The notes below the pieces were generated by a model. That model did no database searches. It worked only from the letters and a program-made list of their open reading frames with translations, and was not told where the DNA came from. Shown here piece by piece: positions 1 to 64,000 of a stretch of DNA of 64,000 nucleotides. Origin of the DNA: Acidobacteriota bacterium. Its GTDB lineage: Archaea; Nanobdellota; Nanobdellia; Woesearchaeales; DATGWN01. How positions within the stretch are numbered: the first letter of the stretch is position 1; the number at the start of each line of letters is the position of its first letter. Location: positions 716 through 64,715 of the forward strand of contig DATGWN010000047.1 in NCBI GenBank assembly GCA_035299465.1. Reading direction: 5' to 3'. The position numbers and the translations under genes were made by a program.

Positions 1-1167
1 ATCTGGAACAATGTCTTTATGCAGTACGACAAACAAGCCGATGGCACACTTGCGCCACTCAAGCAAAAATGCGTCGATACGGGGATGGGAGTCGAGAGAA
101 CAGCCCTTGCACTCCAAGGTAAAGAAAACGTGTATGAAACGGAAGCGTTTGAATCCGTGTTCAAAGTAATTGCAGCAAACGTAAATGAAAACATCGCAGT
201 AATAAGAACAAAACCTAATTTTCGAATTGTTGCAGACCACATCAGAACAGCAACATTCATGCTTGGCGATGAGAGAACAATATCCCCCTCAAATACAGAC
301 AGAGGATACATTCTACGACGACTCATTAGACGCACTATCAGAAATTTGCGCACAACAAATCTTACTTGTGCAGAACTAGCTGAAAAAATAATTGATGATT
401 ACGGCGAACAATATCCGACACTCAAACAAAAACACGCAACAATCATTGATGAACTAAAAAAAGAAGAAGAGAAATTTAAGAAAACGCTCGACAAAGGAGA
501 AAATCGTGTAATGACTCTCACAGCAAACCAAAATGCACAAAAAATAATCTCAGGTAAAGATGCATTTGATCTTTTCCAAAGTTACGGTTTCCCATTAGAA
601 ATGACAGTGGAAGCTGCAAAAGAGCGCGGATTCACAGTCGACTCATCAGAGTTCAAAAAACTCTTTGAAGAACACCAAGCAAAATCACGCACAGGAGCAG
701 AACAAAAATTCAAAGGCGGACTTGCAGACAACAGCGACCGAACTGTGCGACTGCATACTGCAACGCACTTACTCAATGAAGCTCTGCGCAAAGTCATCAG
801 CAAAGACATTGTCCAAAAGGGTTCAAATATCACGGCAGAGCGACTGCGATTCGACTTCAATCTTGACAGAAAATTGACGCCAGAGGAAGTCAAAGCCGTC
901 GAAGCGGAAGTCAACCGCGTTATACAGTTAGATCTTCCGATAACTATTGTTGAAATGTCGCCAGAAGAAGCGAAAGCAAAAGGCGCTCAGTCAGAATTTG
1001 GCGCGCGATATCCTCCAAAAGTCACCGTCTACAAAGTCGGCGATTACTCTATGGAAATCTGCATGGGTCCACACGTGAAGCACACTAAGGAAGTCGGCAC
1101 TTTCACTATTCAAAAAGAAGAATCATCTGCAGCAGGTATCAGACGCATCAAAGCGACGGTGGACTGA
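1..1167 (+). CDS. alaS: alanyl-tRNA synthetase, C-terminal part (5' end truncated by window edge)
   Basis: Frame is open from nt 1. 'WNNVFMQY...DTGMGVER' is the end of the AlaRS catalytic core, followed by an editing domain with HxxxH ('HTATHLL') and 'CMGPHV' zinc motifs. Confidence 0.85.
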   Translation: MWNNVFMQYDKQADGTLAPLKQKCVDTGMGVERTALALQGKENVYETEAFESVFKVIAANVNENIAVIRTKPNFRIVADHIRTATFMLGDERTISPSNTDRGYILRRLIRRTIRNLRTTNLTCAELAEKIIDDYGEQYPTLKQKHATIIDELKKEEEKFKKTLDKGENRVMTLTANQNAQKIISGKDAFDLFQSYGFPLEMTVEAAKERGFTVDSSEFKKLFEEHQAKSRTGAEQKFKGGLADNSDRTVRLHTATHLLNEALRKVISKDIVQKGSNITAERLRFDFNLDRKLTPEEVKAVEAEVNRVIQLDLPITIVEMSPEEAKAKGAQSEFGARYPPKVTVYKVGDYSMEICMGPHVKHTKEVGTFTIQKEESSAAGIRRIKATVD

Positions 1168-1805
1168 TGAAACTCACGTGGTACGGCCACAGTACATTTC
1201 TGATTGAAGATGGCCAAAAGATCATCATAGATCCTTGGCAGTTGGGCGATGACGTTCCAAAAGCTGACATAGTGCTTATAACACATCCGCACCCAGATCA
1301 TTTCTCGCTTCCTGACATCCAAAAAGTCAGAGGACAGGGCGCGCAGATTTATGCACATCCAGGCTGCAAAGGTATTGATGGCGATGTCGAGCACATCCTC
1401 CCTGGCCAAAAAATTATGGTCGGTGAAGTCGTCTTTGACGTATTGCCTGCGTATAACACAAATAAATTCCGCTCTCCTGGTGTCCACTTTCATCCTCAAG
1501 ATTCACAGTTTTGTGGTTTTTTGGTACAGACGCCTCACGCCCGATGGTATGTCGCTGGCGATACTGATAAGATCCCTGAAATGGATACTTTGAAAAATAT
1601 TGATGTCGCGCTTCTTCCTGTATCTGGAACGTATGTTATGACTGCGGCAGAAGCAGTTGACGCCTCGCACACTGTGAAAGCAAAACACGCAGTTCCTGCA
1701 CATTATGGCAGCATTGTTGGCACAAAAGAAGATGGAGAATTTTTTGTAAATAATTGTTTTGGGAAAGGAGTCTTACTCAAAAAAGGCGAGCCTTACCAAT
1801 TTTAG
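1167..1805 (+). CDS. MBL-fold metallo-hydrolase
   Basis: 'THPHPDH' HxHxDH beta-lactamase-fold motif. Start overlaps the alaS stop (ATGA). Confidence 0.8.
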   Translation: MKLTWYGHSTFLIEDGQKIIIDPWQLGDDVPKADIVLITHPHPDHFSLPDIQKVRGQGAQIYAHPGCKGIDGDVEHILPGQKIMVGEVVFDVLPAYNTNKFRSPGVHFHPQDSQFCGFLVQTPHARWYVAGDTDKIPEMDTLKNIDVALLPVSGTYVMTAAEAVDASHTVKAKHAVPAHYGSIVGTKEDGEFFVNNCFGKGVLLKKGEPYQF

Positions 1806-2074
1806 GAGAATTTGCCCCAATCTCTTTTTATGTTCCAATTATATGGAGGTTTCCAATCTATAAACGTCGGTTCAAATCGTTTCTCGGTTTCGCGCACGTC
1901 AATGACACATTCAGGTAATATGGCAGTGTAGTGCGGGCCACTAGGACTGTCAAAATCAAAGAATTGGAACCGTTCTTTTCCATCAGCATATTGCTTTGTT
2001 TTCATAATTCCAAAATCGAGCGGCGCACAGTGTCGAGAAACTATTCCCTTCTTAGAGGCATATGTCACCAACAA
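1802..2074 (-). CDS. small hypothetical protein
   Basis: Only ORF filling the 1805-2163 gap. Protein-like composition, no recognised motif. Confidence 0.3.
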   Translation of the reverse strand: MLVTYASKKGIVSRHCAPLDFGIMKTKQYADGKERFQFFDFDSPSGPHYTAILPECVIDVRETEKRFEPTFIDWKPPYNWNIKRDWGKFS

Positions 2075-2162
2075 TATATTTTTGCCGCGTATTGCTCGTT
2101 CGACATTATTTTTGTCCGTCTGCCGTAGTTGGCAAGGACATTATTAAATATACTGAAATAAC

Positions 2163-3059
2163 TTGGTTCTCGACGTTATATTTTATAAACCGTTGCCGTA
2201 TCCATCGGTCATGCATTTACCTAAATTCCCATATTTGGAAAAAGCGGCAAAAGGCATTCTCAGATATGCACCGCATTGGCGAAACGCACCTACATATACT
2301 GAACGTGTGCGCCACATGGCACATCTACAGGAGCTTCGCGAATATATCTCATCCGATGTGCCACTGACTTTCGCTGAATTCGGCCCAGGCGGGATTGTTC
2401 AAAAAGTCCTTGATTCTCCACAGATTCAAAAGTTGCCTAAGCGAGCACAAAGACTAGCTGAAGCCACTGCTCGCCACTTCACTATGCGAGATTTTACGGT
2501 GTTCGAATCTGATGAAATACGACATCTTTTCGCAAAACAAATCGAATATATGTATATCATCGATAGATCCACACGCGTGCTTGACGCACTTCGCGCAAAA
2601 CAATACGACAGAACAGTCTTGCTCGACGTCGATTTGGAGCGTCAGATTCTCACAGACATGCCTTTGGTCGATGTCGCAATTTCATATAACGTAATCGCCC
2701 GAAACGATGAACAGGCGAAAGTTCTCTGCAATATAGCTCACAGCGTCAATAAGGGCGGCGTCTTGTCTATTGAAGACGATTCGTTGCAGCTGCCGCTCAA
2801 TAATTATGGCTACGACAAAATCGGCAGATGGTTGTATGTCAGAAACGAAATCGTTGGTCCGACGCATACTTCGGTTACCGGCAAACTGGACAAAGCCGTG
2901 CGCTTCAAACCGGCAGTAGGCCTGAACCACATAGATGCAGCTGCAAAGGCGGCGTTGCATGCTTCGGCAAAAGATGGACCGGTTCGAGTGGATATAGAGC
3001 ACTTAAATGACGAATCTCGGTTAGCTTTAGAAAAAATAGAAAGAAAAAGAAAAAATTAA
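2163..3059 (+). CDS. hypothetical protein (weak class I methyltransferase-like 'EFGPGG' motif)
   Basis: 298-aa ORF. Start codon uncertain. Ends convergently, overlapping the next gene. Confidence 0.5.
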   Translation: MVLDVIFYKPLPYPSVMHLPKFPYLEKAAKGILRYAPHWRNAPTYTERVRHMAHLQELREYISSDVPLTFAEFGPGGIVQKVLDSPQIQKLPKRAQRLAEATARHFTMRDFTVFESDEIRHLFAKQIEYMYIIDRSTRVLDALRAKQYDRTVLLDVDLERQILTDMPLVDVAISYNVIARNDEQAKVLCNIAHSVNKGGVLSIEDDSLQLPLNNYGYDKIGRWLYVRNEIVGPTHTSVTGKLDKAVRFKPAVGLNHIDAAAKAALHASAKDGPVRVDIEHLNDESRLALEKIERKRKN

Positions 3060-3247
3060 ATCATTTCTCCGATATCAGTTTCTTCTTCTGTTATCAAAGA
3101 AAGATCGTTTTGTGACGTTGTTGTCTGCGGTGTTTCAAGCGGTGCCGTCTTTGGAGGATTCTGAGAATCTTCCTGAGGTGCCGATGCACACGCAGTGAGC
3201 AACAAGACGCTGATCAACAGCAAGGCAATGATAGCTTTAGTTCTCAT
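3056..3247 (-). CDS. small secreted lipoprotein-like protein
   Basis: Signal peptide with lipobox-like 'LLTAC'. Start overlaps the stop of the upstream gene by 1 nt. Confidence 0.45.
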   Translation of the reverse strand: MRTKAIIALLLISVLLLTACASAPQEDSQNPPKTAPLETPQTTTSQNDLSLITEEETDIGEMI

Positions 3248-4557
3248 TAGTTCACCTGTACTGAGATAACGTCATCATCGTCCGAATCGTCTTCTTCATC
3301 GTCATCGGAACCCGAGTTATCGTCGTCATCATCAGAGTCGTCGTCCGAGCCAGAATTGTCATCTGAGTCGTCGTCTGAACCGGAGTTGTCATCTGAGTCA
3401 TCATCTGTTTCATCTAAGTCGTCATCCTGGTCGTCTACTTTGAGTTTTTCTTCATATCGTAGTCGGCCGTCTTTATATTCTTGCTTGATTTCGACAAAGC
3501 TGCCGTTACCGAGTTGCAACTTGAATCGCTCTCGCATTCGGTCGTCTCTTTGCTCAGATCTCCATTCCATGAGGTCCTGCTTATTTTCAGCGCGGACTTC
3601 GATTCGGCCTGGAGCCATGTATGATCGAAGGCGTGAGAACGCTCTTGGATAGTCTTGTAAGACATCCGCTAATTCAGATTGTGTCTGAACTACTGCCTTG
3701 GAAAACACTGTTGCGTTGATTCGGCCATCGACATAGTCATCAAGTAGACCAGACCAGTTCTGTCGCAAGTCAAGCAATGCTAACGATAGATTCGTGTCGT
3801 TCGTCTGATTTATCATCATACCGAGAACTTCGATTCTATGCGTCAAGATGTTTGCTCGAATCTGTGCAGTTACGTTAACACGGTCTGCTTTCAAGCCTTC
3901 AATTTCAGCTTTGATTTGAGTTCTGATTGCAGCGATGTCATCGTTTGAGACTTCATCTGCGCGAATCTTTTTCTTGATGCTATCGAACTTTCGTTCAAGG
4001 CCCGGGAAAGCTGTGACGTTTTCGTCATCAGACAAGTTGAGTGCATCTTTTTGGTGCTTTTCTACGAAACTGTCGAATCTGTCTTCGTTTGCTCGGATTC
4101 GCAATTCATGTGCTTTCTTGATTTGCATGGCATGCGTTTCGTTGAATTCTTTTTCTACTTTCAATTTAAGCTTGGCTTTGAATTCTGCGGAGAACAGATC
4201 TTTTGCTGCATCTCGGAATTCCTTGACCAAATCTTTTGCTTGATCTCGCGCTTCTTTGACTTCATCAAGTGTCAAATTAGTTGTGACATTTGCTCGAAGG
4301 TCGATAAGCGAGTCAAGTATAGTTTGTAATTGTGTTACGTTGGAATTGTTCACGGACCCATTTGCGGACACGTTTGCAATCACGTTGGCTCCAATCTGGA
4401 TTGCTTTATCCATATGGAGACCCAGTTGTGTTGACTGCGCTACTGCTGCTGATTCTTCGGTTGCGAAAACGCCTACCAAACTGACCAGCGCCAGCATTGC
4501 AATCAATATCCATTTGATTGTCTTCATTGTTGTACCTCTGTGCGCCATTGGCTGCAC
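3247..4557 (-). CDS. secreted coiled-coil protein with D/S-rich acidic repeat C-terminus
   Basis: N-terminal signal peptide, long heptad-like region, C-terminal 'DDDSDDNSGS' repeats encoded by 30-bp DNA tandem repeats. Confidence 0.7.
   Translation of the reverse strand: MQPMAHRGTTMKTIKWILIAMLALVSLVGVFATEESAAVAQSTQLGLHMDKAIQIGANVIANVSANGSVNNSNVTQLQTILDSLIDLRANVTTNLTLDEVKEARDQAKDLVKEFRDAAKDLFSAEFKAKLKLKVEKEFNETHAMQIKKAHELRIRANEDRFDSFVEKHQKDALNLSDDENVTAFPGLERKFDSIKKKIRADEVSNDDIAAIRTQIKAEIEGLKADRVNVTAQIRANILTHRIEVLGMMINQTNDTNLSLALLDLRQNWSGLLDDYVDGRINATVFSKAVVQTQSELADVLQDYPRAFSRLRSYMAPGRIEVRAENKQDLMEWRSEQRDDRMRERFKLQLGNGSFVEIKQEYKDGRLRYEEKLKVDDQDDDLDETDDDSDDNSGSDDDSDDNSGSDDDSDDDDDNSGSDDDEEDDSDDDDVISVQVN
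3296..3410. repeat. about 3.5 copies of a 30-bp in-frame tandem repeat (units at 3338-3367 and 3368-3397 nearly identical)
   Basis: 'tcgtcgtc(c/t)ga(g/a)cc(a/g)ga(a/g)ttgtcatctgag' repeated head-to-tail. Encodes the acidic tail of the 3247-4557 protein. Confidence 0.8.
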
Positions 4558-4692
4558 TTCATACCTGTATTATGGTTGGAACACCTTATAAACCCTTTGC
4601 GGAACAAGTTGGAACTTGTCGACGAGAAATAATGGAACGGGTGTTTTTCACCTGTTTTTTGAGAAAATTTGAGAATACCCTGAAATGAACTA

Positions 4693-5451
4693 CTATTTGT
4701 GCCACTGCTGGTGAAACGCTAACGTGTTCGTATAGCCGCCTGTGATCTTGATCAATATCTGTTTTTCAACCAATAAATCTACATTTCGAGATAAAGATGC
4801 TTTTGGAATCTGCGTTTGATGGAAGAGGGCGTTTTGCGTAGCCTTGCCGCCATGCGCTTTGAGAGCGTCAAGAATCTGTTTTTGCGTGTCGTTGAGCGTA
4901 TCATATATGGCTTGGTATGAATCTTTGAGCTGCATCGACTTCTTTTGCCTCTTATTTAGAATTACTAATGCTACACCCAAGGCGATAAGGATGAATCCAG
5001 TTAAGAAATAGACAGACAAATCTGACTGTGGAACTGCGTCATTAATACTATATTGAATTGAGATGTTAACAGGTTCTTGCGATCCGATGAACGTAAGTGT
5101 GATGACGCTATCTGCTTCAATGAGCGTCTGAGAAGGAGATTTCACATAATTGACAACAGCGCCCGCAGGCAATTGCACTTTGATGAGTGAGACTGAGACA
5201 TCTTGAGCGCTTGCGTAGCTAAATGTCCAGTATTTTGAGGACTTCTTGGTCAACTCTGTACTTTGCAGATGCAAATCGCTTCCCTGCGGTATTGGACCGA
5301 TATCAACGTTGGCGTCACCAGTAATTATCGCCACGCCTGCGCCATTGAGACTGATTTGCTGGTCAACGTATGATTGTGAGAAGACTCCTACGCTACTGAG
5401 CACACACATTGCCAAAATGATACATATGCTTCGAATATACGCGTTCATCAT
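4693..5451 (-). CDS. membrane-anchored protein: signal peptide + extracytoplasmic domain + TM helix + C-terminal winged-helix (MarR/ArsR-like)
   Basis: Signal peptide 'ICIILAMCVLSSVGVFS'. TM helix 'FLTGFILIALGVALVIL' followed by KRQKK. C-terminal 'QKQILDALKAHGGKATQNALFHQTQIPKASLSRNVDLLVEKQIL' wHTH. Confidence 0.65.
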   Translation of the reverse strand: MMNAYIRSICIILAMCVLSSVGVFSQSYVDQQISLNGAGVAIITGDANVDIGPIPQGSDLHLQSTELTKKSSKYWTFSYASAQDVSVSLIKVQLPAGAVVNYVKSPSQTLIEADSVITLTFIGSQEPVNISIQYSINDAVPQSDLSVYFLTGFILIALGVALVILNKRQKKSMQLKDSYQAIYDTLNDTQKQILDALKAHGGKATQNALFHQTQIPKASLSRNVDLLVEKQILIKITGGYTNTLAFHQQWHK

Positions 5452-5513
5452 AAAGAATCAGAAATATTGACTTAAAAAGATGCCGTTTGCACCATGTTGT
5501 TTTTGATGCAACA

Positions 5514-5732
5514 CTATTCTTCTTTGTCGAAAAAACTTTTCAAGGGCGTTGTCTTTGTCATTTCTTTGACGCCAAAACCTTCTTTTTTGAATTTCTTGCT
5601 CATGTCTTGTAGCGCGTTCATGGGAAGTGACTTTATAAAAAAAATTGTTGTTGAATGATGGGGTTGCAATAGTGCGGATAGAATGTGAGTCATAGGATGT
5701 ATGTGTTTGAGTATATGAATCACATCAAACAT
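5514..5732 (-). CDS. small hypothetical protein (possibly shorter, from internal 'MNALQD')
   Basis: ORF only. Weak. Confidence 0.2.
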   Translation of the reverse strand: MFDVIHILKHIHPMTHILSALLQPHHSTTIFFIKSLPMNALQDMSKKFKKEGFGVKEMTKTTPLKSFFDKEE

Positions 5733-5751
5733 GAATAGTCTCTGAGAAATA

Positions 5752-6147
5752 TTATCTTTTTGCGCTGAAACGAGAACTGATGTACTCGAGATCTTGAATT
5801 GATATTTCTCTGCATTTCTTCTTGAACATTCGCATTACAGTGTCAGACATATGAGAAACAATGGATAATTTTTCGACGACGTCCTTGAGTGTGAGTGGTA
5901 CCTTTGGTGCTTGCGTGCGCTTGAGGGTTTTTTCATCCTTCATTTCGTAAATTCCTATAATTTTATGCGAGATAGGCAAATATACAACAAAGAAATCGCC
6001 AGGAGTTGCTGCTAATCCGTCTCCTGCCACATAATCAACTGGCAATTCGGATACATCTGCGTCCTGCCCCAGGTCTTGTGTAACTCTGAACAAAAATGCT
6101 CTCATCTGTGCAAGCCAATTCTGGCAGTTTATATCTTTTTCCAGCAA
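5752..6147 (-). CDS. hypothetical protein
   Basis: 131-aa ORF with balanced composition, no motif recognised. Confidence 0.45.
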   Translation of the reverse strand: MLEKDINCQNWLAQMRAFLFRVTQDLGQDADVSELPVDYVAGDGLAATPGDFFVVYLPISHKIIGIYEMKDEKTLKRTQAPKVPLTLKDVVEKLSIVSHMSDTVMRMFKKKCREISIQDLEYISSRFSAKR

Positions 6148-6176
6148 TTACGCGTTCTTGAATCACTTGAATCTGA

Positions 6177-8309
6177 TTAGCGCGCAGTCATGAATGATTT
6201 TTGCATCGTTTGATTAGACATATTGGATAAAATCGACACTAACTGATTATAGACTGCGTCGCTGTCGAGTGCTTTTACATGAAGATCCGTATTGAGAGCA
6301 TCAGTGCACGTACCGTTGAAAATCGTGTAGAGTCTTGCGCCTTGTAATTTACTTGAGTCCTCGGTTACTACACCGTCTCCGAACGTGCCATCCATTACGC
6401 ATCCGGTATGTGCAATGACATACCATTCTCCGGTGACGGGAGGCAATTTACGCAAGAACGCACTTCCTGCAGAAAGATCGTCACATTCTTTTACCGCACC
6501 AAATAGTGGACAATAGGACTGCACTGTGCCGTTTACTCCGCCAAACGGTGAATTAAGCGTAATGAATGCCTTTACATCTTCGTCTCCGAACAGCGATTCA
6601 TATGAACGAGCAACCAATCCGCCCATGGAATGCGCTACTACGATTACTTGCGGTGCGCCACTTTGTTGTTTGATGTCTTTGATGATTTCTCTTAAGCGCA
6701 ATGCGTAATTCTCTATTCGTTCCGACTTTTGAATCGTTACGTCATATGAACCAAGATTGTACACAGTCTGGTAATAGAAACTTGCTCGCACGGTAAAAGG
6801 AATTTGGACAGGCACGCCACTAGCCGAATATTCGCCCGCATTCACATATCCTTCGTCTTCTAGCTTTTGCTGGATGTGAGCGAAGGCCTGCATAGAGACC
6901 AATGGGTCATTATCTTCGGTGAATGCGTGACCATGTATGAATACTATTGGAGGTTTTTGGTGTTGGCATTTGCCACAAGTGTCTTTTACGCAACAATTAG
7001 CGCTAGCATCCAGCAAATTCACAGGCGCGGACGGTTCGAATGGAGGAAAGGTGACTGTCATCACTTGCGCAATCGATGGCATGTTAATGTTGACAGTCTG
7101 CTTTACATCGCAGTAACTTGGGACTTGTGCAAGAAATGTCACAGACATATCTGGTTCGCTCAAAAGGGAAACTTGCGATTCATTGAGTATTGTGACATTT
7201 GTCAGATTCGCGCTCACGACGTACAGATTATGATCTTTTATTTTTTGAATCCGGTCACAGATTGTTTGGATTGTTTGGTTGGTTGAAGGCGGAGTTATTG
7301 TCAACGAAGTATTTACGAGTGAGATGTATGACTCAAGTTGATCCAGACGCTGCATTGTTGCGGCTTTTTTCTCAAGATATAATAGCGTTTTATTTGTAAG
7401 ATACGACGTTGCCCCTGTATAGATGACTTGCGTACGGGGAGGATCAGCGTCTGTGGTCATGGATAACACGTCAGACAATTTGCCGATAGCTAATGATACT
7501 TGCGCTGCATCCGTATCATGCGTTTGCGCGTATGTGATGAATTCAACGACCGATGTATTTGACAAAAATGTAATCGCATCCAGCTGCATATGTGCCAACT
7601 GATCTCTGCTGGCATTCGTGAACAACAACAAGGGCGCAAGCAACATGTTTGGTTCAAATGTGCGTATCAATGACTCGGAGAGATTATATTGCTGAGTATT
7701 CCAATACGCTGCCGCTGTCATGATTTGTGCGCGCGTGAATGTCGGAGCGGGTATTTCCGTTATCGGCCAAATATCCTTGAGTGTAAGGTAGTACTCGTAT
7801 TCGTCAAGATTGTCTTTAGCTTGTGTGAGTGCAGTCTGCAGTTCGTCTTTTCGTTCCAGAATTTTCTTATCTGTTTCATTAAGAGAGTATTCTAGGACAA
7901 TGAGTGTTGTTCGTTCGCGCGGAACACCGGTCGCAGGACAGAGCGATGACGGAAGCACGGCGCAACTAGTTCGAAAGTGAGTCATATATTGACCGAAACC
8001 GAACTCAGGTGCGGTGATATTGAACGTGTGCGATTCTTGCGGATTCGTTGAAGAGTAATTATAGACATCGTCGACCGAATAGTTACACACGGCGGAGCAA
8101 GTAGCGTATGTAAAAAAACGAGTGTCAATCGTAATCGGTACCGTTTGATTTGCGAGCACTTTTGCAACGAAAGGAGTAGGACTAACTTTGACTAGCACTT
8201 CGTCGTCGAGCGTGAAATGCACTTGTGCGAAAAGCAAGATGAGCAAAATGCCAATAAGTGCCGCTGCACTCATGATTGCGATTAGCCAAAAAAGGGTCTT
8301 GCGTTTCAT
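6177..8309 (-). CDS. secreted/membrane-anchored alpha/beta-hydrolase (lipase/esterase-like) with large N-x-S/T-rich N-terminal domain
   Basis: N-terminal TM/signal 'LFWLIAIMSAAALIGILLILLFA'. C-terminal 'VVAHSMGG' GxSxG nucleophile elbow and 'FIHGH' oxyanion region (PGAP1/DUF676-like lipase fold). More than 20 N-glycosylation sequons. Confidence 0.7.
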   Translation of the reverse strand: MKRKTLFWLIAIMSAAALIGILLILLFAQVHFTLDDEVLVKVSPTPFVAKVLANQTVPITIDTRFFTYATCSAVCNYSVDDVYNYSSTNPQESHTFNITAPEFGFGQYMTHFRTSCAVLPSSLCPATGVPRERTTLIVLEYSLNETDKKILERKDELQTALTQAKDNLDEYEYYLTLKDIWPITEIPAPTFTRAQIMTAAAYWNTQQYNLSESLIRTFEPNMLLAPLLLFTNASRDQLAHMQLDAITFLSNTSVVEFITYAQTHDTDAAQVSLAIGKLSDVLSMTTDADPPRTQVIYTGATSYLTNKTLLYLEKKAATMQRLDQLESYISLVNTSLTITPPSTNQTIQTICDRIQKIKDHNLYVVSANLTNVTILNESQVSLLSEPDMSVTFLAQVPSYCDVKQTVNINMPSIAQVMTVTFPPFEPSAPVNLLDASANCCVKDTCGKCQHQKPPIVFIHGHAFTEDNDPLVSMQAFAHIQQKLEDEGYVNAGEYSASGVPVQIPFTVRASFYYQTVYNLGSYDVTIQKSERIENYALRLREIIKDIKQQSGAPQVIVVAHSMGGLVARSYESLFGDEDVKAFITLNSPFGGVNGTVQSYCPLFGAVKECDDLSAGSAFLRKLPPVTGEWYVIAHTGCVMDGTFGDGVVTEDSSKLQGARLYTIFNGTCTDALNTDLHVKALDSDAVYNQLVSILSNMSNQTMQKSFMTAR

Positions 8310-8358
8310 ACAGTGTGATACTATTATCTTTCATTTATATAACTGTAGAATGTGAACA

Positions 8359-9720
8359 TTACATGTCAATATAATTCTTGACTGGAGTATTTTTTTGAGC
8401 CATTCCTCGGAACTGTAGAGATGCCTTCTTGCACAGATCATGATAATTAGAATATAGCCACATGTTGACGTCCAAATTCTGCTCGTGGCCAAATGAGAGC
8501 TGCTTTGAGAGCTGGGTGAGTGTAGTTAGTCGACTTTCATCCGTTTGCGATTGGAATTTTGCCTTGAACTGGGCGGTGCGTGCGTATGTGCGGATACCTT
8601 CGTGCTTTGATACTTGCGCAAGCAGACGAGGATAGAATGGTCCAGACATACTTGGTCCAACAATATATTCCAAAACAGGGGACGCATGCTCAAGAATGTA
8701 TGAAGTACGCATTTTGTCGTTTTTAACGCGGGAGAAATATGATTGCACTTGCTCAAGCATCGCGTACGTGCTTGTATGTTCCATAGAGCGCAGCCGGGAT
8801 TTTCGGTGCTCAAGTACGGTTTCACTAGGGACGTAGATGCCAGCACTTACGAGTTGATTGAGCGCATCTGGCGCGTCAGCACAGATAATCTTCAAAAGAG
8901 GAATTGTGAAATCAGGTGCTGGCCCGAAAGTGACTGCGACGTTTTCTTTGGTGTGAGGATTATAGATGAACTTCCAATCTGCCCCGTTAATCTTAAGTGC
9001 GATTTCATTTACATGCACGTCAATCTCGTTGGACATATCAATTGTGAGATATCGTGATAATGCACCTAATCGTGAACGCAGCGCAAGTGCGTCTGTTGTC
9101 ATTTGAGATACGTTTTGAGTCGTCAACAGATACTCTTTTGGTTCAATAGCCATTCTCTCAAATTCTCGTTTGAGGTTTCGAACTCCTGTGACTGTTTTTT
9201 TTGGCGTATCAAGTGTAATCGATAGTTTGTATGGACCTGCTGTGAATTCCGATGGTTTGTCAACAATATTTTCCAACAATAGGCCATTTCGCGCTTTTTT
9301 TATTTTACCGACGATAGCTTTTCGCACGCCAAACGTTGAAATAATCGCGTCCGCTTTGCGATACAACTCTTTTACAAACGGCAGTAAATATTGATCTTCA
9401 CTGTTTGCGAAGTCTGCGTTGATTTGCTGTTGAGATAGTATTAGGACATCGCCATTAAATGGGTTTTGCGCTGAGCTGCCAATGATTCCGACTCGTGGTG
9501 GAACTATATCTGGTTTTTGTAAGGATTCCAAGCCTTTTCGCATGTGTTCAATTTCATCGCCTTGGACTTCGTACGATAATTTCGGTTTGAGGTACAAAAC
9601 GGATTGTTCGACTGCGCCAGCACTTTTAAGAAACTCCTCATCCAGACTACTAATTACAGGACGATCACGAGATATTTCTTTGAGTGCGGCAAGCTCCATT
9701 AATCGGCGGAACTGAGTCAT
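8359..9720 (-). CDS. hypothetical protein (last gene of AAA/vWA operon)
   Basis: 453 aa. Start overlaps the upstream stop (ATGA). No recognised domain. Confidence 0.7.
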   Translation of the reverse strand: MTQFRRLMELAALKEISRDRPVISSLDEEFLKSAGAVEQSVLYLKPKLSYEVQGDEIEHMRKGLESLQKPDIVPPRVGIIGSSAQNPFNGDVLILSQQQINADFANSEDQYLLPFVKELYRKADAIISTFGVRKAIVGKIKKARNGLLLENIVDKPSEFTAGPYKLSITLDTPKKTVTGVRNLKREFERMAIEPKEYLLTTQNVSQMTTDALALRSRLGALSRYLTIDMSNEIDVHVNEIALKINGADWKFIYNPHTKENVAVTFGPAPDFTIPLLKIICADAPDALNQLVSAGIYVPSETVLEHRKSRLRSMEHTSTYAMLEQVQSYFSRVKNDKMRTSYILEHASPVLEYIVGPSMSGPFYPRLLAQVSKHEGIRTYARTAQFKAKFQSQTDESRLTTLTQLSKQLSFGHEQNLDVNMWLYSNYHDLCKKASLQFRGMAQKNTPVKNYIDM

Positions 9721-11450
9721 AGTGTTTTTGCTTGTTCTCCGATTTTCATTGCAAGGAACGAACGCATTTTCTCTTGCTCAGCTAACATCTTTTCGACTTG
9801 CTTTGCTTTTTCATCCTGTTGGCGTGCGTCCATTGCTGCGAGCGTCTTCAAATATGCGTCAAATTTGGCAATGATTTTCTCTGCAGATAATTCGCCGATG
9901 CTGTCCAACCTGAATTTGAGTTTTTTGTCAAAGGACCACGTCAACATTTCAGGTGATACTACCATGTTGCCGGATCGAATGTCATCAAATACGTGTCCGA
10001 TTTGACGGTTATTCAATTCAATGGACTTAAGGTATTCACCAAGGTGTAACCATTGTTGTTGCGGCATATCAATAGGCAGACCTTTAGTAAGCGATAATTT
10101 GGAATAGTCCGCGAATTCTTGTGGCGTTGCCAAAGGCGACATCACGAACGTCTGTCCAAAGATTCTACTCTTTGTTGCTTTGTCGATGCCGTCCGAATAG
10201 TTTGCATCCATAATAAAGCCGACCTTACCTATCTTTGGAATCGAACTTCCGTCAAACATTTTCAGATACGTCGAGAAGATCTTCTGTTCTTCTTGCGTCA
10301 TACCGCTTGCTCGGTTTCCAAAAATTGTATCTACATCAGCGATATACTGAACAACGATACCCGGGAAGCCTCGGATTTTTGCGGCGAATTTATCTAACTC
10401 TACTGCTGACTGATTTTGATAGTGCGAAATATAATCAGTTGCACTGTGAATTCCTACCCAACACGGGATCTGTGCATCTTTGCACATTTGAGCAATCCAT
10501 TGCAAATGCGCGTTTGCAAATACAGTTTTACCACAACCAGGCGGGCCGTCGATGTATGTGCACATAGGCACTTTCTCGACGTTCTTTGCAACCGAGTGAT
10601 CGTATAGGGCAATCTTGAGCAGCCATTGCTGAACGTCCGCTTTCATTTTTGCGTTGCCGATGATATCATCAGGCATCAAGCGCATGACACGTTCATCTAT
10701 TTCGACGCGATTATCTTTTGTCGAAAATGCGCCATCTTTGATCGTGAAGCGATCGTACTTGAGTGTGAGCCCTTCGATGTCGCGTGCTTTTGCCACGTCC
10801 TTGTGTGTCGACCATCTGAACTGGTTTATCCATGACGTGAATGTGTAGGCAAGGACGTCTTTGAGCGCTTCGTCGCTGGGCTTTTCGCCATCGGCTCTTA
10901 CTTTTGCAAACCACTTAGTCATATCGGCTTGCGTTTGCTTTACAAGATTTTGTGTCAGGGTTTCATCGTCGCGCGAGAAACTCATGTCTGCGTCGAATGC
11001 ATAGATGTCATTTGTCGCAGAGAGAGGTCGATTGAGCATAGATAGGCCAACGTGGCCAGCGAATGCTAATGCGTATTTGTTGGCAAGCTGTACGCTTGTC
11101 ACATAGTCCGCGCGTGTCGCAGAGGGCTTATCCTGTGTCGTTTGATCGTGTGTCGCAGTCAATCTCAATTCTAACGAGCCGACGTCCATGTTTTTTCGAA
11201 GCGTTTGCGTGGATTGCTGAAAAATACCTAATGCTTGTTCGTATACGTCGAGGATTTGTACTTGTGGAACGGTTATACGTGTACCATTTGCCAGCTCTTT
11301 GTTGACAAGTGCATATGCGCTTTGATAGACAGCAGCCTTAGGCATTGCAAGTTGCTGCAAGCCTTGAGCTGCATTGGGATGGGCAATATATTTGCGGATG
11401 CTTTCTAAACCGTCTTGTACATTTTTTGTGATGTCTTCATATTTTGTCAT
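9717..11450 (-). CDS. classical-clade AAA ATPase with ~300-aa novel N-terminal region and degenerate Walker B
   Basis: Walker A 'GPPGCGKT' (as in Cdc48 D2). 'VVQYIADVDTIFG' aligns to 'IIFIDEVDALTG' with DE->AD. SRH-like 'FIMDANYSDGIDKATKSRIF'. Confidence 0.8.
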   Translation of the reverse strand: MTKYEDITKNVQDGLESIRKYIAHPNAAQGLQQLAMPKAAVYQSAYALVNKELANGTRITVPQVQILDVYEQALGIFQQSTQTLRKNMDVGSLELRLTATHDQTTQDKPSATRADYVTSVQLANKYALAFAGHVGLSMLNRPLSATNDIYAFDADMSFSRDDETLTQNLVKQTQADMTKWFAKVRADGEKPSDEALKDVLAYTFTSWINQFRWSTHKDVAKARDIEGLTLKYDRFTIKDGAFSTKDNRVEIDERVMRLMPDDIIGNAKMKADVQQWLLKIALYDHSVAKNVEKVPMCTYIDGPPGCGKTVFANAHLQWIAQMCKDAQIPCWVGIHSATDYISHYQNQSAVELDKFAAKIRGFPGIVVQYIADVDTIFGNRASGMTQEEQKIFSTYLKMFDGSSIPKIGKVGFIMDANYSDGIDKATKSRIFGQTFVMSPLATPQEFADYSKLSLTKGLPIDMPQQQWLHLGEYLKSIELNNRQIGHVFDDIRSGNMVVSPEMLTWSFDKKLKFRLDSIGELSAEKIIAKFDAYLKTLAAMDARQQDEKAKQVEKMLAEQEKMRSFLAMKIGEQAKTL

Positions 11451-11466
11451 AGTAATACCTTTTCAG

Positions 11467-12603
11467 TCATTTCTCAAATAAATACGACTGAGCGCCAAGC
11501 AAATGCTCTGCGACGGTGCCTGCGTATTTTGCTTTTGTCACGGAAAACAAATCATTCCACTTCATTCGATGGATTTTTTGGAATGTGCGACCTTGCCGAA
11601 CTTCTGCGTTTGGCGCGTATGCGTAATCTCGCGAACATCGCAACAAGTCAAATTCTTTATCCTTGTCGATCAACGCTAGACTCACCGGGAATGGCTTGAA
11701 GCCTTGTGGTGATGTGAAATATTGATTATCAAATGGTCCAACCAGGAGTCGTGTCATGTGCACTGGATGGATCGTCGGATACTCTTCGTCGATTTTTTGT
11801 AACATGTACCATGCATCATTGTTTTCACTAAAATCGAACTCTCGCGCAAATTTATCTGAAAGTGTGTCTACGCCTTCACCCTCTTTTTTTACAAATGGCT
11901 CATCTCCTTCTGCAGGGACGTCTTCCCACAAATCCATGACGTATATCTGAAACATTCCTCTCGCGCGGCTATATTGGATTGACGATACGGACCACAGTGT
12001 CTCAACACCAAGATCAATCTCTTTTTTGACGATGATAGAATCTTTTTTTTGCATATCGGCCGGACCGATAAGGAGTTGATCGCCAAGATACTCGAAGTAA
12101 TTTCGCTGCAGCGCAGTCTGGTATATTTTATCAGCGTGCTGTGCGACTTCAGTCATGTCGACTTCATCTGAACTGAGCAAATCCTGCAGTTTTAGCGCTA
12201 ATGCGTCGTACTGCGGCAGACTATTGAGGAACTCGTCGCGCCGCTCCTTATGGATAATTATATCGGTTATCGACGAATACCAAGGAAGGCCTGATTCAGT
12301 AGAAATACCAAGTTCGCGAAGATGCGATCTGTTCTTGGCAGGGGTGGGATCGGTTGTGATGCTGCGCATCAAATCATACATGTTTCTGACTCGTTGCAAT
12401 TGAGTGACCAAAATATCTGAAGTGTGATTGAACGATGGCAATCGTGACCAGTCCCAAGAAGATGCGCGTGCGACGGCTTCTACTGACTCTTTTCGGAATA
12501 ACTGTTCGTTTTTTAGATTATGGCACAAAACTGAAAGTGATGCATCAAGTGAATCAAGATACCGCTCTTTTTCAGATCCAGTTATGATATGAACTTCTTT
12601 CAT
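11467..12603 (-). CDS. hypothetical protein
   Basis: 378 aa, no recognised motif. Same strand, 16-nt spacing to the next gene. Confidence 0.7.
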   Translation of the reverse strand: MKEVHIITGSEKERYLDSLDASLSVLCHNLKNEQLFRKESVEAVARASSWDWSRLPSFNHTSDILVTQLQRVRNMYDLMRSITTDPTPAKNRSHLRELGISTESGLPWYSSITDIIIHKERRDEFLNSLPQYDALALKLQDLLSSDEVDMTEVAQHADKIYQTALQRNYFEYLGDQLLIGPADMQKKDSIIVKKEIDLGVETLWSVSSIQYSRARGMFQIYVMDLWEDVPAEGDEPFVKKEGEGVDTLSDKFAREFDFSENNDAWYMLQKIDEEYPTIHPVHMTRLLVGPFDNQYFTSPQGFKPFPVSLALIDKDKEFDLLRCSRDYAYAPNAEVRQGRTFQKIHRMKWNDLFSVTKAKYAGTVAEHLLGAQSYLFEK

Positions 12604-12683
12604 CAGCCATCGTTACACTCGTCGACAATCGTCGAACAAATTGCGCGTTCGTGCGAAAGATCGCACGTACAAAAAAATAAAAT

Positions 12684-13940
12684 TTAGTGAGTTGTGTAGT
12701 GTCCGCCAGTCTCTGTACGGATAGCTTCCATGATGCCCTTGATAGACTTTTGAGCTTCTGCATATTGCATGTCCTTTTCGAGGACTTCGGACTCAAATTC
12801 CAACAAACGGGATCGAATCTGTCGACCATCTTCAACACTATACACCGGAGTTTCATAGATCGTTCTGATCTTTTGTTCCACGTGTTCGAGCAATCGCTGG
12901 TTGATGTCAAGCATTGCACGCGCGGAGCTTCCAAGTGTAATCAATCCGTCTGCAAGTCTGTCGGCAAGTTGTCCTTGGCTTGCGAGTCGTGCTGAGATCT
13001 TGAAGTTCTCCATGACGTACGTCTTCATGTCCATGTACATATCTTTGAGCTTGTTGAATTGCGTGACATATTGTTCTGCTTGCGCCATAGAGACGTCTGA
13101 CGCGACAATACTGCCTTTGATTGTGTCGACACTGTGTGCGACTGAGAGGACTCGTCTTCGTAGATCGGATACTTTGCCGTCTGCGCCGACTTTACCATCG
13201 ACAAGGTCATACTTCTTATCCAAAGTCTCTTGCGCTTTTTGTGCCAGAGCTTTGACTGCCCCGACATCGTTTGCATTCTTTGCTTTTTCGATTTCAGCGT
13301 GAAGCATAGTAAGTGTCTCGTCAAAGAACGATAATTCAGTCATATACTTAGTAACTTCTGCAGTGGCTTCAGCCATTTCGTCATCCGACACATAGCCTTC
13401 TTGGAGTTTGTCGATGAGACTTCTTTCAAGGAAGCGCTTGTTGTTGATAGCGCGAGTTCGCGTTTCGAGAACTTTTGCAAGTCCTTCTTCTGCGCGTTGG
13501 TAAGCAGTTGTGACTACTTCGTCCATTTTCTGAGCGATTGTGTCCAGTGATTCTGCATTTCTTGTGTATGCATTTACTTCTATTTCGTCGGCCTTGTCTT
13601 GGTTCTTCCAGACATGAGTGTACCAGCCGAGTCGGAATCTTTCATGTAATTTGAATGAGCCGTTTTTAGACAACAAGTCAGCGAATTCTGCGTTGTGTAC
13701 GCCGTACTGTCGTCCTAGTTTACTAAGTGAGAGTGTGATCTGCGCCATTTCTTCTCGGATTTGTGCAGCTTCATCTTTTTGCGTGTCTTGTTTAGGTGAT
13801 GCGCTGACGCGAGTAGGCGTTGCCTGTCGTGTTGCTGGTCTACGCAACGTTTGGGAAATAGTAGATGCTGGAGCGGCTGTGTATGTACCGATCTTCTGTA
13901 ATCTTTGTTCAAGTTCGCTTGAAATTGCTGTTTGGCTCAT
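12684..13940 (-). CDS. long coiled-coil protein
   Basis: 418 aa, heptad-rich and charged. S/T/P-rich N-terminus 'RRPATRQATPTRVSASPKQ'. Confidence 0.7.
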   Translation of the reverse strand: MSQTAISSELEQRLQKIGTYTAAPASTISQTLRRPATRQATPTRVSASPKQDTQKDEAAQIREEMAQITLSLSKLGRQYGVHNAEFADLLSKNGSFKLHERFRLGWYTHVWKNQDKADEIEVNAYTRNAESLDTIAQKMDEVVTTAYQRAEEGLAKVLETRTRAINNKRFLERSLIDKLQEGYVSDDEMAEATAEVTKYMTELSFFDETLTMLHAEIEKAKNANDVGAVKALAQKAQETLDKKYDLVDGKVGADGKVSDLRRRVLSVAHSVDTIKGSIVASDVSMAQAEQYVTQFNKLKDMYMDMKTYVMENFKISARLASQGQLADRLADGLITLGSSARAMLDINQRLLEHVEQKIRTIYETPVYSVEDGRQIRSRLLEFESEVLEKDMQYAEAQKSIKGIMEAIRTETGGHYTTH

Positions 13941-14054
13941 TGTTGTTACCCCTAAGTAGTATAATATTGAAACGTATATGCACTTCGTTTATATAGTTTT
14001 GCTCCGGAAGTCTCCGTTTTTTTAGTATTTTTCTCGTCGCAACAAAGTCAGTAT

Positions 14055-15440
14055 TTATAAACTGTCTATGGACTTGAGTTCTCCTAGTGTTTTTGTAAGG
14101 TCTAGGATCATGTTTCCTGCCAATTTTTTGCTATCTATTAGCATGACACGAGTCTTTGGACCTGCAGCCTTGCCTATGGCTTTGACATTTTCTTTTGCTT
14201 GACCGTCTCCATCTACCAAAAAGATACGTAGCAAAACATTTGGCATGGACGCGAAGTACTCGGCTTCTTGTACGGCGTCGGACAAACTGTCGGGCGCACC
14301 GTCTGAAACAAGATACGCCATCGATAATCGTCGATCGGTCAATGTTTCGCGCAACCATTTGAGTCCAAGATGCATCGGCGTGCCTTCGTTAGGAGTGCTG
14401 AGTTTGAGGTATTCTGCGTGTGTTAGACTGGTGACGCGATTGTGATTGAATACTGAGAGCGATACTTTGTTTTTGCTGCTGAGTTGTCGCATCATTGCAG
14501 CTGCGGCACCACCCATTTGTTGTGCGATGTCCCACCGTGTTTTCGTATCCGTTGCTCGATAATCCATGCTGCCGCTATAGTCAACTGTGATGGCCGTATC
14601 TAAGCCGAGTTCTCGATACGTCGGTGTTTTGTATTTTGCCACAACGAAATCTTCAATGATTGGTCGACTTCGTCCAGCAATTTTCATATTGACATTTGTC
14701 GCAAACCAGTCGACGTTTGGCAATTCTGACATATCTTCCATGTGAGTATAGCGGTCGAAGATACCGTTAAATGCAGCGATGGCTTTCTCTTTGATGCCTG
14801 ATTTTCCTGCAACAGAAAGACCTTTGAGCGTTTCGTCCAATAGACTATCTTGCAATCGCGAGACTAATTTATCGTCGTTAAAAGTGAGCGAACCGTATCT
14901 ATCCTTGGAGAACACACCTGTGTCAACTAGATGCTCGCGGATTTTTTCTTGCGCTATTCTTGTGACATCGGCATTTTGGATTTCCTGCTTTTTCTGCTCG
15001 ATTGCGGCAAGTTCTTCTTGCGTCTTTGCTTCGTATGTTGCAGCGACGTCTTGGACGGCTTGCGATTCAGATTGCTGTACCTGCGTTACTGTTTGCTCAA
15101 GCGTTTGTGCAGCAGTTTTCTTGGCATCGATCTCGTTTTTTGTGCCTACAATACTTTGCGCTTTAGAGCCGATACTGGAGAGTCCTTGCGTAATTTCGAG
15201 CGCTTGCAATCGTTTCTCGTATACATGCGTGGCATACTGCGAAATGAGGTCGTTGGTCTTTCGTTCATACCAACCTGTGAATATGCGTTTTCCGACAGAA
15301 AGCTTGAATTTTTCCGTTCTACTTAAGTTCAAGTATTCGTGGACTTTTTCTCGGAATTGAACGTCTCCTCTATATCGTGATCCAAATGAACGAATGTACG
15401 CTTCCTTTGTGTATCTGAGCGGGACTTTTAATTGCGTCAT
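14055..15440 (-). CDS. von Willebrand factor A (vWA) domain protein with N-terminal coiled-coil region
   Basis: C-terminal vWA with MIDAS 'DYSGSMD' (DxSxS), then T and 'SDGAPD'. N-terminal 300 aa Q/E/A-rich coiled coil. Start overlaps the upstream stop (ATGA). Confidence 0.8.
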   Translation of the reverse strand: MTQLKVPLRYTKEAYIRSFGSRYRGDVQFREKVHEYLNLSRTEKFKLSVGKRIFTGWYERKTNDLISQYATHVYEKRLQALEITQGLSSIGSKAQSIVGTKNEIDAKKTAAQTLEQTVTQVQQSESQAVQDVAATYEAKTQEELAAIEQKKQEIQNADVTRIAQEKIREHLVDTGVFSKDRYGSLTFNDDKLVSRLQDSLLDETLKGLSVAGKSGIKEKAIAAFNGIFDRYTHMEDMSELPNVDWFATNVNMKIAGRSRPIIEDFVVAKYKTPTYRELGLDTAITVDYSGSMDYRATDTKTRWDIAQQMGGAAAAMMRQLSSKNKVSLSVFNHNRVTSLTHAEYLKLSTPNEGTPMHLGLKWLRETLTDRRLSMAYLVSDGAPDSLSDAVQEAEYFASMPNVLLRIFLVDGDGQAKENVKAIGKAAGPKTRVMLIDSKKLAGNMILDLTKTLGELKSIDSL

Positions 15441-16327
15441 GAGTCACCACCCTTATATCCGAATATAGAGAGAAAACCATAATAGGTACGTTTGATGAAG
15501 CCTTTCTTCTTCTTGACGGGGCCTGCTTTTTTGACAATCTTTTCCAGATTTCCTGTGCTTGCAAGTTGCTCGGCAGTGGCATTTGTTTTCAGTAATTCAA
15601 GTCCCAAAGTAATGTCAGCAGGATCACTTGTTTGGTTTGAGTTTGATTCGAGGTTTGATTCTTGCACCTGCGCTGTTTGTGCTGCATACTGGTCGACGTT
15701 CGTTTCGGGAGTTGATTGAGATTGCGGGCTTTGCTGCGGACTTTGATCTGCGGCTTTTTTTTGCTTTTCGTCCAGCGGTTCCTCTAACATTGCATCCAGC
15801 TCGAGAATCTTGGCTAGACCTTCTTCGCCACCTATCTCTTTGAGCTGTGCAGCTACTTTTGCACGAGATTCGTCTAATTGGCCTTGTGCACAAAGATATT
15901 CTTGCGTCGATTTGTCGTACGCATTTAGTGTTGCGTCAAGTTGTGCTTTTTGTTCCTGCAATTTTGCAGTGTATTGATTTTTTATTGCGAGTATCTCTGC
16001 TTCGCGCTTTTCTTGCAGCACTCTTTTTTTCTCGGCTTCTTCTGCGGAGAGAGCGTCAAGTGCTTTCATCTGTTGATAGCCGTGACTTTTTGCAATTTGC
16101 TGAGAAATCTGACTGACAATACTTTCTGAACTGAGAATACTGTCAACTGTGCGCTGTGCATCAGCGCCTCGTTTCCACGCACTAAACATAGCTTCGTTCA
16201 ATGCAGCTTCAAGCCGTTTTAGATCGACTGGCGGAGTGCGGAATAGTTCACACTGTGCAAGCCTGAACTCGTCAAGTGACATCCTAACCTTTAAGTGGGA
16301 TCTTGCACTTGGAATGCTGCATCGCAT
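15437..16327 (-). CDS. Q/E-rich coiled-coil protein with polybasic C-terminus
   Basis: 296 aa. 'KKAGPVKKKKGFIKRTYYGF' tail. Overlaps the upstream gene by 44 nt. Confidence 0.65.
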   Translation of the reverse strand: MRCSIPSARSHLKVRMSLDEFRLAQCELFRTPPVDLKRLEAALNEAMFSAWKRGADAQRTVDSILSSESIVSQISQQIAKSHGYQQMKALDALSAEEAEKKRVLQEKREAEILAIKNQYTAKLQEQKAQLDATLNAYDKSTQEYLCAQGQLDESRAKVAAQLKEIGGEEGLAKILELDAMLEEPLDEKQKKAADQSPQQSPQSQSTPETNVDQYAAQTAQVQESNLESNSNQTSDPADITLGLELLKTNATAEQLASTGNLEKIVKKAGPVKKKKGFIKRTYYGFLSIFGYKGGDS

Positions 16328-18575
16328 CCATATAGAATTGTGCAGTCTCTTTGAGTTGTGCTATGCTGAGCTGATGGAAATTAGCTTCCGTATCAAAGAA
16401 CATACCTGCGAGTGGATATTCCTTCTTGAGGATATGAGTTTCTCGTGCGTTCTGGTTTTTCACTGCTGCTTGCAATTCTTCAAATGGTCGTACAAGCTCA
16501 GTAACGTCAGCATATGTTTTTTGAAGCTGTGTTTCAAATCGTTTTGCGATTCCAGCAGATACTGATTCTTTACTTGCAATGTCCTTGAATTGGTTGCACC
16601 ACCAGACATCTGCTTCTTGTGTGAAGACGGATTCAATTTGACCAGTCACGAGTTTTTCAATCGCTTCGTAATTTGCGATTTCGGCTGCTCGATCGTCGCA
16701 CGCAAGTCTACTTCTTGTCGCGAACAAGACACCGTTCGTTGCATAGGGCATCGTTACGATGTGTGGTCGCTTTTCGTAGAAGAGTCTGTCAATGAATAGT
16801 TGTGATCGCGCTGCATACAATGCGTCAAGTTTGGAACGGTTTCCTAAGATTATGCTCGTGCTGTCTTCGCTTCGGATCTCACGCATTTTGATATAAAGTG
16901 CGTCGATGGATCTTTCAAGCAACGATGGCATGGAAACAGTTTTGACAATGTCGATTGGTTGCATGATGTGTACGTCCGGGATTTCTACTGCAGATGGTTC
17001 TTCACGCAAGCCGTGAATACTTGCACGAGTAATCTTATGGCTAACGTCAACATCTTGAGGATAGTGCATCGGGAAGAACAATACTCTGTCCTTTATTGGA
17101 GCAGTAAAGCAGTCGACTTCGTTTGCGTTCTTGAAAATTGCAGCGTGTGCAGGATTCTCGAATCTGATCTGGTCAATCTTGACTCTGTTATTTGAAAGGG
17201 CGAATCGAAGTGTGTCTTTTTCTGCGTCTGGGATCAAGTGGGCTTCGTCAATGATGAGAACACCGTTGTTTGTTCGCACGAGTGCACCATACTGTACGCC
17301 TTCTGGGTCGTAACCGTTGGATTTTGCATTTGCGTCAGTTGGCATCTTATAGCCGACAAGGTTGAATTGTCTGACACCTGGTGTACCGTTGAGAAGCTCG
17401 ACACCAAAACCTGGTCCGAATGCCTTGACATCGACGTTAATTTTTGAAGGATGTTTTGGCTTAAAGATACCTGTTGCGCGATATTTACCAGTGTTATCAT
17501 GCGCGATCATCGTCTCTGCACAAGGTATTACTTTTCGTGCGAAGCTTGGATCGATGAGTGAGAATGGGGACGTCTGACATTGCGAGCCTTCAGCAACGAA
17601 TTGGATTTCACGTTGCTGTGCAATAGCTGCAAGATCTTCACATATAGTAGTCTTTCCACCGCCCGCTGGACCATAGAAAACCATGTCTTTGTTCATCAAG
17701 ATTCCAGTTGCAACATCGTTTGCGAATGCAGTTTCCACTTTTGTCTTTGGGAACACGCGTGCAAACGCTTCTTCGCGAACTACTTCTTCGATATCAGCTG
17801 GTTCTTCTTGCCCGTGACTTGATACTTGCAATACGCCATGTGCTTCGTCAATTGGGAGCGTATACATTGTTTCTGAACCACGTTTTGGTTTGACAGCAAT
17901 TGCGATGATCCCTTTGTCCTTATCGTATTCTACGATGCGGCCAGTTGTATTTGCTTTGATTTTTTTCTTTTCTCGTCCTTCTGAAACTTCAATTGCTTCT
18001 GTGACTCGAATCAAATGTCCAAGGTCTGGTTTTGCAACAACGCCTGGATGCAAATCATATGCCACCGGTACTTGATCATCGGATGTGAATTCAACATGAT
18101 TCCAAGGTACTGTGACTCTGTATTTATTGCCCACTTTTGTGGATTCGTCGACTTGGCCGTCGAGCTTTTTTACCGGATCGTCGTATTCAACTACGATGCC
18201 TGATGAGCCTGATTTTTTTGGTGAATCGCCGTATTCATACACGCGACCAACCATATTTTCCAAATCCCATTTCTTGTATGGACCTACGACGCGAACTGCT
18301 GCCGTCGTTTTGTCAGATTTCGATAATGATGTCAGATAATCGTATTTGTCTGCAGCTTCTTTCAATTCTGATGCTTTTACTGTCTCTGCTTTGACTGCTG
18401 GAATCCATTGTCCGAGCATATCTGGTGATAACTGGGATCGAGCCTCGTCTCTGGCTTTCTTGAGTCGTTCGACAGTAATCAATGCAAGATATTCGGATGA
18501 TGTTTTAGGAACTACGCCCATATCGATTAAATCTTGCGCTGTCTTTACTCGAGAATATTTATCTGCTAATGCCAT
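16284..18575 (-). CDS. MoxR/ChlI-like (helix-2-insert clade) AAA+ ATPase with ~280-aa N-terminal repeat domain and C-terminal extension
   Basis: Walker A 'GPAGGGKTT'. Walker B/sensor 'LIIDEAHLIPDAEKDTLRFALSNNRVKIDQIRFENPAHAAIFKNANEVD' matches the DExNLL...L..LE.g.v.i.R...PA.F.L.A..NP pattern of Mg-chelatase/MoxR AAA+. N-terminus has duplicated 'GR(V/I)xEYD' modules. Confidence 0.8.
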   Translation of the reverse strand: MALADKYSRVKTAQDLIDMGVVPKTSSEYLALITVERLKKARDEARSQLSPDMLGQWIPAVKAETVKASELKEAADKYDYLTSLSKSDKTTAAVRVVGPYKKWDLENMVGRVYEYGDSPKKSGSSGIVVEYDDPVKKLDGQVDESTKVGNKYRVTVPWNHVEFTSDDQVPVAYDLHPGVVAKPDLGHLIRVTEAIEVSEGREKKKIKANTTGRIVEYDKDKGIIAIAVKPKRGSETMYTLPIDEAHGVLQVSSHGQEEPADIEEVVREEAFARVFPKTKVETAFANDVATGILMNKDMVFYGPAGGGKTTICEDLAAIAQQREIQFVAEGSQCQTSPFSLIDPSFARKVIPCAETMIAHDNTGKYRATGIFKPKHPSKINVDVKAFGPGFGVELLNGTPGVRQFNLVGYKMPTDANAKSNGYDPEGVQYGALVRTNNGVLIIDEAHLIPDAEKDTLRFALSNNRVKIDQIRFENPAHAAIFKNANEVDCFTAPIKDRVLFFPMHYPQDVDVSHKITRASIHGLREEPSAVEIPDVHIMQPIDIVKTVSMPSLLERSIDALYIKMREIRSEDSTSIILGNRSKLDALYAARSQLFIDRLFYEKRPHIVTMPYATNGVLFATRSRLACDDRAAEIANYEAIEKLVTGQIESVFTQEADVWWCNQFKDIASKESVSAGIAKRFETQLQKTYADVTELVRPFEELQAAVKNQNARETHILKKEYPLAGMFFDTEANFHQLSIAQLKETAQFYMDAMQHSKCKIPLKG

Positions 18576-18711
18576 AGTTTCACCGTATTATATTGATACA
18601 CGCTGGGCGCTACTTTTGCAAAATGAAAATAGCTCGCATGTTAATTGAAGCACCGAGCCTCACTTTAAATACTTTACTACCTCATAGTAACTACTATCCG
18701 ACCCCGTATGC

Positions 18712-18744
18712 TTTTGAAAATGAAAAAAGAGAGGAAATCCTCTC
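18712..18744 (-). terminator. hairpin (GAGAGG-AAAT-CCTCTC) followed by U-tract on the minus strand, just downstream of the 18750-19328 gene
   Basis: Perfect 6-bp inverted repeat at 18729-18744 with an A-run at 18712-18728 on the plus strand (U-run for the minus transcript). Confidence 0.45.
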
Positions 18745-18749
18745 AACCT

Positions 18750-19328
18750 CTATTGGAGGTATGTTAATGTCTGTCGCGCGCTTGCCGAAAGATGTTCTTT
18801 CTCCCGTTTGAGCTGAGGCGTAGATATGACTGCGTGTGCTGCGATGTACGTAAGCAATTCGTGCTTGCCTGCGTGTGTTGATGGCACTCGCGGTGCAACA
18901 TCTAGTAAATAGCCACGTACTGCACTGGCTTCAGACTTTGTGTCGACAGTCATCTTATAGGGTTTTTCCTCGATAACCACAACTTTATCGCGCCGTGTTG
19001 CGTACTCGGCATTGACTCTGCGTTGGACCGTCTTAGCACTTGAGACAATTCTTTCTACACCTAGACTTGCGGCTGCAACTGCTTGATCGATTCCTTTAGC
19101 AGCATTCGTTTCGTACGTTTGTGCACGATTTCTCGGTGATGTTGCTAATTCGTCAGCAATTGTGCCGACGGTCTTGCCTGCATATGCGGCAATGGTTCGT
19201 GCGCCATTGTGAAGCATCGGGGCAACGCCACCGTGTGACTCAATCGTGTCTTCAATGGATCGTTTTGCAGTGTGTGCCGTTCGTCTTGCGACAGCATTTG
19301 CTTTTGCAATGGTATTGTAAATTGTCAT
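18750..19328 (-). CDS. hypothetical Ala-rich protein
   Basis: 192-aa ORF, divergent from the Lrp gene. No motif. Confidence 0.5.
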   Translation of the reverse strand: MTIYNTIAKANAVARRTAHTAKRSIEDTIESHGGVAPMLHNGARTIAAYAGKTVGTIADELATSPRNRAQTYETNAAKGIDQAVAAASLGVERIVSSAKTVQRRVNAEYATRRDKVVVIEEKPYKMTVDTKSEASAVRGYLLDVAPRVPSTHAGKHELLTYIAAHAVISTPQLKREKEHLSASARQTLTYLQ

Positions 19329-19460
19329 TTTTTTCCTCGCTTACCCATGTAAGGCGTTTTTGCCTTCCGTTTAGGATACCTGTGGAGTGTGTAGTAGGTA
19401 TTTGAGTATTTGTCCCGTTTCTTTCTGTTTTTTCGCTGTTTTATGTTACGTTTTCGCTAG

Positions 19461-19470
19461 TTTTATAAGA
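19461..19470 (+). promoter_or_regulatory. archaeal TATA box ('TTTTATAAGA') about 26 nt upstream of the Lrp start (near-leaderless)
   Basis: AT-rich TATA-like element at the canonical distance upstream of ATG 19492. Confidence 0.4.
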
Positions 19471-19491
19471 AAAGCATTATACCTTACAGAC

Positions 19492-20487
19492 ATGACGGAG
19501 AAAGAAAACTCAATCAAACTCGACAAACGCGACAAGAGACTCATTCATATCTTGGGCGAGAATTCACGTATGCCGTTGACTGAGATTGGAAAACATCTTC
19601 GCTTGCATCCTGATACTGCACGATACAAATTGCAACGACTCTTTGAACTAGGAGTTGTATGCAAAAACACTGCAGAGCTTGACTTTATCAGACTTGGATA
19701 CAGCATTTACCAAGTTTTCATGTTAGTCGATACTGACACGGAAGAAGAATACACTAATTTCATCACGATGCTTTCACAGCATCCAAACACAAAAGAAGTG
19801 CGAACGTATCACGATAGATGGGACGTCGAATGGGTTGTCGTTGCGCGAAACTTACAGGAATTCGACGAGTTCTTCTGGGAATTCACGGCAAAATCTAAGG
19901 CACGAATTTTACACAAGAACCATCTGAGTGTTGTCGAATATCTTCGAACGACGAACGTGGCTCACAGTCTTTTCCCGAATGAAACGGTCAAAATTGAACA
20001 GCAAAAATCGTCGCAATCATTGTCACTAGATTCGACTGATCGAGCATTGCTGCAAGTTCTTGCAAAAGATGCACGGACTGCGGCGACAAGCATTGCGGCT
20101 GAGATTGGAGTTAGTGTCGATAGCGTCATACGACGAATCAAGAAATTGTACTCAGACGGCGTTATCACAAAATTCTCCATCGTCCTTGACCGAGCAAAAA
20201 TCGGGCATGATTGGTATGTATTTGCAGTTAGATGCAACTCATTAGCCAAGAATATACAGAGTTCCTTACGCGAATTCGTACGAACACACCCTCACATATT
20301 CCGCTGCGTAAAAGTACATGGCTCATGGGACTTCCTGTTCTATATTTCAACTGATTCACGCGAAGAATTCCACAAGACTATTCGCGAAATCAAGACTATT
20401 TTGAGTGCTCATCTGACTGATTATGACACATGGATTATCTACGATGAAATCCAGCAGCAGCATATTCCAAAAACTATTACGGATTAG
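19492..20487 (+). CDS. Lrp/AsnC-family transcription regulator with two tandem HTH+RAM modules
   Basis: 'KRDKRLIHILGENSRMPLTEIGKHL' and 'STDRALLQVLAKDARTAATSIAAEIGVS' AsnC-type HTHs. Start placed at 'MTEKEN', downstream of the 19387 ORF start (19387 kept as the alternative). Confidence 0.75.
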   Translation: MTEKENSIKLDKRDKRLIHILGENSRMPLTEIGKHLRLHPDTARYKLQRLFELGVVCKNTAELDFIRLGYSIYQVFMLVDTDTEEEYTNFITMLSQHPNTKEVRTYHDRWDVEWVVVARNLQEFDEFFWEFTAKSKARILHKNHLSVVEYLRTTNVAHSLFPNETVKIEQQKSSQSLSLDSTDRALLQVLAKDARTAATSIAAEIGVSVDSVIRRIKKLYSDGVITKFSIVLDRAKIGHDWYVFAVRCNSLAKNIQSSLREFVRTHPHIFRCVKVHGSWDFLFYISTDSREEFHKTIREIKTILSAHLTDYDTWIIYDEIQQQHIPKTITD

Positions 20488-20582
20488 ACAAATCATTACT
20501 TCTATAATTCTTTATGTCCATACATCCTTGGTCCTGTCTTATTTTGCATACTTTTTTATAGAGCACCATCGAGAAACACTGC

Positions 20583-20927
20583 ATGCCAATTGAATCATTT
20601 GCAAAAGCGTTCGTGACACCCGATACGTATGAATGCGCATTTAGGCCAACATCGTCTGAAAGCAAATTGTCTGACTCTGGGTTGGAGAATATAATCCGTA
20701 AAAAAGTAGAAACTGTACTTGAATGCACATTAGAAGACGCTAAGGCCGAAGAAAATCCGTATGGCACGGTGTGGAAACACAAGGCGTTTCGCAAGATGAA
20801 GATAGGCACCGTTTGGATCATTAAACCGCACGGAAAAACTCTATTCACGATAAAGATATTCCGAGATTTTGACACGGCGTTTGCCACGTCCGATATGATC
20901 GTATTCAAATTCTTCAATAATTTATAG
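20583..20927 (+). CDS. hypothetical protein
   Basis: 114-aa ORF in an otherwise empty interval. Confidence 0.35.
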   Translation: MPIESFAKAFVTPDTYECAFRPTSSESKLSDSGLENIIRKKVETVLECTLEDAKAEENPYGTVWKHKAFRKMKIGTVWIIKPHGKTLFTIKIFRDFDTAFATSDMIVFKFFNNL

Positions 20928-20939
20928 TAAAAATTGTGT

Positions 20940-22013
20940 TCAAATAAAGAAGAACGCAATTGCCAAAATCAAATAGACTGACAATAGCTGTACACCTTCA
21001 AGCCAGTTGCATTTTCCGTCCGACGACAGATAATTGACAATCATCACTGTTGCAAAGACTGCTAAAATTTCAAAGAGCGGAAAGACGATCAAAAATCCCC
21101 AATTGAATATTTCGCTTAAGAAAATGAGGATTGGAACGACAAATAATGCTATCTGAATTGCGCTCGACAGTCCGATTTCCAAAGAGATGTCCAATTTGTT
21201 TCGCAATGCGAACGAAATCGCCGCGAACTTTTCTGCGATGTTTGTGATGATAGCAATAATAACGACACCAATGAATGTCTGAGATAATCCGAGCGCTTGT
21301 GCCCCTGGTTCAATTGATTTGACGAGTAGTTCTGATTGAAGAGCTGCAAACAGAGTCGCTACGGCGATTATAAGAACGGCAACTTTCAGAGGGTATTCAG
21401 GTTTCTCTCGTGCAGCTTTCATTTCGTCGCTGACGTCGAAAAGATGCTTGTGTGTTTTAAGCGAGAAGAACAATGATGCAAGATATGTGATAGCCAAGAC
21501 CATGGCGACAGCGTCTGAGAGTAACGTGATGTTTGCGGTATTCGCAGGATATAAGTTAGCGTAAGCTGTTGGGATTGCGAGACCAATGACGGCGATGATA
21601 AGCATCGTACTTGAGATTCCGATTGACGTTTTGTTGAAATTCTGTTCTGTGAAACGCAGTCCGCCGGCAAAGATCGACAAACCAAGAAGAAGGAGCAAGT
21701 TACCAATTATACTTCCAATGATTGATGCTTCAACTATTCGCGTGAGACCTTCACGAAGTGCAAATATCGCAATAATCAACTCAATGAGATTACCACAGGT
21801 TGCATTGACTAATCCACCAATGGTCGGATTTGACTGTAATGCAACGTCTTTAGATGCGTGGCCAATGTAATGCGCGATAGGAATGAGAGAAAGCGTGAGC
21901 ATGAAGAACAGGAGTGCCGGACTTGCATCTATGTATATGAGTAGCCATGTCAGAGGTATAAATAGCAAAAACCAATGCATCGTCGAATTAAGCCAACTCT
22001 TGAACGTAGCCAT
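20940..22013 (-). CDS. Ca2+/H+ (CaCA/CAX-family) cation antiporter
   Basis: Two alpha-repeats, 'GNLIELIIAIFAL' and 'ITNIAEKFAAISFAL'. Multi-TM. Confidence 0.85.
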   Translation of the reverse strand: MATFKSWLNSTMHWFLLFIPLTWLLIYIDASPALLFFMLTLSLIPIAHYIGHASKDVALQSNPTIGGLVNATCGNLIELIIAIFALREGLTRIVEASIIGSIIGNLLLLLGLSIFAGGLRFTEQNFNKTSIGISSTMLIIAVIGLAIPTAYANLYPANTANITLLSDAVAMVLAITYLASLFFSLKTHKHLFDVSDEMKAAREKPEYPLKVAVLIIAVATLFAALQSELLVKSIEPGAQALGLSQTFIGVVIIAIITNIAEKFAAISFALRNKLDISLEIGLSSAIQIALFVVPILIFLSEIFNWGFLIVFPLFEILAVFATVMIVNYLSSDGKCNWLEGVQLLSVYLILAIAFFFI

Positions 22014-22108
22014 ACATATGTGGGCAAGTGGCCGCTTTATAAAGGTTATTCGAGGTGTGGACGGACGTATTCATAAACTATTTAAACAAGCAATTGTACC
22101 CGCCACTT

Positions 22109-23218
22109 ATGATTACTAACTCCCCAGTGGCTACACTTGAACAATTAGTCCACCTTGACGAGCAATCCGCCAATTCATATCCACATGCTGAATCTGCTTC
22201 TGAGCTTGGCGATGTAATCCAGTTTCCTACTCCTGAGCCGAAAAAACAATATACGCTCGCCGAACTTGAGCAGATGGTAGAATCCGCTGAGCGAGACTAT
22301 TATGCTCTCTTTGACACACCAGCATACGAAGCAAATCACCAACAATTGCGCGAGCAGTTGGTCAATGTACGAAAACAACGCGACGCTCTCAAGAGAAAAG
22401 AAAGCAGAAGCACAAATGCCGTTCGCAATTACGCTACAACGCAATTATCATCTGATGTTTACACGCAATTGAAAGCTAGCTCGCCAGATATCTATTCACG
22501 CGTCCAAAAGAGCATGTCATTCTTGATTGAGGACCTCACAGGTTTCACACTAGAATCACAAAAGGCAAAATCGCTTAAATGGAAAGATCGCGTCGACAAC
22601 ATTGAAGCGCTCGCCATCCACTTGCAATCATATCTTGCGAACCAAGTCACATCAGAATCACTTTCCAAAGCACAATACAATACTATCTGGGGCGATGTCA
22701 AATCAATGATCAAGGCACGTCTTGAAGACAAGGAACTTCGCCGACAAATCAAACGAACGAAATCAGCAGACGCGACTCTCAAAAGCTTTGACACTTTGCT
22801 TGCGAAGATCGAAAGTCCATATAATTACACTCGCAAGGGAGACTTGGGCGAATTCTACGTCGGACCAGAAGGCGCAGGTTTCAAATTGAAATACGCACAG
22901 CCAATCCACATTCCATTCGGGCAGCAAGCAGGAAAACTCTACACGTGCGTTGCATCAAATGTTCCTCAAGTCATCAAACAACCTTCAAAATTCCAACAAA
23001 AATTCCCAAAGTTGCATAAGCTGGCTACTAATGAAGTGGTCATGAAAGCTGCACTCTATATCGGTGGCGCGCTTGCGCTTTTCGGTGGCAATGAGCTACG
23101 AAAAGCATTGCCTGAACTTGTCCACCCGACATACAATATAATCGCAACTGATGATTACCAATCAAAGATGTTAGCGCGCCCGCAATTATCGGCCCACTAT
23201 TCTTTTAACAGTCGGTAG
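22109..23218 (+). CDS. hypothetical protein
   Basis: ORF track starts at GTG 22055. A TATA-like 'CTTTATAAAG' at 22035-22044 makes the first ATG (22109, 'MITNSP') more likely. No motif. Confidence 0.55.
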   Translation: MITNSPVATLEQLVHLDEQSANSYPHAESASELGDVIQFPTPEPKKQYTLAELEQMVESAERDYYALFDTPAYEANHQQLREQLVNVRKQRDALKRKESRSTNAVRNYATTQLSSDVYTQLKASSPDIYSRVQKSMSFLIEDLTGFTLESQKAKSLKWKDRVDNIEALAIHLQSYLANQVTSESLSKAQYNTIWGDVKSMIKARLEDKELRRQIKRTKSADATLKSFDTLLAKIESPYNYTRKGDLGEFYVGPEGAGFKLKYAQPIHIPFGQQAGKLYTCVASNVPQVIKQPSKFQQKFPKLHKLATNEVVMKAALYIGGALALFGGNELRKALPELVHPTYNIIATDDYQSKMLARPQLSAHYSFNSR

Positions 23219-23257
23219 GACACTGTTTTTTAAAGTCCATGCGCTATTCTCACACAT

Positions 23258-23989
23258 ATGGAAAAGCTGCACATTGAAGTCAGAACTATCGATAACATAC
23301 GTACTATGTATATCGAGGGAAAGGCTCAAAGCGCAATGGATGTAACCAATCCAACGCTTGCGGTTTTTGATTATACAAAGTATTTCTATGTACCTTTGTG
23401 TTTGATTGCTGTGAAACGCGCGCTCTTCATAGGTGGAGGCGGATTCAGCGGTCCAAAAATCTATGCGCATCATGGTATCGCCGTAGACGCTGTGGAAGTT
23501 AACCAAGAAGTGGTCGACATCGCAAAACGCCAATTCGCTCTTGACACTCAGACATTCAATGTGTTCGTTGAGGACGGAAGAGCTTTTCTGACGCAGTGCA
23601 GTGTTTCATATGATGCAATAATATTGGATGCATTCATCGCAGAAAAAGTACCATTGCAGTTCACGACGTTTGAATTCTTCACATTGGTGCGAAAGCATCT
23701 TTCTGAAAATGGCTTACTCGTGTTCAACGTGATTTCTGCACCAGAATTATGGTTCTTCCAATCCTTAGTACGCACTCTAAGCAGTGTATTTGCAAGTGTA
23801 CTCGCTTTTGATCTGAGTCCGGCTGCGACACAAACTCGAAACATTATCATAATCGCAAGTCCCTCTAAGCTTAACCCGACGCAAGTGCGAAAAACTTGTG
23901 CACAGTCAACGTTCGACTTAGCAAGAGAGATGGAACTATTCATAGAAAACGTACAGACTCGCCGCGGCGAGATTCTGCGTGATTCTTAA
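23258..23989 (+). CDS. spermidine synthase-like / class I SAM-dependent (aminopropyl)transferase
   Basis: 'LFIGGGGFSGPK...VEVNQEVVDIAKRQF...IILDAF' resembles the spermine/spermidine synthase fold. Confidence 0.6.
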   Translation: MEKLHIEVRTIDNIRTMYIEGKAQSAMDVTNPTLAVFDYTKYFYVPLCLIAVKRALFIGGGGFSGPKIYAHHGIAVDAVEVNQEVVDIAKRQFALDTQTFNVFVEDGRAFLTQCSVSYDAIILDAFIAEKVPLQFTTFEFFTLVRKHLSENGLLVFNVISAPELWFFQSLVRTLSSVFASVLAFDLSPAATQTRNIIIIASPSKLNPTQVRKTCAQSTFDLAREMELFIENVQTRRGEILRDS

Positions 23990-24423
23990 TTGACTTTATA
24001 GACGACAACGCCCACTTTAGTGTGATTTAGAAGCGAGTCTGGGTTGGTATAATTAAGTTGGATTCCTGACCGGAAGACTGCGTTTGGCAGCGTGCATGTC
24101 GCAGTGTAATTTCCAAGGTCACCTGGCGCAAGTGTGGCAGGGCCTAGTGCATTTGCGCATTTGTCAATCGTGACTTGTACATTAGTAAGATCTATCGGCA
24201 ATCCGTTTTGAATGGAAAGAATAACACCAGTCTGGTTGGCACGTGCATCGACACAGATGATGCCGGAATAAAACTCACATTTTTCATTGACGAACGAGTC
24301 CAGATCAAACACACCAGAATACACGAGTACGCCTAACGTGAGCAAGATGATTGAAAATGCCCAACCATACGTCATCAAAAATTCTACGGCCGCCTGGCCC
24401 TTTCGATTATTCTTTCGCATCAT
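23986..24423 (-). CDS. archaeal type IV pilin-like protein (class III signal peptide)
   Basis: 'RKGQAAVEFLMTYGWAFSIILLTLGVLV': KG|Q cleavage site plus hydrophobic stretch. Confidence 0.75.
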   Translation of the reverse strand: MMRKNNRKGQAAVEFLMTYGWAFSIILLTLGVLVYSGVFDLDSFVNEKCEFYSGIICVDARANQTGVILSIQNGLPIDLTNVQVTIDKCANALGPATLAPGDLGNYTATCTLPNAVFRSGIQLNYTNPDSLLNHTKVGVVVYKVN

Positions 24424-24424
24424 G

Positions 24425-25996
24425 TCATAGTACTCCTGAGAAGAGCAGGTTTAGTACCCATCTCAGAACAATAAAGAGAGTCATCGATATCGCCCAGAAA
24501 ATAGGCATATCACGCACAGAACCAAACGCTTTTCCAGTTCTGATTGCGGAAATGATAATAGTCGACATTGTCGTCGTCAAGAACAACATCACTAAGCAGA
24601 AAATAAAGAAGTCGGATTGGCTGACTGCGTCAGTGGACAATGACAGCGAAATTCCCGCCGCGTTGCCACCGCTTCCAGCACTTTGCGCGGCATTCATCTT
24701 CGCGCCGACTTCTTGGACAATCGTGAGTAATTGTGTTGCAACGGCAAACAGACCTGGCGCAGCTACGACTACTGCGAATACAATGAAGATAACGTAGGAT
24801 GTGACGTTTGCAGACATACTTTGCTTACGCAAGTCGATATCTTCCAGGTTTAGTGCAATGTTTTCTAATAAGTCGCCGATTTCACTACCTGCATCCATGC
24901 CTTCAACAATGAGACCAACCGAGCGGCGAATAATCTTCGAATCGTACTTTCTGCCAAAGTCTTGCAATGCAGAGGAAAGATCTTGACCGACCATCGCTTT
25001 TTTTGCGATGATCTCGATCTCCTTAGATAGTATGCCAAATTGCGGACGTGCACCACGCCATAATGCTTGGTCAATAGTCATCCCAGCTCTAATATTTGCC
25101 GCAACAACGTGCAAGAATTCAGGGAAGTGCTTTTCGACGGCATCTTTTCTCTGCGCAATGCGTAAGTCAAGGAATGCGAATGTCAATAAGGATAACACGA
25201 ATGTGCCGACTGGATAGACGAGCGCTGCAAAGAACATAAGTACACTGATATAATAGAAGATGCCACCAAGGCCTTCATATTTCGTATAAATGAAATAAAG
25301 ATAGATCAGTGAACAGATGACAATCGAAAATTTGTTTATCTTTGCAAACATTTCTCGATATGAAAGCGAAAAACCTGCAGTCTCTATGTATGCGTTTAGT
25401 TTGCGCTTGAATTCTGCATCAGCGCTTTTCTTATGAACGGCAGGTTTGTGGTCTTTGGACGTTACGATGTTCTTAAAATTAGTGAGAAACTCGACAATCG
25501 TATTCTGCTTTTTTGCTTCTTTCGGTGGCGACGGCACTTGCGGCTTTGGTTGCTCTTTTCTTTCGAACACTTTTGCTATTGTGTTTGATAGCGATGTAGA
25601 AATATTCTGAGTTGTCTGAGAAATTCTTTGAGATATCTTTTGCGATAATGAGATGTGTGGCGATATTTGGGAAACTGGCTGCGACTGTTCGTTTTGCACG
25701 CTTGCTTGCACTTTTTGTTCTTTCGCGTCAGCTTTTTGCTTTTCCTTTTCTACAATGAGTCTTTTTGCAGACTCAAGTTTGTCTTCGATGTCTTGTGATT
25801 TTGTTTCTTTTACTGGGGCAGACTTTTCAAGTATAGCTTTTTTTGCAGATTCAATCTTTGCAAATGACTGATCCAATTCCTTTTTTTTCTCTGTCTGCGA
25901 TTTGAGAATCTTTTGCTTTGCTGCGTCGATCTTAGCAGCCATAGACTGGTTCACTTCCTGTTGCAATGCCGTTTTCGCAGTCTGTTTTTTTGCCAT
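24425..25996 (-). CDS. T2SSF-domain pilus platform protein (TadC/FlaJ half) with ~200-aa K/Q/S-rich N-terminal extension
   Basis: C-terminal T2SSF domain ('ALWRGARPQFGILSKEIEIIAKKA...') with TM helices. N-terminus low-complexity and coiled-coil-like. Confidence 0.75.
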   Translation of the reverse strand: MAKKQTAKTALQQEVNQSMAAKIDAAKQKILKSQTEKKKELDQSFAKIESAKKAILEKSAPVKETKSQDIEDKLESAKRLIVEKEKQKADAKEQKVQASVQNEQSQPVSQISPHISLSQKISQRISQTTQNISTSLSNTIAKVFERKEQPKPQVPSPPKEAKKQNTIVEFLTNFKNIVTSKDHKPAVHKKSADAEFKRKLNAYIETAGFSLSYREMFAKINKFSIVICSLIYLYFIYTKYEGLGGIFYYISVLMFFAALVYPVGTFVLSLLTFAFLDLRIAQRKDAVEKHFPEFLHVVAANIRAGMTIDQALWRGARPQFGILSKEIEIIAKKAMVGQDLSSALQDFGRKYDSKIIRRSVGLIVEGMDAGSEIGDLLENIALNLEDIDLRKQSMSANVTSYVIFIVFAVVVAAPGLFAVATQLLTIVQEVGAKMNAAQSAGSGGNAAGISLSLSTDAVSQSDFFIFCLVMLFLTTTMSTIIISAIRTGKAFGSVRDMPIFWAISMTLFIVLRWVLNLLFSGVL

Positions 25997-26811
25997 TACA
26001 TGTCAACCGCCGGTCGTGCACCTTTGATGATGGAGAAGAACATGTATTGAAACGACGTGACCACAAGAGCGATACCCAACAGCGCGGAAAGAGATAGTTT
26101 CAAGTCGGCAAATGAGATGAGTACAACAACCATGACCATGCCTAGCGATGGGAAAATGACTGCAATCATCAAATAGAACATCGCAATTGGGTTTAGCTTC
26201 TTACCATATCGCTCGACTTCGATCAATTGCTTTTTGTTGATCTGATCAAGTACTGTCGTCAGTGAGATTGAAATATCCGCGCCAGTCTGGATAGAATTTA
26301 CAATTTGCCACATGACTTTCTGAAAATTCTCGGATGGATTGAGAACGATTGCTTTTGTGATTGCTTCTTCTACGCTGGTACCGACGTCGACATCGTCCAC
26401 TATTTTCTTGAAATACTTTCCAATGCCGTCGTAGTCACGAGCGATGTTCTTGAGCGCATCATAAATCGGAACGCCCGATTTAATCTCAACAATGAGGAAT
26501 TTTCCGACAAAGAGAATGTCCTTGTCGATGTCCTTTCTCTTTCGCATGACGACGACGTCAGGCATCTTGAGCATATTAAGAAATGACAGGCAAAAGAAAA
26601 GCGGTAAGATAATGATCAATGGCCAGAATGGTTTTTTGAAGACGGACAGAATCATCGCACAAGAGAGCGTTATCGCTAGCGCCATAGCCACTGCTTGACT
26701 GAGGATTTTTCTAATATAGATTGCAGGTTCATACTGCATTTCTGCCTGCTGCAACGTGACGTATAGATTCGGAAATTTCCTTGCAACGTAGTGGAAAAAC
26801 GGGTGTACCAT
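25996..26811 (-). CDS. T2SSF-domain pilus platform protein (TadB/FlaJ half)
   Basis: T2SSF domain 'GVPIYDALKNIARDYDGIGKYF...' with 3-4 TM helices. Start overlaps the neighbouring gene. Confidence 0.75.
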   Translation of the reverse strand: MVHPFFHYVARKFPNLYVTLQQAEMQYEPAIYIRKILSQAVAMALAITLSCAMILSVFKKPFWPLIIILPLFFCLSFLNMLKMPDVVVMRKRKDIDKDILFVGKFLIVEIKSGVPIYDALKNIARDYDGIGKYFKKIVDDVDVGTSVEEAITKAIVLNPSENFQKVMWQIVNSIQTGADISISLTTVLDQINKKQLIEVERYGKKLNPIAMFYLMIAVIFPSLGMVMVVVLISFADLKLSLSALLGIALVVTSFQYMFFSIIKGARPAVDM

Positions 26812-26814
26812 AGT

Positions 26815-28449
26815 TTAGCCTATTTTCTTGAGCAGTTCGCTTGGATTGTCGTAGTATTCTGCCATGACATGGCTGACGCCATCGATTGTATTGATGTTAT
26901 TCTTGACAAGATACGCAAGTACGCGCTCTTTTTCTTTGAGTTGCGCTTTGATCTGTGCGGCAGTCATGCCTGAGAACGTCTGTAATGTTTTTAGAAGTAC
27001 AATTGGCTCGGCCACTTTTTTGAGCTTGTCGACTGAAGGATCGTATCTGAAGAGTACGTGCGCTTCGCCGTCTTCGAGGATTTCCGCGATTTCAAATGTT
27101 CGTCGAAGTCCAGTTCGTCTGTTACGGTATTGGATGACGGCCAAGGAAAGCGCAGGGATCATTGTCTTTGGAATGTTGATTGGCGGATTCGTCAGACGTG
27201 TGACTGTTTCTGCCGCAGTGTTTGCGTGAATAGTCGCGTAGACTGAGTGACCTGTGTGAATGGCTTCGAAAAGAACTTCTGCTTCGGCAGGTCTTCTGAT
27301 TTCACCGACGAGGATTCTATCCGGACGCATACGTAGCGAGTTTTGCAAGAGCATGAGCATCGTTACGCCGCCACGACCTTCTGCGTTAGGCAATCGAGTG
27401 AGCATCGGAATCCAGTGCAAGAATTTTGGCAACTTGATTTCTCTGGTATCTTCGATTGAGATGATGCGCTGACTTGGCGGGAAGAAATTTGACATGATGT
27501 TTAGCATACTTGTCTTACCTGACGCAGTACCACCAGCGATAAGCATCGATAATTCGTATTGGATTGCGTGCCAAATGAGTGCTGCTGCCTCGAAACTGAG
27601 CGTGTTATGTTTGAGAAAATCAGCAATTGTCCAAGGCTGTGCCGAGAACTTACGGATAGTGATCGTATTACCTTCGTTTGAAATCGGCATGAGTGTTGCG
27701 TTGACACGGTCACCGACGTTGATGGAGACGTCTAGCAATGGTTCGAGGATACTGATCTGTCGACCAACTTTACGTCCGATGGTGGTCGCAAAATAGCGGA
27801 TCTGCTCTTCAGTTTCCAATTTGATGTTGGTTTTCAGCAAGCCGTGTCGTCGGTGATAGACCCAAATCGGCATGTGCGAACCGTTGATTGCGATTTCTTC
27901 TAAGCCTTGGTCACTCATGAGGACTTCGACTTCTCCTAAGCCAATACTTCGCAAGAGAACGTAGGATACGAAGAATTTTATGTGCTCAGCTTCTGCTGTC
28001 GGAAAGTATTTTTTGACGAGGACTTCGATCGTGTCTTTGAAGACGCCATGTACGTCTTCTTGTTTTTTTGTCATATCCTTGAGCTCGATATTTCCCAAGT
28101 TGACTGTTTTTACTAATTGCTGACGGATATTTTCCAAGATGAGAAGCGTGTGTTCACCAATGCTTGGGACTGAAACGTCATAAAGTGGGACATATTCGCC
28201 TTTTTGTCTGAAGATCTTGATTTGCAGCGGGATGTCACGACAGAGTACTTCGTATGAATCAATCATATCGATACTTTTCTGTCCTTTTGCGTCGCCTAGT
28301 GATGATGAGAAGTCGACGGTCTCCTGCGAAGTCTTTTCCTTCTTATTGAGATTCGTCTTTATCGCACGAGCCTGTTCCTTTTCAGAAACTGACTGGATTG
28401 TTTGAATGGCTTTGGATGGCTGATCTTTACTTTCTCTTTTTTGCCCCAT
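26815..28449 (-). CDS. type IV pilus/archaellum assembly ATPase (FlaI/TadA/VirB11 secretion ATPase family)
   Basis: Walker A 'GGTASGKTS', 'ISIEDTRE' Asp box, 'GEIRRPAEAEVLFEAIHTGHSVYATIHAN' His box. Confidence 0.85.
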   Translation of the reverse strand: MGQKRESKDQPSKAIQTIQSVSEKEQARAIKTNLNKKEKTSQETVDFSSSLGDAKGQKSIDMIDSYEVLCRDIPLQIKIFRQKGEYVPLYDVSVPSIGEHTLLILENIRQQLVKTVNLGNIELKDMTKKQEDVHGVFKDTIEVLVKKYFPTAEAEHIKFFVSYVLLRSIGLGEVEVLMSDQGLEEIAINGSHMPIWVYHRRHGLLKTNIKLETEEQIRYFATTIGRKVGRQISILEPLLDVSINVGDRVNATLMPISNEGNTITIRKFSAQPWTIADFLKHNTLSFEAAALIWHAIQYELSMLIAGGTASGKTSMLNIMSNFFPPSQRIISIEDTREIKLPKFLHWIPMLTRLPNAEGRGGVTMLMLLQNSLRMRPDRILVGEIRRPAEAEVLFEAIHTGHSVYATIHANTAAETVTRLTNPPINIPKTMIPALSLAVIQYRNRRTGLRRTFEIAEILEDGEAHVLFRYDPSVDKLKKVAEPIVLLKTLQTFSGMTAAQIKAQLKEKERVLAYLVKNNINTIDGVSHVMAEYYDNPSELLKKIG

Positions 28450-29743
28450 TATTCCCCTTTTTCTTTGTCTGCTTTTTTACTGTCTTTTTCTTTGACGTCG
28501 TTGGCTTCTCTACTGCCTTTGATGCTGTGCGTCGTGTATTTTCTGTCGACCAATCAAGCATGGACGATAGTTCTTCGACTTTCTTTTTGAAGAACGTTCG
28601 CTTTGCCGTTATGTCGTCAATTTGTGAATGTAATTTGTTGAGCTCCTTGCCGTACGTCGCTGCATCGACATTTGAACCCAAAACTTTTGCTTGTTTTTTG
28701 AGATGTTCTATTTCTTGGCGAAGTTCGACTTCTTCGTGACTGATGATATTGAGGAGGTTCATGACTTCGGCTTTATGTGCAAACAAATCTTGGAAGTGAC
28801 GTGGGATGTCGCGAATCTCGCTTTCCTTTCTATTAAGTTCTTTTTGATCGCGATCCATCTTATCGTAGATGCTTTTTTGGATGAGACTGATTTGCTTTTC
28901 TTGTATTTCGTTTTGACGGATGATATCCTGTAATGCGCGATGCTCTGATTCGAGATCGTTTTTGAGCATGTCGTGTTTTTTCTTGATGTCATACACATGT
29001 TCTTCTGTGAGTGCGAGTTTCTTTGCGCGGTCTTCGACATCAGTCTTGATGCTTGTGCTCAGCGACTTGACTTCGGCTAGACGCTGCTGCAAGAGCATTT
29101 CTTGTTCTTTGACTTTGTCTAGGAATCGTTGGCTTTTCTCGAACAATTTTTGGTCGTTCTCAAGCTCTTTTTTGGCTGATTCATAGGATGTATTGTAATT
29201 GACTTTGAGGTTTTTTATGTGGTCTTCGACTTCTTTGAGTTTAATCATTGAAGATTTCTTGGATTCGAGAATTTGACGGTCGAGGGCTTCCTTTCTTGCT
29301 TCGGCAGCTTGCAGACTTTCGAGTTCCTGGTTAACATTAGACATTTTCTTGTCAACGGAGCCTTCTAAGTCTTTCATGATATTCACGACGAGATTTATTT
29401 TCTTGTCAAGCTCATTGAAGTAACTCTCTGCGGATTCAAGCTTTGTATTAAAGAGATCTTTTTGCTGGTTAAATTTAGAAATCTGTTCTTTGACTTGGCG
29501 TTCGCCCATGTCTTGTTTTACGAGCAGCGTCGAACCAAATTTATACTGAATTTCAACGACACCTTCGCCTTCAAGAATATGAGCCCACTCTTCGATTGTT
29601 TCTACGGGCAAGGCCAACTTTTTTGCTGCGTCCTTTAGGGATATTTTGCCGTATTCATTTATAAGAGAAACGAGTTTATCTACAGTAGTGTTAATAGTAT
29701 TGTTATTTCCCATAGTCCCCAGTCTTGTTTCCACCAAGTCCAT
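28427..29743 (-). CDS. winged-helix + long coiled-coil protein with polybasic C-terminus (pilus-operon accessory)
   Basis: N-terminal wHTH-like 'ISLKDAAKKLALPVETIEEWAHILEGEGVV'. About 300 aa heptad-rich. 'KKKTVKKQTKKKGNNGAKKRK' tail. Confidence 0.65.
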   Translation of the reverse strand: MDLVETRLGTMGNNNTINTTVDKLVSLINEYGKISLKDAAKKLALPVETIEEWAHILEGEGVVEIQYKFGSTLLVKQDMGERQVKEQISKFNQQKDLFNTKLESAESYFNELDKKINLVVNIMKDLEGSVDKKMSNVNQELESLQAAEARKEALDRQILESKKSSMIKLKEVEDHIKNLKVNYNTSYESAKKELENDQKLFEKSQRFLDKVKEQEMLLQQRLAEVKSLSTSIKTDVEDRAKKLALTEEHVYDIKKKHDMLKNDLESEHRALQDIIRQNEIQEKQISLIQKSIYDKMDRDQKELNRKESEIRDIPRHFQDLFAHKAEVMNLLNIISHEEVELRQEIEHLKKQAKVLGSNVDAATYGKELNKLHSQIDDITAKRTFFKKKVEELSSMLDWSTENTRRTASKAVEKPTTSKKKTVKKQTKKKGNNGAKKRK

Positions 29744-29870
29744 TTATATAGTTTACGTATGATTCCGCCCAGAAATGTATGTCAAAACGAGGTGTATTTT
29801 AGAGTAGTTACACTTGCAGAAGAATTCGCGCTTTTGTCTTTCTCTATTTGTTGGATTTAGTGTCAGCTGA

Positions 29871-30872
29871 TCAACCAACGAAGCCCGTCAACTGGTATAA
29901 CGCAATATGCCGCACAGAACCAGAACCGTTGGTGCGATTGTCTAATCTGAATGTCGGCGTCATAATGGTGAAGCCATACGACGTCGGATTTTGAGATGAG
30001 AAATAGATATAGTCTACGCTCGATTTTGTCGCGTCAATGGGCATAAGGAATGCCAATGCAGTCTTATCCACCAGGCTTTCAATACCTGTGCCGTCGTTGG
30101 ATGCGGAAAAGTTACCTTGCAAGCGCATCAAATAATTTGGCGCGTCGTCAAACTGCACATACAATCCATCTTGTATATGCGCATTGAGGTTGGCAGGGTT
30201 ATTGCCGGACACGAAATTGCCAAGATATGGCGATTGATTGATACTGGTGACATATTGGTTTGCTGTTCCGATGATGTAAATCGGATCGGAGAAACCTTCA
30301 ATCGATACTTTACTTATTCGCTGCACTGATCGGTTCCACTGAGATTTCGTTGTTGCGTCGACAAACAATAAGTTGACGTCAATCTCGAAATCCACGTTCC
30401 ACGGGTCAGTCTGTGAGATAGTGACGTCTTGCACTTCGTAGCTGAAATCTACACCAAGTGTTTGCGCCTTTTGGTCGATGCGTTGCAGCCAGTCTGTGAA
30501 AGTGTTATTCACCAGTATTGATGATGATGTGCCGTTGAGCGTTCCGTTGAGAAACAGTTCTTTTGCGTTTGCATTGACAGATTCAAGATAAACACCCTTA
30601 TCTTCGACGGTCTGAATCATCGCGACCAACGTTCGAAAACCGACCGTATATGCCGCGATCGACGCATCTGTCTCTACGTTATCGACGAATTGATTTATCG
30701 AAGAAAGACGTGTGGAGAGCGACAATGAAACGCGATTATCCGATACTTGCGACAAAGACAGCGCGTATGTCAGCAAAAGACTGAGAATGAAAATAGCCGA
30801 TGCCGTGAAGAAAACACCTTTTTTGGTTATTTTCAGTCCCATGCTCGTACCTCGACGACGATTGGGCCCCAT
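29871..30872 (-). CDS. pilin-like surface protein (class III signal peptide)
   Basis: 'KITKKGVFFTASAIFILSLLLTYALS' N-terminus. Many N-x-S/T sequons. Confidence 0.65.
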   Translation of the reverse strand: MGPNRRRGTSMGLKITKKGVFFTASAIFILSLLLTYALSLSQVSDNRVSLSLSTRLSSINQFVDNVETDASIAAYTVGFRTLVAMIQTVEDKGVYLESVNANAKELFLNGTLNGTSSSILVNNTFTDWLQRIDQKAQTLGVDFSYEVQDVTISQTDPWNVDFEIDVNLLFVDATTKSQWNRSVQRISKVSIEGFSDPIYIIGTANQYVTSINQSPYLGNFVSGNNPANLNAHIQDGLYVQFDDAPNYLMRLQGNFSASNDGTGIESLVDKTALAFLMPIDATKSSVDYIYFSSQNPTSYGFTIMTPTFRLDNRTNGSGSVRHIALYQLTGFVG

Positions 30873-32785
30873 AATGATGGAACATCGGTGATAATATTGC
30901 CTGTCACCAAGAATCCGTTTGCTTGGATGTATCCACCCATGACGGCTTGTAGGCGTGCGAGTGCATCAGCATCCGCTTCGGCTTGAGTGGCGAATACCGC
31001 GCCATAACCGACGTATGACGGGACGAAGAATCTTCGTTCAATCTGTGAGATGTTGAGGATTTGATATGTCGTCTCCTTCACTCGCACGTAATTATTTATG
31101 GCGCTGCTTTTTTGGAAGTAGTCGCTGTCTATGAAAATGCTGGAAGGTACTGCGCGCTGCGATGGTGAACTAAAATGCAATTGACTTGGTGGGTTGTAGA
31201 TGTCAGCCCACACGGATATTTTATCCGAGTCTTTTTCGACGAGGTGGAAGTATGTATCGCCTACTTGCGTGATCGATGCGGGATAATTGAAATATCGGAT
31301 ACTGTCAACTTCGTTAGAACCATTTATTTTCTCAACAGCTGCAATCTCGATCTCACCATACGGGATTATGTTATTGATACTAAGCGTATAGTTCACTTCG
31401 ATATATGATGATGTACTGTAATTGTTTTTTATGTCACTAAAAATAGTAGGATTGCCGTTACCCCAGACGTGGTCGCCGTATGAATTTAGGTAGACCGCCA
31501 TTATGTTCGTGCCATTCTTCAAATATGGCGAGAGGTTGGTGTTTGAGAATTTGTACGTCGCTGTGGCAGACGGCGAACCGTTGACTAAAAGCGGTGTGTC
31601 GCTGTTGAGGAAAAACATGACGTCAGTCGCAGATGGATCTTTCATCGTCCCGTCCCAGCCGACATAGGATGCACACGGATCATTGAGTCTGGCACCGTTA
31701 TAGAGTACACGACATCGTGCGCCTGAGATATAATCGCGAACGCTGCTTGTTGCAATTTGTGCGTAGACACTCAAATTTTGTGCGTCTTTTGGAATGACGA
31801 ATGGCATCGTTGCCCAGACGCCGGCACCGTCGTTACCAATTTCACGAGAGCGGATATTATCAAAGTAGTATCGTCGTGAAAACTGCGTTTGCGTAAATGA
31901 GATCGGTACTTCGCTGGTGTATTTTATGAACAAACCTGTGCCTGGCTGCAAGTGCGCATTATATCCATTATGCTCAAACTCAATGTATAGTTTATTTGTA
32001 CCATTTACGAAACAGCTAGTCGAAACGTTTTTTTCACCGACGTTTCCTGTCACGTCCAGGAAATACCATGTGAAATCATCGCGACGGAATTGGCATAGGC
32101 CGTCATTGAAATTCATAATCATGTCGTTTTGCTGTGTTCCTGAGTTGAGGGATACAATGAATTTTGCTTCAAGTAGCGTTAGATTCGTGAGATTGAAATA
32201 TTTTGTAACGTCGTAGAATCCTTCGTCCCATCCTGCGCCCGATGGTGAGAGTGTCACTACATATGTACTGTTGCTGCGGACCTTGGTCGCACGCGCATTT
32301 GCGATGAAACCGCGCGTCGGCTTATTTTTCTCGACGCCAGAAACGATTCTCCATGCGACGGATTGGCTTGCAATCGGAGGATTCGTTCTCGTATAGATTG
32401 ATTCGTTCTCGATCCAAATGCCAAATGACGAATAATCTGGAATCGTCTGATTGAGGAATGCGACGATGAATTCATTGGCGAGCACATCGTCACCTTGCGC
32501 CCAGAACTGGCCCATTTGGGAAATGATGTTTTGACTCAGGTCTGTTATCGAGCCGTTCGCATTCGCGGCGACGACCCACGGATTTCCTTGGTTGTATAAA
32601 TCCGAAACGTGGACGGTTTCTAACACGTGCATTATATCTTTAGAGAGGAAGAATGATTTTGGCTGACCTGCACTTTGTGTTGGCGTGATGACAAGAAGCG
32701 AAATAGCTGCGAGCAGAATTGTCGCACAGATAATTGCATCTATGATAAAGAAGACTGCTTTTTTGTTTGATGGCTTTAGTCCCAT
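30833..32785 (-). CDS. giant (650 aa) pilin-like/adhesin-like surface protein (class III signal peptide)
   Basis: 'KKAVFFIIDAIICATILLAAISLLVI' N-terminus. N/S/T-rich, numerous N-glycosylation sequons. Confidence 0.7.
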   Translation of the reverse strand: MGLKPSNKKAVFFIIDAIICATILLAAISLLVITPTQSAGQPKSFFLSKDIMHVLETVHVSDLYNQGNPWVVAANANGSITDLSQNIISQMGQFWAQGDDVLANEFIVAFLNQTIPDYSSFGIWIENESIYTRTNPPIASQSVAWRIVSGVEKNKPTRGFIANARATKVRSNSTYVVTLSPSGAGWDEGFYDVTKYFNLTNLTLLEAKFIVSLNSGTQQNDMIMNFNDGLCQFRRDDFTWYFLDVTGNVGEKNVSTSCFVNGTNKLYIEFEHNGYNAHLQPGTGLFIKYTSEVPISFTQTQFSRRYYFDNIRSREIGNDGAGVWATMPFVIPKDAQNLSVYAQIATSSVRDYISGARCRVLYNGARLNDPCASYVGWDGTMKDPSATDVMFFLNSDTPLLVNGSPSATATYKFSNTNLSPYLKNGTNIMAVYLNSYGDHVWGNGNPTIFSDIKNNYSTSSYIEVNYTLSINNIIPYGEIEIAAVEKINGSNEVDSIRYFNYPASITQVGDTYFHLVEKDSDKISVWADIYNPPSQLHFSSPSQRAVPSSIFIDSDYFQKSSAINNYVRVKETTYQILNISQIERRFFVPSYVGYGAVFATQAEADADALARLQAVMGGYIQANGFLVTGNIITDVPSLWGPIVVEVRAWD

Positions 32786-33243
32786 AATGTCACCTGCATT
32801 TTTATTACGTAACCATCGAGCACTGCAAATCGTGTGACTGACGCAGATTGTTTTGCGTTCACTGGAAATGTACCAATAAATGAATTACCTGAGAAATTCA
32901 ATTGGTTTGACTGATTATAGAAAGTGATGTGATACTTAGACTCTGCTCCGATCAAGATTCGCTGCGCTGTCGGTGCCATTGCAAAAAATGCATCAATTTT
33001 GTCTCGGTCTAGTTCACCGTCCGTAATGAGTCCTGCCTGTATGACATTCGATGCATTCCAGTCTGACGGAATTCCTTCACCAAGCAAGATTTCGCTGGCG
33101 TAGAACGTATCACTAGAAAGGTCCTCTAATGATGTCGGAGGGCTCAAGGATGTGACATAATTATATGTAATTATGTAGATTAGAATGACAAAGAAAAGTG
33201 CGATCAAAAAATCCACTTGCCAGACTTGTCCACGGTTGTTCAT
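32776..33243 (-). CDS. archaeal pilin (class III signal peptide)
   Basis: 'MNNRGQVWQVDFLIALFFVILIYI'. Confidence 0.7.
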   Translation of the reverse strand: MNNRGQVWQVDFLIALFFVILIYIITYNYVTSLSPPTSLEDLSSDTFYASEILLGEGIPSDWNASNVIQAGLITDGELDRDKIDAFFAMAPTAQRILIGAESKYHITFYNQSNQLNFSGNSFIGTFPVNAKQSASVTRFAVLDGYVIKMQVTLWD

Positions 33244-33620
33244 TGAATTGTCAAACCTCCGTTGAGCATGGCAAGCGTGAAATTAAAGGATGTCGTGTTT
33301 CCCGTCACAGATGGTAATGCAAGTACTACTTGATTCTCGCCCTGTGTAATATACATATTACTCGCAAGGATTTCGAACGTATACGGATTACCATTAATAG
33401 TCGGATCAAGTTCTATTTGACGAGAAAATCCTTCTTTCATAGTGGATGCGACCATGAAATCGTTCTGCAGCGAGATAGCAAATGATTCAATTGCAGATTC
33501 TTCTTGTTCTTGAATCGACTGCGTTTGCTCCGATAAGACAAAAATGATTATACCTGAGAACAAGATGAGTGCGACACCAAAATACACCATGAATTCTGTC
33601 AAGACTTGTGCTTTTCTCAT
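33240..33620 (-). CDS. archaeal pilin (class III signal peptide)
   Basis: 'MRKAQVLTEFMVYFGVALILFSGIIIFVL'. Confidence 0.7.
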   Translation of the reverse strand: MRKAQVLTEFMVYFGVALILFSGIIIFVLSEQTQSIQEQEESAIESFAISLQNDFMVASTMKEGFSRQIELDPTINGNPYTFEILASNMYITQGENQVVLALPSVTGNTTSFNFTLAMLNGGLTIQ

Positions 33621-34078
33621 GATTCTGCTATACTGACACCGGAACCAGTTGCAGTCACCAGCACGCTTCTTGTGCCTTCACGTGCAGATAGAGATCCGCT
33701 GAGTGGCACTGATGTAAATACGGTGATGTCTTCTTGACCGTACTGCGTCTGCATGCGCGCAGTTATCGTCTCGTTGGAAAAGAAAATTGACTGGACTGAG
33801 TCTGGAAAATAGATATTGACTGTGCTAAACGACGGCGGACCTATGTTGTAGACTGATTGCGCGTGGTCTGACACAGTTGTGAGTGCAAGATATACCTGGC
33901 GAGTCTGTAACGTGTCGCGGTACTCCGCATATGAATTATACGCAAGAACAGAGACTGGAATAATAATGGCAAGAACAAAACCCACTGTCAGTAGGTATTC
34001 AATGCTAACCTGACCCCTCTTTTGCATCATGTGTATTTCCACAGGCTTGTTTAAAAATGCTGCGATGCTAGTACGCAT
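33617..34078 (-). CDS. archaeal pilin (class III signal peptide)
   Basis: 'MMQKRGQVSIEYLLTVGFVLAIIIPVSVL' (start probably at the internal MMQKRG). Confidence 0.7.
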   Translation of the reverse strand: MRTSIAAFLNKPVEIHMMQKRGQVSIEYLLTVGFVLAIIIPVSVLAYNSYAEYRDTLQTRQVYLALTTVSDHAQSVYNIGPPSFSTVNIYFPDSVQSIFFSNETITARMQTQYGQEDITVFTSVPLSGSLSAREGTRSVLVTATGSGVSIAES

Positions 34079-36554
34079 ATCTCTTGTAGAACCAGCGCTT
34101 CATCAATTCCAGCGCAGATAGATATGCAACCAGAACGCCCACGATTATTCCAATGACAGTCAATGGAAGTGGTTGGAACTTGAAGATGAGTGCAAACGTG
34201 GTGTACGGCAACAGCCAGCCCAATCCTAGTCCCAAGATACTTGTCATAGCGACTGGTAGACTCGGTTTACTCTTGAACGGCGAATGCTGCGTTCGGATAA
34301 TCCAGATACCCAACGTTTGTGTTGCCAGGCTGAACATGAACCATGCAGTTTGAAGAATTCCCGACTGTACGTGCAAGAATTCGAATAAGATGACGATGAG
34401 AATGATGTCGAACAGTGAGCTGAGTGGACCAAAGAACATCATGTATTTTTTTATGAACTCCAAATTCCATCTACGAGGTTTGAGAGTCCACTCTTCGTCT
34501 ACGGAATCGGATGGTATGGTTATCTGTGAAAAGTCGTAGATAAAGTTATTGAGGATGATTTGGATTGGAAGCATTGGCAAGAATGGCAAATACAAAAGAA
34601 CAATCGTTGTTGAGAACATATTTCCTAGATTACTACTACACGCCATCAGCATATATTTCATCGAATTTGCAAACGTCTTTCGGCCTTCTAATACGCCGTC
34701 ACGAAGTTCACCAAGACTTTTACTAGTAAGAACTATTTGCGCGGCTTCCTTAGCGATATCCACTGCGTTATTGACGGAAATACCGACGTCTGCGCTCTTG
34801 AGTGACGGTGCATCGTTTATGCCATCTCCCATATATCCTACGACGCAGCCGGCTTTCTTGAGCGCCATGATTATTCTGTTTTTCTGATCTGGCGAACAGC
34901 GAGCGAAGACGGTTGTCTGACAGGCTTTGACACTGAGTGCGTCGTCGCTTAATGCGTCAACGTCCGTCCCGAGCATGACGTTTTGGCACGGAATGCCTAC
35001 GTCGTTGCAAATTTTTGCGGAAACAATTTCATTGTCGCCAGTGATTACTTTCATGGCGATGCCAAGATCATTGAGCTGCTTTACGACTTCAATGACGTCT
35101 TTCTTGGCAGGATCAAGGAATGCTACGAAACCAAGGAATGTGAAGTTTGATTCATCTTTTTTTGTGACGCCAGGACCACGAACGGTCTTTGATGCTACGG
35201 CTAGTACTCTAAAACCTTGGCCAGATAGATCGTCATAGAGCATCTGCGCTTGCTCCAGTTTTGCCTTGGTGAATTTGACTTGCTTTTTGGCTTGTACTGT
35301 AGTACACAATTTGAGCAATTCTTCTGGCGCGCCCTTGCAGATGAGTTCGACTCTCTTTTTGGATTGCACTGCGACACTCATTCGCTTACGTACGAAGTCG
35401 TATGGAATTTCATCAGTTTTCTTAAACGCGGAGACTGACGGGTGCGCGTATGCAAGTACTGCATCATCCATCGGGCTCTTTATACCAGTCTGAAAATAAC
35501 TTGTGAGAAACGTCGCAAGCAACACTGACTCGGACTGTTTTCCGTCGATAGCGACGTGCTTGACAAGGGCGATCTTGTTCTCTGTGAGTGTGCCAGTCTT
35601 GTCCGTGCATAATACGTTCATACTTCCAAAATTTGGAATTGCAGATAATTGTTTGACAAGTACGCCACGCTTTGCCATACGCTGCGCACCCATGGCCATG
35701 GTGACTGTCATAATCATCGGCAATAATTCCGGAACGACGCCGACTGCAATGGCTACAGCGAACAAGAGCGCCTGAACAATACTGCCTTCCTTGAATGCGT
35801 TGATGACGAAAATGAGCAACACCAGATATACTGAAATCTTGAGAATGAAAACGCCAAATGATGCGACACCTAGTTCATAATCACTCTTTGGAGGTGCGGC
35901 TGCAAGTGATGCGGACACTTTTCCAAACTCAGTATTCAGTCCGATGCCTATGACGACGGCTGTGGCACTACCGGAAATGACGTTCGTGCCCATGAAAAGT
36001 TTGGATTGTTTTTCGTCAGGTACGTCTGCGCTCTTCTCGACAGGGAATGACTCTCCGGTAATCGATGATTCATTGACGAAGAAATCGTCTGAATGCAATA
36101 AAATGCAATCGGCCGGGATGATGTCGCCGCAAGAAAGTTTGACGATGTCACCGACAGTGAGCTGGTCGACACGTATTTCTTGTTTGGTGTTGTCGCGGAT
36201 GACAGTAGCTGTGGTTGCAACTTGCGCGCGAAGCTTTTCGAGTGCGCGTTGCGCTGCTTGTTCTTGGAAAAATCCTAAGACCGACGAGAATAAAACGATG
36301 AATAAGATGATGCTGGCGTCTGTTATTTCGCCAATTATCAAAGAGATGATACTTGCACAGAATAAAATCAAATTCATCGGTTCGAAGAAGCTTGATATGA
36401 ATTGTGCAAGAACGTAGGTCTTTTCCTGACTTGCAAGCGCGTTTAGGCCGTGCAGCTTTCTGCGCTCTTCTACCTGGATGTGAGTCAGTCCTGCTAAATT
36501 CGTGTCATACTTCTCTAGAATATGCGCTTGCCTTGGTTTTGGTGACTGTTCCAT
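34068..36554 (-). CDS. P-type cation-transporting ATPase (Ca2+/Mg2+ type, P2/P3-like)
   Basis: 'CTDKTGTLT' phosphorylation site, 'TGES', 'MKVITGDN', 'GDGINDAPSL'. 8-10 TM helices. Confidence 0.9.
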   Translation of the reverse strand: MEQSPKPRQAHILEKYDTNLAGLTHIQVEERRKLHGLNALASQEKTYVLAQFISSFFEPMNLILFCASIISLIIGEITDASIILFIVLFSSVLGFFQEQAAQRALEKLRAQVATTATVIRDNTKQEIRVDQLTVGDIVKLSCGDIIPADCILLHSDDFFVNESSITGESFPVEKSADVPDEKQSKLFMGTNVISGSATAVVIGIGLNTEFGKVSASLAAAPPKSDYELGVASFGVFILKISVYLVLLIFVINAFKEGSIVQALLFAVAIAVGVVPELLPMIMTVTMAMGAQRMAKRGVLVKQLSAIPNFGSMNVLCTDKTGTLTENKIALVKHVAIDGKQSESVLLATFLTSYFQTGIKSPMDDAVLAYAHPSVSAFKKTDEIPYDFVRKRMSVAVQSKKRVELICKGAPEELLKLCTTVQAKKQVKFTKAKLEQAQMLYDDLSGQGFRVLAVASKTVRGPGVTKKDESNFTFLGFVAFLDPAKKDVIEVVKQLNDLGIAMKVITGDNEIVSAKICNDVGIPCQNVMLGTDVDALSDDALSVKACQTTVFARCSPDQKNRIIMALKKAGCVVGYMGDGINDAPSLKSADVGISVNNAVDIAKEAAQIVLTSKSLGELRDGVLEGRKTFANSMKYMLMACSSNLGNMFSTTIVLLYLPFLPMLPIQIILNNFIYDFSQITIPSDSVDEEWTLKPRRWNLEFIKKYMMFFGPLSSLFDIILIVILFEFLHVQSGILQTAWFMFSLATQTLGIWIIRTQHSPFKSKPSLPVAMTSILGLGLGWLLPYTTFALIFKFQPLPLTVIGIIVGVLVAYLSALELMKRWFYKRYAY

Positions 36555-36624
36555 CCTCTTTTCAGTGTCTTTTCGGAACTTCCATTTAAAAAGAATGAGT
36601 ATTTTCGACTACCGACTACGGTAT

Positions 36625-38277
36625 CTAGGCATGTGCCAGCGCGGTCTTTTCAAGCAATGGTTTTTGGGCCAACAATTGTCTATATAGATCTAAACGACTC
36701 TTTATTCTTTGGATTGGTTCGCTTTTTGCCAATTCCGTACCGTCGACATCTTCTTCTATCTGCTTTTCGACTTCAATCGTCGCACGAATCCACGTGTCAC
36801 GTTCGGCTATCGTGAGCGCTGCTTTTTCGGCAAGCATTTCTCTGATGCGTAGTTCGCATCTTTCGAATGAACCGAGTGCTGAATGCATATGCTGCTCAAT
36901 TTGTTTATTGTATTTTCTTGCGAGTCTTGTAAGGCAAGAAGTCATGAAATCGCCGAGTCTGTGCGCGTACGAACCGTTGCTATGCAGGAGTCTTGCTTGC
37001 ATTTGCGTTTCAAAGTCGTGTTTCTCGCGGATTTCGTCGCTGATAGCCCACAGTAGTTCCCGTGTTGCGTCTTCGTCAAAACTGTCCGTTGTTATGTAAC
37101 CTGCTGTATGCATTTGATTTGTGCCAATTGTTGCAGCGACATAACCTCGCTCGTATATGCGGCGTTTGATTGCTGCGTCTAGCGGTTCAGTTGTGAAAGT
37201 GATCTTTGCGCCGTTTGCGGTTGTATTTGCCAATTCTTCTTTGAGACTGTTTTCACAGATGATGTCGCACGTCTTGTCCAGTTGGACGTTGCCTAGAACG
37301 GATGTGTCTTCAGCTCGGATCGCGTACACTTGAGAGATGACGTTCTCCATGGGAACCAGAATCGCGATTTTCTTTTTCGACCAATTGCCCCACATATGAG
37401 ATGCGACTGGACCGTTGACTGCAAAATGTACCGTCTCTCGTCCTAAAAAGTCGGTACCTTCACTAGTCTGTGATGTTGTTAGTATGATGCCGTTTTTCGG
37501 GAAATAATCTGTTTTATGGACAAGGATGAATTGTTTTGGGTTCGTTTCGCTGCGCAAGCGTCGGACTTCCTGCAAATACTTGAGCATTTTCTCCTGCTTG
37601 TTTGTAAGCGTGACATTGATCGCCTTATAGTCGGCTTCGATCGCCTGCAAATCATGCGGATGGAAGACTTCGATGATTTTGATATTGGCGTCGCAGAATT
37701 TCTTAACTAGCAGTGCGCGTCTATGTTGCTCAGGCATTATTTCATTGAGTGCCTTCTCTTCTTTGTCAAGGATTTCTTTGTACTGCGCAATCCATGAAGA
37801 AACTTGTGGGCCTATGCGAGTCACAGGGACGAAAAGCGCCAATAACTTTTTTTCGTCTTCGAGCGCGCGCATGAGCTGGAAATATTTGACAAACGCCGCG
37901 TTAAACTCATCTTTGTACGTGTTGATAAGTTCTGTAGTCAGATTCTGCTGCGATTTTGTGAGTTTTGCAAAGCTTGCGAATGAGAATAAGAATGCATGTT
38001 TGTCTTGCACACTAAATACTGTTTCTTGTTTCTGCAAAAATTCATGCAGTTTTTTTACGACTTTATTGAGTTCAAGGGCGTTAAGCTCGTTTTTGCTCTT
38101 TTTTGTAAAGGAGAACAATGACTTTGGTTCTGGTTTGAATGCTTCTGTCACAAGTTCAGTCATCGAAGCGAGATAGGTACGTCTGGTTTGGACTGAATGG
38201 AACTTCCAGTTAAACGCGATTCCCAATTCTACAAAGGCCTTTTCAACAGCTTTGTAATCTGCCGCTACATACTGCAT
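36625..38277 (-). CDS. hypothetical protein (550 aa)
   Basis: Long clean ORF, helical/charged, no motif recognised. Confidence 0.65.
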   Translation of the reverse strand: MQYVAADYKAVEKAFVELGIAFNWKFHSVQTRRTYLASMTELVTEAFKPEPKSLFSFTKKSKNELNALELNKVVKKLHEFLQKQETVFSVQDKHAFLFSFASFAKLTKSQQNLTTELINTYKDEFNAAFVKYFQLMRALEDEKKLLALFVPVTRIGPQVSSWIAQYKEILDKEEKALNEIMPEQHRRALLVKKFCDANIKIIEVFHPHDLQAIEADYKAINVTLTNKQEKMLKYLQEVRRLRSETNPKQFILVHKTDYFPKNGIILTTSQTSEGTDFLGRETVHFAVNGPVASHMWGNWSKKKIAILVPMENVISQVYAIRAEDTSVLGNVQLDKTCDIICENSLKEELANTTANGAKITFTTEPLDAAIKRRIYERGYVAATIGTNQMHTAGYITTDSFDEDATRELLWAISDEIREKHDFETQMQARLLHSNGSYAHRLGDFMTSCLTRLARKYNKQIEQHMHSALGSFERCELRIREMLAEKAALTIAERDTWIRATIEVEKQIEEDVDGTELAKSEPIQRIKSRLDLYRQLLAQKPLLEKTALAHA

Positions 38278-38331
38278 ACGGGTCTTTTTCGGGTGTGTAT
38301 CTTAAAAATGTTGGTATTTATAAACGGCCAT

Positions 38332-39246
38332 TCACTTTCCGTCGTACGCGTCTTGTAGCTGCTGGATATCGAGCTTTTGCATTTGCATCATTGCGGCCAT
38401 TGCGCGTGCTGATCCAGGTTCGTCGGTCCGCATAAGTTTGTCCAACTGTTCAGGTACTATTTGCCAAGAGACGCCATACTTATCTTTAACCCAGCCACAG
38501 GGTTGTTCTTGGCCACCATCTGTTAATTTTTCCCAGAAATAATCAACTTCCGTCTGATCTTTGCATTTAATATATAGTGATACGGCTTCGTTGAACGTAA
38601 ATGGATGCTGTTTATTGCTTTCCATAGCTACGAAATCCACTCCATCCAATGTAAAGTGCGCATACATGATCTTGCCTTTCTGCGTAGGTTCCTCATCGCC
38701 GTATCGGGAAGTCTGATTGACTGAGCCTTTCTCGAAGACGTCCGTATAGAAATCCATTGCTTCTTCTAACATTCCAAACTTATCTTGTGTGAAAAGCATG
38801 GCAGGCATTATTTTTTGTTTGTTTTCGCCCATGAACAATTGCCAGGAGACGCCGAATCTATCGTTGACCCACGCGTATTTTTCACTGAACGGATATTTGC
38901 CTAGTGCCATCAGCACCGACCCACCATCGGATGAGAGTTTTTCAAATAGTTCATCGACTTCTTTGGTAGTCTTGCATGTGACAAAAAAAGATATTGCCGG
39001 AGTGAATTTGAAATCAGGTCCTGCGTTCATCGCCATGAACTGAAAACCGTTGAGATTAAAGTCGACGGTATACACATCCATGTCCGAATTCGGTCCGGAG
39101 TTTTTGTAGGTGTGCTCGCTATTTATCTTTGACTTTGGAAAGATCTTCACGTAGAAGTCAACTGCTTCCTTTGCATTGTTGTCAAACCACAAATAGGGCG
39201 ATATTTTTTGCATACACTTTTTTAGACGTATGCGTTTATTAAACAT
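38332..39246 (-). CDS. VOC-superfamily protein, tandem PhnB/3-demethylubiquinone-9 methyltransferase-like domains
   Basis: 'ISPYLWFDNNAKEAVDFY' plus a second repeat 'YAHFTLDGVDFVAM'. Glyoxalase-fold duplication. Confidence 0.7.
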   Translation of the reverse strand: MFNKRIRLKKCMQKISPYLWFDNNAKEAVDFYVKIFPKSKINSEHTYKNSGPNSDMDVYTVDFNLNGFQFMAMNAGPDFKFTPAISFFVTCKTTKEVDELFEKLSSDGGSVLMALGKYPFSEKYAWVNDRFGVSWQLFMGENKQKIMPAMLFTQDKFGMLEEAMDFYTDVFEKGSVNQTSRYGDEEPTQKGKIMYAHFTLDGVDFVAMESNKQHPFTFNEAVSLYIKCKDQTEVDYFWEKLTDGGQEQPCGWVKDKYGVSWQIVPEQLDKLMRTDEPGSARAMAAMMQMQKLDIQQLQDAYDGK

Positions 39247-39405
39247 TTGTAGCTATGATATGACTTTAGAGATTTTACGAAGTCTTTGGATTGTTGGTTT
39301 TTTTCTGTTCATCGATTGTGCGTTTGCTGCGGTCAGAACGACATATGCACATATCCTCCTACATTTTTTATTTGTTGCACGCTAGAGATTATTCGGAGGC
39401 GACCA

Positions 39406-39804
39406 ATGACAAAAAAAGAAGACATTGACATTATCGATACCGGTAACTGGGGTTCAATGTGGGACTCGGTTCTTGATTCACACGATCCATACGTGGATGT
39501 ATATCGCAAAGGAACAGACATTGTCATCAACGTACAATTGCCTGATATAGAACGAGAAGATATACAATTGCGATTCATCAACGAGGGATTGGAAATCTCA
39601 GCGCAAAACAGTATTGAAGCACAAAAGATTGAAGACGATATATTCCACTACAGAACATTCTCGCGAGCATTTTACCGTCTGATTCCGTTGCCAACAAACG
39701 TGGATGAAAATGCCGCTCAGGCACAGTTCCGCGACGGTGTCCTCACGATTCGTGTTCCGCACGATGTTGATGAACTCAACACCGACTACATGGAAGTGCG
39801 ATAG
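39406..39804 (+). CDS. Hsp20/alpha-crystallin small heat-shock protein
   Basis: 'DVYRKGTDIVINVQLPDIEREDIQL...FRDGVLTIRVP' ACD motifs. GGAGG RBS 6 nt upstream of ATG 39406 (the longer ORF from 39286 is unlikely). Confidence 0.85.
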   Translation: MTKKEDIDIIDTGNWGSMWDSVLDSHDPYVDVYRKGTDIVINVQLPDIEREDIQLRFINEGLEISAQNSIEAQKIEDDIFHYRTFSRAFYRLIPLPTNVDENAAQAQFRDGVLTIRVPHDVDELNTDYMEVR

Positions 39805-39827
39805 TGCACTGTTTGTAATTGTGCGAA

Positions 39828-40178
39828 TCAGATGAGCGGCATATTTTTTGAAACAAGTTGTCGCGCCTGAGTATACATTGTCTCAAAGACTTTGTATTCA
39901 CGCGATCCTGGACGGTATACTTCGCGGTGCTGCACGTCTAACGGCTGCCAGACGGCTGCGCTCGCTTTGGATTGACGCACGAATTCTTTTGGTGAATTCC
40001 AATGCGTTGCGTCGTAGTGTTTATGCTCAATAAGAATTGTGACTAAGGGAGTCTGTTCGTAAAAATCGAACAAATTCAAAGATGCTCGTCGTTGAACTGC
40101 GCCTCTTGATGGGAGTCTTGCAAAGGCTACGTTGTACTTATAATCGACGTGGATGGACATATTTTCTGGAATAATCAA
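39828..40178 (-). CDS. hypothetical protein
   Basis: 116-aa ORF. Confidence 0.4.
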   Translation of the reverse strand: MIIPENMSIHVDYKYNVAFARLPSRGAVQRRASLNLFDFYEQTPLVTILIEHKHYDATHWNSPKEFVRQSKASAAVWQPLDVQHREVYRPGSREYKVFETMYTQARQLVSKNMPLI

Positions 40179-40192
40179 GCCCTATAATAACC

Positions 40193-40732
40193 TTGCGGAG
40201 TCTAGTTTATATACTGGAGTCGGCGAGAAACGATATGTCTCAGCAGTTTATCTGGATTATCGCACTTTCGCTCGCTTTTCTTATTGGTTGCACCGCATCA
40301 CAACCAATACCTGTTGACGAGACGCTGCGAACTACAGAAGTAGTTGTAGAGGGCGCATTGAATCAGCCTTCCTCGTTTACACATCTGTCAGAATTCGAAG
40401 AACTCACAGACCCAAATGCGCCGTACACTCTGATTACACTGCAACCTAAGGAACCATATGTGCATGAAGCGACAGATATGAAATTGCGTTTGGAATTGGT
40501 CGATTATCGCCGAGATGATCCTACATATGAACATAAACTGTACAATAAATATAGAACCGAATCTTGGCCAGTACATACTTGGGTTAAATTAAAAGTAAAT
40601 GGAAAAACTGATATATTCCCCGACGAGGAAATGGTCAAAGTGACATTTGAAGACGGAGAAATATTGTATATCGCATTGTCATTTATGAGCGAAAACACTG
40701 CGCAGATTTTCGTTGCGGAAACGATTCGATGA
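40193..40732 (+). CDS. secreted lipoprotein-like hypothetical protein
   Basis: 'IWIIALSLAFLIGCTAS' signal/lipobox-like N-terminus. Confidence 0.5.
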   Translation: MRSLVYILESARNDMSQQFIWIIALSLAFLIGCTASQPIPVDETLRTTEVVVEGALNQPSSFTHLSEFEELTDPNAPYTLITLQPKEPYVHEATDMKLRLELVDYRRDDPTYEHKLYNKYRTESWPVHTWVKLKVNGKTDIFPDEEMVKVTFEDGEILYIALSFMSENTAQIFVAETIR

Positions 40733-40761
40733 GAAGTTAATGGATTTTTGATGTTGTACGC

Positions 40762-41355
40762 TTAATTCTTATACAAAACAGGCAAGTAATGTTCATTCTC
40801 GAATTTTTCCAGTGGTTGTAGTAGCACCGCATGTGCCAAGAGTTTATTTTCAGGAACGTATTGTGGATCCAGCGATACTACAATACCGTCGATTGGTTTT
40901 GCTAAAGAAAGATGTCTTTTACGTTTTCGTTCCCCGTTACTGATTTGATACGCGTGCACGGCTCGCCAATTATCTTTTTCTACAAGCAAAAGTGCATTTA
41001 GAGTGTGAATAATGCAATCTTGATGGAGAGGATCAGTTATTTGCGATAAATTTCTTGGTTGATCCCAGTACTTGAGATACTCGTCCCAAATCTCTTTTTG
41101 CTCAGCCACGGACAAAACAGAAAAACTTTTCACATTTTTTTGACCTAGATGCGGTAACACGCGTTTCATTTCTGATGAGAATTCGTACGCTGCATTTGCA
41201 AGTCTGTTCAATGAACGCATGCGTGCTGTGAAATGTCGCCGATAGCAAGTATCAATTTTTGAAGCATACGCTGCGGGCTTGTCTAAGATAATCCTTTGCC
41301 GAGGACCTAGAGGATCTCTTGTCAATTGTGCTTCGAAGGTATAGCCTGCGTACAT
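40762..41355 (-). CDS. hypothetical protein
   Basis: 197-aa ORF. Confidence 0.5.
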   Translation of the reverse strand: MYAGYTFEAQLTRDPLGPRQRIILDKPAAYASKIDTCYRRHFTARMRSLNRLANAAYEFSSEMKRVLPHLGQKNVKSFSVLSVAEQKEIWDEYLKYWDQPRNLSQITDPLHQDCIIHTLNALLLVEKDNWRAVHAYQISNGERKRKRHLSLAKPIDGIVVSLDPQYVPENKLLAHAVLLQPLEKFENEHYLPVLYKN

Positions 41356-41488
41356 TGAGGGAAGAAGGAATTATCAATTGTTTTTAAACCTTAGCGCACA
41401 AAGACTGCGTCGTGCTGAACAATATGTGATAGAACAATTTGTGTTTTTATGATGGCGTCCATTGTTTGAACTCTCCACTTCTAAAAAA

Positions 41489-41563
41489 CGCTCCCGCCGG
41501 GATTTGAACCCGGGTCACAAGAATGAAAGTCTTGTATGATTGGCCGGACTACACTACAGGAGC
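41489..41563 (-). tRNA. tRNA-Glu (anticodon UUC)
   Basis: Cloverleaf folds by hand: acceptor GCUCCUG/CGGGAGC, T-arm CCGGG-UUCAAAU-CCCGG, anticodon loop CUUUCAU. TATA-like 'ATTTATAAAG' lies 28-37 nt upstream on the minus strand. Confidence 0.8.
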
Positions 41564-41590
41564 AGTCGTTACTTCACGGAACGCCCACCC

Positions 41591-41600
41591 CTTTATAAAT
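41591..41600 (-). promoter_or_regulatory. TATA box for tRNA-Glu
   Basis: 'CTTTATAAAT' (plus-strand text) centred about 30 nt upstream of the tRNA 5' end. Confidence 0.45.
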
Positions 41601-41604
41601 ATTA

Positions 41605-42675
41605 TTATGAGAGATAGGGTTTTAGCAGGGCTTGTTGCCACGGCAAAAGATGGTCGACAGATTTGCTGACTACGATATGTAGTAATTGATCTTTGCTTGC
41701 GATGATGTGTGGCGGAACGTTCTCTTTCTTTGCAAGCTCCAATCGTGCAGCTTCGAGTTTGTCTAACAGCGAGCGCTGTGCTGGAGAGAGTCGCTTTCGT
41801 TCCGTTTTGACGACGGGCATAGGGACAGCAGTCGCTAATGCATTTGTGAACAGATGAGCGTTTGCGCGGACAGCAGGATGTACGCCATTGAGTGATTTAA
41901 AATCCGGCGGAGATTTTGCGAATTCGACGAGTAATTTGTTTGTGAAGACGTAATGCACCGGTCGATTTACCTTCTTTGCCAGTTGATCTCTCGCTTCGTA
42001 CAGAACTTTGGCTCTTCCTCGCTCGATGTCGTTGAGTAAACCTACGCCTTTGACTTCGTGCCAAACTTGGTCTTGATACGTCATCTGCGAGTTTTCCACT
42101 TGACGACAGATTGACTGCATCCACTCAAGTTTTTTGCACGCTATGAGCTCGTCTTTTAGTTTTTGTGCGAGCGAAAGTAGATATTTTGTGTCGGAGATTG
42201 CGTATTCGATCATACCTGCAGAAAGAGGGCGCTTTGTCCAATCCACTTTCTGGAATTTGGATTGCTTTTGGACGTTGAAGTATGTCGTCAAAAGTGCGCC
42301 GAGTCCAACTTCTGGTTTGCCAAGTACCGTTGCGGCGAGTCGTGTGTCAAAGACATTCTTTGGTCGTGCACCGTATTGGCGAAACAGAATCCGAAAATCA
42401 AAGTCTGTGTCGTGAAACACTTTTTCTATGTTTGGATTTTGCAGCATGTCGATGACTGGTTTGATATCTTTGAGTGCCAATGTGTCGATGATGCAAGAGT
42501 GCTTTGATGTGGAGATTTGGATAATTGTGATATATACGCCGTAATGGTGCATATTGTTTTCGCATTCGAGGTCGACGCCTATTATAGGTTCGTTCACCCA
42601 TGTAGCTGCGAATTCATTCAACTGTTCTTGCGTCGTGATAACTTGCTGCATACTGTTTGCCGTTCCCGCACTCAT
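41605..42675 (-). CDS. RNase D-like DEDDy 3'-5' exonuclease with HRDC domain
   Basis: 'IGVDLECEN...YGVYITIIQIS' (exo I), 'KVFHDTDFDFRIL' (exo II), 'YAISDTKYL' (exo III, DEDDy), C-terminal HRDC-like helices. Confidence 0.75.
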   Translation of the reverse strand: MSAGTANSMQQVITTQEQLNEFAATWVNEPIIGVDLECENNMHHYGVYITIIQISTSKHSCIIDTLALKDIKPVIDMLQNPNIEKVFHDTDFDFRILFRQYGARPKNVFDTRLAATVLGKPEVGLGALLTTYFNVQKQSKFQKVDWTKRPLSAGMIEYAISDTKYLLSLAQKLKDELIACKKLEWMQSICRQVENSQMTYQDQVWHEVKGVGLLNDIERGRAKVLYEARDQLAKKVNRPVHYVFTNKLLVEFAKSPPDFKSLNGVHPAVRANAHLFTNALATAVPMPVVKTERKRLSPAQRSLLDKLEAARLELAKKENVPPHIIASKDQLLHIVVSKSVDHLLPWQQALLKPYLS

Positions 42676-43118
42676 ATATAAAAATGACGAAAGGAATATT
42701 AAGCCAGGTCATTTCCCAAATTTTGATGAAACCCCAGTATTCCTTACTCGAACGAGCGCTTCACAGCACATTAGCTGATTACTTGCTTGCGTCGCGACGG
42801 TTTCACGCCTATAATACTACGATGTCTAATGTCGAAGAATGGGCAAGCGCCGATGTGCTTGATGACCGAATAGAGCATCTTCGCAAAGAACGCAATTTTG
42901 ATCTAGCGGGTCACTTAGTCGTCATACCTTTAATGTACGCAGGATTCGCATATCAGTACGGCATTTCTCGCAGCTGCGGCACGCTGATCGCTGTGGCAGC
43001 AATCGAATTCGTCAGACGGACTATTCGTGACGATGCCAAACGAACGCTTGCCGAAGAGCATGCGTACCTGGCGGATCGAAAGAAACTCATTCGCGAAGTG
43101 AGTTTTGCAGATGATTGA
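42657..43118 (+). CDS. hypothetical protein
   Basis: ORF. Probable start at the internal 'MTKGIL' (42684). Confidence 0.4.
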   Translation: MPFPHSYIKMTKGILSQVISQILMKPQYSLLERALHSTLADYLLASRRFHAYNTTMSNVEEWASADVLDDRIEHLRKERNFDLAGHLVVIPLMYAGFAYQYGISRSCGTLIAVAAIEFVRRTIRDDAKRTLAEEHAYLADRKKLIREVSFADD

Positions 43119-43458
43119 TCTCGACGTCGACCCGAAATTGGTGTTCGGTTTCTTTGACCATGGCAGAGTCAGCAAATCCATGCATGACGCCATAGTAACG
43201 AACGGATGGTGTTTACCTCGCGTGCCTGTGTTTGAAATTCCTGCCCATGTCGCAGACGGTCATCGATATATGCTTGCCGACGGAAACACTCGCAGAAACG
43301 TTGCTGAATATCTGCAGCGCACGTTGCCCGTGCGTATTTTTGATGCGCATGAAAGGATTATCACAGACGGCACACTGATCGCTCACTTTCGCCACAGCTC
43401 AGACCCGATGCTGTATCAAAAACTTCTCTTAATCTATCAAAGAAAAATCGTGCGATAA
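43105..43458 (+). CDS. hypothetical protein
   Basis: 117-aa ORF overlapping the upstream stop. Confidence 0.4.
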   Translation: MQMIDLDVDPKLVFGFFDHGRVSKSMHDAIVTNGWCLPRVPVFEIPAHVADGHRYMLADGNTRRNVAEYLQRTLPVRIFDAHERIITDGTLIAHFRHSSDPMLYQKLLLIYQRKIVR

Positions 43459-43779
43459 TTATTGCATAACGGCAGCGCACTGGCCCTGCACACATCGACA
43501 GTCATGCGGATCGGATGCGCCGAAATATTTGCAAGAACAATCGCCGTCATATTCACACATAACTGGATAGCTTTTACTGACGTCTGGATTTGGATCGTGA
43601 TATGCGTCAAAACAAACTACTCGACATTGCCCAGCGTCACACACGCTTGAAAATGGACAGCTTGAACGAGTGGCATATTCCATGGGGAGCGGACAATCCG
43701 TATTGGTTATACACTCTGCTTGTTGTGTGGTGCATCCACTCAAGATAACCAGTGCTAGGACTAACCAAACTCGCTTCAT
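43459..43779 (-). CDS. small Cys-rich secreted/lipoprotein-like protein
   Basis: Start at 'MKRVWLVLALVILSGCTT'. Mature part has about 16 Cys in about 85 aa. Confidence 0.5.
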   Translation of the reverse strand: MKRVWLVLALVILSGCTTQQAECITNTDCPLPMEYATRSSCPFSSVCDAGQCRVVCFDAYHDPNPDVSKSYPVMCEYDGDCSCKYFGASDPHDCRCVQGQCAAVMQ

Positions 43780-43846
43780 CTGAATTCTATCGTCGGTTAC
43801 ATTTATGAAGATAAGCTTTTTAATCTGATATGAACGAAATCGCATT

Positions 43847-44605
43847 ATGATTACTACACTTGCACTCACTATGCTTGCTTTCGTAACGTTTGTCTATATA
43901 GTATCATTGATTATCAAAGATGCGAGCATTATGGACGTTGCATGGGGCCTTGGTTTCATTCTCGTCGCAGCACAATCACTGTACTTGTCATTTCAGCTTA
44001 ATCTTCCTGTCACATGGATGAAACTAGTTTTGCTGGGGTTGATTTGTTTTTGGGGCTTGCGATTGACGTTTCATATCTGGACGAGACATCATGGCGAAGA
44101 CAAGCGGTATACGGAGTGGCGCGTTGCATGGGGTTCCACGTTTGCGTTACGAAGTTATGTGCAGATATTTTTGCTGCAAGGTTCGTTGATTCTTCTTATT
44201 AGCATGCCGGTGTGGTTGGCAATGCAATCAACTTTCAAAACGAATATGTGGGTTTTCTTGACGGGATGCTTTGTATGGTTAGCTGGGTTTTTGTTTGAAA
44301 TGATCGCAGATGCTCAATTGGCGACTCATCTACGCACGTCACGGGGAAAAATCATGCAGACGGGTCTTTGGAGATACTCACGACACCCGAATTATTTTGG
44401 TGAAGCGTTGCTTTGGTGGGGAGTATTCTTGATTGGCCTTTCATTCTCAGTAACAGCGTATTCTTTGTTTGCACCAGTCACTATCACATTCTTACTACTG
44501 TTTGTCTCAGGCGTGCCTCTTTTAGAAAAGCGATTTGCAGGTAATCCTGAGTGGGAGCACTACAAGCGGCACACGAGCGTTTTTGTGCCGTGGTTTCGCA
44601 AATAA
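43847..44605 (+). CDS. DUF1295 / ICMT–steroid-5alpha-reductase-like integral membrane protein
   Basis: 'RHPNYFGEALLWWG' signature. 6-7 TM helices. Confidence 0.75.
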   Translation: MITTLALTMLAFVTFVYIVSLIIKDASIMDVAWGLGFILVAAQSLYLSFQLNLPVTWMKLVLLGLICFWGLRLTFHIWTRHHGEDKRYTEWRVAWGSTFALRSYVQIFLLQGSLILLISMPVWLAMQSTFKTNMWVFLTGCFVWLAGFLFEMIADAQLATHLRTSRGKIMQTGLWRYSRHPNYFGEALLWWGVFLIGLSFSVTAYSLFAPVTITFLLLFVSGVPLLEKRFAGNPEWEHYKRHTSVFVPWFRK

Positions 44606-45781
44606 TTAATCGCGCGCGAACACACGGTGGAAGATTTCCATCTTTTCTTGACTTGCAGGCGATAGCGCGATATGCGTTCGTTTATGTACTGGCGTTCTCG
44701 AACGAACACATTCAAGTAAGTGTAATGTTTCGGCAATACGCTGAGCGTCACTTTTTATTACGATTTCCTGAGTGCCTGCTCCAGTCTTTGGAAGCTTAGC
44801 AAGATATCCATCTGGACGATTGAGACCCAACTGTGCACTATATACGTCAGACGTGGATCCTTCAAACAACGCTTTGAGGAAATATTCTGGCAGTGCGCCG
44901 TCGTCAATGGCACGGATGGAATCAAAAATGCCGTGTGGATCGTTACTTGTAATCCATTTCTGTTTAGGTCTCGTACTGATGCGAGTAGGCGCTCGAGTTT
45001 TTGCCAACATATCATACTTGTGGATAACTTGTTTATTCAGTGTGCTTGCAACGCATTCTGTTTGTGAGCCATATGCGTCTAAAAAGGCACAAAGTTTTTC
45101 TTTGGCCTCATTGATTATGTACGCTTCAAGGTCTGTGAGAAATACAACTGGCACGTCGTGATGCGATGCCAAGATTGCATCTGTCTGAAATTGCGATAGT
45201 GTTGCGTCTACTGATTCAACGCCTCGAAGCATCTTTAGATACATGTTTCTCATATTGCCAGCACTCTGTGTTACTATTCCAGTCAGAGAGTGGCAGGATG
45301 CTTGCACATTTAACGCATGGCTTGTAGTCTTGCTTGCATTCGCAAACAATTCTCGTTTATAGTCATAATAATTATTTACTTGTTCACATAGCAAAATTGG
45401 GCCGTCAATAGACCTCAAACCAAATCGAGGAACATCGAATTCTGGAAACATATATGCTCTTGCGTCCACTTTATTCGCAAAATGCATTTGATCATCAAAT
45501 TGCTCGGGATGAAATGTCGGAAGAACATGAGTGTATGTCCCATTAATGAGTGAAATGTGAGGAGTGTTGGTAAGGATTTCGTACGCTTTAGGATTGACTA
45601 CGTGTAACATATCTAAATCAATTCCTTGCGTGCTATATGCCAGAGGAATTTTATTTTGCGTGATGATATTCAAAATAGTATCTAAACTTGAACCTGGTTT
45701 TACAGCTTCTAGATACTTCTGGGTACTTACTTCAGAATGAGCTTCATTGGCGTACAAGACGAAAACGGATGTCGGTTTCAT
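44606..45781 (-). CDS. hypothetical protein, possibly glycoside hydrolase family 57-like
   Basis: 'GTYTHVLPTF' resembles the GH57 'G.YTHPILP' motif. Weak. Confidence 0.4.
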   Translation of the reverse strand: MKPTSVFVLYANEAHSEVSTQKYLEAVKPGSSLDTILNIITQNKIPLAYSTQGIDLDMLHVVNPKAYEILTNTPHISLINGTYTHVLPTFHPEQFDDQMHFANKVDARAYMFPEFDVPRFGLRSIDGPILLCEQVNNYYDYKRELFANASKTTSHALNVQASCHSLTGIVTQSAGNMRNMYLKMLRGVESVDATLSQFQTDAILASHHDVPVVFLTDLEAYIINEAKEKLCAFLDAYGSQTECVASTLNKQVIHKYDMLAKTRAPTRISTRPKQKWITSNDPHGIFDSIRAIDDGALPEYFLKALFEGSTSDVYSAQLGLNRPDGYLAKLPKTGAGTQEIVIKSDAQRIAETLHLLECVRSRTPVHKRTHIALSPASQEKMEIFHRVFARD

Positions 45782-45876
45782 ATAGTTAATCTTACTTTCG
45801 CAATATATAAATGTTACTACTCCATAATTACTAACATTCGCACATATTTAGCACATTATGTGCCGCGTTGTGAATA

Positions 45877-45886
45877 TTTTTAAATA
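45877..45886 (+). promoter_or_regulatory. TATA box for the intron-containing tRNA
   Basis: 'TTTTTAAATA' about 27 nt upstream of the tRNA 5' end. Confidence 0.4.
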
Positions 45887-45907
45887 GCTTACAGTTGTTT
45901 TCTGTTT

Positions 45908-46011
45908 GACCCTGTAGCTTAGCCTGGTGGAGCGCCGGTCTTATATGACCGCGATTCATACGCGCTGTCGAAGACAGCCGGTGGTCCCGAGTTCAAATCT
46001 CGGCAGGGTCA
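45908..46011 (+). tRNA. intron-containing tRNA, mature anticodon UAU (tRNA-Ile(UAU)); 30-nt intron at canonical 37/38
   Basis: Acceptor GACCCUG/CAGGGUC+A73. D-arm GCUU-AGCCUGGUG-GAGC. Anticodon stem CCGGU/GCCGG. T-arm CCGAG-UUCAAAU-CUCGG. 37 nt lie between the anticodon-stem halves, giving a 7-nt loop CUUAUA|A plus a 30-nt intron UGACC...AAGAC with an internal CGCG/CGCG hairpin and bulge-helix-bulge-like geometry. Confidence 0.6.
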
Positions 46012-46045
46012 CTTTTCAGATTTTTCTTTTGATCTTAAAAAATAA

Positions 46046-47647
46046 TTAAAAAAATTGAGAGTGCTTTTTTAGTTCAGCGTATAATTCTCGATTTCTTGCG
46101 TTGTCTTTTGCGGCGACCATATTGGGTAGACTAAACGCGAGAAGCGCGTCGCGAATCGACAAGACGCCTTTTGCTGACGCCTTCTTACCGGTGAACGCAT
46201 ACACATCTGGGCCACGCTGACATTGTGCATTCAGATTAATTCTACTTACTTTGTCCTTAAGACCATCAACGAGTGCGCTGACAGCAATAGGATCATATCC
46301 GAAAACACTTGCCTGCTGACCTAACGGCGATTGTGTCGCGTATTCGATCGGCTCTGCAAGTCTTGAGAACTTCGTTACTGGAACGACTGGACCAAACTGC
46401 TCTTCATTGTACACTAACATCGATTTGTCGACGTTTGCTAGAACTGCTGGCGAATAAAGCGTATTCTCCCAGTCTCCACCACAGACGAGCTGCGCGCCTT
46501 TGTTGAGTGCGTCTTTGACATAATCGTCCATGCGTTTGACTTGATTCATGTCAAGCAACGGCGTTATCGATACGTTTGGAGTCCAAGGCATTCCTTTGAC
46601 GAGATTTTGCACTTTTGGAACATACAAGGACATGAATTCGTCATACACTGCGCTGTGGATGAAAAGCTGCTTTAGCGCGGTGCATCGTTGTCCGTTGAAA
46701 CTCAAACTTCCCGCCACAACTTCAGACGCGGCTTCTTCTAGATTGGATGTCGGAAGGACGATGCCGATATTTTTTGCACCGAGTCCGAGAATTGACGTGA
46801 GCTTATTTGGATCAGGATGCATTTTTTGGATTGCGTTTGATGCACCGTTTGATCCAATGAATGCAAGCACATCTACTTTTCCTGATTTCATTATCGGCGG
46901 AATGACTTTGAATCCATCGCCATACAAAGTGTTTACAACACCTGGCGGGAAGCTTTGCGCATATGCGTCAAGCAGTGGCTCATGCAGTAAAGCGCCATTT
47001 TTTGCAGGCTTGAGCACGACGGTATTTCCCATCAATAACGCCGGTATCAATGTCGTGTACGTTTCGTTCAAAGGATAATTGAAAGGTGCGACACTGAACG
47101 TCACGCCAAATGGAGAGCGACCGTCGCGCGACATGACTCCTTCGTGTGATTGCAACGAGTAGCTGCGACTTAATTCTTCCAGCGACTCCATCGTTTTTTT
47201 CATATATTCGATAGTACGGTCAAATTCTTTTTCAGAATCTTTGCGCGGTTTTGCGATTTCCCACATGAGTGAATTCACGACTTGTTCGCGTTTTTTTGTC
47301 ATGTTTGAGATAAAGAGATTCATGTAATGGATTCTTTCGACGACAGGCATTTTGGGCCATGCGCCATCCCCGCCAGCGTACGCTTTTACCGCTGCATCTA
47401 ATACTTGTAGAGATTGTGCTTCGTCAAACATCGGCTGAGAACCAAGCAATTGTGGTTTACCGTCGATATATATCGGTGAGAAAACTTGCGTCGATTCGCC
47501 GGACCATGTTTGCCCTTTGCCATTTGAGACAAATGTCTTTTGTTCGATATACGGCGGCTGCATATTCGCAGGGATTTGTGTGAGAGGAGTTGTCATCGTG
47601 AACGCGAATCGAATTCGATTTATAACACTATTTTTTAGTGGCAACAA
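46046..47647 (-). CDS. NAD(P)-dependent aldehyde dehydrogenase (ALDH superfamily, possibly GAPN-like)
   Basis: 'FNYPLN', 'VLKPA', catalytic 'GQRCTA' Cys motif, 'EEQFGP'. True start possibly at the internal 'MTTPL'. Confidence 0.85.
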   Translation of the reverse strand: MLPLKNSVINRIRFAFTMTTPLTQIPANMQPPYIEQKTFVSNGKGQTWSGESTQVFSPIYIDGKPQLLGSQPMFDEAQSLQVLDAAVKAYAGGDGAWPKMPVVERIHYMNLFISNMTKKREQVVNSLMWEIAKPRKDSEKEFDRTIEYMKKTMESLEELSRSYSLQSHEGVMSRDGRSPFGVTFSVAPFNYPLNETYTTLIPALLMGNTVVLKPAKNGALLHEPLLDAYAQSFPPGVVNTLYGDGFKVIPPIMKSGKVDVLAFIGSNGASNAIQKMHPDPNKLTSILGLGAKNIGIVLPTSNLEEAASEVVAGSLSFNGQRCTALKQLFIHSAVYDEFMSLYVPKVQNLVKGMPWTPNVSITPLLDMNQVKRMDDYVKDALNKGAQLVCGGDWENTLYSPAVLANVDKSMLVYNEEQFGPVVPVTKFSRLAEPIEYATQSPLGQQASVFGYDPIAVSALVDGLKDKVSRINLNAQCQRGPDVYAFTGKKASAKGVLSIRDALLAFSLPNMVAAKDNARNRELYAELKKHSQFF

Positions 47648-48692
47648 ATTGTTTAGCAGTGTCGATAATTCTTTTCGATTGATCTAATTCTGCAATGAAT
47701 CGATCGTAATTGAGCCCACGGGCGCCAAAGAATGCGCCGACCATCGAGCCAGTCGTGTCGCAATCACCGCCGTATGAAATCACATCCAAAAGTGCGTTCA
47801 TGCTGGGCTTGTTATAATAATGAAGCATCGCATGCAACGAGAACGGATACGCTTGCGTCACGACAGATCCTGCACCAAATCGTTTGTACGATTCGCCGAT
47901 AGGTTTTTTGTAATTCTCACAGACCCATGCAATCCTAGACGTGAGATTACCGACATTGTCATCCATTTTTGAGAGCAACGACTCATAATGTTCGCATAAT
48001 CGAAATATCGATTTTGCAGTGAGCCGCACGTCCAATTCAGAAAGCGCGTAATAGATGAGTTTTTGCTGCAAAATGCCGCTGACAACAGAACGTGTGTCAA
48101 GATGCGTCATGCGCGCAACTTCCATCGCGTAGACTGTGCAGTCGACGTTTGACTCGACCGCTGATGCACCGTTCTCTTCACGTGCGTGTTGAAACACTCC
48201 CAAAGGCGCCATCATCATGCAAGGTCCTGTACCAGGTCCGCCGATAACTCCGCTTTGCGACGGATGAATTCCTTTTCTGATGTTTTCCATGGCGAGTCGC
48301 GTCGTTTGACCAAAGCCCGAGTATTCGCCGCACATCTTGTTTCTCTCATCGAAAGATATGAGCCGTCGTTGGGCGAGGTCTTCGAGATTCATGCCGGCAT
48401 GGTTTAGCGAATCTGCAAGGTCTAGTGAACAAATCGTGTCATCAGTCCACATGCCTTTTTTGAGCGGAGCATTCCACTGTTTAACAAGACCAAATTCATC
48501 TTTGAGAATTCTCTCGCCGTCTGGGTCAACTGGCAGCTGGGGATCTAGCAGGCGCGACACTCTGCCACCTAAGACATACTTCACAATCTGCTGTGGTTTC
48601 CATCCTTCTACGGGCATGCCTAATGCATCACCTACGGCGATTCCTAGAAATATCTGCTTGTACAATTCTTCGTAATCAGATTTTTGTCGCAT
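47628..48692 (-). CDS. ADP-ribosylglycohydrolase-family protein
   Basis: 'GIAVGDALGMPVEG' and 'GMWTDDTIC' motifs. Confidence 0.75.
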   Translation of the reverse strand: MRQKSDYEELYKQIFLGIAVGDALGMPVEGWKPQQIVKYVLGGRVSRLLDPQLPVDPDGERILKDEFGLVKQWNAPLKKGMWTDDTICSLDLADSLNHAGMNLEDLAQRRLISFDERNKMCGEYSGFGQTTRLAMENIRKGIHPSQSGVIGGPGTGPCMMMAPLGVFQHAREENGASAVESNVDCTVYAMEVARMTHLDTRSVVSGILQQKLIYYALSELDVRLTAKSIFRLCEHYESLLSKMDDNVGNLTSRIAWVCENYKKPIGESYKRFGAGSVVTQAYPFSLHAMLHYYNKPSMNALLDVISYGGDCDTTGSMVGAFFGARGLNYDRFIAELDQSKRIIDTAKQFVATKK

Positions 48693-48734
48693 GTGTTAAA
48701 TAGTGTAATATGTACACATTAATATAGTTTTGCG

Positions 48735-49328
48735 TTATTTGTTTATTGTTTGTTGCTGCGTGCCGTTAAAGATTACATTCTGCTGGTTCTCGTGCGGTTT
48801 CATTTTTCCACCGTACTGCAAAAGAGGAATGTTGTCTCCAAATGCGTGTCGGAGCCGCTCTATGCTTTGCTCAAACAGGCCGGCGGCGACTTGCCTTGGC
48901 GAGTATGCAAATGTTATGCCTACGTCGTCGTTATTTCCTTTGATCTGCAATCCGAACTCATATGGTTGAGTTGCGGATTCATTAAAGAGCAGTCTTATGC
49001 CATTTTTGTTTTGATAACCGACGATTTTTTCTAGATTCACTTGTGCACTTTGCGATTGTTGATTAGTGCTTGGATTTAGCTGGTATTCTTTTGCGACTTG
49101 CTCTTTTGTCATACGCGTGTAGTCGCGCGCCATTTCACATGTTTGCACAATGTTTTCTCCTGTCGCTTGTCGGCAAGATATTTGTATTCTGGTGATGATG
49201 ACTTCAAGTTCTCCGATGCCTATCGGCTCTACACCGGTCGAATGAAAACCCCGATAGACGCCTTCGAATCGATCTGATCCTCTGACTAGCGATTTTCGCT
49301 CAAGAAAGTATCGTAACGTGCCTAACAT
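48735..49328 (-). CDS. hypothetical protein
   Basis: 197-aa ORF. Confidence 0.5.
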   Translation of the reverse strand: MLGTLRYFLERKSLVRGSDRFEGVYRGFHSTGVEPIGIGELEVIITRIQISCRQATGENIVQTCEMARDYTRMTKEQVAKEYQLNPSTNQQSQSAQVNLEKIVGYQNKNGIRLLFNESATQPYEFGLQIKGNNDDVGITFAYSPRQVAAGLFEQSIERLRHAFGDNIPLLQYGGKMKPHENQQNVIFNGTQQQTINK

Positions 49329-49520
49329 TTGTCAGAGGATTTTCTTCCGGTTTAAATGGCCTCTTGTACGAGCATTTCACGAATAGCTTTATAAACCAAC
49401 CCGAGTTCTTTCCTACATAACCAATGATTTATGACGGTTTGACGCAATCGTGCGGCAGACTCGAGAGAGGTCAATACTTCTCAACATTAATCGTAAACGG
49501 TAACCTACGAGGAAAAACAT

Positions 49521-49862
49521 ATGGCAAAAAAAGAATTGTCTAAAGAACAATCAGAAGACGCACTTCGACTTATCGAAGTAATCAGAGCTAACGGCAAAGT
49601 AAGAAAAGGAACAAACGAAGTCACTAAGGCAATCGAGCGAAATCAAGCTAAGCTTGTCGTTATCGCTAAAGACGTTTCACCAGCTGAATTAGTCATGCAC
49701 CTTCCACTTTTGTGCGAAGAAAAGAGTGTACCATGCGTAGTAGCAGGTTCACGCGAAGAACTCGGCGCAGCAGCAGGTCTTACAGTAGGAACTGTCGCAG
49801 TAGCAATCACTGAAGACGGAAGCTCAAAAGCAGACTTACAAAAGTTCGTAGACAGCCTATAG
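49521..49862 (+). CDS. rpl7ae: ribosomal protein L7Ae (also snoRNP/RNase P component)
   Basis: '[26 protein letters not shown]'. Conserved L7Ae-S28e-L24e-ndk archaeal cluster. Confidence 0.9.
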
Positions 49863-49872
49863 GTACATACCC

Positions 49873-50142
49873 ATGGCAGACAAACCAACACAAGCACCTA
49901 AGCAGGAATCATCCGCACCACGTGGTGGCGGAATCAGCTTCACAGAAGCAGTTCCAGCAACGGTTGAAGAGATCATCGGAAGAACAGGTATGCGTGGCGA
50001 AGCAGTGCAAGTCCGTGTCAAAGTTCTCGACGGTCGAGACAAGAACAAGATCATCAGACGAAACGTGAAGGGTCCAGTTAGACTAGGCGACACAATGATG
50101 TTGCGAGAAACTGAATTCGAAGCACGACCACTCAGCAGGTAA
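49873..50142 (+). CDS. rps28e: ribosomal protein S28e
   Basis: '[38 protein letters not shown]'. Confidence 0.85.
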
Positions 50143-50147
50143 AGACA

Positions 50148-50342
50148 ATGGTAAAATGCAGTTTTTCAGGTAAGACGATACCACCAGGACAGGGCATCAT
50201 GTATGTTCAAAACGACGGTCGTGTCTATTACTTCATCAACAAGAAGGCAGAGCGAAACATGCTCAAGCTCGATCGCAAGCCTCGTACAACGAAGTGGACT
50301 GAAGAATATCACCGATTGAAGCGTGATACGAAGAAACAATGA
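50148..50342 (+). CDS. rpl24e: ribosomal protein L24e
   Basis: 'KCSFSGKTIPPGQGIMYV..DGRVYYF'. Zn-ribbon Cys mostly substituted. Confidence 0.8.
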   Translation: MVKCSFSGKTIPPGQGIMYVQNDGRVYYFINKKAERNMLKLDRKPRTTKWTEEYHRLKRDTKKQ

Positions 50343-50842
50343 TTGAACGAACTCTCGTTTTACTCAAACCAGATGCAGTCGCTCGTCAATTAAACGGTCA
50401 AATCATCACGCGCTTTGAGACGGCAGGATTGAAGATCGTGGGCCTAAAGATGGTCCATGTCGACAAGAACTTCGCCAAGACTCACTACCGTGAAGACGAT
50501 ATCGCAAAACGACGCGGCTACGACGTATGGGAGCAAAACCTGGAATTCCTTTCTAAAGGTCCAGTCGTCGCTCTCGTACTTGAAGGCATCAACGCAATCG
50601 CAAACGTGCGAAAGATCGTCGGAAGCACAGAGCCAAGCGCAGCTGCGCCAGGCACTATCCGAGGAGATTTCTGTCACGCGACGTTTGCTCCGGCAAACGC
50701 AAACAAGCGCGCGGTGGCTAACGTCATCCACGCTTCCTCGTCAGTTGACGATGCGAAAGTCGAGATTTCCGTCTGGTTCAAACCAAGCGAGATTCATTCA
50801 TACAAAACAGTGCACGAACACTACATGCACCACACATTTTAG
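50339..50842 (+). CDS. ndk: nucleoside diphosphate kinase
   Basis: 'ERTLVLLKPDAV', 'NVIHASSS' active-site His. Overlaps the upstream stop. Confidence 0.9.
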   Translation: MIERTLVLLKPDAVARQLNGQIITRFETAGLKIVGLKMVHVDKNFAKTHYREDDIAKRRGYDVWEQNLEFLSKGPVVALVLEGINAIANVRKIVGSTEPSAAAPGTIRGDFCHATFAPANANKRAVANVIHASSSVDDAKVEISVWFKPSEIHSYKTVHEHYMHHTF

Positions 50843-50850
50843 AGGTAACA

Positions 50851-53046
50851 ATGGCAACAGACAAAATGGTTGATCGCGTTCAGCGCATCATCAAAAATCC
50901 AGATCAGATTAGAAATATCTGTACGTCAGCCCACATCCACCACGGTAAAACGGCTTTCACAGATAACCTCCTTGCAGCATCAGGTCAAATGGCGGCTAAA
51001 TTCGCCGGTGACCTAGAGCAAGGTATGGCGACGTGGCAACACGCAGACGAACAAGAACGACTTATGACAGTTGACGCGGCAAACGTATCAATGGTCCACG
51101 AGTACAACGGCAAAGAATTCCTCATCAACTTGATTGATACGCCAGGTCACGTAGACTTCGGTGGTAACGTCACTCGAGCGATGCGAGCAATCGACGGTAC
51201 AATCGTTCTCGTTTGTGCAGTCGAAGGTTTCATGCCGCAGACTGAAACGGTCTTGCGACAAGCTCTCAAGGAAAGAGTCAAGCCTATCTTGTTCATCAAC
51301 AAAGTAGACCGACTCATCAAAGAAGTCAAGATGACGCCAGAGTCCATGCAAGCACGCTTCATGGAAATCTTCAAGGAATTCAACCAGATGATCGACAAGA
51401 TCGCTGAACCAGAATTCGCAGCACAATGGAAGGTCGACATCCTCAACGGTTCAGTCGCGTTCGGTTCCGCACGTGATAACTGGGCAATGAGTGTCCCATT
51501 CATGAAGAAGAAGGGCGTTTCATTCAAGGATGTCCTTAACATCTACGAACTCGACGAACAAGCTCGAAAAGACTGGTGCTGGAAAAATGCTCCTCTTTTT
51601 GAAGTCATCCTAGACATGGTAGTTGGTCACTTGCCAACTCCACAACAAGCGCAGCGCTACAGAATCCCTAAGATCTGGCACGGCGATTTGGAATCAGACT
51701 TCGGTAAGGATTTGATCACGTGTAACACTGCAGGGAAACCAGCATTCTGTATCACGCGTATCGTCATCGACCCACGATCAGGTAAAGAAATCTCGGCAGG
51801 ACGTTTGTTCTCAGGTAAACTTGCAGATGGTATGGAAGTCTATCTGAACCTTGCAAAGAAGCGACAGCGAATCCACCAAGTCCTCGTCTATAACGGTATC
51901 AAACCAGAACCGGTTGGCGAAATCACTGGCGGGAACGTACTTGCGATCACTGGTGTCGTTGGTGAAGCGGGAGAAACAATCACGCTCAATCCAGAAACTC
52001 CATTCGAAGAACTCAAACACATCTTCGATCCGGTCATCACGAAAGCGATCAAGGTCAAAAACCACCTCGACTTGCCAAAACTCGTCGAAGTATTGCAAAA
52101 AGTTGCAAAAGAAGACCCATCAGTCAAAGTCCAGATGGACCAGAAGACTGGTGAAAACTTGCTTTCAGGTATGGGTGAGTTGCACTTAGAAATCATCGAA
52201 GGACGTATCAAGACTGAAAAAGGTGTCGAAGTTGAAACTTCAAACCCAATCATCATCTATCGTGAATCGATCACTAAGGCATCGCCAGAATACGAAGGTA
52301 AGTCGCCGAACAAGCACAACAAGTTCTACTTCAGAGTCGAACCAGTTGAGCCATCGGTTGTCGAAGCAATGTCATTTGGTAAGTTGACAAACCAACACGT
52401 CAAAGGTAAGGACTTGGCTTTACGTCAAATATTCCTCGACGCTGGTTACGAAACGAAGCAAGCTGACGCTGTCAAGGCAATCTACAACGGTAACTTGTTC
52501 ATCGACGAAACTCGTGGTCAAATCTACATGATGGAAGTCATTGAGATGTTGCTCGAAACGTTCGAAGACGTCATGAACAATGGTCCAGTCGCTCGTGAGC
52601 CATGCTTCGGTGTCAAAGTCATCATGACTGATATGAAGCTACACGAAGACGCGATCCACCGTGGTCCGGCACAAGTCTATCCTGCGGTCCGTGAAGGTAT
52701 CCGTGGTGCAATGGTCAATGCAGGTCCAACGTTGTTTGAGCCACAGCAAATCTTATTGATTGAAGTCCCTAACGAATACATGGGAGAAATCAGTAAGCTT
52801 GTCTCATCCAAGCGCGGTCAATTGCTCGATATGACTCAAAGCGCAGATCAAGCGAACATCAAGGCGAAGATGCCGGTCATGGAACTCCTTGGCTGGTCTA
52901 GCGACTTGCGTTCTGCAACATCAGGTCGAGGTATCTCCTCACTTGTCGATCAAAGCTTTGAACGATTGCCTAACGAAATCCAAGGCAAGGTCAGACAGCA
53001 GATCATGCAGCGAAAAGGCTTGAACGAAAGCCAAGTCGGTATCTAA
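50851..53046 (+). CDS. fusA: translation elongation factor 2 (aEF-2)
   Basis: 'IRNICTSAHIHHGKT', 'NLIDTPGHVDF', 'NKVDRL', diphthamide-region 'DAIHRGPAQV'. Followed by an oligo-T terminator. Confidence 0.9.
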   Translation: MATDKMVDRVQRIIKNPDQIRNICTSAHIHHGKTAFTDNLLAASGQMAAKFAGDLEQGMATWQHADEQERLMTVDAANVSMVHEYNGKEFLINLIDTPGHVDFGGNVTRAMRAIDGTIVLVCAVEGFMPQTETVLRQALKERVKPILFINKVDRLIKEVKMTPESMQARFMEIFKEFNQMIDKIAEPEFAAQWKVDILNGSVAFGSARDNWAMSVPFMKKKGVSFKDVLNIYELDEQARKDWCWKNAPLFEVILDMVVGHLPTPQQAQRYRIPKIWHGDLESDFGKDLITCNTAGKPAFCITRIVIDPRSGKEISAGRLFSGKLADGMEVYLNLAKKRQRIHQVLVYNGIKPEPVGEITGGNVLAITGVVGEAGETITLNPETPFEELKHIFDPVITKAIKVKNHLDLPKLVEVLQKVAKEDPSVKVQMDQKTGENLLSGMGELHLEIIEGRIKTEKGVEVETSNPIIIYRESITKASPEYEGKSPNKHNKFYFRVEPVEPSVVEAMSFGKLTNQHVKGKDLALRQIFLDAGYETKQADAVKAIYNGNLFIDETRGQIYMMEVIEMLLETFEDVMNNGPVAREPCFGVKVIMTDMKLHEDAIHRGPAQVYPAVREGIRGAMVNAGPTLFEPQQILLIEVPNEYMGEISKLVSSKRGQLLDMTQSADQANIKAKMPVMELLGWSSDLRSATSGRGISSLVDQSFERLPNEIQGKVRQQIMQRKGLNESQVGI

Positions 53047-53050
53047 ACCG

Positions 53051-53093
53051 ATTTTTTTCTTTTTATTTTCCTTCTTTTTTTTCTGATAATAGA
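53051..53093 (+). terminator. oligo-T archaeal terminator after aEF-2
   Basis: 'TTTTTTTCTTTTTATTTTCCTTCTTTTTTTTC' immediately 3' of the stop. Confidence 0.5.
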
Positions 53094-53151
53094 TTTATAC
53101 AAGACACAATTTACAGAATATTATTTTGCCCGCAGAATCTACGTGCAATAA

Positions 53152-53562
53152 TTAGAAGTCTTGATGTCTTAACTCGTAGGCAGAATGTCCAAACGTTATT
53201 GCCTTGGCGCGGTACGCTGGCACTCGGATTCTTGCGCCGATCGTCTTACCAAGGAATGCGTCAAAATTCGCTTGCATCATATCAGGTCCGCTCGTCCACG
53301 TGTGCAACTGAAATCCAAATGTATGATTGTAATCCATGGTGACGGTGACTTGCCGTGTGAAAAATCCAGGTGCGATTCTATATCCTGTGAGCATGCCTTG
53401 GATGTCGACTTCTTGATCGAATGAATAGCGACGTTCGTTTTTTACGACGTCAGCAAGCGAGAGTACTTTTGGCTGGCTCGGTGTTTGCGGCAGTGTGAAA
53501 TAGATGTGTGGAATTCTGTGTGCTTCTAAACTTATCATCGAACCGTCTACGTCTTTTGCCAT
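53152..53562 (-). CDS. hypothetical protein (paralog 1 of tandem pair)
   Basis: 136 aa. Shares 'P.PKV.S..D.V' N-terminal and 'A.A..FG..A..L' C-terminal motifs with the next gene. Confidence 0.5.
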   Translation of the reverse strand: MAKDVDGSMISLEAHRIPHIYFTLPQTPSQPKVLSLADVVKNERRYSFDQEVDIQGMLTGYRIAPGFFTRQVTVTMDYNHTFGFQLHTWTSGPDMMQANFDAFLGKTIGARIRVPAYRAKAITFGHSAYELRHQDF

Positions 53563-53564
53563 CG

Positions 53565-53957
53565 TTATACCAAATCAAACGCTTTACTTCCAAAATAAAG
53601 TGCCTGCGCTCGTCGGCTGTGTGTGTTAATGTTCGCAGCCATCACTTTGCCCGTATATGCATTCGTCCAAACGTACAAACGATCCATATCTCCGGATAGA
53701 GGATGGATTTCAAAATGAAGCCATAATTTCGTCGTATTTTCGTAAAGAACCAGACTCACTCGTTTCTCCAACAACCCTTCGCCTACGGAACACTGGAATA
53801 GTCGACCAGCAACAGTCGCATAGTCAGGCAAGTTTCGATTAAGAACAATATCTGTGACGGAATATACTTTTGGCCGTGCAGGAGTAACAATTCGTGGAAC
53901 TGTTCCAAGTACTTCGCCAAAATCTCCGCGATCCATACTGCAATCAAGTAACTCCAA
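53565..53957 (-). CDS. hypothetical protein (paralog 2 of tandem pair)
   Basis: 130 aa, 3 nt from paralog 1. Confidence 0.5.
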   Translation of the reverse strand: MELLDCSMDRGDFGEVLGTVPRIVTPARPKVYSVTDIVLNRNLPDYATVAGRLFQCSVGEGLLEKRVSLVLYENTTKLWLHFEIHPLSGDMDRLYVWTNAYTGKVMAANINTHSRRAQALYFGSKAFDLV

Positions 53958-54008
53958 TCATTTAAACCTTTCTTCAGGTTTTATATAATACAAACATATC
54001 CCCGTGTC

Positions 54009-54461
54009 ATGCTTGAGAAGATTGCGGCAGCAGATACGTTCGTGGAAAATTCTGTTTGGAATTTAGTGGACGCACATTCGTATTTTATCGGCGGCAAAGA
54101 AAATGCGGCTGCGTTCACCATGTACTTGACTAGCGTTGGTTCGTACGCAGTAAAATATCGAGACGTGGATGAAACGTTAGGTGTGGCACTGCAAAGCGGA
54201 CATATTTTTCTTATGTATTTTCTAATGAAAAACGGAGTGCGGGCAGCACAGCATGCATTCGGCGGTTCTTCGCTTTCAGACGCGTTTGATCTGGGCATGA
54301 CGGCTTTGCAGGTATCCATGAAGGCGGTAGCGTACATCACGATAATCAAGACGATACCGTCGCTTGCTCAACAACAATATATGGCGGCTGCACAGGCGGC
54401 GCTTTTCTCTATATCACTCTATTGTCTTGGATTACCGCTTCGCGCAGAAACGAAAAAATAA
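54009..54461 (+). CDS. hypothetical protein
   Basis: More protein-like than the overlapping minus-strand ORF at 53981-54349. Confidence 0.3.
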   Translation: MLEKIAAADTFVENSVWNLVDAHSYFIGGKENAAAFTMYLTSVGSYAVKYRDVDETLGVALQSGHIFLMYFLMKNGVRAAQHAFGGSSLSDAFDLGMTALQVSMKAVAYITIIKTIPSLAQQQYMAAAQAALFSISLYCLGLPLRAETKK

Positions 54462-54509
54462 GAATATAAGATGAAAAAATGAAAGAAGATGAAAAAATGA
54501 AAAAAGACT

Positions 54510-54749
54510 TTATTTTCTTTTCTTTAGCAAGTAGTAGATAATCGCTGTGACCCAAGAGCCGATTACTGCAGCGACGGTCCAGATAATTTTTTCTTCTTGC
54601 TTTGCTTTGAGAACTTTCCAAACATCGTAGATGACCCAGATCATTGCCGCGATGCTCACTAACCATATTAATTGGCCGCCCATGCCGCCAACGCCGTACC
54701 ATAAAAACATACTATTACCCCCGAACCATGTTCGTGAATGGTTTCTCAT
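54510..54749 (-). CDS. small two-TM membrane protein (PLDc_N-like)
   Basis: 'LIWLVSIAAMIWVIYDVWKV' plus a second TM helix. Start probably at the internal 'MFLWYG' (about 54710). Confidence 0.4.
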   Translation of the reverse strand: MRNHSRTWFGGNSMFLWYGVGGMGGQLIWLVSIAAMIWVIYDVWKVLKAKQEEKIIWTVAAVIGSWVTAIIYYLLKKRK

Positions 54750-54778
54750 TTAGGCATATATAAATTTTCGCCAGTTAT

Positions 54779-55618
54779 ATGAGATTGTATGTGTTTTCAT
54801 GTGTTTTCGCATATGCGACGAGGACTAACTTTAAAAAGCACCTCGGAGACAGAGTATTTAGCATGGTCCGTTTATTTTTATCAAACATTGGTTACTGCCA
54901 AAATTTGACTGGGTCATTGTTTGGCTATACTAAATTCTGGAAACGATTCTTTGGGCATGATAAGGTCCTATCAGACATCTCTTCAACTATTGCTAAGTCC
55001 AAAGCGGATGTCGCTGCAATCATCGAGGTCGACAACGGCAGCTTTGGTGTAGACCAGCTTGCAACTCTTGGTAAATCGACGGGACTTTCTCATAAATTCT
55101 CCGACGTGAAATATCAGCCACAGGGTTTAGGTATGCTATTTAGACAGATCCCAGTCCTCAAGAATCAAGGTAATGGAGTTTTGTCCAAGTTTCCGCTCAC
55201 GCAGACTGAGTCTAAATTCTTCTCATCTGGCGCAAAGCGATTATTCATACAGACTGTCATACACACGCCAGATCCGGTGACGATGCTTGTTGTCCACTTG
55301 GCACTTGACGAAGCTACGAGAAAAGTACAGTTCAAAGAACTTCTTGCCGCAGTACGGACTCTAAAGACTCCCTATATAATAGTGGGAGACTTTAACGCAC
55401 ACGGTTCAGAAATTGATGCGTTCTGCCACGCGGCGGGTGTCGTCAATACACACAGTTCGCTCGCATCGCCGTATACGTTCCCACGCTATCAGCCGTCCAA
55501 ACAGATCGACTATATTCTTGTATCAAAAGAGATTTCGATCTCTTGTCCGCAAGTAATTTCTGAGTCGCATTCTGACCATTTAGCGCTTTGCGTGGACATT
55601 ACTGTTAGTCGACCTTAA
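54779..55618 (+). CDS. endonuclease/exonuclease/phosphatase (EEP) family protein
   Basis: 'YIIVGDFNAHG' and 'SDHLAL' EEP motifs. Start may be at the internal 'MVRLF' (54863). Confidence 0.7.
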   Translation: MRLYVFSCVFAYATRTNFKKHLGDRVFSMVRLFLSNIGYCQNLTGSLFGYTKFWKRFFGHDKVLSDISSTIAKSKADVAAIIEVDNGSFGVDQLATLGKSTGLSHKFSDVKYQPQGLGMLFRQIPVLKNQGNGVLSKFPLTQTESKFFSSGAKRLFIQTVIHTPDPVTMLVVHLALDEATRKVQFKELLAAVRTLKTPYIIVGDFNAHGSEIDAFCHAAGVVNTHSSLASPYTFPRYQPSKQIDYILVSKEISISCPQVISESHSDHLALCVDITVSRP

Positions 55619-55772
55619 TTTTACGCTAGGGCCCCGACGGTACGCCTCACCACAACCTTTATAAAGAGGCGGTCTTTTCTGAATAGAGTCGCAAACTCTT
55701 GGTTAAATGGGGGAGTGGCACATCGCACACAAATGCGGTATCCAAATTACGAATTATTAGGAGGAAAACCTT

Positions 55773-57065
55773 ATGGCACGAGCAAAAGAACACATCAACC
55801 TGATTTTTATCGGGCACGTTGACCACGGTAAGTCAACATCAGTCGGTCGACTCATGTTCGACGCAGGCTTCATCGACGAAGTTACAATGCGAAAGTTGAA
55901 AGAAAAAGCACAATCACTTGGTAAAGCTGGTTTCGAATTCGCCTATGTTATGGACGAATTGAAAGAAGAACAAGAACGTGGTGTCACTATCGACCTCGCT
56001 CACAAGAAGTTCGAAACTAAGAAGTACGACTACACTATCATCGACGCACCAGGTCACAAAGACTTCATCAAAAACATGATCACTGGCGCATCACAAGCAG
56101 ACGCAGCAGTTCTAGTCTGTGCAGCACCAGAAGGTGTCTCACCACAAACTCGAGAACACGCATTCTTGTCAAAGACTTTCGGTGTCAAACACCTTATCGT
56201 CGCAATCAACAAGATGGACATGGTCAAGTACGACCAAGCTAAGTTCAATGCAGTCAAAGCTGATGTTGAAACTGTCCTCAAGAACGCAGGCTGGAGACCA
56301 GACCAAATCTTGGCTTTCGTCCCTACTGCAGCATTCGTTGGTGACAACGTTTTCAAGAAGTCAACTAACATGCCTTGGTACACTGGAAAGAGCATCTTCG
56401 AATTGATGGATGATATCCCAGCACCAACTAAGCCAACAGACAAACCATTACGACTCCCAATCCAAGACGTCTATACTATTACAGGTATCGGAGCAGTCCC
56501 AGTTGGTAAAGTTGAAACTGGTATCATGAAGGTTAACGACAAAGTTGTTGCAGTCCCAGGCCGTGAAGGTAAGGGTGTTCTTGGCGATGTCAAGACAATC
56601 GAAATGCATCACTCACAAGTCCAATCAGCAGAACCTGGTGACAACATCGGTTTCTCAATCAGAGGCTTTGGTGCTAAAGACGTAGCTAAGGGCGATGTCA
56701 TCGGTCACCAAGACAACTGGCCAACGGTAGCTGAAGAGTTCACAGCACGAATCATCGTCTTGAACCACCCATCCGTTATCACGATCGGTTACACTCCAGT
56801 ATTCCACATCCACACTGCACAAGTTGCTTGCCAAGTTATTGCAATCGAAAAGAAGCTTAACCCAGCAACTGGTGAAGTTCTTGCGGAAAATCCAGACTTT
56901 ATCAAGAATGGAGACGCTGCAGTCGTACGACTCAAGCCAACAAGACCACTCGTCATCGAAAAGTCAGCAGACAACCCGCAAATGTCACGATTCGCAATCC
57001 GCGATTCAGGTGCAACAGTTGCAGCTGGTATGTGTATTGACATTAAGCCTAAGAAGCTCAATTAA
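55773..57065 (+). CDS. tuf: translation elongation factor 1-alpha (aEF-1alpha)
   Basis: 'GHVDHGKST', 'DAPGH', 'NKMD'. AGGAGG RBS 8 nt upstream. Confidence 0.95.
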
Positions 57066-57077
57066 CTAGGGATTACG

Positions 57078-57386
57078 ATGCCAAAAGCAAGAATCAAACT
57101 GGTAAGCACGGAAATAGATAAGATCAATCAAGTCTGTGACTTTATCAGAAGTATTGCAGAAAAAACTGGCGTTGAAATCCGTGGTCCGATCCCATTGCCA
57201 ACAAAGAAACTTCGAGTAACAACTCGAAAGTCTCCTTGTGGCGACGGTAAAGCAACGTGGGAACGCTACGAAATGCGAATCCACAAGCGCTTGATCGACA
57301 TGGGCATTGACGAACGAGCTCTTCGAATGGTCATGCGTGTCGAGATCCCAAAGGGTCTTAACATCGAAATCGAAATGATTGAATAA
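57078..57386 (+). CDS. rps10: ribosomal protein S10
   Basis: '[49 protein letters not shown]'. Confidence 0.9.
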
Positions 57387-57403
57387 ATTTTTTCTTTCCT
57401 TTC

Positions 57404-57418
57404 TATAATTTTATAAAA
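57404..57418 (+). promoter_or_regulatory. TATA box ('TATAATTTTATAAAA') about 28 nt upstream of ATG 57439, after a T-rich terminator of the S10 transcript
   Basis: AT-rich element at the canonical archaeal distance. T-tract at 57387-57402. Confidence 0.4.
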
Positions 57419-57438
57419 CTTAAAGGATTCCCTCGTCT

Positions 57439-58095
57439 ATGAAACCTCAGTATTTCCACTTCAAAAATAAGGATCGAGATATTGCGCGATTGGTAGAAAT
57501 GCCAGACCGTGCGCAGTATGCTACTATCGTATCCAATCACGTTACTTCTTTGTATTCTCAGTTGCCAGCTAAATCTTTTGGAGAAATCGGCGATAAACAA
57601 GCATTCATCAAAGAAGACTTGGCTTCGTTCTTGGCCGGCGAAAAACTGTTCAAACATATCAGAGATGTCAGAGTCTTTTTGCACCAAAACACGGAATTAA
57701 CTGAGCGCATTGTAGGAGAAACATCGGTTCGGGCATTCGTTGTTGCATCACCACAAGTCAATTTGGATTTAGTTTATTCTCACATTTCCCAATGGCAGCA
57801 GCACATGATCAACCATACTTATGAACGAGGACGGCAATTGATGAGCGATTTTGCTCGCCGCGGCGTCCATTTCGATGATGTTGCACTTGCACTGACAGTC
57901 AAACCTCAGCCAAAAATCAAGATACGCTCTCATGTTGAGTCTGATCTACGCGCAGGAAATAGAACGTGCGTGTACGTACTTTGCCAAGAATATATCCCTG
58001 GCGAACATTCACCAGACGCAGGTCCGGTCGAAATGCACCATACGCCAATTTTTGAATTCCATGCGCATTGCTCGCCTATCGTTCTTCAACGTTAA
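57439..58095 (+). CDS. hypothetical protein
   Basis: 218-aa ORF. Confidence 0.5.
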   Translation: MKPQYFHFKNKDRDIARLVEMPDRAQYATIVSNHVTSLYSQLPAKSFGEIGDKQAFIKEDLASFLAGEKLFKHIRDVRVFLHQNTELTERIVGETSVRAFVVASPQVNLDLVYSHISQWQQHMINHTYERGRQLMSDFARRGVHFDDVALALTVKPQPKIKIRSHVESDLRAGNRTCVYVLCQEYIPGEHSPDAGPVEMHHTPIFEFHAHCSPIVLQR

Positions 58096-58547
58096 GCCAT
58101 CGCTTGTAAATTCGCAAGCGCCATTCGCTCTTCTTGCAGATTCATCTCTAATTCGCGCGAAACGTCGTCAAAGCCAAGGTCTGCGGCAATCTTTATGATA
58201 TTTTCATACGAGCTAATCTCATAATGTTCTGCTTTCATCGCGGCGCCAAGATTGTATTTATCCAGAATCACTTTTGTGGGCTTTTCCGATTTGAAATGTT
58301 TATATTCACGCGCAAGACCGATGATGGCATAGCATGTCTCCGGTTTTGGTTTCATGCCAAGCATGCGAAATGAATTCTTGATTCGTTTGACGTGATTCTT
58401 TGTCTCGGCAAGATGTATCTTGTATGCGCTTTTGATGTCTTTTCTCGTCGATTCTTTGGCGAGAGTTTTTAGCATTTTCACCTGCTCTTGTTCTGCGAAA
58501 AAGATATCTTTTAGTTCATGTGCGAGTAATTCTTCGTCTGTTTCCAT
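58092..58547 (-). CDS. ferritin-like DUF892 (YciE/YciF-type) protein
   Basis: 'LKDIFFAEQEQ' and 'HLAETKNHVKRIKNSFRMLG' match DUF892. Start placed at 'METDEE' with a GGAGGA RBS 3 nt upstream. Confidence 0.65.
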   Translation of the reverse strand: METDEELLAHELKDIFFAEQEQVKMLKTLAKESTRKDIKSAYKIHLAETKNHVKRIKNSFRMLGMKPKPETCYAIIGLAREYKHFKSEKPTKVILDKYNLGAAMKAEHYEISSYENIIKIAADLGFDDVSRELEMNLQEERMALANLQAMA

Positions 58548-58610
58548 GGTTCCTCCATGGCGTTTTATGTCTTTAATCTCACATAAATATTTTGCATATA
58601 CATGCATATT

Positions 58611-58967
58611 TCACTGATACATCAAAGAACGTGATTCGACTACACGATATCCAAACGGACTGCCATTGGCTCTATCCATGATTACAACATTGCCTTTCTC
58701 GTTGACCCAGATGCGTTGTATCTGCGTTCCGTTTCGAAACGTATTTGCGAAGTATTCTTGGGCAAATAATCCACGGCCAATCGTCACCGGCTCTTGCGCG
58801 ACGAGCTCAAAGATTTCGACTTTGATATCGCTTTTTGGCGTGTCATAGAATATGAGTTCGACTTTATCGCCAATTTCCAAATGTCGTCTTTGAGGTAACT
58901 CGGAGATATGCTGGGCGCAATGATCGAGCAGAAATTCGTCAAGTTGTTGAAATGATTTTAGCGGCAT
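58611..58967 (-). CDS. hypothetical protein
   Basis: 118-aa ORF. Confidence 0.4.
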   Translation of the reverse strand: MPLKSFQQLDEFLLDHCAQHISELPQRRHLEIGDKVELIFYDTPKSDIKVEIFELVAQEPVTIGRGLFAQEYFANTFRNGTQIQRIWVNEKGNVVIMDRANGSPFGYRVVESRSLMYQ

Positions 58968-59002
58968 ACCTACTTACAGATGATACTTATTCAAATACAT
59001 TT

Positions 59003-59698
59003 CTACTTAGGCAATTCAAGGAGCAATATGTCGCATTCCTCTAACGTGGTTATGAGAAAGTCTTCATCGGTTATCTTTGCGGCGTCGCCAGGTTTGAGTT
59101 CTTGGCCGTTGATATCGATCTTGCCGTCAACGACGAAAATGAAGATGCCAAATGTCTCTTTTGGAAACGTATACTCAATTTCTAAATTAGGCTCGAATTG
59201 GCCGCGACTTATTGTCGCGTCGGCGTTGATTTTGATTGTATTTTCGTCGTCGGGATGGACAAGCGTTACGAATTCGTTGTAATTCTCTTCTAAGTCGAAT
59301 GATTTTTGCTCGTAGCTTGGCTTGATGTTTAGTTCACGCGGTGCGATCCACAGCTGGATGAAATGTACGGGTTGGTCGCCTGCGAATTCTGAGTGTTCGA
59401 TTCCCGTGCCAGCACTGATTCGCTGCACGTCGTTTTCGTTTAATGTCTCTTCGTGGCCCATACTGTCTTTGTGCTTTAATTGCCCTTCTAAGACAATGGA
59501 GACTATTTCGAAATTAGCGTGTGAATGTGTGTCAAAGCCTTTATTTGGCTGGACTTGGTCGTCGTTGAATACTTTTAACGCGCCAAAATTCATGTTGTTG
59601 GGGTCTCTGTAGTTACCAAAGCTAAAGCTATGTCTGGATTTGAGCCAGCCTATTGCTGTCTGTCCTCGGGATTTACTCGGTACTATTGTGATTGTCAT
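59003..59698 (-). CDS. pirin-family (bicupin) protein
   Basis: 'HSFSFGNYRDP...GFDTHSHANFEIVSIVLEG' pirin N-terminal cupin motifs. Start placed at 'MTITIV'. Confidence 0.8.
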   Translation of the reverse strand: MTITIVPSKSRGQTAIGWLKSRHSFSFGNYRDPNNMNFGALKVFNDDQVQPNKGFDTHSHANFEIVSIVLEGQLKHKDSMGHEETLNENDVQRISAGTGIEHSEFAGDQPVHFIQLWIAPRELNIKPSYEQKSFDLEENYNEFVTLVHPDDENTIKINADATISRGQFEPNLEIEYTFPKETFGIFIFVVDGKIDINGQELKPGDAAKITDEDFLITTLEECDILLLELPK

Positions 59699-59772
59699 AT
59701 GAGTTGAAATGACCGAATGATTTATGTATTTTTCGTAAAACATTTTATATACATGGAATATATACCACGTAT

Positions 59773-60003
59773 ATGGTCCAAGCAATGATAGAAATCCCAA
59801 ACGAAACGAATCAGATTCTTAATATCGTGAAAGCGCGATTCAATCTGAAAACGAAGAGCGAGGCTATCGCAAAAATGGCGTCTGAATACGGAAAGACGTT
59901 GCTTGAACCTGAACTTCGTCCGGAATATATTAAGAAACTTAAAAAAATTAGTAAGGAAAAGACTATTCCTATGAGTGAACTTAGAAAACTCATAGAGAAA
60001 TGA
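59773..60003 (+). CDS. putative type II antitoxin
   Basis: 76 aa, immediately upstream (2-nt gap) of the RelE-like gene. Confidence 0.5.
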   Translation: MVQAMIEIPNETNQILNIVKARFNLKTKSEAIAKMASEYGKTLLEPELRPEYIKKLKKISKEKTIPMSELRKLIEK

Positions 60004-60004
60004 T

Positions 60005-60280
60005 ATGTACGCAGTTGTGTTTCGTGATAGTGTGTCAAAGATTCTTAAAAAACTCTATAAGAGAGATAGAGCGATTTATTTTCAAATAATGTCTAAGGTC
60101 GAAGAGATTTCTCTATCTCCCGAACATTACAAGAACTTGCGATATGGAATGAAAGACTACAAACGTGTGCACATAGGTCACTACGTGCTGCTGTTTTCCA
60201 TAGAAGAAAATACCGTAATAATTGAAGATTTTGATCATCATGACGTAATCTATGATCAAAGCACTGGACAACCGCACTGA
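60005..60280 (+). CDS. RelE/ParE-family type II toxin
   Basis: 'KNLRYGMKDYKRVHIGHYVLLFSIEENTVIIEDFDHHDVIY' is typical of RelE/ParE. Confidence 0.65.
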   Translation: MYAVVFRDSVSKILKKLYKRDRAIYFQIMSKVEEISLSPEHYKNLRYGMKDYKRVHIGHYVLLFSIEENTVIIEDFDHHDVIYDQSTGQPH

Positions 60281-60797
60281 CTACCTATATAAACTAAAAC
60301 ATTTAGGCAATGCTTATATGAGCGAATTCAAGAAATCCATAGACACACCGTTATCAGAGCTGACGTTGAGACGGTATGAGAAGCCTTCTTTTACTACACG
60401 TCGTGAGCTTGTGGCAAAGACGTGCTTATCTTTGGGTCTATTACAGCCAGGTGATTCACGGGATGTCATTGTCGATATTTTCTATGTATTATTAGTTGCG
60501 CGTTCGTCACGCAAGGAATTGTCTTCATATGAAGTACGTGAGGAAGTCGTCAAATTGCGACGCGAGAATAATCTTGCGTTACTTGGCATTGCCGATTCGA
60601 ATGTCCGCCGCCAAATTAAGAGATTGCGCGACATGTTCTTGGTTGAGAAAGTCAAGAACAATTATCGCGTGACTGAATTTGAGCAGTTGTCTGCTATTTT
60701 TAATTCTAAGATAGAGCAGTATTATTTTCCTGCGATTTTATCTCGCGTGAAGGAATATGTTTCTACTTGCGATACGGAGTTTAATAAGTTGAATTAG
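60252..60797 (+). CDS. hypothetical protein (possible wHTH)
   Basis: 181-aa ORF. Start may be the internal 'MSEFKK' (60318). Confidence 0.45.
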   Translation: MIKALDNRTDYLYKLKHLGNAYMSEFKKSIDTPLSELTLRRYEKPSFTTRRELVAKTCLSLGLLQPGDSRDVIVDIFYVLLVARSSRKELSSYEVREEVVKLRRENNLALLGIADSNVRRQIKRLRDMFLVEKVKNNYRVTEFEQLSAIFNSKIEQYYFPAILSRVKEYVSTCDTEFNKLN

Positions 60798-60888
60798 AGT
60801 TTTCTTTTTTCTCATATATAGTTTTAAAATATGGTCTGGCTTTTACGCGAAATAGAAGTTATGTGGTTTCCAACCAAGAATACTTATG

Positions 60889-63477
60889 TTAAATACGCAG
60901 CACATACTCAACCAAATCATCAACAACAGAACTGTTTCCGCGATATAATTCAACCAGCAATGAATTGACAATCGGCGTTCGCTTTGGAAACAACCACTCC
61001 ACTACACTTGAAACTGTTCCAGTCGCTTCACCCAAAGCAGCATCGCCTAAGTCTAATTCGCCTTCACGACTATTCGCAGTCAATCCAAAGAATTTCTCAT
61101 ACATTTTGTCATAGTCATACGTATAGGAGAATTGTTCTCCCTTACGCACACGCTGCGAGCGCGCCTGCACAATCCGACCAGAATTTGCTCGAGCTGAGAA
61201 CGCCGTGTAATCTCGTTTTGACTCGAACGAATATTGCGTATCAGGTAATTCAGAATCCAGCGCCAGTCCATCCGCAAGCACGCGGGCACGGTCTGCGACG
61301 TAGACAAGTGCGCCACGCACGTCGTTTGCCAAGACAATTTTCTCAAGTAGCGCTTTGTAGCATTGTTTTTCGAATTCGCAACGTTCGCCCTTGCGAGATT
61401 TGGGGTCGGCAATACCAGGCGAAAGCAGTTGCCCGTCAAGATTGAAGCCAAAGCGGCCGGTGTCGCCGCTGAGTAAACTTCCAAAGCCAAGCGTGGTTGC
61501 GCAGGCATGAACCGGCTCGCCTAATGCGGTGCACAGACGACTCTCCAAGAACGGATCAAGAAGGCTTTTTGTCATGTATATCGGAGCTTTTTTGTTTAGC
61601 ACCGTTGCGGCATCTAGTGTTTGTGCGACGATTTCAAGCGCCGTTTCTACTCTCCCCTGATAGTCGTCAAGCCAATCGGTCGAACTATCCAGACCAAATA
61701 ATTTACAGAAGCGTTCATTGGTTATTGTTGGTGCAAACACCGCGTAATACGGGAATTCTGCAAGAGATTCAAGTTCGCGGGAAATTCTCGCTTGGGTTTT
61801 TGCAGGACTGCGATTTCGTAAATCAAACAGCGCGGCAACGTCAGGATCTTTGCGTAATAAAGGTTCGAATATCGACGAAATGAAATGGATCTCTGTCCAG
61901 TACGCATTTGAAATCCCTTTCGTGGACTTGAGCGTTGCATATTCTTCGAATCGCTTTTGCATATCGATGTAGGACGAAAAGTTCTTGAAAATGAGGGGAT
62001 CCGTCGAATCATCGAACGGATACGATGCCACGTCGCGGCCGTAGCGTTTATGGAATTCAAAGAAACGGCGCATCCAATATTCACAATGGCGTTGTTTTTT
62101 TGATACTGTGTCAAGTCGGCCAGGAATGGAGCGATTCAGCCGAGCCATGACAATATGTTCATCTATGATCGCTTCGTAGATGTCTTCGGTCTTAAGTATG
62201 TCTTGGCCGCCGTAGCGAGCAAGCAATTCCAAGGCGGCATCGTCTCCTTGTTGTGCGCGTTTCCCCACGACGAATAGTTCATCGTGCGTCATGGGTTTAC
62301 GTTCTGTGGCGCCAGTATAATATTGATGCTGCGTATCAAGTTTATTATTTGGCAATGGGAGAAAATGCTGTGCGTATCCCATGGCGTCTATCGTCAAGCG
62401 ACCAGGCACTTCTTTTCGCACAACGAAACCGTTTTGGATCTGGCTGCGATGCATGACTGCTTCGCCGTGGGTGCCTATATTGAATCGGCCTTGTAATTGT
62501 TTTGGCTTTGCGTAGTCGTACTTGTATATATTTTGCCCCATCACAACGAGCGGCTGTAGTTCGAGGAATTTTTGTTCAGTCGCAGTCAAAATGTCTGACT
62601 GGGAATCAAAAGAAATGGAGGTGAACGGTACGTTGCGATCTTTTCCTGGGTGCGGTACGAGCACGGATGAAGGAAACTTATACTCGCCGACAAAATGACC
62701 TTGTGTGGAATTTCCGACGATGTGTAATGTCTGTTTTTCGCCTTTGAGTAGATCCATGATGCGGTCGATTTCAAGCAACATCTCTTTTCTATTGAGGAAT
62801 CCGACTTTCGCTGCGGCTTTTCTTGTCGGATCCAAAGCGGCAACGGTTGCGAAATGTTTCTCTAGTTCAGGCAATTCAAGGTCGCGAACCGATTGTGGTG
62901 CGGCGACTTTCTTCCAATTGTCTGCTTCAGAATCATACGAAACGTGCATCGAGTTTTTAATGTATGAAAACGGAACCACGTCGGGTGTGACTGTAACAGC
63001 GCCATCATTGATCTTGATTATGCCAAATGGAAAATTCAACGCGGCTTCGGCTTGCATCTGATACAGGTTGTAGTGATTGAATTGCAGCGTGCCAGTGAAA
63101 ATGCGTTTTGCCAGTGTCTCTGCATATCGAGGCATGATGACGTGTCCGACTCGCTCAGAGGATTCCACTTCCTGCACGAATATCTCTTTGTTTATGGAAT
63201 CCAAAAAAGGGTCGACTAGCTTTGACTCGCTGCGTTTGAACGACAATTCTCTGCGGATGCTGTCTTTGAGCGTCTGCATTTGTTCGGATACGATAAAATA
63301 TTTTGAAATGAAGAACGGCACGTGCAGTTTGACATTGTGCGAGAATTGGGTCGGATTATGCAGACGTTTGTTTGCGTCATCAATTTCCCAAGCGACGCCA
63401 CGAACCCTACTTTGGAGCATTCCCTCTAGGCTTCTGTCTGCCATGACCCACGTGACTGCGTGCATATCATGAGTCAT
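60889..63477 (-). CDS. large hypothetical protein (862 aa, ORFan-like)
   Basis: Uninterrupted 2.6-kb ORF with balanced composition. No P-loop, polymerase or other motif recognised. Confidence 0.7.
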   Translation of the reverse strand: MTHDMHAVTWVMADRSLEGMLQSRVRGVAWEIDDANKRLHNPTQFSHNVKLHVPFFISKYFIVSEQMQTLKDSIRRELSFKRSESKLVDPFLDSINKEIFVQEVESSERVGHVIMPRYAETLAKRIFTGTLQFNHYNLYQMQAEAALNFPFGIIKINDGAVTVTPDVVPFSYIKNSMHVSYDSEADNWKKVAAPQSVRDLELPELEKHFATVAALDPTRKAAAKVGFLNRKEMLLEIDRIMDLLKGEKQTLHIVGNSTQGHFVGEYKFPSSVLVPHPGKDRNVPFTSISFDSQSDILTATEQKFLELQPLVVMGQNIYKYDYAKPKQLQGRFNIGTHGEAVMHRSQIQNGFVVRKEVPGRLTIDAMGYAQHFLPLPNNKLDTQHQYYTGATERKPMTHDELFVVGKRAQQGDDAALELLARYGGQDILKTEDIYEAIIDEHIVMARLNRSIPGRLDTVSKKQRHCEYWMRRFFEFHKRYGRDVASYPFDDSTDPLIFKNFSSYIDMQKRFEEYATLKSTKGISNAYWTEIHFISSIFEPLLRKDPDVAALFDLRNRSPAKTQARISRELESLAEFPYYAVFAPTITNERFCKLFGLDSSTDWLDDYQGRVETALEIVAQTLDAATVLNKKAPIYMTKSLLDPFLESRLCTALGEPVHACATTLGFGSLLSGDTGRFGFNLDGQLLSPGIADPKSRKGERCEFEKQCYKALLEKIVLANDVRGALVYVADRARVLADGLALDSELPDTQYSFESKRDYTAFSARANSGRIVQARSQRVRKGEQFSYTYDYDKMYEKFFGLTANSREGELDLGDAALGEATGTVSSVVEWLFPKRTPIVNSLLVELYRGNSSVVDDLVEYVLRI

Positions 63478-63539
63478 ATTGTCACTATTTATAAGGAGTG
63501 AGATTCAGATTTATAAATAAAAGTTTCATCGCATTCCTC

Positions 63540-64000
63540 ATGGGGGAAGTCGACACAGTTTTCTACATCAAGCAAGTCTATACTAATCTTGCAATCAACA
63601 AACCATGGCTTGCTCACAGAGATATCGACGACCCAAAAAAGTTTCTCAAAGCGTTGCGACGCAATTCATACTTTCACGGAAAAAGACGAAAACCGATTTT
63701 AGAGGATATTGTACACACTGCGTTTATGGATGCGGACAATACAAAAAAATCCGGGCGAATGAGCCAATATCAACTACACGAGCAAGCGATACTGGAATAT
63801 ATCAAAAATACAACCGACCTTACAATTCCCATTTTTACTGAAGGCACTACGGTCACCGGTTTTGGCAGAGCGGAGAAAGAGGGCATCGATCCATACAGTA
63901 ACTCACATTTATTCACGACACTTTTGATCGCGCACGCATACTATCATCACGATATCTCGTTTCTGAAAAAGCTTCAATTCTGGTCGGTACAGCCTGTGAC
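63540..64000 (+). CDS. hypothetical protein, 3' end truncated by window edge (not in ORF track because no stop)
   Basis: Frame open from a TAA at 63492 to the window end, first ATG at 63540. Divergent from the 862-aa gene across an AT-rich 62-nt spacer containing 'TTTATAAATAAAAG'. Confidence 0.45.
   Translation, partial: MGEVDTVFYIKQVYTNLAINKPWLAHRDIDDPKKFLKALRRNSYFHGKRRKPILEDIVHTAFMDADNTKKSGRMSQYQLHEQAILEYIKNTTDLTIPIFTEGTTVTGFGRAEKEGIDPYSNSHLFTTLLIAHAYYHHDISFLKKLQFWSVQPV

Follow-up and report, generated by a model that had tools for sequence, protein, structure and literature searches.

The region analysed here contains three consecutive genes on the minus strand of a 64-kb window (the whole stretch of DNA under study). 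Gene 1 (4693-5451) encodes a 252-aa candidate transmembrane regulator with a winged helix-turn-helix (wHTH) domain. Gene 2 (3247-4527) encodes a 426-aa secreted helical protein that is rich in sequons and ends in an acidic D/S tail, and gene 3 (3056-3247) a 63-aa protein with a lipobox (LLTAC) and a C-terminal DIGEMI. Between genes 1 and 2 lies a predicted promoter/operator (4578-4638, minus strand) composed of four direct GTTCC boxes and a TATA box, which was recognized from the sequence, from comparison of related loci, and by a reverse motif scan. The initial annotation had placed gene 1 directly upstream of the gene for an acidic secreted protein, and gene 2, with its acidic tail, is indeed the next gene on the same strand.

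Gene 1 was delimited by ORF calling in the window, and its extent is consistent with its family and with an AlphaFold2 model of mean pLDDT 93, built from 141 homologues. The NCBI annotation places the start at the second Met, giving a protein of 251 aa (P0001). The NCBI label, also carried by the protein copy, is Acidobacteriota. We rejected such a bacterial origin, as the window encodes an archaeal EF-2 (aEF-2, TIGR00490, 917 bits) and an archaeal EF-1alpha (TIGR00483, 654 bits), both above their cut-offs.

Architecture and topology of the gene 1 protein

A hydropathy scan revealed two hydrophobic segments in the gene 1 protein, at residues ~6-25 and ~146-165. The first lies in a signal-peptide-like N-terminus (residues 1-25; 5377-5451, minus strand; Kyte-Doolittle peak at 6-24), which would be cleaved at a VFS/QS junction. 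It is followed by a predicted extracytoplasmic beta-sandwich without a Pfam model (residues 26-144; 5020-5376, minus strand) and by a single transmembrane (TM) helix (residues 145-166; 4954-5019, minus strand), with a hydropathy maximum of 2.71 at residues 147-165. A KRQKK stop-transfer and a cytoplasmic linker helix come next (residues 167-185; 4897-4953, minus strand), as assigned from charge and from the model. The sequence NKRQKK follows the second hydrophobic segment, and five K/R residues are present in the next 16 positions versus none in the preceding 15. The C-terminal part (residues 186-246; 4714-4896, minus strand) is a wHTH whose recognition helix starts at PKASLSRN (residues 216-223), according to Pfam, conservation and Foldseek. 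The architecture proposed in the initial annotation is therefore confirmed, since hydropathy, Pfam and the model point to the same signal-peptide-like segment, TM helix, KRQKK and wHTH; only the ectodomain had been overestimated, and comprises ~120 aa rather than ~150.

The wHTH is of the MarR type and passes the gathering cut-offs of two Pfam models: residues 189-245 match DUF7343 with 29.5 bits (cut-off 27.6), and residues 186-233 match MarR_2 with 29.1 bits (cut-off 27). It does not belong to the Lrs14 or Sta1 families, where it scores far below the cut-offs of the corresponding NCBIfam models (NF040939, 21.5 bits vs 90; NF053606, 19.8 vs 80). The AlphaFold2 model comprises a helix at residues 3-18, an all-beta region at 28-136, a continuous helix at 145-185 that includes the TM segment, and the wHTH at 188-246, which is flanked by no helix except this TM/linker helix. 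Confidence drops to a pLDDT of 71 in a block at residues ~171-180, within the helix that leads from the membrane to the wHTH. Foldseek matched the wHTH to MarR-family and AspA wHTH-DNA complexes, and also to Sso10a.

Gene 1 is a member of a large family with a fixed architecture. An exhaustive profile search retrieved 146 cluster representatives at E<=1e-30, all of this architecture, and the number rose to 423 at E<=1e-10 and to 1296 at E<=0.001. Nearly all of the best 150 matches are 216-300 aa long and align over almost their full length, and 134 of these 150 have two hydrophobic segments at matching positions, the second one followed by K/R residues. A word-indexed homologue search with the whole protein returned only gene 1 itself and one relative, 30% identical and of the same layout. 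Among the 141 aligned family members, DUF7343 is matched by all, MarR_2 by 137 and MarR by 111; the 25 most-matched Pfam families all leave the N-terminal domain uncovered. In the wHTH, P216, K217, S219, S221, R222 and N223, as well as Q206 and G239, are conserved at 92-100% in the 141 members. The family is distributed in Woese-, Nano-, Aenigmat- and Altiarchaeota. In databases, its proteins go by the names 'uncharacterized membrane protein' (IMG) and 'winged helix-turn-helix' or 'MarR family transcriptional regulator' (NCBI), and these named proteins come from Altiarchaeota and Woesearchaeota.

To orient the protein in the membrane and to assess cleavage of its signal peptide, we relied on classical simple rules, i.e. 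charge, sequons and AxA sites. K and R residues are more numerous after the TM helix than before it in 141 out of 141 family members, in line with the positive-inside rule, with means of 5.4 over the 15 aa that follow the helix and 1.38 over the 15 aa that precede it. Across the same members, the ectodomain has an average net charge of -4.9 and the C-terminal part one of +10.4, and N-X-S/T sequons are enriched threefold in the ectodomain (1.54 per 100 aa, vs 0.52 inside). Directly before a conserved YYAD strand, the family displays AxA-like residues (VLA/QE, AFA/QD, ASA/ES) that resemble a signal peptidase I site. In view of this conserved AxA before YYAD, we rejected a class III signal peptide for gene 1. 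Positive-inside bias, sequon enrichment and the AxA site all agree with the topology originally suggested, with a sensor outside, one TM helix and a DNA binder inside. By these rules, a beta domain outside the cell and a cytoplasmic wHTH are supported with the first segment either cleaved or uncleaved.

The ectodomain sequence profile gave no significant match against the PDB. An ectodomain-only profile search found the domain solely fused to this wHTH, in proteins of the same architecture, and thus provides no evidence for a mobile sensor module; a putative role as a ligand sensor receives no independent support from that search. The ectodomain is best described as a family-specific extracytoplasmic domain, whose resemblance to other beta-sandwiches is one of fold and does not demonstrate homology.

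A GTTCC/TATA element between genes 1 and 2

The initial annotation had pointed to GGAAC repeats in this region. They are real: GGAAC starts at positions 4578, 4601, 4611 and 4634 of the plus strand, i.e. four GTTCC boxes on the minus strand (4634-4638, 4611-4615, 4601-4605 and 4578-4582, in gene direction), arranged around a TATA box between genes 1 and 2. The boxes are spaced by 23, 10 and 23 bp. Three of them lie upstream of the TATA box (TTTATAA, 4586-4592), and the fourth begins 3 nt downstream of it. In gene direction, the element reads GTTCC-N18-GTTCC-N5-GTTCC-gcaaaggg-TTTATAA-ggt-GTTCC, and is followed ~40 nt later by AGAGGT and the ATG of gene 2. Nowhere else in the 64-kb window are there more than two same-strand copies of GGAAC within 80 nt. 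The 38-nt composite of three boxes, which lies 78 nt past the stop of gene 1, has a single match in the window versus 0.1 expected from shuffles. The upstream region of gene 1 itself contains no GTTCC box, and there is therefore no sign of autoregulation. An Rfam scan of positions 3000-6200 found nothing. A scan for sigma70 promoters and terminators gave nothing above shuffles, although this model is bacterial and not applicable to an archaeal host.

We then compared this element with the corresponding regions of related genomes, which were fetched with a 37-sequence subset of the 141-sequence family alignment and are MAGs of Woesearchaeota, Nanoarchaeota/Nanobdellota and Aenigmatarchaeota. 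Defined as the regular expression [GAT]TTCC-N4-8-[GAT]TTCC-N8-26-GTTCC, the composite is present in 22 of 26 independent loci, at -26 to +80 nt from the stop of the family gene, although the family proteins of these loci are only 22-40% identical to that of the window. The length of the match is exactly 38 nt in all cases but one. The same geometry is found in 27 sites from 23 loci, whose aligned consensus is attgTTCC...TTGTTCCg..Tt.TTCCGG.aAAaaTttATAtgcTGTTCCa. It can be read as two to three boxes at 10-bp intervals in front of a BRE/TATA-like element, with the last box 3-4 nt past the TATA. Most relatives have an upstream box spacing of 10 bp, compared with 23 and 10 bp in the window. The subclade of L001 and L003 has a last spacing of 33 bp rather than 23, which corresponds to one extra helical turn, so that the phase is preserved. 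We also considered the TATA-adjacent box as a palindrome (TTCCGGAA), but this holds in some loci only, and the A-run is better explained as BRE/TATA.

The reverse test consisted of scanning metagenomes with a DNA pattern alone (GTTCC-N6-TTCCGG-N9-WWW-N3-TGTTCC). This gave 105 matching stretches, for which 80 loci were returned, 71 of them with enough upstream sequence to judge. In 43 of these 71, a family ORF (E 1e-12 to 1e-86) lies directly upstream of the motif and on the same strand, and the distance from its end to the motif is -26 to +367 nt; the 43 loci represent 38 different motif sequences. A further 27 loci without a family ORF represent only ~16 distinct sequences, one gut-metagenome sequence being present nine times, and most are chance matches within coding regions of unrelated organisms. 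L057/L088 and L058, where no family ORF is present, nonetheless look genuine. In one further locus, L085, the motif is followed by a gene-2 homologue, and the contig carries a family ORF at another place. Motif and gene thus predict each other. Additional copies of the promoter element occur in front of a small secreted protein in L019 and of an ABC ATPase in L014, and twice in L009, a locus of the 774-kb complete genome OZ246410.1.

The recognition helix, PK[SA]S[LV]SRN, is close to invariant across the family, in parallel with the invariance of the DNA box. Both the operator and its neighbourhood are conserved, and the operator would serve as the binding site of the wHTH. That the GGAAC repeats are the target of the regulator, as had been suggested, is a prediction strongly supported by comparative genomics.

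Genes 2 and 3 and their genomic neighbourhood

Gene 2 carries a signal peptide and likely starts at the ATG at 4527, which follows AGAGGT, rather than at a GTG at 4557. It is matched by an HMM of its family that was built without the window protein (E 2.3e-12), and its sequence profile has no significant match in the PDB. Members of this family, 270-520 aa long, follow gene 1 in 21 of the 25 motif-found loci with enough downstream sequence. The start of gene 3 overlaps the stop of gene 2. Homologues of gene 3, of 60-72 aa, are present in 16 of 23 loci and share a conserved Cys and a C-terminal [VI]EIGE[ML]I. A type IV pilin-like nature of gene 3 was discarded, since its homologues conserve the lipobox Cys and not the K/R-G/A site. 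This idea had arisen because MRTKA/IIALLL fits the class III signal pattern, and because a prepilin peptidase gene follows the module in L001-L004. In these same four loci, the gene 1 homologue adjoins SRP54 and FtsY-like genes, and genes for an M48 peptidase and LemA are found nearby.

Genes 2 and 3 together make up the downstream unit in most loci, but the downstream gene is not constant. The Aenigmatarchaeota loci keep the regulator, its ectodomain and the motif, and have as cargo an unrelated secreted protein of 140-151 aa. In L024 and L028 the ectodomain itself is different and larger, with no match to the ectodomain HMM, and the cargo is a DUF5667 protein, whereas the TM helix, the wHTH (PKSSLSRNID) and the motif are unchanged. 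In these arrangements, the motif stays with the winged helix and not with the cargo.

Relation to known regulators and proposed mode of action

Transmembrane transcription regulators are defined as acting on transcription while in the membrane, with a predicted DNA-binding domain and at least one predicted TM region (PMC10269533), and gene 1 displays both of these features, with its matches to DUF7343 and MarR_2 and its hydropathy maximum of 2.71. Judged from these predicted features, gene 1 is a transmembrane transcription regulator, and would act on transcription from within the membrane, with indirect support from the conserved operator beside it; it is neither a member of the ToxR/CadC family nor a canonical MarR protein.

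The likeness to ToxR and CadC put forward in the initial annotation is one of function only. As in ToxR, CadC and TcpP, a single-span polypeptide would combine an extracytoplasmic domain with a cytoplasmic winged helix, with an envelope-related operon beside its gene as predicted target. The sites of gene 1 are also direct repeats about one helical turn apart, as with OmpR/PhoB-type domains, which bind direct repeats head-to-tail. The likeness does not extend to family membership, because gene 1 has another type of DNA-binding domain and the opposite order of domains. Gene 1 has a MarR/DUF7343 domain instead of an OmpR-type one, and Trans_reg_C matches neither the gene 1 protein nor figures among the 25 most-matched families of the 141 members. 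Its wHTH is C-terminal rather than N-terminal, with the C-terminus placed inside by charge. In ToxR and CadC the DNA binder comes first and the sensor last (type II), whereas in gene 1 the order is signal peptide, sensor, TM helix and DNA binder (type I). Moreover, unlike in ToxR/CadC, the predicted promoter is archaeal (TATA/BRE), so that gene 1 would act on TBP, TFB and RNA polymerase (RNAP) and not on sigma70-RNAP.

Canonical MarR proteins of ~150 aa are soluble; they form symmetric dimers through their N- and C-terminal helices and bind palindromic sites. The C-terminal 60 residues of gene 1 pass both Pfam models, and their fold matches MarR-DNA complexes. However, gene 1 possesses the wHTH core only, hung from a TM helix, with no dimerisation helices in the model, and its predicted sites are direct repeats. 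Such direct-repeat boxes are at odds with the palindrome binding of MarR, and this counts against a role of gene 1 as the reader of the element.

Among archaeal proteins, the closest point of comparison is with ArnR and ArnR1 of Sulfolobus acidocaldarius, which have C-terminal TM helices and no large ectodomain. Like gene 1, they are archaeal, membrane-anchored and HTH-bearing, and they regulate genes for cell-surface structures. They differ in belonging to Thermoproteota, as opposed to the DPANN family of gene 1, and in their N-terminal HTH, and are set apart from it by description. The part of PMC13286277 that deals with ArnR/ArnR1 locates the HTH in the N-terminal region and presents the two as the only archaeal membrane-bound transcription factors studied experimentally (citing Bischof et al., 2019; PMC6396743). 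The earlier statement that regulators of this topology are rarely described in archaea is thus correct as far as experiments are concerned. It does not apply to predictions, as a recent census predicted such transmembrane regulators for 367 out of 404 archaeal species, at ~4 per genome, the main text including no DPANN or MarR-type examples (Demey et al., 2023; PMC10269533). In the literature, we found descriptions of neither the gene 1 family and its ectodomain nor the operator and the three-gene module, and nothing relevant on DUF7343, COG2512 or DUF5667. The class is therefore known in bacteria and counted in archaea, and it is the family, the reversed order and the operator that appear to be undescribed.

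Taken together, these data make it likely that gene 1 encodes a one-component transcription regulator that spans the membrane of a DPANN-type archaeon and controls the adjacent envelope operon. A Sec-type signal peptide would export the beta-sandwich of ~120 aa, and the single TM helix with its K/R-rich stop-transfer would hold the MarR/DUF7343-type wHTH in the cytoplasm. The membrane-tethered winged helices would occupy, in head-to-tail orientation, the four direct GTTCC boxes around the TATA of the transcription unit that follows, and head-to-tail binding on one DNA face would fit an array of parallel tethered molecules. Such binding would control an operon composed of the secreted helical glycoprotein (gene 2) and the small lipobox protein (gene 3). 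Binding to DNA is putative, as are the signal and the direction in which the operon is regulated.

Concerning the direction, a number of archaeal repressors that bind past the TATA box act by blocking RNAP recruitment. Repression is the most likely mode, because the core promoter looks strong, with a consensus-like BRE/TATA, and one box lies between the TATA and the start; recruitment of RNAP would then be blocked, and the block relieved by an extracytoplasmic signal. This assignment is not secure, as boxes directly upstream of the BRE, which some of those described here abut, are typical of archaeal activators. As for the signal, the predicted target operon encodes exported proteins, and feedback by the state of the envelope or by the products of genes 2 and 3 would be the simplest idea and the most economical guess.

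Gene 1 might instead be a membrane-held precursor, from which a signal-triggered cleavage in or near the TM helix would free a soluble wHTH for the GTTCC promoter. Activation by regulated proteolysis is known from CadC processing and from anti-sigma/RIP systems, the operator evidence would fit equally well, and the lower-confidence part (~171-180, pLDDT 71) of the single long helix between membrane and wHTH could be a cleavage or hinge region. The M48 peptidase and LemA genes near the gene 1 homologues of L001-L004 would be in line with this, but the pair is restricted to one subclade, and no protease gene is conserved beside the module. Furthermore, DPANN cells are very small and present no obvious spatial obstacle to tethered binding, and head-to-tail boxes in helical phase suit parallel tethered monomers, all of which makes release by proteolysis rather unlikely. 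We consider it improbable that another protein, a soluble factor, reads the GTTCC boxes, with the wHTH of gene 1 tethering DNA or a partner, or contacting proteins. It is true that the boxes have been linked to gene 1 by sequence comparison, and that the synteny of gene 1 and promoter means that co-occurrence cannot separate binding from adjacency, so that a motif recognized by another factor could be merely syntenic with gene 1, which counts against our main reading; the Foldseek matches to Sso10a and to the centromere-binding AspA would also be compatible with another function. Yet the motif stays with the wHTH even where the downstream gene, or the ectodomain itself, has been replaced, and additional copies occur within family-gene loci (L009, L014, L019). 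The TATA embedded at a fixed distance indicates a promoter and not a centromere, and the near-invariance of the recognition helix parallels that of the box.

The general build of the protein also recalls ribophorin I/OST1, which likewise has a signal peptide, a luminal beta-sandwich, one TM helix and a cytosolic domain. Gene 1 could accordingly be a related accessory subunit for glycosylation or secretion with its cytosolic domain as a docking module, for which the SRP54 and FtsY-like neighbours in L001-L004 might speak. The resemblance between the beta-sandwiches comes with 14-16% identity and no sequence signal, and unrelated beta-sandwiches score almost equally (FMO protein 8.6, ITIH1 8.2, lpg2210 8.1). 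There is no Pfam Ribophorin_I match or other sequence-level link to ribophorin I, and the context holds no glycosylation genes, with no AglB/STT3 beside gene 1. In addition, the cytosolic domain belongs to a bona fide DNA-binding wHTH family, and the conserved operator would be left unexplained. A role of this kind is highly improbable.

If gene 1 is indeed a tethered regulator, as we favour, its sensor-first and DNA-binder-last order, which requires a signal peptide, would widen the design space of one-component membrane regulators. The promoter, whose TATA has boxes on either side, could reveal by what means a factor tethered to the membrane interferes with TBP, TFB and RNAP. Since most DPANN archaea are uncultured, their gene regulation is, to our knowledge, essentially unexplored; here, comparative genomics alone leads to a testable hypothesis that comprises a widespread regulator family, a confident model, an operator predicted to the single base and of fixed geometry relative to the TATA, and a target operon. 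The module also defines two new families of secreted proteins and a new extracytoplasmic domain, and may be relevant to the surface of episymbiotic archaeal cells.

Finally, the three genes might constitute a self-contained circuit for extracellular feedback or signalling in DPANN archaea, with the tail of gene 3 as the ligand of the ectodomain, an idea that we put forward as speculative and doubtful. The invariant (V/I)EIGEM(I) peptide at the C-terminus of gene 3, or its complex with the gene 2 protein, would bind the beta-sandwich, and the regulator would in turn control the promoter of genes 2 and 3. We know of no comparable feedback circuit in archaea. If it exists, it would represent a loop for peptide or lipoprotein autoinduction, for sensing envelope assembly or for sensing cell contact, comparable to CpxP-CpxA feedback or to peptide quorum sensing.

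Variants of the regulator and of its promoter

In two loci, the family of the membrane-bound regulator (gene 1) includes members with another ectodomain (L024, 4476-5312; L028, 4362-5198). This domain is different and larger (~165 aa) and does not match the ectodomain HMM, and the TM segment, the wHTH and the DNA motif are unchanged relative to the family. These regulators are an example of sensor swapping inside the gene 1 family.

The composite promoter, in which GTTCC boxes surround a TATA box, is present in additional copies in three loci that already hold one. Two of these precede an ABC-transporter ATPase (L014, 6689-6726 and 10638-10674), one lies before gene 2 (L009, 6075-6112), and one lies before the gene of a 71-aa secreted protein, itself followed by the regulator gene (L019, 4174-4211). 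Together these copies hint at a small regulon, and the one in L019 also at autoregulation.

The two secreted proteins of the module

The secreted helical protein encoded by gene 2 (window 3247-4527 (-), especially 3286-3435) has numerous N-X-S/T sequons. Its tail is acidic and rich in D/S and is encoded by a 30-nt tandem repeat (window 3329-3399, 2.4 copies); relatives have G/S/N/K-rich tails in place of the D/S-rich one. The family has no Pfam model, with the exception of the L024 and L028 variants, which match DUF5667.

Gene 3 (window 3056-3247 (-)) belongs to a family of 60-72-aa proteins with homologues in loci L001, L003, L006-L009, L011-L013, L016, L017 and L019-L022, whose genes show translational coupling to the gene directly before. 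Members carry a lipobox-like Cys followed by an acidic or T/P-rich linker, and end at the extreme C-terminus in an almost invariant [VI]EIGE[ML]I motif. Because the family has no match in Pfam and no TM segment beyond this motif, the tail is not a known CTERM sorting signal.

Genomic setting and taxonomic labels

In one subclade (L001-L004, positions ~1-9200), an SRP54 gene is directly followed by the module, after which comes a prepilin peptidase (Peptidase_A24); genes for LemA, an M48 peptidase and an FtsY-like protein are close by. The window lacks this setting. The NCBI record P0001, identical to the gene 1 protein, is labelled 'MAG TPA ... Acidobacteriota bacterium'. Its contig nonetheless encodes archaeal EF-2 and EF-1alpha, so that a binning error is likely. 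A number of related loci carry the label 'uncultured Methanosarcinales', although their relatives are DPANN lineages.

Other genes in the window

Outside the conserved module, two genes upstream of gene 1, lies the gene of a 710-aa protein (6177-8309 (-)) that has a hydrophobic N-terminal segment, numerous glycosylation sequons and, at its C-terminal end, an alpha/beta-hydrolase (lipase/PGAP1-like) domain. A cluster at 24425-28449 (-) resembles the genes for assembly of a type IV pilus or an archaellum: it encodes a FlaI-like ATPase (T2SSE; NF058587, 264.7 bits, under the cut-off) and two membrane proteins with a T2SSF domain, and the large ORFs that flank it have no Pfam match. Finally, the HTH of a 366-aa Lrp/AsnC-type regulator (19387-20487 (+)) begins only at residue 214, which leaves an N-terminal extension of ~210 aa.

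Follow-up and report, generated by a model that had tools for sequence, protein, structure and literature searches.

A 64,000-nucleotide stretch of contig DATGWN010000047.1 (assembly GCA_035299465.1, Woesearchaeales in the GTDB taxonomy), which we refer to as the window, carries seven tightly packed genes, g1 to g7, between positions 8359 and 18575. A preliminary description had proposed that these genes, which encode two different AAA+ ATPases, a vWA protein and four proteins with coiled coils or no recognised domain, form an undescribed system. The locus raises the question of whether the seven genes belong together and, if so, what kind of machine they encode.

Organization of the locus

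The ORF read-out reproduced the described layout: all seven genes are on the minus strand, at the coordinates and with the spacing originally given except for the start of g2. From g7 to g1 the intergenic distances are -4, 16, 80, 114, -4 and -44 nt, and direct reading of the sequence confirmed the two ATGA stop/start overlaps. The 44-nt overlap between g1 and g2 is probably an artefact of an over-extended g2 start, because all g2 homologues begin at the residue aligned to Met16. If Met16 is the start, g2 shrinks from a 296-aa ORF (15437..16327) to ~281 aa (15437..16282), and the g1/g2 junction reads TAG-G-ATG, with a 1-nt spacer, at 16280-16286.

The block consists of module A (g1, g2 and g3) and module B (g4, g5, g6 and g7), separated by the 114-nt gap (13941..14054). 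The TATA-like element previously noted in this gap was read at 13988-13995 (TATATAAA). A second TATA-like element (AATATTATA) was found at ~13959-13967, and the gap also contains an AGGGG Shine-Dalgarno-like motif. These elements make the gap a candidate internal promoter for module B, which would be consistent with the divergent or permuted arrangement of the two modules in other genomes. Directly after the stop codon of g4 there is an oligo-T run (12671-12682), which is followed by a 7-bp hairpin (12650-12667). On the minus strand this segment (12650..12682) is a candidate partial terminator that might raise the output of g4 relative to g5-g7.

Conservation of the gene set

All seven families were found together in at least 16 further loci with 22-38% identity, giving at least 17 loci, in very small genomes, with the window. 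The complete sets (L001, L002, L003, L005, L007, L008, L009, L012, L013, L014, L016, L027, L029, L030, L032 and L034) are in DPANN genomes of the Woesearchaeota and Pacearchaeota type. There is no conserved flanking gene: outside the seven, no family is common to more than two loci. The recurrence of the same seven families in 16 further loci, against at most two for any flanking family, indicates co-occurrence beyond chance. The proposal of an undescribed seven-gene system is thus supported, since the linkage is kept, the genes are not scattered singly, and neither a known operon nor a viral module was matched. The implicit assumption of a single indivisible operon did not hold. The two modules are separable and occur in the orders A-B and B-A and divergently; there are also loci with module B without module A, meaning that no module A was present inside the 7.5-8.5 kb flank fetched.

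The architecture of all seven proteins is constant across the 17 loci, and the pairwise-identity matrices of six families (g6 left out) correlate with r = 0.56-0.86. Between the window and L013, AlaRS is 55% identical, whereas the proteins of the system share only 22-31% identity. A pattern scan of GTDB matched the system in only 15 of 185,579 species, and the g7 family is tiny (75 cluster representatives among 1.84e9 proteins). The neighbours of the seven-gene variant are housekeeping genes encoding CTP synthase, DNA Pol B, AlaRS and FKBP. On one short contig a TrbC pilin gene lies downstream of the block.

Proteins of module A

The g1 gene (16284..18575) encodes a 763-aa ChlI/BchI-like AAA+ ATPase of the helix-2-insert clade. 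It had been classified as MoxR/ChlI-type, and the ChlI part of this assignment was the better supported. The best PDB profile matches were BchI/ChlI (1.7e-8), followed by Lon and MCM. Pfam Mg_chelatase (PF01078) scored 25.4 bits (cut-off 20.3), the match being confined to the ~95 residues that surround Walker B and sensor 1. The window copy had no Pfam match to AAA_3 or AAA_5 at E<=0.1; among the homologues Mg_chelatase was matched in 10 of 11 and AAA_5, weakly, in 8 of 11. Judged by these matches g1 is nearer to ChlI/BchI than to MoxR. Conserved elements include Walker A (G302-K308), Walker B (D443-E444), the sensor-1 residue N485 and R497. A four-Cys cluster between Walker A and Walker B is found in 10 of 11 homologues; the window copy lacks three of the four cysteines. 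The N-terminal ~280 aa, which include two beta-rich modules, are without a match and have no sequence relative in the PDB, and the C-terminal ~250 aa are helical. The duplication reported for the N-terminus gave a weak signal (hhalign, P=0.0065), and one copy of the module is missing from g1 of L001.

In g2 an N-terminal motif of 45 aa is conserved. It is followed by a coiled coil and then a low-complexity Q/S/P linker, and the protein ends in an amphipathic tail that is both cationic and aromatic; the PDB yielded only generic helical matches. The tail has the top helical hydrophobic moment of the entire protein in 11 of 13 homologues and a net positive charge in 11 of 13, with 3-7 aromatics among the last 32 residues. 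From these properties of its sequence we infer that the tail is a membrane-targeting helix, and they are the basis for the membrane tethering proposed below.

The g3 gene (14055..15440; 461 aa), which shares an ATGA overlap with g2, encodes a protein whose conserved N-terminal region is followed by a coiled coil and a middle domain; at its C-terminus is a vWA domain in which the MIDAS is complete. The vWA/MIDAS assignment of the preliminary description was borne out by the invariance of D287-x-S289-x-S291, T354 and D380-G381 in 14 sequences and by weak profile matches to vWA structures (TRAP, 3.3e-4; GBS pilus adhesin, 4.4e-4; Sulfolobus VWA2, 5a8j, 0.011). The N-terminal 270 aa gave no P-loop or AAA match; they consist of coiled coil and of sequence without any match. 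The protein terminates with the vWA domain, to which no effector domain is fused.

Proteins of module B

The 418-aa product of g4 (12684..13940) has a disordered N-terminus, in which an R-x-S-x-x-P motif is conserved; then come ~350 aa of long helices or coiled coil. Four segments of the protein are heptad-like. It had no match in the PDB. TelA (PF05816) was matched in 2 of 15 g4 homologues with 20.9 and 16.2 bits (2.1e-4 and 5.9e-3), below the gathering score of 30 bits; the two matches are collinear (model positions 213-310), and the window copy had none. On this evidence g4 may be TelA-like.

The g5 (11467..12603; 378 aa; alpha+beta) and g7 (8359..9720; 453 aa; alpha/beta) proteins have no known fold and, as first described, no motif: neither had a match in Pfam, PHROG, PADLOC or NCBIfam. 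Invariant polar residues of g5 are D272, H279-P-V-H282, R322 and Y327-x-x-A-P-N. The g7 family is probably a remote branch of DUF6638 (PF20343). This model did not match the window copy; it matched 5 of 55 family members (best 5.9e-7), and the distant g7-like copy of L026, which is tied to g7 by phmmer (3.2e-5, P0081) and blastp (8.9e-13), scored 28.6 bits (cut-off 27).

The assignment of g6 (9717..11450; 577 aa) to the classical AAA clade was confirmed by PF00004 (9.9e-10) and by PDB profile matches to Afg2 (7.8e-8), then Msp1, VAT and katanin. The classical AAA module is preceded by a helical N-domain (~1-255) with no PDB relative, whose sequence gives neither an MIT nor a Cdc48-N signal, and is followed by a helical region. 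Aligned to Afg2, the Walker A residues P304-G305-x-G307-K308-T309, the pore-loop-1 Y344, the sensor-1 N417 and the SRH R429 are invariant. In the HMMER alignment A371-D372, invariant in 7 sequences, stands opposite the Walker B D-E of Afg2, and the first Arg of the SRH is changed to Lys. The altered Walker B suggests slow or regulated hydrolysis; g6 may even be unable to hydrolyse ATP.

Distant relatives and database searches

In the distant relatives of module B, an E1-E2/JAB-like module takes the place of module A. In L019-L021 and L026 a trio of g5-like, AAA and DUF6638 genes lies divergently beside genes for a ThiF protein, which matches the Cap2-like E1-E2 models of PADLOC (1.8e-22), and a weakly JAB-like protein. 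Recombinases adjoin such distant variants.

The search of PADLOC-DB v2 found no catalogued defence system in the block, only P-loop-level matches to IetA, TRIP13 and DinG (E>=4e-4), and nothing for g2, g4, g5 and g7. No effector (nuclease, protease, TIR or pore-former) was recognisable in the block. The earlier observation that no integrase or capsid gene marks the locus as a provirus was corroborated: no integrase, capsid or terminase gene was found around the block, PHROG gave no matches for it, and there was no match to the system among IMG/VR contigs, phage and plasmid records or BFVD structures.

Comparison with known systems

The g1 core is nearest to ChlI/BchI, the motor that Mg-chelatase pairs with ChlD/BchD (compare CobS-CobT), and its putative partner g3, two genes away, is a MIDAS-vWA protein. 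ChlD, however, joins its vWA domain to an AAA-like N-domain, whereas g3 has a coiled-coil N-terminus. A ChlH/CobN-type ORF is neither present in the block nor conserved nearby. Compared with ChlI, g1 is extended by an unmatched ~280-aa N-terminal region and a long C-terminal domain and has an insert with the Cys cluster, and the system comprises five further conserved partners. The feature shared with MoxR-vWA pairs (RavA-ViaA, CbbQ-CbbO, NorQ-NorD, CoxD-CoxE) is the MIDAS-vWA partner in the same module at every locus; ChlD/ChlH-, CbbO- and CoxE-type partners are absent.

vWA-MoxR conflict systems (PMC7159879; bioRxiv 10.64898/2026.09.08.750141) likewise combine a helix-2-insert AAA+ with a MIDAS-vWA protein and proteins of unknown fold, and share the logic of NTP-dependent regulation. 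The system described here differs in that g1 is no clear MoxR and that a second, classical AAA is present. Effector displacement is a hallmark of conflict systems according to Kaur et al. 2020 (PMC7159879), and the ternary systems carry a variable effector fused to the vWA protein or to the third component; g3 has no such fusion. The third component of the ternary systems bears a VMAP-C or inactive-STAND (iSTAND) domain, and PADLOC gave no lead to one in g2, g4, g5 or g7. The ternary systems belong to multicellular bacteria, whereas the hosts here are DPANN archaea.

With the classical AAA remodellers (Afg2/Drg1, Msp1, VAT/Cdc48, katanin/spastin/Vps4) g6 shares Walker A, the pore-loop-1 aromatic, the sensor-1 Asn and the SRH arginine, but it differs in Walker B, in the Lys at the first SRH Arg and in its unmatched N-domain. 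A likeness to Ter/TelA systems (TelA plus a TerF/TerY vWA protein) lies in the ~400-aa helical g4, its sub-threshold TelA matches and the accompanying vWA gene; TelA and a vWA protein were proposed to be sub-membrane components of Ter systems (PMC7824862). Unlike this system, Ter operons have no AAA+ ATPases, and TerB, TerC and TerD genes are missing here. The likeness to the E1-E2/JAB (Cap2/Cap3-like) ubiquitin-like modules of CBASS-type systems is confined to the distant relatives: the window system is without E1, E2 and JAB, and a CBASS cyclase or effector was seen at no locus. Sequence-profile searches with g2, g4 and the N-domain of g6 hit no PDB chains of the MIT or ESCRT-III (Cdv) type.

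Proposed function

The block gives the impression of a genuine machine for protein remodelling, so far uncharacterised. No enzyme domain was found in it, and no client enzyme is linked to its g1/g3 pair. We tentatively favour a membrane-tethered, two-motor remodelling complex of two co-inherited modules, most likely serving an accessory stress or conflict response. This reading is backed by the tiny g7 family, by the divergence of the system beyond that of AlaRS, by the pairing of distant relatives with E1-E2/JAB genes and recombinases, and by the documented role of MoxR-vWA pairs as threat-sensing modules (PMC7159879; bioRxiv 10.64898/2026.09.08.750141, Esr pathway). Counted against it are the lack of a recognisable effector and of a PADLOC match, the invariant architecture without effector displacement, neighbourhoods of housekeeping genes rather than defence islands, the TelA link below the Pfam threshold and a possibly non-hydrolysing g6.

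The same hardware could have a housekeeping role, as a lineage-specific cytoskeletal or membrane-remodelling apparatus functionally analogous to ESCRT-III/Vps4 or PspA/Vipp1. Here g2 and g4 would polymerise under the membrane, g6 would disassemble the polymer and g1/g3 would regulate nucleation, and the apparatus might act in division, budding or episymbiont cell-cell contact. Two or three long coiled-coil proteins, the MTS-like tail of g2 and the resemblance of g6, with its retained pore-loop Tyr, to Msp1, katanin, spastin and VAT agree with this idea, as do the invariant architecture, the correlated divergence and the housekeeping neighbours; the oligo-T after g4 would suit an abundant structural subunit. 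An essential division machine would hardly be so rare, and the sequences gave no signal of the MIT or ESCRT-III kind. Together with the much faster divergence relative to AlaRS and the E1-E2/JAB pairing of module-B relatives beside recombinases, this leaves the housekeeping role unlikely, if still worth serious consideration.

An assembly or cofactor-insertion chaperone of the ChlI-ChlD-ChlH, CobS-CobT-CobN, NorQ-NorD, CbbQ-CbbO or CoxD-CoxE type, with its client encoded elsewhere, is improbable, even though a ChlI-like AAA+ with a MIDAS-vWA protein is the defining core of such chaperones (PMC9976466). No client (ChlH/CobN, Rubisco, cNOR or CODH) was found in or near the 17 loci, g3 is without the AAA-like N-domain seen in ChlD, and the five extra conserved proteins, including a second, different AAA, are foreign to these chaperones. 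DPANN genomes have a minimal metabolism, which also speaks against this role. Some archaeal viruses and jumbo phages carry MoxR-vWA pairs (PMC7824862), and a pair of this kind is needed for tail development of the Acidianus two-tailed virus; the block might by analogy be a provirus or mobile-element module, for example for virion assembly, and the TrbC pilin gene and the recombinases beside distant variants would fit. The absence of hallmark genes and of viral or plasmid relatives, the GC content, which is the same in the block as in its flanks, and the housekeeping genes on either side largely refute this explanation and make it very improbable.

In the stress- or conflict-response machine that we favour, the seven proteins would form a single cytoplasmic assembly. 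Module A would be an ATP-driven switch or adaptor of the ChlI-ChlD/MoxR-vWA type, in which the ring-forming g1 works on or through the vWA domain of g3, carried on a coiled-coil stalk, and g2 anchors the assembly by its C-terminal helix to the cytoplasmic side of the membrane. Module B would supply scaffold and remodeller: g4, probably made in excess given the oligo-T run after its stop codon, would form the scaffold with the globular novel-fold proteins g5 and g7, and g6 would be a classical AAA ring gripping its substrate with the pore-loop tyrosine. Binding by g3 through its MIDAS, together with hydrolysis of ATP by g1, would govern how far the g4/g5/g7 scaffold beneath the membrane is assembled; g6 would thread the scaffold and disassemble or reset it. 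For its DPANN hosts such a machine would lie outside core metabolism and serve in the response to viruses, competitors or damage to the envelope.

Organization of the gene block

The seven ORFs of the block, g1 to g7 in the order of transcription, are all on the minus strand at exactly the coordinates reported in the preliminary description: g1, 16284-18575; g2, 15437-16327 (ORF as called); g3, 14055-15440; g4, 12684-13940; g5, 11467-12603; g6, 9717-11450; and g7, 8359-9720. From g1 to g7 the successive spacings are -44, -4, 114, 80, 16 and -4 nt, and both ATGA overlaps described earlier were seen when the DNA was read directly. The 44-nt overlap between g1 and g2 is probably an annotation artefact. 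In the alignment all g2 homologues start at the residue corresponding to Met16 of the window ORF, where the DNA reads TAG-G-ATG, so the called start of g2 is most likely over-extended and the true protein most likely has a length of about 281 aa.

Direct reading of the 114-nt gap between g3 and g4 revealed the promoter-like element TATATAAA (13988-13995) and a Shine-Dalgarno-like AGGGG. The stop codon of g4 is followed by a 12-nt oligo-T run and a 7-bp hairpin. The GC content of the block is that of the surrounding sequence. A gene with its own TATA-like element (6177-8309), 49 nt downstream of g7, encodes a 710-aa Cys-rich protein, which is N-terminally anchored and has a lipase-like alpha/beta-hydrolase C-terminal domain; it is not kept beside the block in other genomes. 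The window also encodes, at 3247-4557, a secreted helical protein ending in a long acidic D/S/N-rich repeat (DDSDDNSGSDDD...).

Conservation of the block in other loci

Three metagenomic contigs with the seven genes in identical order were found through homologues of g6. A GTDB scan, in which each species was represented by one genome, yielded 15 loci, and a metagenome scan ten further ones. The GTDB loci are labelled Woesearchaeota, Pacearchaeota, Nanoarchaeia/Nanoarchaeota or 'uncultured archaeon', with the exception of three 'uncultured Methanosarcinales' and one contig-end fragment in an 'Uhrbacteria' record (L017). The latter was rejected as a bacterial copy: its g6-like ORF (9845-10909) carries an unrelated N-terminus joined at Walker A, there is no g4 or g5 upstream, and the contig ends here, probably in a chimeric assembly.

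According to BLAST and profile searches, complete sets of the seven families, their proteins 22-38% identical to those of the window, are present in 16 loci other than the window (L001, L002, L003, L005, L007, L008, L009, L012, L013, L014, L016, L027, L029, L030, L032 and L034); most of the remaining loci are cut by contig ends. Thus the genes are linked; the individual scattering that the preliminary description had named as evidence against a system was not observed. The pairwise-identity matrices of six families (g6 left out) correlate with r = 0.56-0.86. When all ORFs of the loci were compared with each other, no further conserved family common to more than two loci emerged, antisense shadow ORFs inside the block excepted.

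The block divides into two modules, A (g1-g3) and B (g4-g7), rather than forming the single indivisible operon implied earlier. The order is A-B in ten loci including the window, B-A in four (L009, L013, L029, L030), and the modules are divergent in two (L002, L008). Locus L004 has module B; g1-g3 are absent from the adjoining 7.5 kb upstream and 8.5 kb downstream. Separability of the modules is consistent with the promoter-like element in the gap between them.

In L004 a truncated extra g4 paralogue (6571-7386) lies just upstream of g4. In L001 a canonical bpMoxR-DUF58-BatA(vWA) operon (215-3114) is directly upstream of the g1 homologue, thus this genome carries a classical MoxR-vWA set adjoining the g1-g7 system. 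The sole hint of wider synteny is an alanyl-tRNA synthetase gene, found within approximately 7 kb of the block in the window (19-1167) and in L013 (4844-6601).

The window contains archaeal pilus/archaellum-type genes. This type IV pilus/archaellum-like locus (24425-30872) encodes two TadB/C-like membrane proteins (24425-26811), a FlaI/PilB-like ATPase (26815-28449) and a long coiled-coil protein (28427-29743); at 23986-24423 are genes for small pilin-like proteins whose N-termini resemble class III signal peptides. Because of this archaeal context, and because the relatives of the seven genes are all in DPANN archaeal MAGs, the NCBI label of the source contig ('MAG TPA: Acidobacteriota bacterium') is probably a binning or taxonomy error.

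Proteins of module A

The g1 protein scored above the Pfam Mg_chelatase (ChlI) cut-off, and its family profile matched BchI/ChlI best (1.7e-8), followed by Lon and MCM. Among 11 homologues ten matched Mg_chelatase and eight AAA_5. Of the original assignment to MoxR/ChlI-type AAA+ proteins, the ChlI part fits g1 better than MoxR. Walker A, Walker B (DE), the sensor-1 Asn and an Arg are conserved. Ten of 11 homologues have a cluster of four cysteines (CxxxC...CxxC) between Walker A and B; in the window protein three of the four are replaced (residues 331-355; window 17513-17584), and a probable zinc site is lost in this lineage. For the N-terminal region of about 280 aa no sequence relative was found in the PDB, and the duplicated module proposed there earlier is weakly supported.

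In g2, a conserved N-terminal motif of 45 aa precedes a coiled coil, and a low-complexity linker leads to the C-terminal tail. PDB profile searches with g2 gave nothing specific. In 11 of 13 homologues the tail has the highest amphipathic moment of the entire protein, its net charge is positive in 11 of 13, and three to seven of the last 32 residues are aromatic. Membrane-targeting helices of the MinD/FtsA type look like such amphipathic cationic tails. Judged from these sequence features, the g2 tail may bind the membrane; hydrophobic stretches of membrane-spanning length are absent from all seven proteins. The C-terminus of g3 is a vWA domain, as proposed: the MIDAS residues (DxSxS, Thr and Asp) are invariant, and there were weak matches to vWA structures.

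Proteins of module B

In g4, approximately 350 aa of helices follow a disordered N-terminus, in which an RxSxxP motif is conserved. Two of 15 g4 homologues gave sub-threshold but collinear matches to TelA. PDB profile searches with g4, g5 and g7 found nothing specific, and two proteins of the system have confident models with no analogue among solved structures. Internal paralogy was rejected by hhalign, which found g5 and g7, as well as g4 and g3, unrelated.

Family and profile matches agree with the earlier placement of g6 in the classical AAA clade. In an alignment with Afg2, g6 has Ala-Asp at the position of the Walker-B Asp-Glu; the pore-loop Tyr, the sensor-1 Asn and one SRH Arg are retained. 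A profile search found no PDB relative of the g6 N-domain.

A word-indexed protein search returned almost no homologues of g5 or g7, and the members of their alignments were drawn from an exhaustive search of representatives and exact cluster look-up. Of 1.84 billion cluster representatives, 75 belong to the g7 family. Five members, from among its most distant ones, matched Pfam DUF6638, one of them above the cut-off; no mention of DUF6638 was found in the literature searched.

Distant relatives of module B

Distant g7 relatives adjoin a classical AAA gene in every locus examined (L019-L021, L025, L026), and on a bacterial 3.6-Mb contig (L022-L024) a g5-like and AAA pair is 7 kb from a DUF6638 gene. 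In the archaeal loci L019-L021 and L026 the trio g5-like/AAA/g7-like is preceded by a coiled-coil protein gene and, in place of g1-g3, is divergent to three common genes. Between L019-L021 and L026 the common genes are 23-37% identical. One partner is a ThiF protein matching the PADLOC E1-E2 (Cap2-type) models (1.8e-22), another has a weak JAB match (conserved ThiF/E1 and weak JAB-like genes at L019 1036-2427 and L026 587-1951 and 1961-3781). Recombinase genes are found nearby, at distances of 5-9 kb. Since the trio pairs with E1-E2/JAB genes instead of g1-g3 in these loci, module B looks like the older core, and the ChlI-like/vWA module looks like one of at least two alternative partners.

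In L019 (11580-17907), as in L020 and L021, ten tandem paralogous genes directly after the g7-like gene encode lipoproteins of about 200 aa with a signal peptide and a Cys lipobox-like motif. Being absent elsewhere, they were not counted with the core of the variant system.

Comparison with known systems

Searches of the seven proteins and two neighbours against Pfam, PADLOC, PHROGs and NCBIfam yielded ATPase matches only; PADLOC, proposed as a check in the preliminary description, matched no system. A chelatase was ruled out, as there is neither a ChlD-type AAA-vWA fusion nor ChlH/CobN, and so were CbbQO-, NorQD- and CoxDE-type operons, no client being present. The constant architecture does not fit the VMAP/iSTAND ternary systems, which have variable effectors (Kaur et al., PMC7159879). 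The FtsZ-like/vWA operons of Makarova and Koonin (PMC2875224) were rejected in view of the different partners and the lack of an FtsZ/tubulin signal. The DPANN protein-family papers searched do not mention AAA or vWA clusters, and the literature searched contained no description of the seven-gene system. The protein combination matches no known one, and module B is of no known system type; the earlier proposal of an undescribed system stands, with the genes linked and no known viral module or operon matched.

Possible mechanism and biological role

The observed parts list, motifs and linkage are best accounted for by a membrane-tethered two-motor remodelling complex, every interaction of which we infer. 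By analogy with ChlI-ChlD and MoxR-vWA pairs, a g1 ring and the g3 MIDAS adaptor would form an ATP-dependent switch, while g2 would anchor the assembly to the membrane. Together with g5 and g7, g4 would serve as scaffold or substrate, and the pore-loop Tyr of g6 would grip and remodel a polypeptide. The Ala-Asp Walker B suggests that hydrolysis by g6 is slow or regulated.

For the biological role we tentatively favour an accessory stress or conflict response, because the system is rare, because its proteins have diverged much more rapidly than the product of a housekeeping gene of these genomes, alanyl-tRNA synthetase (window compared with L013: 55% identity for the synthetase, 22-31% for the system proteins), because the sister systems carry E1-E2/JAB modules beside recombinases, and because AAA+/vWA pairs are established threat-sensing modules (PMC7159879; bioRxiv 10.64898/2026.09.08.750141). 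The lack of a recognisable effector in the block, the architecture that is invariant across loci and the housekeeping neighbours count against such a response; the same three features speak for the chief alternative, a cytoskeletal or membrane-remodelling apparatus specific to the lineage, a reading that we consider somewhat unlikely. Less likely than either is a client-specific chaperone, a quite improbable reading. A mobile-element origin, also less likely than those two, would be very surprising: nothing was found in IMG/VR, phage and plasmid collections, and no integrase or capsid gene was seen near the block, as already noted in the preliminary description.

Beyond the accessory-response reading, it is conceivable, if doubtful, that module B is the core of an unrecognised class of AAA unfoldases with interchangeable substrate-selection modules, MIDAS-vWA/ChlI-AAA+ in Woese- and Pacearchaeota and E1-E2/JAB ubiquitin-like tagging in other archaea. 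If true, the prokaryotic machine would parallel, with unrelated folds, the way in which the proteasome regulatory particle combines Rpt AAA, Rpn10 vWA and Rpn11 JAB.

The block encodes a substantial, well-supported and uncharacterised machine, which occurs in a narrow, uncultivated group. In genomes as tiny as those of DPANN archaea, a conserved block of 10 kb represents a considerable investment. It combines two different AAA+ motors with at least two proteins for which confident models have no match among solved structures. Its function, once worked out, would add a new kind of AAA+/vWA machine to those known and would explain the role of Pfam DUF6638 and of three or four orphan families. 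The exchange of vWA/ChlI for E1-E2/JAB modules offers a handle on substrate delivery to a classical AAA, and the system could bear on how episymbionts handle membrane, hosts or viruses.

Follow-up and report, generated by a model that had tools for sequence, protein, structure and literature searches.

A classical-type AAA ATPase of DPANN archaea in which Ala-Asp stands in place of the Walker B Asp-Glu, and the seven-gene cassette that encodes it

The classical AAA ATPases (Cdc48/p97/VAT, Afg2/Drg1, spastin, katanin, Msp1/ATAD1 and FIGNL1) are the best sequence and fold matches of the protein described here (g577), and have in common with it a Walker A motif, an aromatic residue in pore loop 1, a sensor-1 Asn, two basic SRH positions (K427 and R429 in g577), the final Asp of a DExD-like motif (D374) and an FxxR after Walker B. 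They differ from it in the Walker B motif itself, which is Asp-Glu in classical AAA proteins and Ala-Asp in g577; in the residues leading to sensor 1, which read A/T-T-N in classical proteins and DAN in g577, with an extra invariant Asp two residues ahead of sensor 1; in the pore loop (K-[YFW]-[VLI]-G versus H-Y-Q-N); and at a lid position where classical proteins have Ala (GAD) and g577 has an invariant Arg. The N-terminal helical domain (approximately 225 aa) and the long C-terminal helix of g577 are unrelated to known classical AAA domains, and unlike classical AAA proteins g577 is encoded in a seven-gene cassette. The Walker B Asp is regarded as essentially invariant in P-loop NTPases. Changes of Glu to Asp or of Asp to Ala in canonical AAA+ proteins usually cripple hydrolysis.

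Two other AAA+ proteins invite comparison at the Walker B motif. BCS1/BCS1L, a mitochondrial AAA translocase (6U1Y, 6UKO, 6SH3), resembles g577 in having Asp at the second Walker B position within a motif x-D-x-D-x-x-F-x-S-R; the chains 6U1Y and 6UKO contain LVLLEDVDAAFLSR, of which EDVD lines up column for column with the family motif, and alignment by hhalign of the g577 family motif with LLEDVDAAFLSR of BCS1 (probability 94%) gives D-x-D-x-x-F-x-x-R as the common element, the leading Glu of BCS1 being Ala in g577. BCS1 keeps that Glu together with T-T-N at sensor 1, where g577 has Ala and DAN, and at its N-terminus BCS1 carries a TM helix as anchor and a domain specific to BCS1, whereas g577 has no TM-like window and no Bcs1_N domain (Pfam, E up to 0.1); BCS1 is absent from the best 60 PDB matches of g577. 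The Walker B trap mutant of BCS1 reportedly alters the Glu of ED, the first of the pair, in which case position 1 matters in BCS1, and g577 has Ala there. BCS1 has been described as using ATP hydrolysis for substrate release (PMC7994207). In its deposited sequence green-type Rubisco activase (3T15), a working AAA+, has FINDLDAG in place of the classical FIDEIDA, with Asp coming after a residue that is not acidic, but the likeness is by eye only because hhalign could not align 3T15 to the g577 family (probability 1%, P-loop only); Rubisco activase was rejected as an aligned precedent, and it differs from g577 in domain architecture, substrate and organisms.

The window, that is, the whole stretch of 64,000 nucleotides that was analysed, comes from a contig that is labelled Acidobacteriota yet is archaeal. 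The cassette, in which ATGA overlaps occur between genes, encodes g577, a BchI-like AAA+, a vWA/MIDAS protein and four proteins without known relatives; its seven genes are located as follows:

8359 to 9720, minus strand: g453, module B, no assigned family, conserved in 16 loci, its start overlapping the AAA stop codon (ATGA)
9717 to 11450, minus strand: g577, the AAA ATPase under study, 577 aa from an ATG start, assigned by its ORF, Pfam AAA, AF2 and Foldseek
11467 to 12603, minus strand: g378, module B, a helical bundle plus a long-stranded beta domain, always directly upstream of the AAA gene
12684 to 13940, minus strand: g418, module B, coiled-coil-like, conserved in 15 loci, with only scattered coiled-coil-type Pfam matches
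14055 to 15440, minus strand: g461, module A, a coiled-coil-like N-terminus and a C-terminal vWA domain with full MIDAS, assigned by invariant columns and PDB profile matches
15437 to 16327, minus strand: g296, module A, a small charged protein, probably coiled-coil, conserved in 12 loci
16284 to 18575, minus strand: g763, module A, a BchI/ChlI-like AAA+ with an N-terminal extension of approximately 290 aa, assigned by PDB profile, Pfam and motifs

A lipase gene downstream (6177-8309) lies outside the cassette. The BchI-like assignment of g763 follows from a PDB profile match to the 38 kDa subunit of Mg-chelatase (1G8P, E 1.7e-8), a Pfam Mg_chelatase score of 25.4 bits against a cut-off of 20.3, and canonical motifs (Walker A GPAGGGKT, Walker B LIIDEA with its DE, a sensor-1 Asn and a DR motif). 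A preliminary description of this DNA had placed a second, apparently competent AAA+ beside g577; that protein is real and belongs to the same operon and cassette, but it is encoded four genes upstream rather than next door. In g461 the MIDAS residues (D287-x-S289-x-S291, T354 and D380) are invariant, and the PDB profile matches are the vWA domain of TRAP and an archaeal VWA2 (E about 3e-4). Module A is like the BchI/ChlI-BchD Mg-chelatase and MoxR-vWA pairs such as NorQ/NorD and CbbQ/CbbO in that the gene of its BchI-type AAA+ lies beside that of a vWA protein with complete MIDAS, and it follows the two-part logic of known AAA+/vWA chaperone pairs (PMC9976466). Unlike those pairs, g763 carries its long N-terminal extension and a Cys-rich insertion, the vWA protein carries a long coiled-coil-like N-terminus, and the two are coupled to a second, classical-type AAA module; no chelatase H/CobN-like protein or metalloenzyme client is encoded near g763 and g461. 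Neither g453 (Pfam, PDB, NCBIfam) nor g296 (Pfam, NCBIfam) matched any family, and g453, g378 and g418 had no sequence relative among solved structures below E 0.1. Pfam scans of individual members of g453, g418 and g378 gave scattered, non-recurrent matches only, among them TelA for 2 of 14 members of g418, which is probably coiled-coil noise. An AF2 model of g378 built on a 6-sequence alignment had no recognisable fold relatives.

g577 consists of an N-terminal helical domain, a small beta unit (approximately residues 229-243), an AAA module (approximately 296-500) and the long C-terminal helix (523-576). That it is a classical-type AAA, as proposed earlier, is borne out by sequence, profile and fold matches: Pfam AAA (PF00004) covers residues 301-430 at 39.4 bits against a cut-off of 21.2, and the best 50 Foldseek matches of the AF2 model (pLDDT 74, pTM 0.47, from an alignment that, like that of g378, is shallow at 6-7 sequences) are classical AAA proteins with probability 1.00, including p97, spastin, Afg2 and katanin, the low TM scores being due to the use of the full-length model as query. 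The motifs of the AAA module are:

10524 to 10547, minus strand: Walker A, GPPGCGKT, residues 302-309, from the translation; P304, G305, G307, K308 and T309 invariant in the family
10413 to 10427, minus strand: pore-loop-1 equivalent, S-H-Y-Q-N, residues 342-346, from the profile alignment; Y344, Q345 and N346 invariant or nearly so
10329 to 10358, minus strand: strand beta3 and the variant Walker B, IVVQYIADVD, residues 365-374, from alignments, AF2 and the translation
10200 to 10208, minus strand: D415-A416-N417, D415 being the last residue of beta4 (DSSP strand 410-415 in the AF2 model) and N417 being sensor 1; supported by invariance
10164 to 10172, minus strand: K427-S428-R429, opposite both Arg of the classical SRH (R-x-G-R) in the profile alignment; S428 and R429 invariant
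10005 to 10007, minus strand: R482, in L-N-N-R-Q-I, an invariant Arg that opens a lid helix (481-493 in AF2), from conservation

The Walker A motif and the SRH-like segment are intact, as had been stated: besides GPPGCGKT, N417, K427 and R429 are aligned or conserved, the last two placed by the alignment of daTk.SRlfd with PALRrPGRFD, in which Lys replaces Arg at the first SRH basic position. R429 is likely to be the arginine finger. R482 is a candidate sensor-2 Arg, its match to the classical G-x-S-G-A-D position being deduced rather than aligned; relatives have LSGRD/E here. Y344 lies opposite the Tyr of Afg2 SKYLGE in the profile alignment and is nearly invariant in the family.

The replacement of the Walker B Asp-Glu by Ala-Asp, the central claim of the preliminary description, holds in sequence, profile and fold comparisons, which agree in placing A371 (codon 10338-10340) at the Asp position and D372 (codon 10335-10337) at the Glu position, with D374 as the counterpart of the last Asp of DExD. 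In phmmer alignments QYIADVDTI of g577 lies opposite FIDEIDSI of Afg2 and FIDEVDSL of spastin; in a profile of 16 family sequences mYvaDaDtifqsR lies opposite iFIDEIDSIAPNR of Afg2; the hhalign comparison with BCS1 gives the same register; and strand beta3 of the AF2 model runs from 365 to 371, with A371 at its end. A Glu at the catalytic position was looked for, and there is none within reach of the Walker B motif in IVVQYIADVDTIFG; a register that would supply one is ruled out by these four concordant results.

Y-x-[A/S]-D-x-D is present in all 19 family members at a pairwise identity of roughly 30-37%, position 1 being Ala in 18 and Ser in one, and D372, D374, N417, S428-R429 and R482 are invariant, the Walker A motif and Y344 also being conserved. 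This invariance rules out a one-off mutation or a pseudogene; since the trait is fixed across 19 members it is due neither to chance nor to decay, and the Ala-Asp pair is, by the measure of these alignments, a selected feature and not a lesion. The family is an undescribed one of classical-type AAA ATPases of DPANN archaea (Woesearchaeales and Pacearchaeales), and a rare one, with 6 relatives among 5.8 billion clustered proteins, approximately 30 full-length representatives among 1.84 billion proteins, and 15 loci among 185,579 species genomes in a pattern-based scan that probably undercounts it. Its distant relatives are named only as 'hypothetical' or 'ATP-binding protein'.

Among the 133 closest relatives of g577 drawn from the same 1.84 billion proteins, the Walker B pair is ED in 43, AD in 27, PD in 23, DD in 17, DE in 14 and SD in 4, so that the second position is nearly always Asp. 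The relatives with ED align with Afg2 and Cdc48 at E about 1e-24, vvlEDID lying opposite IFIDEID. In a survey of 3136 P-loop catalytic sites the residue at D+1 that is catalytic in AAA+ proteins is written [Glu/Asp]. The oddity of g577, judged from its relatives, is the lost Walker B Asp rather than the Asp at the Glu position. The preliminary description mentioned the loss of the Walker B Asp and gave it no weight.

A candidate for the missing acid is found on the neighbouring strand. The sequences that lack a position-1 acid group together as a single clade in a neighbour-joining (NJ) tree, and 56 of these 57 have Asp at the column of D415, versus 1 of the 76 sequences with such an acid; D415 is the top column co-varying with the position-1 acid (MI 0.93, tied with K409). 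Members of the clade vary at position 1 (A, P, S, G, Q, H), and D415 and D372 stay fixed. In the AF2 model D415 ends beta4 and A371 ends beta3, strands that adjoin in the 5-1-4-3-2 sheet of AAA+ proteins. The association amounts to essentially one evolutionary event because all D415-bearing sequences form the one clade, and many further columns also differ between this clade and the other relatives. The variant site is most readily viewed as a rebuilt catalytic site that is probably active. It may further be proposed, tentatively and at clearly less than even confidence, that the clade, which includes the DPANN AD family and its sister PD family, moved the Walker B Asp from beta3 to the end of beta4 (D415 of D-A-N) while remaining an ATP-driven motor, and that the DPANN version is the engine of an unrecognised seven-protein, two-motor cytoplasmic machine, four proteins of which have no detectable relatives.

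From these comparisons we infer a course of events that takes in the ATPase activity of g577, the role of D415, ring formation, threading and a cellular role. g577 would assemble as a ring and continue to hydrolyse ATP, with D372 as the water-activating carboxylate and D415 standing in for the lost Walker B Asp by holding the Mg-water and Thr309 of Walker A, and with N417 and R429 of the neighbouring subunit completing the site. Hydrolysis would move the Tyr344 pore loop and thereby thread or remodel one of the partners encoded alongside g577, be it g418, g378 or g453, and g577 would do so inside a self-contained cytoplasmic cassette alongside the BchI-like AAA+ that is paired with the vWA/MIDAS protein. 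A fixed Ala-Asp, a rebuilt site and an ATP-hydrolysing ring inside the seven-gene cassette together make up the best explanation as a whole, one to which we would give about an even chance.

The suggestion made earlier, that g577 is a slow, regulatory or trap-like ATPase, is the strongest alternative, although a less likely one. In this account g577 binds ATP with very slow turnover or none, and is a nucleotide-dependent switch, a scaffold or a natural substrate trap while the BchI-like AAA+ does the work. What stands of it is the premise that the Walker B Asp is gone and that the shorter Asp replaces the catalytic Glu; its meaning is disfavoured because across the radiation the 'Glu' position is normally Asp, as it is in BCS1. 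The dependence of the D415 argument on a single clade and the precedent of TorsinA, in which altered catalytic residues are reported to go along with very low activity, also speak for a slow enzyme, but N417, R429, R482, D372, D374 and the pore-loop Tyr have stayed invariant at such low identity, and those from N417 to D374 matter for hydrolysis, not for binding. The cassette always includes another AAA+, one whose DE motif is canonical; the sister PD family, however, which was seen in a Planctomycetota genome (L019), lives without a BchI-like partner, and the variant site is therefore not tied to a split of labour with a second motor. The comparative data as a whole, namely the usual Asp at position 2, the new D415 and the conserved hydrolysis residues, favour the rebuilt, working site.

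The cassette is conserved in about 15 Woese- and Pacearchaeota genomes, with its modules in the orders A-B and B-A or divergent, and no conserved flanking genes were found across the loci. Being patchily distributed, it may be an accessory machine for protein remodelling or for conflict, and we would guess at the former, driven by two motors. PADLOC and PHROGs gave weak P-loop-level matches only (E no better than 3e-4), and a known defence or phage family was rejected when these and NCBIfam yielded no meaningful match. No description of the cassette, or of a natural AAA without the Walker B Asp, was found in the literature; in a Nanobdellota preprint, 'AAA' is mostly the name of a clade. An improbable alternative to an accessory or conflict role is that the cassette belongs to the core cellular machinery of these archaea, as would a coiled-coil filament or membrane-remodelling system dismantled by a Vps4-like AAA. 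The two coiled-coil-like proteins beside a classical AAA that has spastin, katanin and Msp1 among its closest relatives of known structure would suit such a system, but none of the cassette proteins has a TM or membrane-binding segment, and an ESCRT-III or PspA signal was not detected. Similarly, the seven genes are strictly conserved and translationally coupled and match no PADLOC or PHROGs model, as might be expected of a core machine, but the g577 family is rare even allowing for the probable undercount, the flanks are never conserved and the modules are shuffled. The reading that the register is wrong or that g577 is a decaying pseudo-ATPase with nothing odd to explain, which draws on the low overall similarity of g577 to solved AAA proteins (E 1e-5 to 4e-8), is very improbable given the concordance of phmmer, the family profile, hhalign and the AF2 model, the intact ORF, the motif invariant in 19 members and approximately 50 family-invariant columns that include the whole nucleotide pocket.

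If the proposed relocation to D415 is true, the acidic contact most conserved among P-loop NTPases would have been rewired in nature. A preprint has proposed that the Walker B Asp accepts a proton from its partner, the Walker A Ser/Thr (bioRxiv 10.1101/2022.06.23.497301). A natural, conserved clade without that Asp and with a candidate substitute on the next strand would allow a clean test of the proton-acceptor model, and the case of g577 would caution against calling AAA proteins 'dead' from the DE motif alone. Because DPANN genomes are tiny, a strictly conserved cassette of seven genes, which encodes two different motors of the ATPase kind as well as four orphan proteins, is a noteworthy commitment for these archaea, and it could bear on symbiont-host conflict, defence or protein quality control.

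The ATPase g577, to which residue numbers refer, carries the following features in the window.

9717–11450, minus strand: g577, open reading frame of 577 residues
10524–10547, minus strand: Walker A GPPGCGKT of g577, from the translation
10329–10358, minus strand: IVVQYIADVD, variant Walker B of g577, from the translation

Residues 301–430 of g577 match the Pfam AAA domain (PF00004) with a score of 39.4 bits (cut-off 21.2), and a phmmer search of all PDB chains matches g577 to Afg2/Drg1, spastin, VAT, Cdc48, katanin and Msp1, pairing QYIADVDTI with their FIDEIDSI and FIDEVDSL. A family profile of 16 sequences gives the same register (mYvaDaDtifqsR versus iFIDEIDSIAPNR), and in the AlphaFold model (pLDDT 74), whose best 50 Foldseek matches are classical AAA proteins throughout, strand beta3 spans residues 365–371 and ends with A371. 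These three agree: A371 lies at the site of the Walker B Asp (position 1) and D372 at that of the catalytic Glu (position 2), which bears out the Ala-Asp reading of the preliminary description.

Judged by its relatives, the variant is a trait of the whole g577 family and no lesion. A search of 5.8 billion clustered proteins yielded six relatives only, with 34–38% identity, and a genome scan added 15 further loci, nearly all from MAGs of Woesearchaeota, Pacearchaeota or Nanoarchaeia; Y-[VIAM]-[A/S]-D-x-D is found in 19/19 family members (Ala in 18, Ser in one). The following are likewise invariant, or almost: Walker A; Y344-Q345-N346, of which Y344 is paired with the pore-loop Tyr of Afg2 in the profile alignment; D415 and the sensor-1 residue N417; S428 and R429, which together with K427 are paired to both arginine positions of the SRH; and R482, where a lid helix starts. 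This conservation implies strong purifying selection on residues required for hydrolysis as opposed to nucleotide binding, a pattern that degenerate AAA domains do not usually display. A fragment with 39% identity and the motif YVADADTIF was found at the end of a CPR-assigned contig (positions 10001–10831 of locus L017, LCAH01000006.1, 'Candidatus Uhrbacteria'), placed there by horizontal transfer from one ultrasmall symbiont to another or else by a mistake in binning.

When 1.84 billion representatives were searched with a profile, 775 relatives were detected, and 241 of these have E-values of 1e-10 or better. Among the best 155 of the 775, aligned to the family HMM, positions 1 and 2 are ED in 43, AD in 27, PD in 23, DD in 17, DE in 14 and SD in four; thus Asp at position 2 is the rule in this radiation, and position 1 is the variable site. 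Relatives with ED qualify as good members of the classical AAA group, matching Afg2 and Cdc48 with E about 1e-24 (vvlEDID versus IFIDEID). BCS1 chains as deposited (6U1Y, 6UKO) have LVLLEDVDAAFLSR, which matches the family motif YVADaDxIFxSR in every column (hhalign, 94% probability); both have Asp at position 2, but BCS1 is ED where g577 has Ala at position 1. Tobacco Rubisco activase (3T15) has CCLFINDLDAGAGR, a non-acidic residue followed by Asp, a likeness to the g577 family seen by eye only, as hhalign paired the two over the P-loop alone, with 1% probability. BCS1 is reported to release its substrate by means of ATP hydrolysis (PMC7994207), and in a large comparison of P-loop sites the catalytic residue of AAA+ proteins is given as [Glu/Asp], one place after the Walker B Asp (D+1). 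It is therefore not the shortened 'Glu' of the preliminary description that sets g577 apart but the absent Walker B Asp.

D415 is a candidate for the compensating residue. Sensor 1 reads D-A-N where position 1 is non-acidic and T-T-N or similar where it is acidic; Asp occupies column 415 in 56/57 sequences of the former kind versus 1/76 of the latter, and this column shows the highest covariation in the ATPase module (MI 0.93, equal with K409). In the AlphaFold model D415 ends beta4 (410–415) as A371 ends beta3, and in the AAA+ sheet order 5-1-4-3-2, beta4 lies between the P-loop strand and the Walker B strand, so that a carboxylate at its end could plausibly reach Thr309 and the Mg-water. The D415 sequences form one clade in a neighbour-joining tree, which implies a single gain; many other columns also differ between the clades. 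Inside the clade D415 and D372 are constant and position 1 varies (A, P, S, G, Q, H), a pattern that would fit a function moved and an old site released.

These residues suggest, with about an even chance of being right, that g577 assembles into a ring and works as an active AAA motor, and that its catalytic site has been rebuilt: D372 would be the catalytic carboxylate, D415 would take over the role of the Walker B Asp, R429 would work in trans and N417 would serve as sensor 1. The Tyr344 pore loop may thread or remodel a co-encoded partner, and the motor may act together with the pair formed by g763 (BchI-like) and g461 (vWA-MIDAS); AAA+/vWA pairs of this kind are known to serve as chaperones (PMC9976466). 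The interpretation in the preliminary description is borne out in part only; its slow, switch or trap enzyme is the main rival, less likely but plausible. The trap mutant of BCS1 reportedly alters the first residue of ED; if this is right, position 1, which is Ala in g577, matters in BCS1.

The gene for g577 is the sixth of a seven-gene minus-strand cassette, listed here together with other features of the window.

16284–18575, minus strand: g763, BchI/ChlI-like AAA+ (best PDB match 1G8P, E 1.7e-8)
gene 2, minus strand: g296, small charged protein
gene 3, minus strand: g461, coiled-coil-like N-terminus and vWA with full MIDAS (D287-x-S-x-S, T354, D380)
gene 4, minus strand: g418, coiled-coil-like
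gene 5, minus strand: g378, between g418 and g577
gene 7, minus strand: g453, after g577
6177–8309, minus strand: lipase-like protein, 710 aa, directly downstream of the cassette
24425–29743, minus strand: gene set resembling a type IV pilus or archaellum, some 6 kb away from the cassette
26815–28449, minus strand: T2SSE ATPase of that set
24425–25996, minus strand: T2SSF platform protein of that set
45908–46011: tRNA, 104 nt, presumably intron-bearing (found by Rfam, missed by ARAGORN)
50851–53046: EF-2, archaeal/eukaryal-type

The seven genes are kept in about 15 genomes, DPANN MAGs in every case, as module A (g763-g296-g461) and module B (g418-g378-g577-g453), arranged A-B, B-A or divergently; ATGA overlaps join g577/g453 and g296/g461. 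Locus L004 (JACRKG010000046.1) has module B without module A within 10 kb on either side, so the modules can be unlinked in some genomes. A distant g378 homolog immediately upstream of an ED-type AAA on another Woesearchaeota contig implies that the g378-AAA pairing is older than the AD family. The EF-2 type, the 104-nt tRNA and the cassette homologs in Woese- and Pacearchaeota MAGs point to an archaeal source, and the contig, named 'MAG TPA: Acidobacteriota bacterium' by NCBI, is probably that of a mis-binned DPANN archaeon.

Canonical Walker A, Walker B (DE), sensor-1 Asn and DR motifs are present in g763, whose family conserves a four-Cys insertion, probably a zinc site, between Walker A and Walker B (GCxxQCNP ... 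PPCPEC); the window's g763 retains a single aligned Cys (GSQCQTSP ... IPCAETM, residues about 326–360). On a farmland-soil contig (L001, 215–3114) a canonical MoxR (AAA_3/bpMoxR), DUF58, BatA/vWA operon lies directly upstream of the cassette BchI-like AAA+, placing two distinct AAA+/vWA systems side by side. No match was found for g453 in Pfam, PDB or NCBIfam, for g296 in Pfam or NCBIfam, or for g418 in the PDB (its Pfam matches are scattered and of coiled-coil type only); PADLOC and PHROGs models gave no real matches to cassette proteins, none of the seven has a TM-like segment, and the searchable literature yielded no account of the cassette. No conserved genes flank the cassette loci, and the downstream lipase is not conserved with it either; that protein combines a TM or signal segment at its N-terminus with 14 Cys and, at its C-terminus, a PGAP1/lipase-like alpha/beta-hydrolase domain (HSMGG).

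A sister AAA family, 'YWPDIDTA', has Pro-Asp at Walker B and D-A-N at sensor 1. Its gene at L019 (10001–11668, NZBC01000100.1, Planctomycetota) lies in a different operon, preceded by a pair of unknown proteins, each about 355 aa long, and followed by a SACS/GHKL HATPase_c protein and proteins of 1304 and 344 aa, which may be another uncharacterised multi-ATPase system. The rarity of the g577 family, the modular cassette with variable flanks and the PD family next to a GHKL-type ATPase lean weakly toward an accessory or conflict-type machine more than core cell biology. On the sequence evidence, g577 is an AAA protein of the classical type whose Walker B has been rebuilt in nature, within an undescribed DPANN cassette.

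Follow-up and report, generated by a model that had tools for sequence, protein, structure and literature searches.

AAA+ ATPases that are paired with a vWA-domain protein are known from several systems, such as BchI-BchD, CbbQ-CbbO, NorQ-NorD, RavA-ViaA and midasin. In Mpa/ARC/PAN and MCM, a helical segment and small β-barrels in tandem come before the ATPase ring, the barrels forming a stacked hexameric collar. In the Mg-chelatases, BchI/ChlI belongs to the AAA+ superclade with a pre-sensor-1 hairpin, and its partner BchD/ChlD carries a MIDAS-vWA domain joined via a flexible or charged region. PrkA/YeaG is found together with YeaH (DUF444), a vWA-type protein. A linkage of YeaG, YeaH and YcgB (YcgB/SpoVR) has been reported in the literature. 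The general mechanism of AAA+/vWA pairs has been summarized together with the MoxR-vWA ‘ternary’ systems of multicellular bacteria, whose FtsH type adds both a classical AAA+ ATPase and lineage-specific α-helical proteins to an AAA+/vWA chaperone pair (Kaur et al., 2020; PMC7159879).

Here, we describe a conserved set of seven genes with two ATPases in a 64,000-nucleotide stretch of DNA (the window). It consists of a trio, block A, and a second group of four genes, block B (Table 1). A sequence-only reading had proposed a three-protein complex encoded by three minus-strand ORFs; these ORFs are indeed present, but they do not form a three-gene unit and are instead half of the seven-gene set, which includes a second, classical AAA ATPase. 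Across 15 loci, compared with jackhmmer and all-against-all BLAST, these seven families alone recur. In all related loci that are sufficiently long, the trio has an identical order. The intervening helical gene, cc296, is found in 13 other loci and is an obligatory third member, occurring in 13 of the 13 related loci that extend beyond the ATPase gene. Gene order is fixed inside each block across the 15 loci, and the arrangement of the blocks relative to each other is variable (collinear, permuted, divergent or 7 kb apart). In one locus (L005), block B is unlinked from block A; with this and with its separate candidate promoter, a physical complex of the two blocks is at most putative. The set is seen only in DPANN archaea, to which all named loci carrying it belong, and its seven genes are co-inherited across Woese-, Pace- and Nanoarchaeota. 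The window, which encodes aEF2 and aEF1-alpha, is likewise archaeal and not from Acidobacteriota. We found no published description of the seven-gene cluster.

Table 1. Features of the seven-gene cluster, with positions counted from the first nucleotide of the window.
Feature	Position	Strand	Basis or remark
Block A (AAA763 ATPase, cc296 helical adaptor, vWA461)	14055-18575	-	
AAA763, 763-aa AAA+ ATPase	16284..18575	-	ORF; Pfam Mg_chelatase; BchI profile match
AAA763 N-terminal helical region, residues 1-87 (VKTGQDLIDLGVVPK..HLALIT..RL)	18315..18575	-	alignments, AF2
AAA763 SH3-fold barrel 1, residues 88-172, Xrn1 SH3-like/CPH type	18060..18314	-	
AAA763 SH3-fold barrel 2, residues 173-262	17790..18059	-	hhalign, AF2
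AAA763 AAA+ core, residues about 270-520	17016..17768	-	
AAA763 Walker A	17649-17672	-	
AAA763 degenerate Zn-ribbon-like insert	between Walker A and Walker B	-	family alignment
AAA763 Walker B to sensor-1 segment, including pre-sensor-1 hairpin	17112-17255	-	
cc296, putative helical adaptor, 281 aa counted from M16	15437..16282	-	ortholog alignment
cc296 C-terminal basic/aromatic amphipathic tail	about 15440-15514	-	conserved in 13/13 homologs
vWA461, 461 aa	14055..15440	-	MIDAS invariants, vWA profile matches
vWA461 vWA domain, residues about 278-461	14058-14609	-	
vWA461 MIDAS DxSxS	14568-14582	-	
Block B (p418 coiled-coil, p378 novel-fold, AAA577 classical AAA, p453)	8359-13940	-	
p418, strongly heptad-periodic helical protein, first gene of block B	12684..13940	-	conserved in 10 loci
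p378, conserved α+β protein, 378 aa	11467..12603	-	
AAA577, single-domain classical-clade AAA ATPase, 577 aa	9717..11450	-	in 9 loci
p453, conserved, last gene of block B, 453 aa	8359..9720	-	in 9 loci
TATA-like motif TCAATATAATAC	18585..18596	-	ends 9 nt upstream of the AAA763 start codon
TATA-like motif, near-identical copy TCAATATTATAC	13959-13970	-	ends 18 nt upstream of the p418 start codon

From its N-terminus on, AAA763 comprises a helical domain, a pair of SH3-fold barrels, an AAA+ core of PrkA/ChlI-like kind and, towards the C-terminus, a lid plus a helical extension; a search of 1.84 billion proteins yielded about 46 full-length representatives of its family. Judged from the family alignment, its catalytic motifs are intact: the P-loop GPAGGGKT spans residues 302–309, Walker B reads IIDEAH (D443/E444), and the sensor-1 N485, the arginine finger R497 and the sensor-2 R580 are invariant or nearly so in 44 family members. 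The insert behind Walker A has a nearly invariant CxxxC...CxxC consensus in the family, of which the protein in the window retains one of the four aligned cysteines, having lost the other three. In the alignment with BchI (1g8p, profile E 7.8e-5), the segment from Walker B to sensor-1 falls on the region of the pre-sensor-1 hairpin, and the best PDB sequence matches are BchI/ChlI, followed by MCM. Mg_chelatase (PF01078) is the sole Pfam model above its cut-off (25.4 bits versus 20.3), over profile positions 98–161 of 207 only, and AAA_PrkA (PF08298) stays at 15.9 bits, below its cut-off of 25 bits. In the 44 family members, Mg_chelatase is matched by 40, AAA_5 by 35 and AAA_PrkA by 26 (the latter at E ≤ 0.01). 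The MoxR model AAA_3 (PF07726) misses AAA763 and matches just four of the 44 (best E 2.9e-4), which rules out a MoxR protein proper; bpMoxR gives weak matches in five. By its profile matches, AAA763 is placed between the PrkA-AAA and ChlI/BchI families, within the pre-sensor-1-hairpin superclade. The initial label ‘MoxR/ChlI-like’ therefore holds for the superclade, which is of ChlI/MoxR type, and for the MIDAS-vWA partner, but not for the MoxR family.

The most conserved part of the N-terminus is the helical region, for which AlphaFold2 predicts helices at residues 3–8, 13–18 and 26–48, and which is kept by family members without barrel 1. Behind it, the AlphaFold2 model of the N-terminus (pLDDT 86.3) shows two consecutive β-barrels at residues 93–163 and 168–252, the strands of the second spanning 168–252 at a pLDDT above 90; both modules are predicted to adopt a five-stranded SH3-like barrel fold. 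Barrel 1 is a discrete unit, missing from some family members. The two barrels are related, as the sequence-only reading had suspected, and align in the register it proposed: hhalign with profiles of 38 and 44 sequences yields Prob 80% and P 1.3e-5 over 48 columns, a similarity that is not significant when the profiles hold three sequences. While they had been considered unassignable, both modules can be assigned as SH3-fold barrels, probably of Xrn1-SH3 or CPH type. The models SH3_12 (Xrn1-SH3, PF18129) and CPH (PF11515) leave AAA763 itself unmatched and match 4/44 orthologs (best 1.8e-6), and the AAA763 family profile retrieves SH3_12 repeat proteins. A match to a known domain, which that reading had envisaged, was thus found, but to our knowledge no characterized MoxR subfamily carries such modules. 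Ahead of the ATPase domain, the helical segment and tandem barrels resemble the collars of Mpa/ARC/PAN and MCM by analogy only, as those barrels have an OB fold rather than an SH3 fold and the AAA+ clade is also different.

The gene for vWA461 lies two genes downstream of that for AAA763, a linkage that is constant. The protein features a conserved N-terminal motif (about residues 15–75), a heptad-like stretch, a conserved linker domain and a predicted C-terminal vWA domain. Its canonical MIDAS was recognized correctly from the start: the metal-site residues are complete in 11 orthologs, with D287, S289, S291 and D380 invariant and T354 nearly invariant. The ~300 residues of coiled coil assumed in front of it, by contrast, shrink to a heptad pattern at about residues 57–140. 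Pfam matches are weak only (VWA_2 at 0.071); a profile search against the PDB places four vWA structures on top (E 0.002–0.02), and the vWA461 HMM matches archaeal partner proteins that bear Pfam VWA_2 with E-values of 1e-9 to 7e-24, VWA_2 being present in homologs at E 1e-20.

Between these two genes lies cc296, whose product carries a conserved ‘A(D/Q)C.LFR.PP.D’ motif at its N-terminus; a helical region and then a linker that is variable and disordered lead to the C-terminal tail. In 6/13 homologs, the hydrophobic moment of this tail is the protein-wide maximum; composition and hydrophobic moment indicate that the tail probably makes the complex membrane-associated, and a TM segment is absent from all seven proteins. 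The protein had been described as a Q-rich coiled coil; its richness in glutamine is peculiar to this ortholog (glutamine content 2–12% across 13 homologs) and its heptad periodicity is weak. The ‘overlapping ends’ of the gene exist on one side: its stop overlaps the vWA461 start as ATGA, but a 44-nt overlap with AAA763 disappears, since ortholog alignment places the start at M16 (16282), 1 nt past the AAA763 stop (TAGgATG). As read from the sequence, the three genes are translationally coupled.

In block B, p418 has no match in Pfam and PDB searches, p378 has no detectable fold relative, and p453 is without a match in Pfam, NCBIfam, PHROG, PADLOC and PDB. AAA577 carries a 260-residue N-terminal domain ahead of its AAA domain, which matches Pfam AAA (PF00004) at 1e-9 and, in the PDB, AFG2, spastin, VAT and katanin at 1e-5 to 3e-3. 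Walker A, the sensor-1 asparagine and one arginine are conserved, and the Walker B motif is deviant (ADxD). Because Ala-Asp replaces the usual Asp-Glu in all eight orthologs, AAA577 may bind ATP but not hydrolyze it. No recognizable enzymatic or effector domain was detected in any component of the cluster.

Simpler, uncharacterized relatives of block A exist in archaea as two-gene pairs (L016, L017, L019, L021 and L022), which encode a PrkA-AAA-like ATPase of ~500 residues and a vWA protein of 554–611 residues. Homology extends to the AAA+ core, with that of AAA763 (profile E 1e-25 to 1e-52), and to the vWA partner, with vWA461 (by the HMM matches given above), and gene order and tight coupling are as in block A. 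These ATPases match AAA_PrkA at 36–45 bits over profile positions 88–325, and, unlike AAA763, possess neither the N-terminal helical domain nor the SH3 barrels. Block B is absent near all simpler pairs; barrels and block B occur only together. The partner is one polypeptide, as opposed to cc296 and vWA461 in the cluster: it begins with LP[DEK]C, like cc296, has an internal Arg/aromatic amphipathic segment and matches the vWA461 HMM in its C-terminal part. It appears to correspond to cc296 and vWA461 in fused form, the cc296 portion of this equivalence being based on architecture and short motifs, as a comparison of cc296 with the N-terminal portion of these fused proteins by hhalign reaches only P 0.01–0.04. 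An independent three-way split of the partner is seen in L020, and L015 contains a cc296-like ORF (E 1.6e-13).

We think it fairly probable that this DPANN cluster encodes a housekeeping, membrane-associated AAA+/MIDAS assembly or remodeling machine, which is the best explanation overall. The cluster is most likely chromosomal and housekeeping rather than mobile, because its GC content is typical of the window, its proteins have no PADLOC or PHROG matches, and no relatives were found in IMG/VR, plasmids or phages; nor does it bear a defense, viral, plasmid or chelatase signature. In such a machine, the AAA763 ring would spend ATP to pull or remodel a client, an acidic residue of which is probably gripped by the MIDAS of vWA461, in analogy to other AAA+/vWA pairs. 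Since cc296 and vWA461 together match the long vWA partner of the simpler relatives, they could work as a single bipartite adaptor, and the Arg/aromatic amphipathic segment, located at the C-terminus of cc296 and internally in the fused relatives, would probably tether the complex to the cytoplasmic face of the membrane. Given that the SH3 barrels and block B occur only together, the barrels are likely a docking collar for block B, which may consist of a coiled-coil scaffold and a second AAA protein that assembles or disassembles it. The net role would be ATP-driven assembly or remodeling as a housekeeping function.

A more far-reaching reading is possible but rather unlikely: a DPANN-specific, membrane-associated two-ATPase system without a characterized counterpart, for example a cytoskeletal or membrane-remodeling apparatus or one that assembles the host-contact site, in which a spastin/Vps4-like AAA protein builds or dismantles the p418 coiled-coil scaffold with two novel-fold subunits, and the SH3-collared AAA+/MIDAS motor couples this scaffold to the membrane. 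If true, this would be a lineage-defining cell-biological system of the ultra-small DPANN symbionts.

We consider it improbable that the cluster serves as an anti-virus or conflict system like the MoxR-vWA ternary ones. In such a system, an AAA+/vWA sensor-switch would release an effector, and the helical proteins would join the second AAA in a multimeric complex that is regulated, as the FtsH-type systems do. It fits this theme (PMC7159879) that a MoxR-like AAA+ and its vWA protein are accompanied by another, classical AAA+ and by several unique α-helical proteins, as do the weak bpMoxR matches and a membrane-anchored α/β-hydrolase (lipase-like) gene just downstream in the window. However, the hydrolase is not a conserved neighbor, the vWA domain ends vWA461 with no effector domain behind it, and AAA577 lacks the TM and peptidase parts of FtsH. 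Moreover, at ~30% identity between DPANN groups of phylum level, neither the gene set nor its order changes; variable modules are absent, integrases or transposases do not recur beside the cluster, there is no GC anomaly, and the cluster is missing from PADLOC matches as well as from viral and plasmid collections. Neither a ternary third component (of the VMAP, iSTAND, FtsH or β-propeller type) nor variable effectors at the vWA C-terminus were found in it. The cluster differs from the ternary systems in that it is not MoxR proper, has no effector, Ubl or peptidase modules, is invariable in its architecture, and is vertically conserved in reduced archaea rather than found in multicellular bacteria (PMC7159879). 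By analogy, its likeness to the FtsH type suggests a large complex that is assembled and taken apart under control.

Equally little speaks, in our estimation, for a divergent PrkA/YeaG-YeaH module of stress or starvation, in which an AAA+ ‘kinase’ or Lon-like protease and its vWA-like partner would regulate proteins via proteolysis or phosphorylation. For the wider AAA763 clade, no Pfam AAA model lies nearer than AAA_PrkA, whose cut-off the closest simpler relatives exceed across some 240 profile positions; the motif CNPFSLFD after Walker A, the similar insert there and the pairing with a vWA gene also recall YeaG-YeaH. Yet AAA763 itself misses this cut-off, the accessory genes differ, with block B having no counterpart in PrkA operons, and the PrkA C-terminal domain, DUF444 and SpoVR are undetected in any cluster protein (Pfam, NCBIfam); the AAA763 family's C-terminal region also lacks a conserved Ser-Lys or other protease signature. 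Least credible of all is a metal chelatase, or a system for cofactor insertion, like BchI/BchD, CobS/CobT, NorQ/NorD or CoxD/CoxE. In its favor are the superclade, the top Pfam and PDB matches and a vWA/MIDAS partner joined via a flexible or charged region (as in BchD, and with a vWA/MIDAS partner also in CobT and NorD). Against it, the Mg_chelatase match is confined to part of the profile, and the NCBIfam model BchD-ChlD matches the ATPase alone, with 11.6 bits where its cut-off is 499.6. An AAA-like half is missing from the N-terminus of vWA461, and the 15 loci contain neither an H/CobN-like subunit nor a target enzyme (NOR, CODH, Rubisco); there is no tetrapyrrole context, block B matches none of these families, and BchI/ChlI lacks the N-terminal barrels and 240-residue C-terminal extension of AAA763.

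Finally, each block of the proposed housekeeping machine is preceded by a copy of a TATA-like motif, of which there are three exact sites in the 64 kb and, with one mismatch allowed, four matches compared with 0.6 expected by chance. This suggests two candidate promoters, one per block.

A tightly packed run of reading frames on the minus strand of the window encodes the 763-aa AAA+ ATPase, hereafter AAA763. We scanned one genome for each GTDB species, a task for which the 44-sequence alignment was too diverse, and obtained 12 loci; nine of them carry the label Woesearchaeota, Pacearchaeota or Nanoarchaeota, and three come from third-party-annotation bins labelled 'Methanosarcinales'. By jackhmmer and all-against-all BLAST, exactly seven families recur over the related loci, arranged in two blocks: block A comprises AAA763, a helical adaptor encoded by the middle gene (cc296) and a 461-aa vWA protein (vWA461), and block B comprises p418, p378, the classical AAA protein AAA577 and p453. 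Gene order inside each block is constant in all loci. The blocks themselves are collinear in the window and in loci L001, L004, L007, L009, L010 and L011, permuted in L013 and L002, head-to-head in L008 and 7 kb apart in L005. The seven genes are strictly co-inherited. For all seven proteins, sequence identity stays at about 30% between groups of order or phylum rank, and this conservation implies that the function is important. DPANN archaeal genomes measure about 1 Mb, and these archaea retain the roughly 10-kb cluster despite their small genomes.

Coordinates of the features discussed, in window positions
Feature	Position	Strand	Remarks
Packed run of reading frames	8359-18575	-	
AAA763	16284-18575	-	Walker A GPAGGGKT, residues 302-309; Walker B IIDEAH
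Helical N-terminal stretch of AAA763	18500-18540	-	residues 13-48
Zn-ribbon-like insert of AAA763	~17510-17590	-	residues ~329-356; SQCQTS...PCAET
cc296, start	16282	-	
vWA461	14055-15440	-	461 aa; C-terminal domain with complete MIDAS
AAA577, Walker B region	~10330-10350	-	residues ~368-374
Alpha/beta-hydrolase protein	6177-8309	-	710 aa
Double Lrp/AsnC-type regulator	19387-20487	+	
Pilin-like ORF	23986-24423		archaeal class-III signal (KGQAAVEFL...)
T2SSE/F-type pilus genes	24425-28449		
tRNA	45908-46011	+	104 nt
Archaeal EF-2	50851-53046		
Archaeal EF-1alpha	55773-57065		
862-aa ORF	60889-63477		
Third copy of TATA-like motif	62315-62326	-	TCAATATTATAC

The TATA-like motif TCAATAT(A/T)ATAC lies upstream of both blocks; a third exact copy falls within an 862-aa ORF and could be a chance occurrence or an internal promoter. 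We rejected two neighbouring genes as members of the system, as neither is kept in other loci. The first, directly downstream, encodes a protein that carries a hydrophobic anchor at its N-terminus and a lipase/PGAP1-like alpha/beta-hydrolase domain at its C-terminus; the second, ORF192, lies upstream and is separated from the cluster by a terminator-like hairpin. On its upstream side, the cluster is flanked by a divergent gene for a double Lrp/AsnC-type regulator. The short ATPase of L015 is likewise preceded by a double-HTH regulator of similar kind (6288-7331), and the other loci do not conserve such a gene. The ATPase gene of L009 is apparently interrupted or frameshifted, with two ORFs (3-248 and 767-2176) matching the family.

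The three genes of block A are translationally coupled. We place the start of the middle gene at M16 of its ORF because orthologue alignments begin there. It thereby starts one base past the ATPase stop (TAGgATG), and its stop overlaps the vWA461 start as ATGA, so that the overlapping ends described in the sequence-only reading are found at the second junction and not at the first. As judged from conservation among 44 members, the AAA+ active site of AAA763 is intact: K308, N485 (sensor-1), D496-R497 (Arg finger) and R580 (sensor-2) are invariant and E444 is nearly so, and the stretch from Walker B to sensor-1 quoted in that reading is present. Likewise, the canonical MIDAS claimed for the C-terminus of vWA461 is complete and intact, with D287, S289, S291 and D380 invariant and T354 nearly invariant in 11 orthologues. 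Other parts of the description did not hold: the supposed Q-richness of the middle protein is not conserved (10% in the window's cc296, 2-12% over 13 homologues), and instead of some 300 aa of coiled coil before the vWA domain, heptad periodicity in vWA461 is confined to residues ~57-140. A classical coiled coil was also rejected for cc296, given its weak heptad signal.

AAA763 had been described as MoxR/ChlI-like, of which the ChlI side is borne out. In 44 members, Pfam detects Mg_chelatase in 40, AAA_5 in 35, AAA_PrkA in 26, MCM in 18 and the MoxR model AAA_3 in four; in the window's protein, Mg_chelatase is the sole model above cut-off, with a partial match. With the family profile, the part between Walker B and sensor-1 aligns best to BchI, at its pre-sensor-1 hairpin region (1g8p, E 7.8e-5); ChlI and then MCM come next. 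Closest to the family among other proteins are relatives of ~500 aa that lack the N-terminal region and match AAA_PrkA above cut-off over ~240 profile positions. On account of these counts and matches, AAA763 is, by its sequence, ChlI/PrkA-like rather than MoxR proper. After Walker A, the family consensus carries a nearly invariant CxxxC...CxxC insert, resembling a Zn-ribbon; just one of the four aligned cysteines remains in the window's protein, and the metal site therefore appears to be lost there.

The two beta-rich N-terminal modules of AAA763 are real, duplicated and of a well-known fold. A word-index search retrieved only two ATPase relatives (and five for p378), so HMMER had to be run exhaustively over 1.84 billion representatives, which yielded about 46 full-length members. 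With three sequences, hhalign gave no significant similarity between the modules; with profiles of 38 and 44 sequences, module 1 (88-172) is related to module 2 (173-262) at a probability of 80% (P 1.3e-5), in the very register proposed before. The modules had been left without a family assignment. The exhaustive search also retrieved stand-alone proteins with 2-5 copies of module 1, and Pfam assigns these to SH3_12, the Xrn1 SH3-like domain (4e-34), with overlapping Cul7/CPH matches; SH3_12 directly matches four of the 44 AAA763 orthologues. Listed with this fold are Xrn1, the CPH domain of HERC2, PsaE and NdhS, the KOW domains of Spt5/NusG, and SH3 and Tudor domains. In some orthologues, for example P0026 (662 aa), exactly residues 64-171 are missing, and barrel 1 is therefore a discrete unit. 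Outside the AAA763 family, its closest relatives are two stand-alone proteins encoded elsewhere than in the window, P0092 and P0094, which consist of 4-5 SH3_12-like barrels in tandem; one carries a fused Phage_gp49_66 domain, and one bears the JGI annotation 'RNase P subunit p29'. N-terminal conservation in AAA763 is highest over residues 13-48, where a short helix is predicted to be followed by a loop and then a long helix; on our reading, the sequence pattern may recall SAP/Rho_N-type helix-extension-helix motifs.

The ~500-aa relatives also shed light on cc296 and vWA461. They sit on other archaeal contigs, each directly followed by one 554-611-aa vWA protein (Pfam VWA_2), and several observations suggest that cc296 and vWA461 look like the fission products of one such ancestral partner. 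Matches to the vWA461 HMM (E 1e-9 to 7e-24) cover the last two-thirds of these proteins; they start with LP[DEK]C, comparable to A(D/Q)C in cc296, and carry an internal Arg/aromatic amphipathic segment where cc296 has its C-terminal tail. Moreover, the partner in L020 is split into three ORFs whose order mirrors cc296 then vWA461, and L015 has a cc296-like ORF (E 1.6e-13) after its short ATPase. Support for N-terminal homology is weak (hhalign P 0.01-0.04). A single ancestral partner would in turn support a physical trio. Block B was not found around any of these simple pairs and therefore appears jointly with the SH3 barrels. The simple archaeal AAA+/vWA pairs and the elaborate seven-gene form represent the two ends of an evolutionary series.

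The amphipathic tail of cc296 is kept in 13 of 13 homologues. The cc296 linker is variable, disordered and of varying length, except for the motif '(E/P/T/K)IDPL' in five of the 13 (L004, L005, L007, L008 and L014). We rejected the linker as a PxxP ligand of the SH3 barrels, since PxxP occurs in only five of 13 homologues, and the C-terminal carboxylate as a MIDAS ligand, since in the fused relatives the corresponding segment lies inside the protein and not at its end.

In block B, AAA577 is a single-domain classical AAA protein with PDB matches to AFG2, spastin, VAT and katanin. Its Walker B reads 'IADVD' instead of the expected 'IDEID', with A-D for D-E in all eight orthologues; judging from this substitution, it may bind ATP with poor hydrolysis, or rely on an acidic residue at a shifted position. 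The other three proteins found no match by sequence profile against the PDB: p418 is strongly heptad-periodic, p378 yields a confident model without a fold relative in the PDB, and p453 matches no family or structure in Pfam, NCBIfam or the PDB profiles. Two adjacent p418 paralogues occur in L005 (569-1804 and 1972-2787).

By analogy with AAA+/vWA pairs in general (summarised in PMC7159879), the MIDAS would hold a client, which the ATPase ring would then remodel or release. Together, cc296 and vWA461 would act as one bipartite adaptor, with the amphipathic tail placing the complex at the membrane; TM segments are absent from all seven proteins. Block B may dock onto the barrels and would provide a coiled-coil scaffold and a second AAA. 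A conflict system of the MoxR-vWA ternary kind bears a thematic likeness to the cluster, above all in its FtsH type, but we disfavour it as improbable: effector modules are lacking, gene content is fixed, the family was not found in viral, plasmid and phage collections, and PADLOC has no match for the seven proteins. PHROGs and NCBIfam give nothing meaningful for them either. A PrkA-YeaH-type module is also unlikely, as PrkA_C, DUF444 and SpoVR were not detected. A role in chelation or cofactor insertion is most improbable, because the required partner genes are missing from the related loci.

While the AAA+/vWA principle is already known, the searchable literature on DPANN or Woesearchaeota with vWA, AAA or MoxR held no description of the cluster, and nothing related was found for a PrkA/YeaH/vWA association. 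Three elements of the cluster appear to be new: the predicted SH3-barrel collar, whose tandem barrels are an N-terminal architecture new to the AAA+/vWA theme, the split adaptor, and the linked block of four genes, which includes a second AAA and one or more proteins that lack a fold relative. The gene set, domain boundaries, catalytic and MIDAS residues and predicted membrane-binding segment make the system a concrete target.

The host looks like a DPANN archaeon, and the NCBI label 'Acidobacteriota bacterium' is probably wrong for this contig, because the window carries archaeal elongation factors (aEF2 and aEF1-alpha), archaeal pilus genes and an intron-type tRNA. The latter was missed by ARAGORN and scores 54.7 bits with Rfam; its extra length suggests an intron-containing archaeal tRNA.
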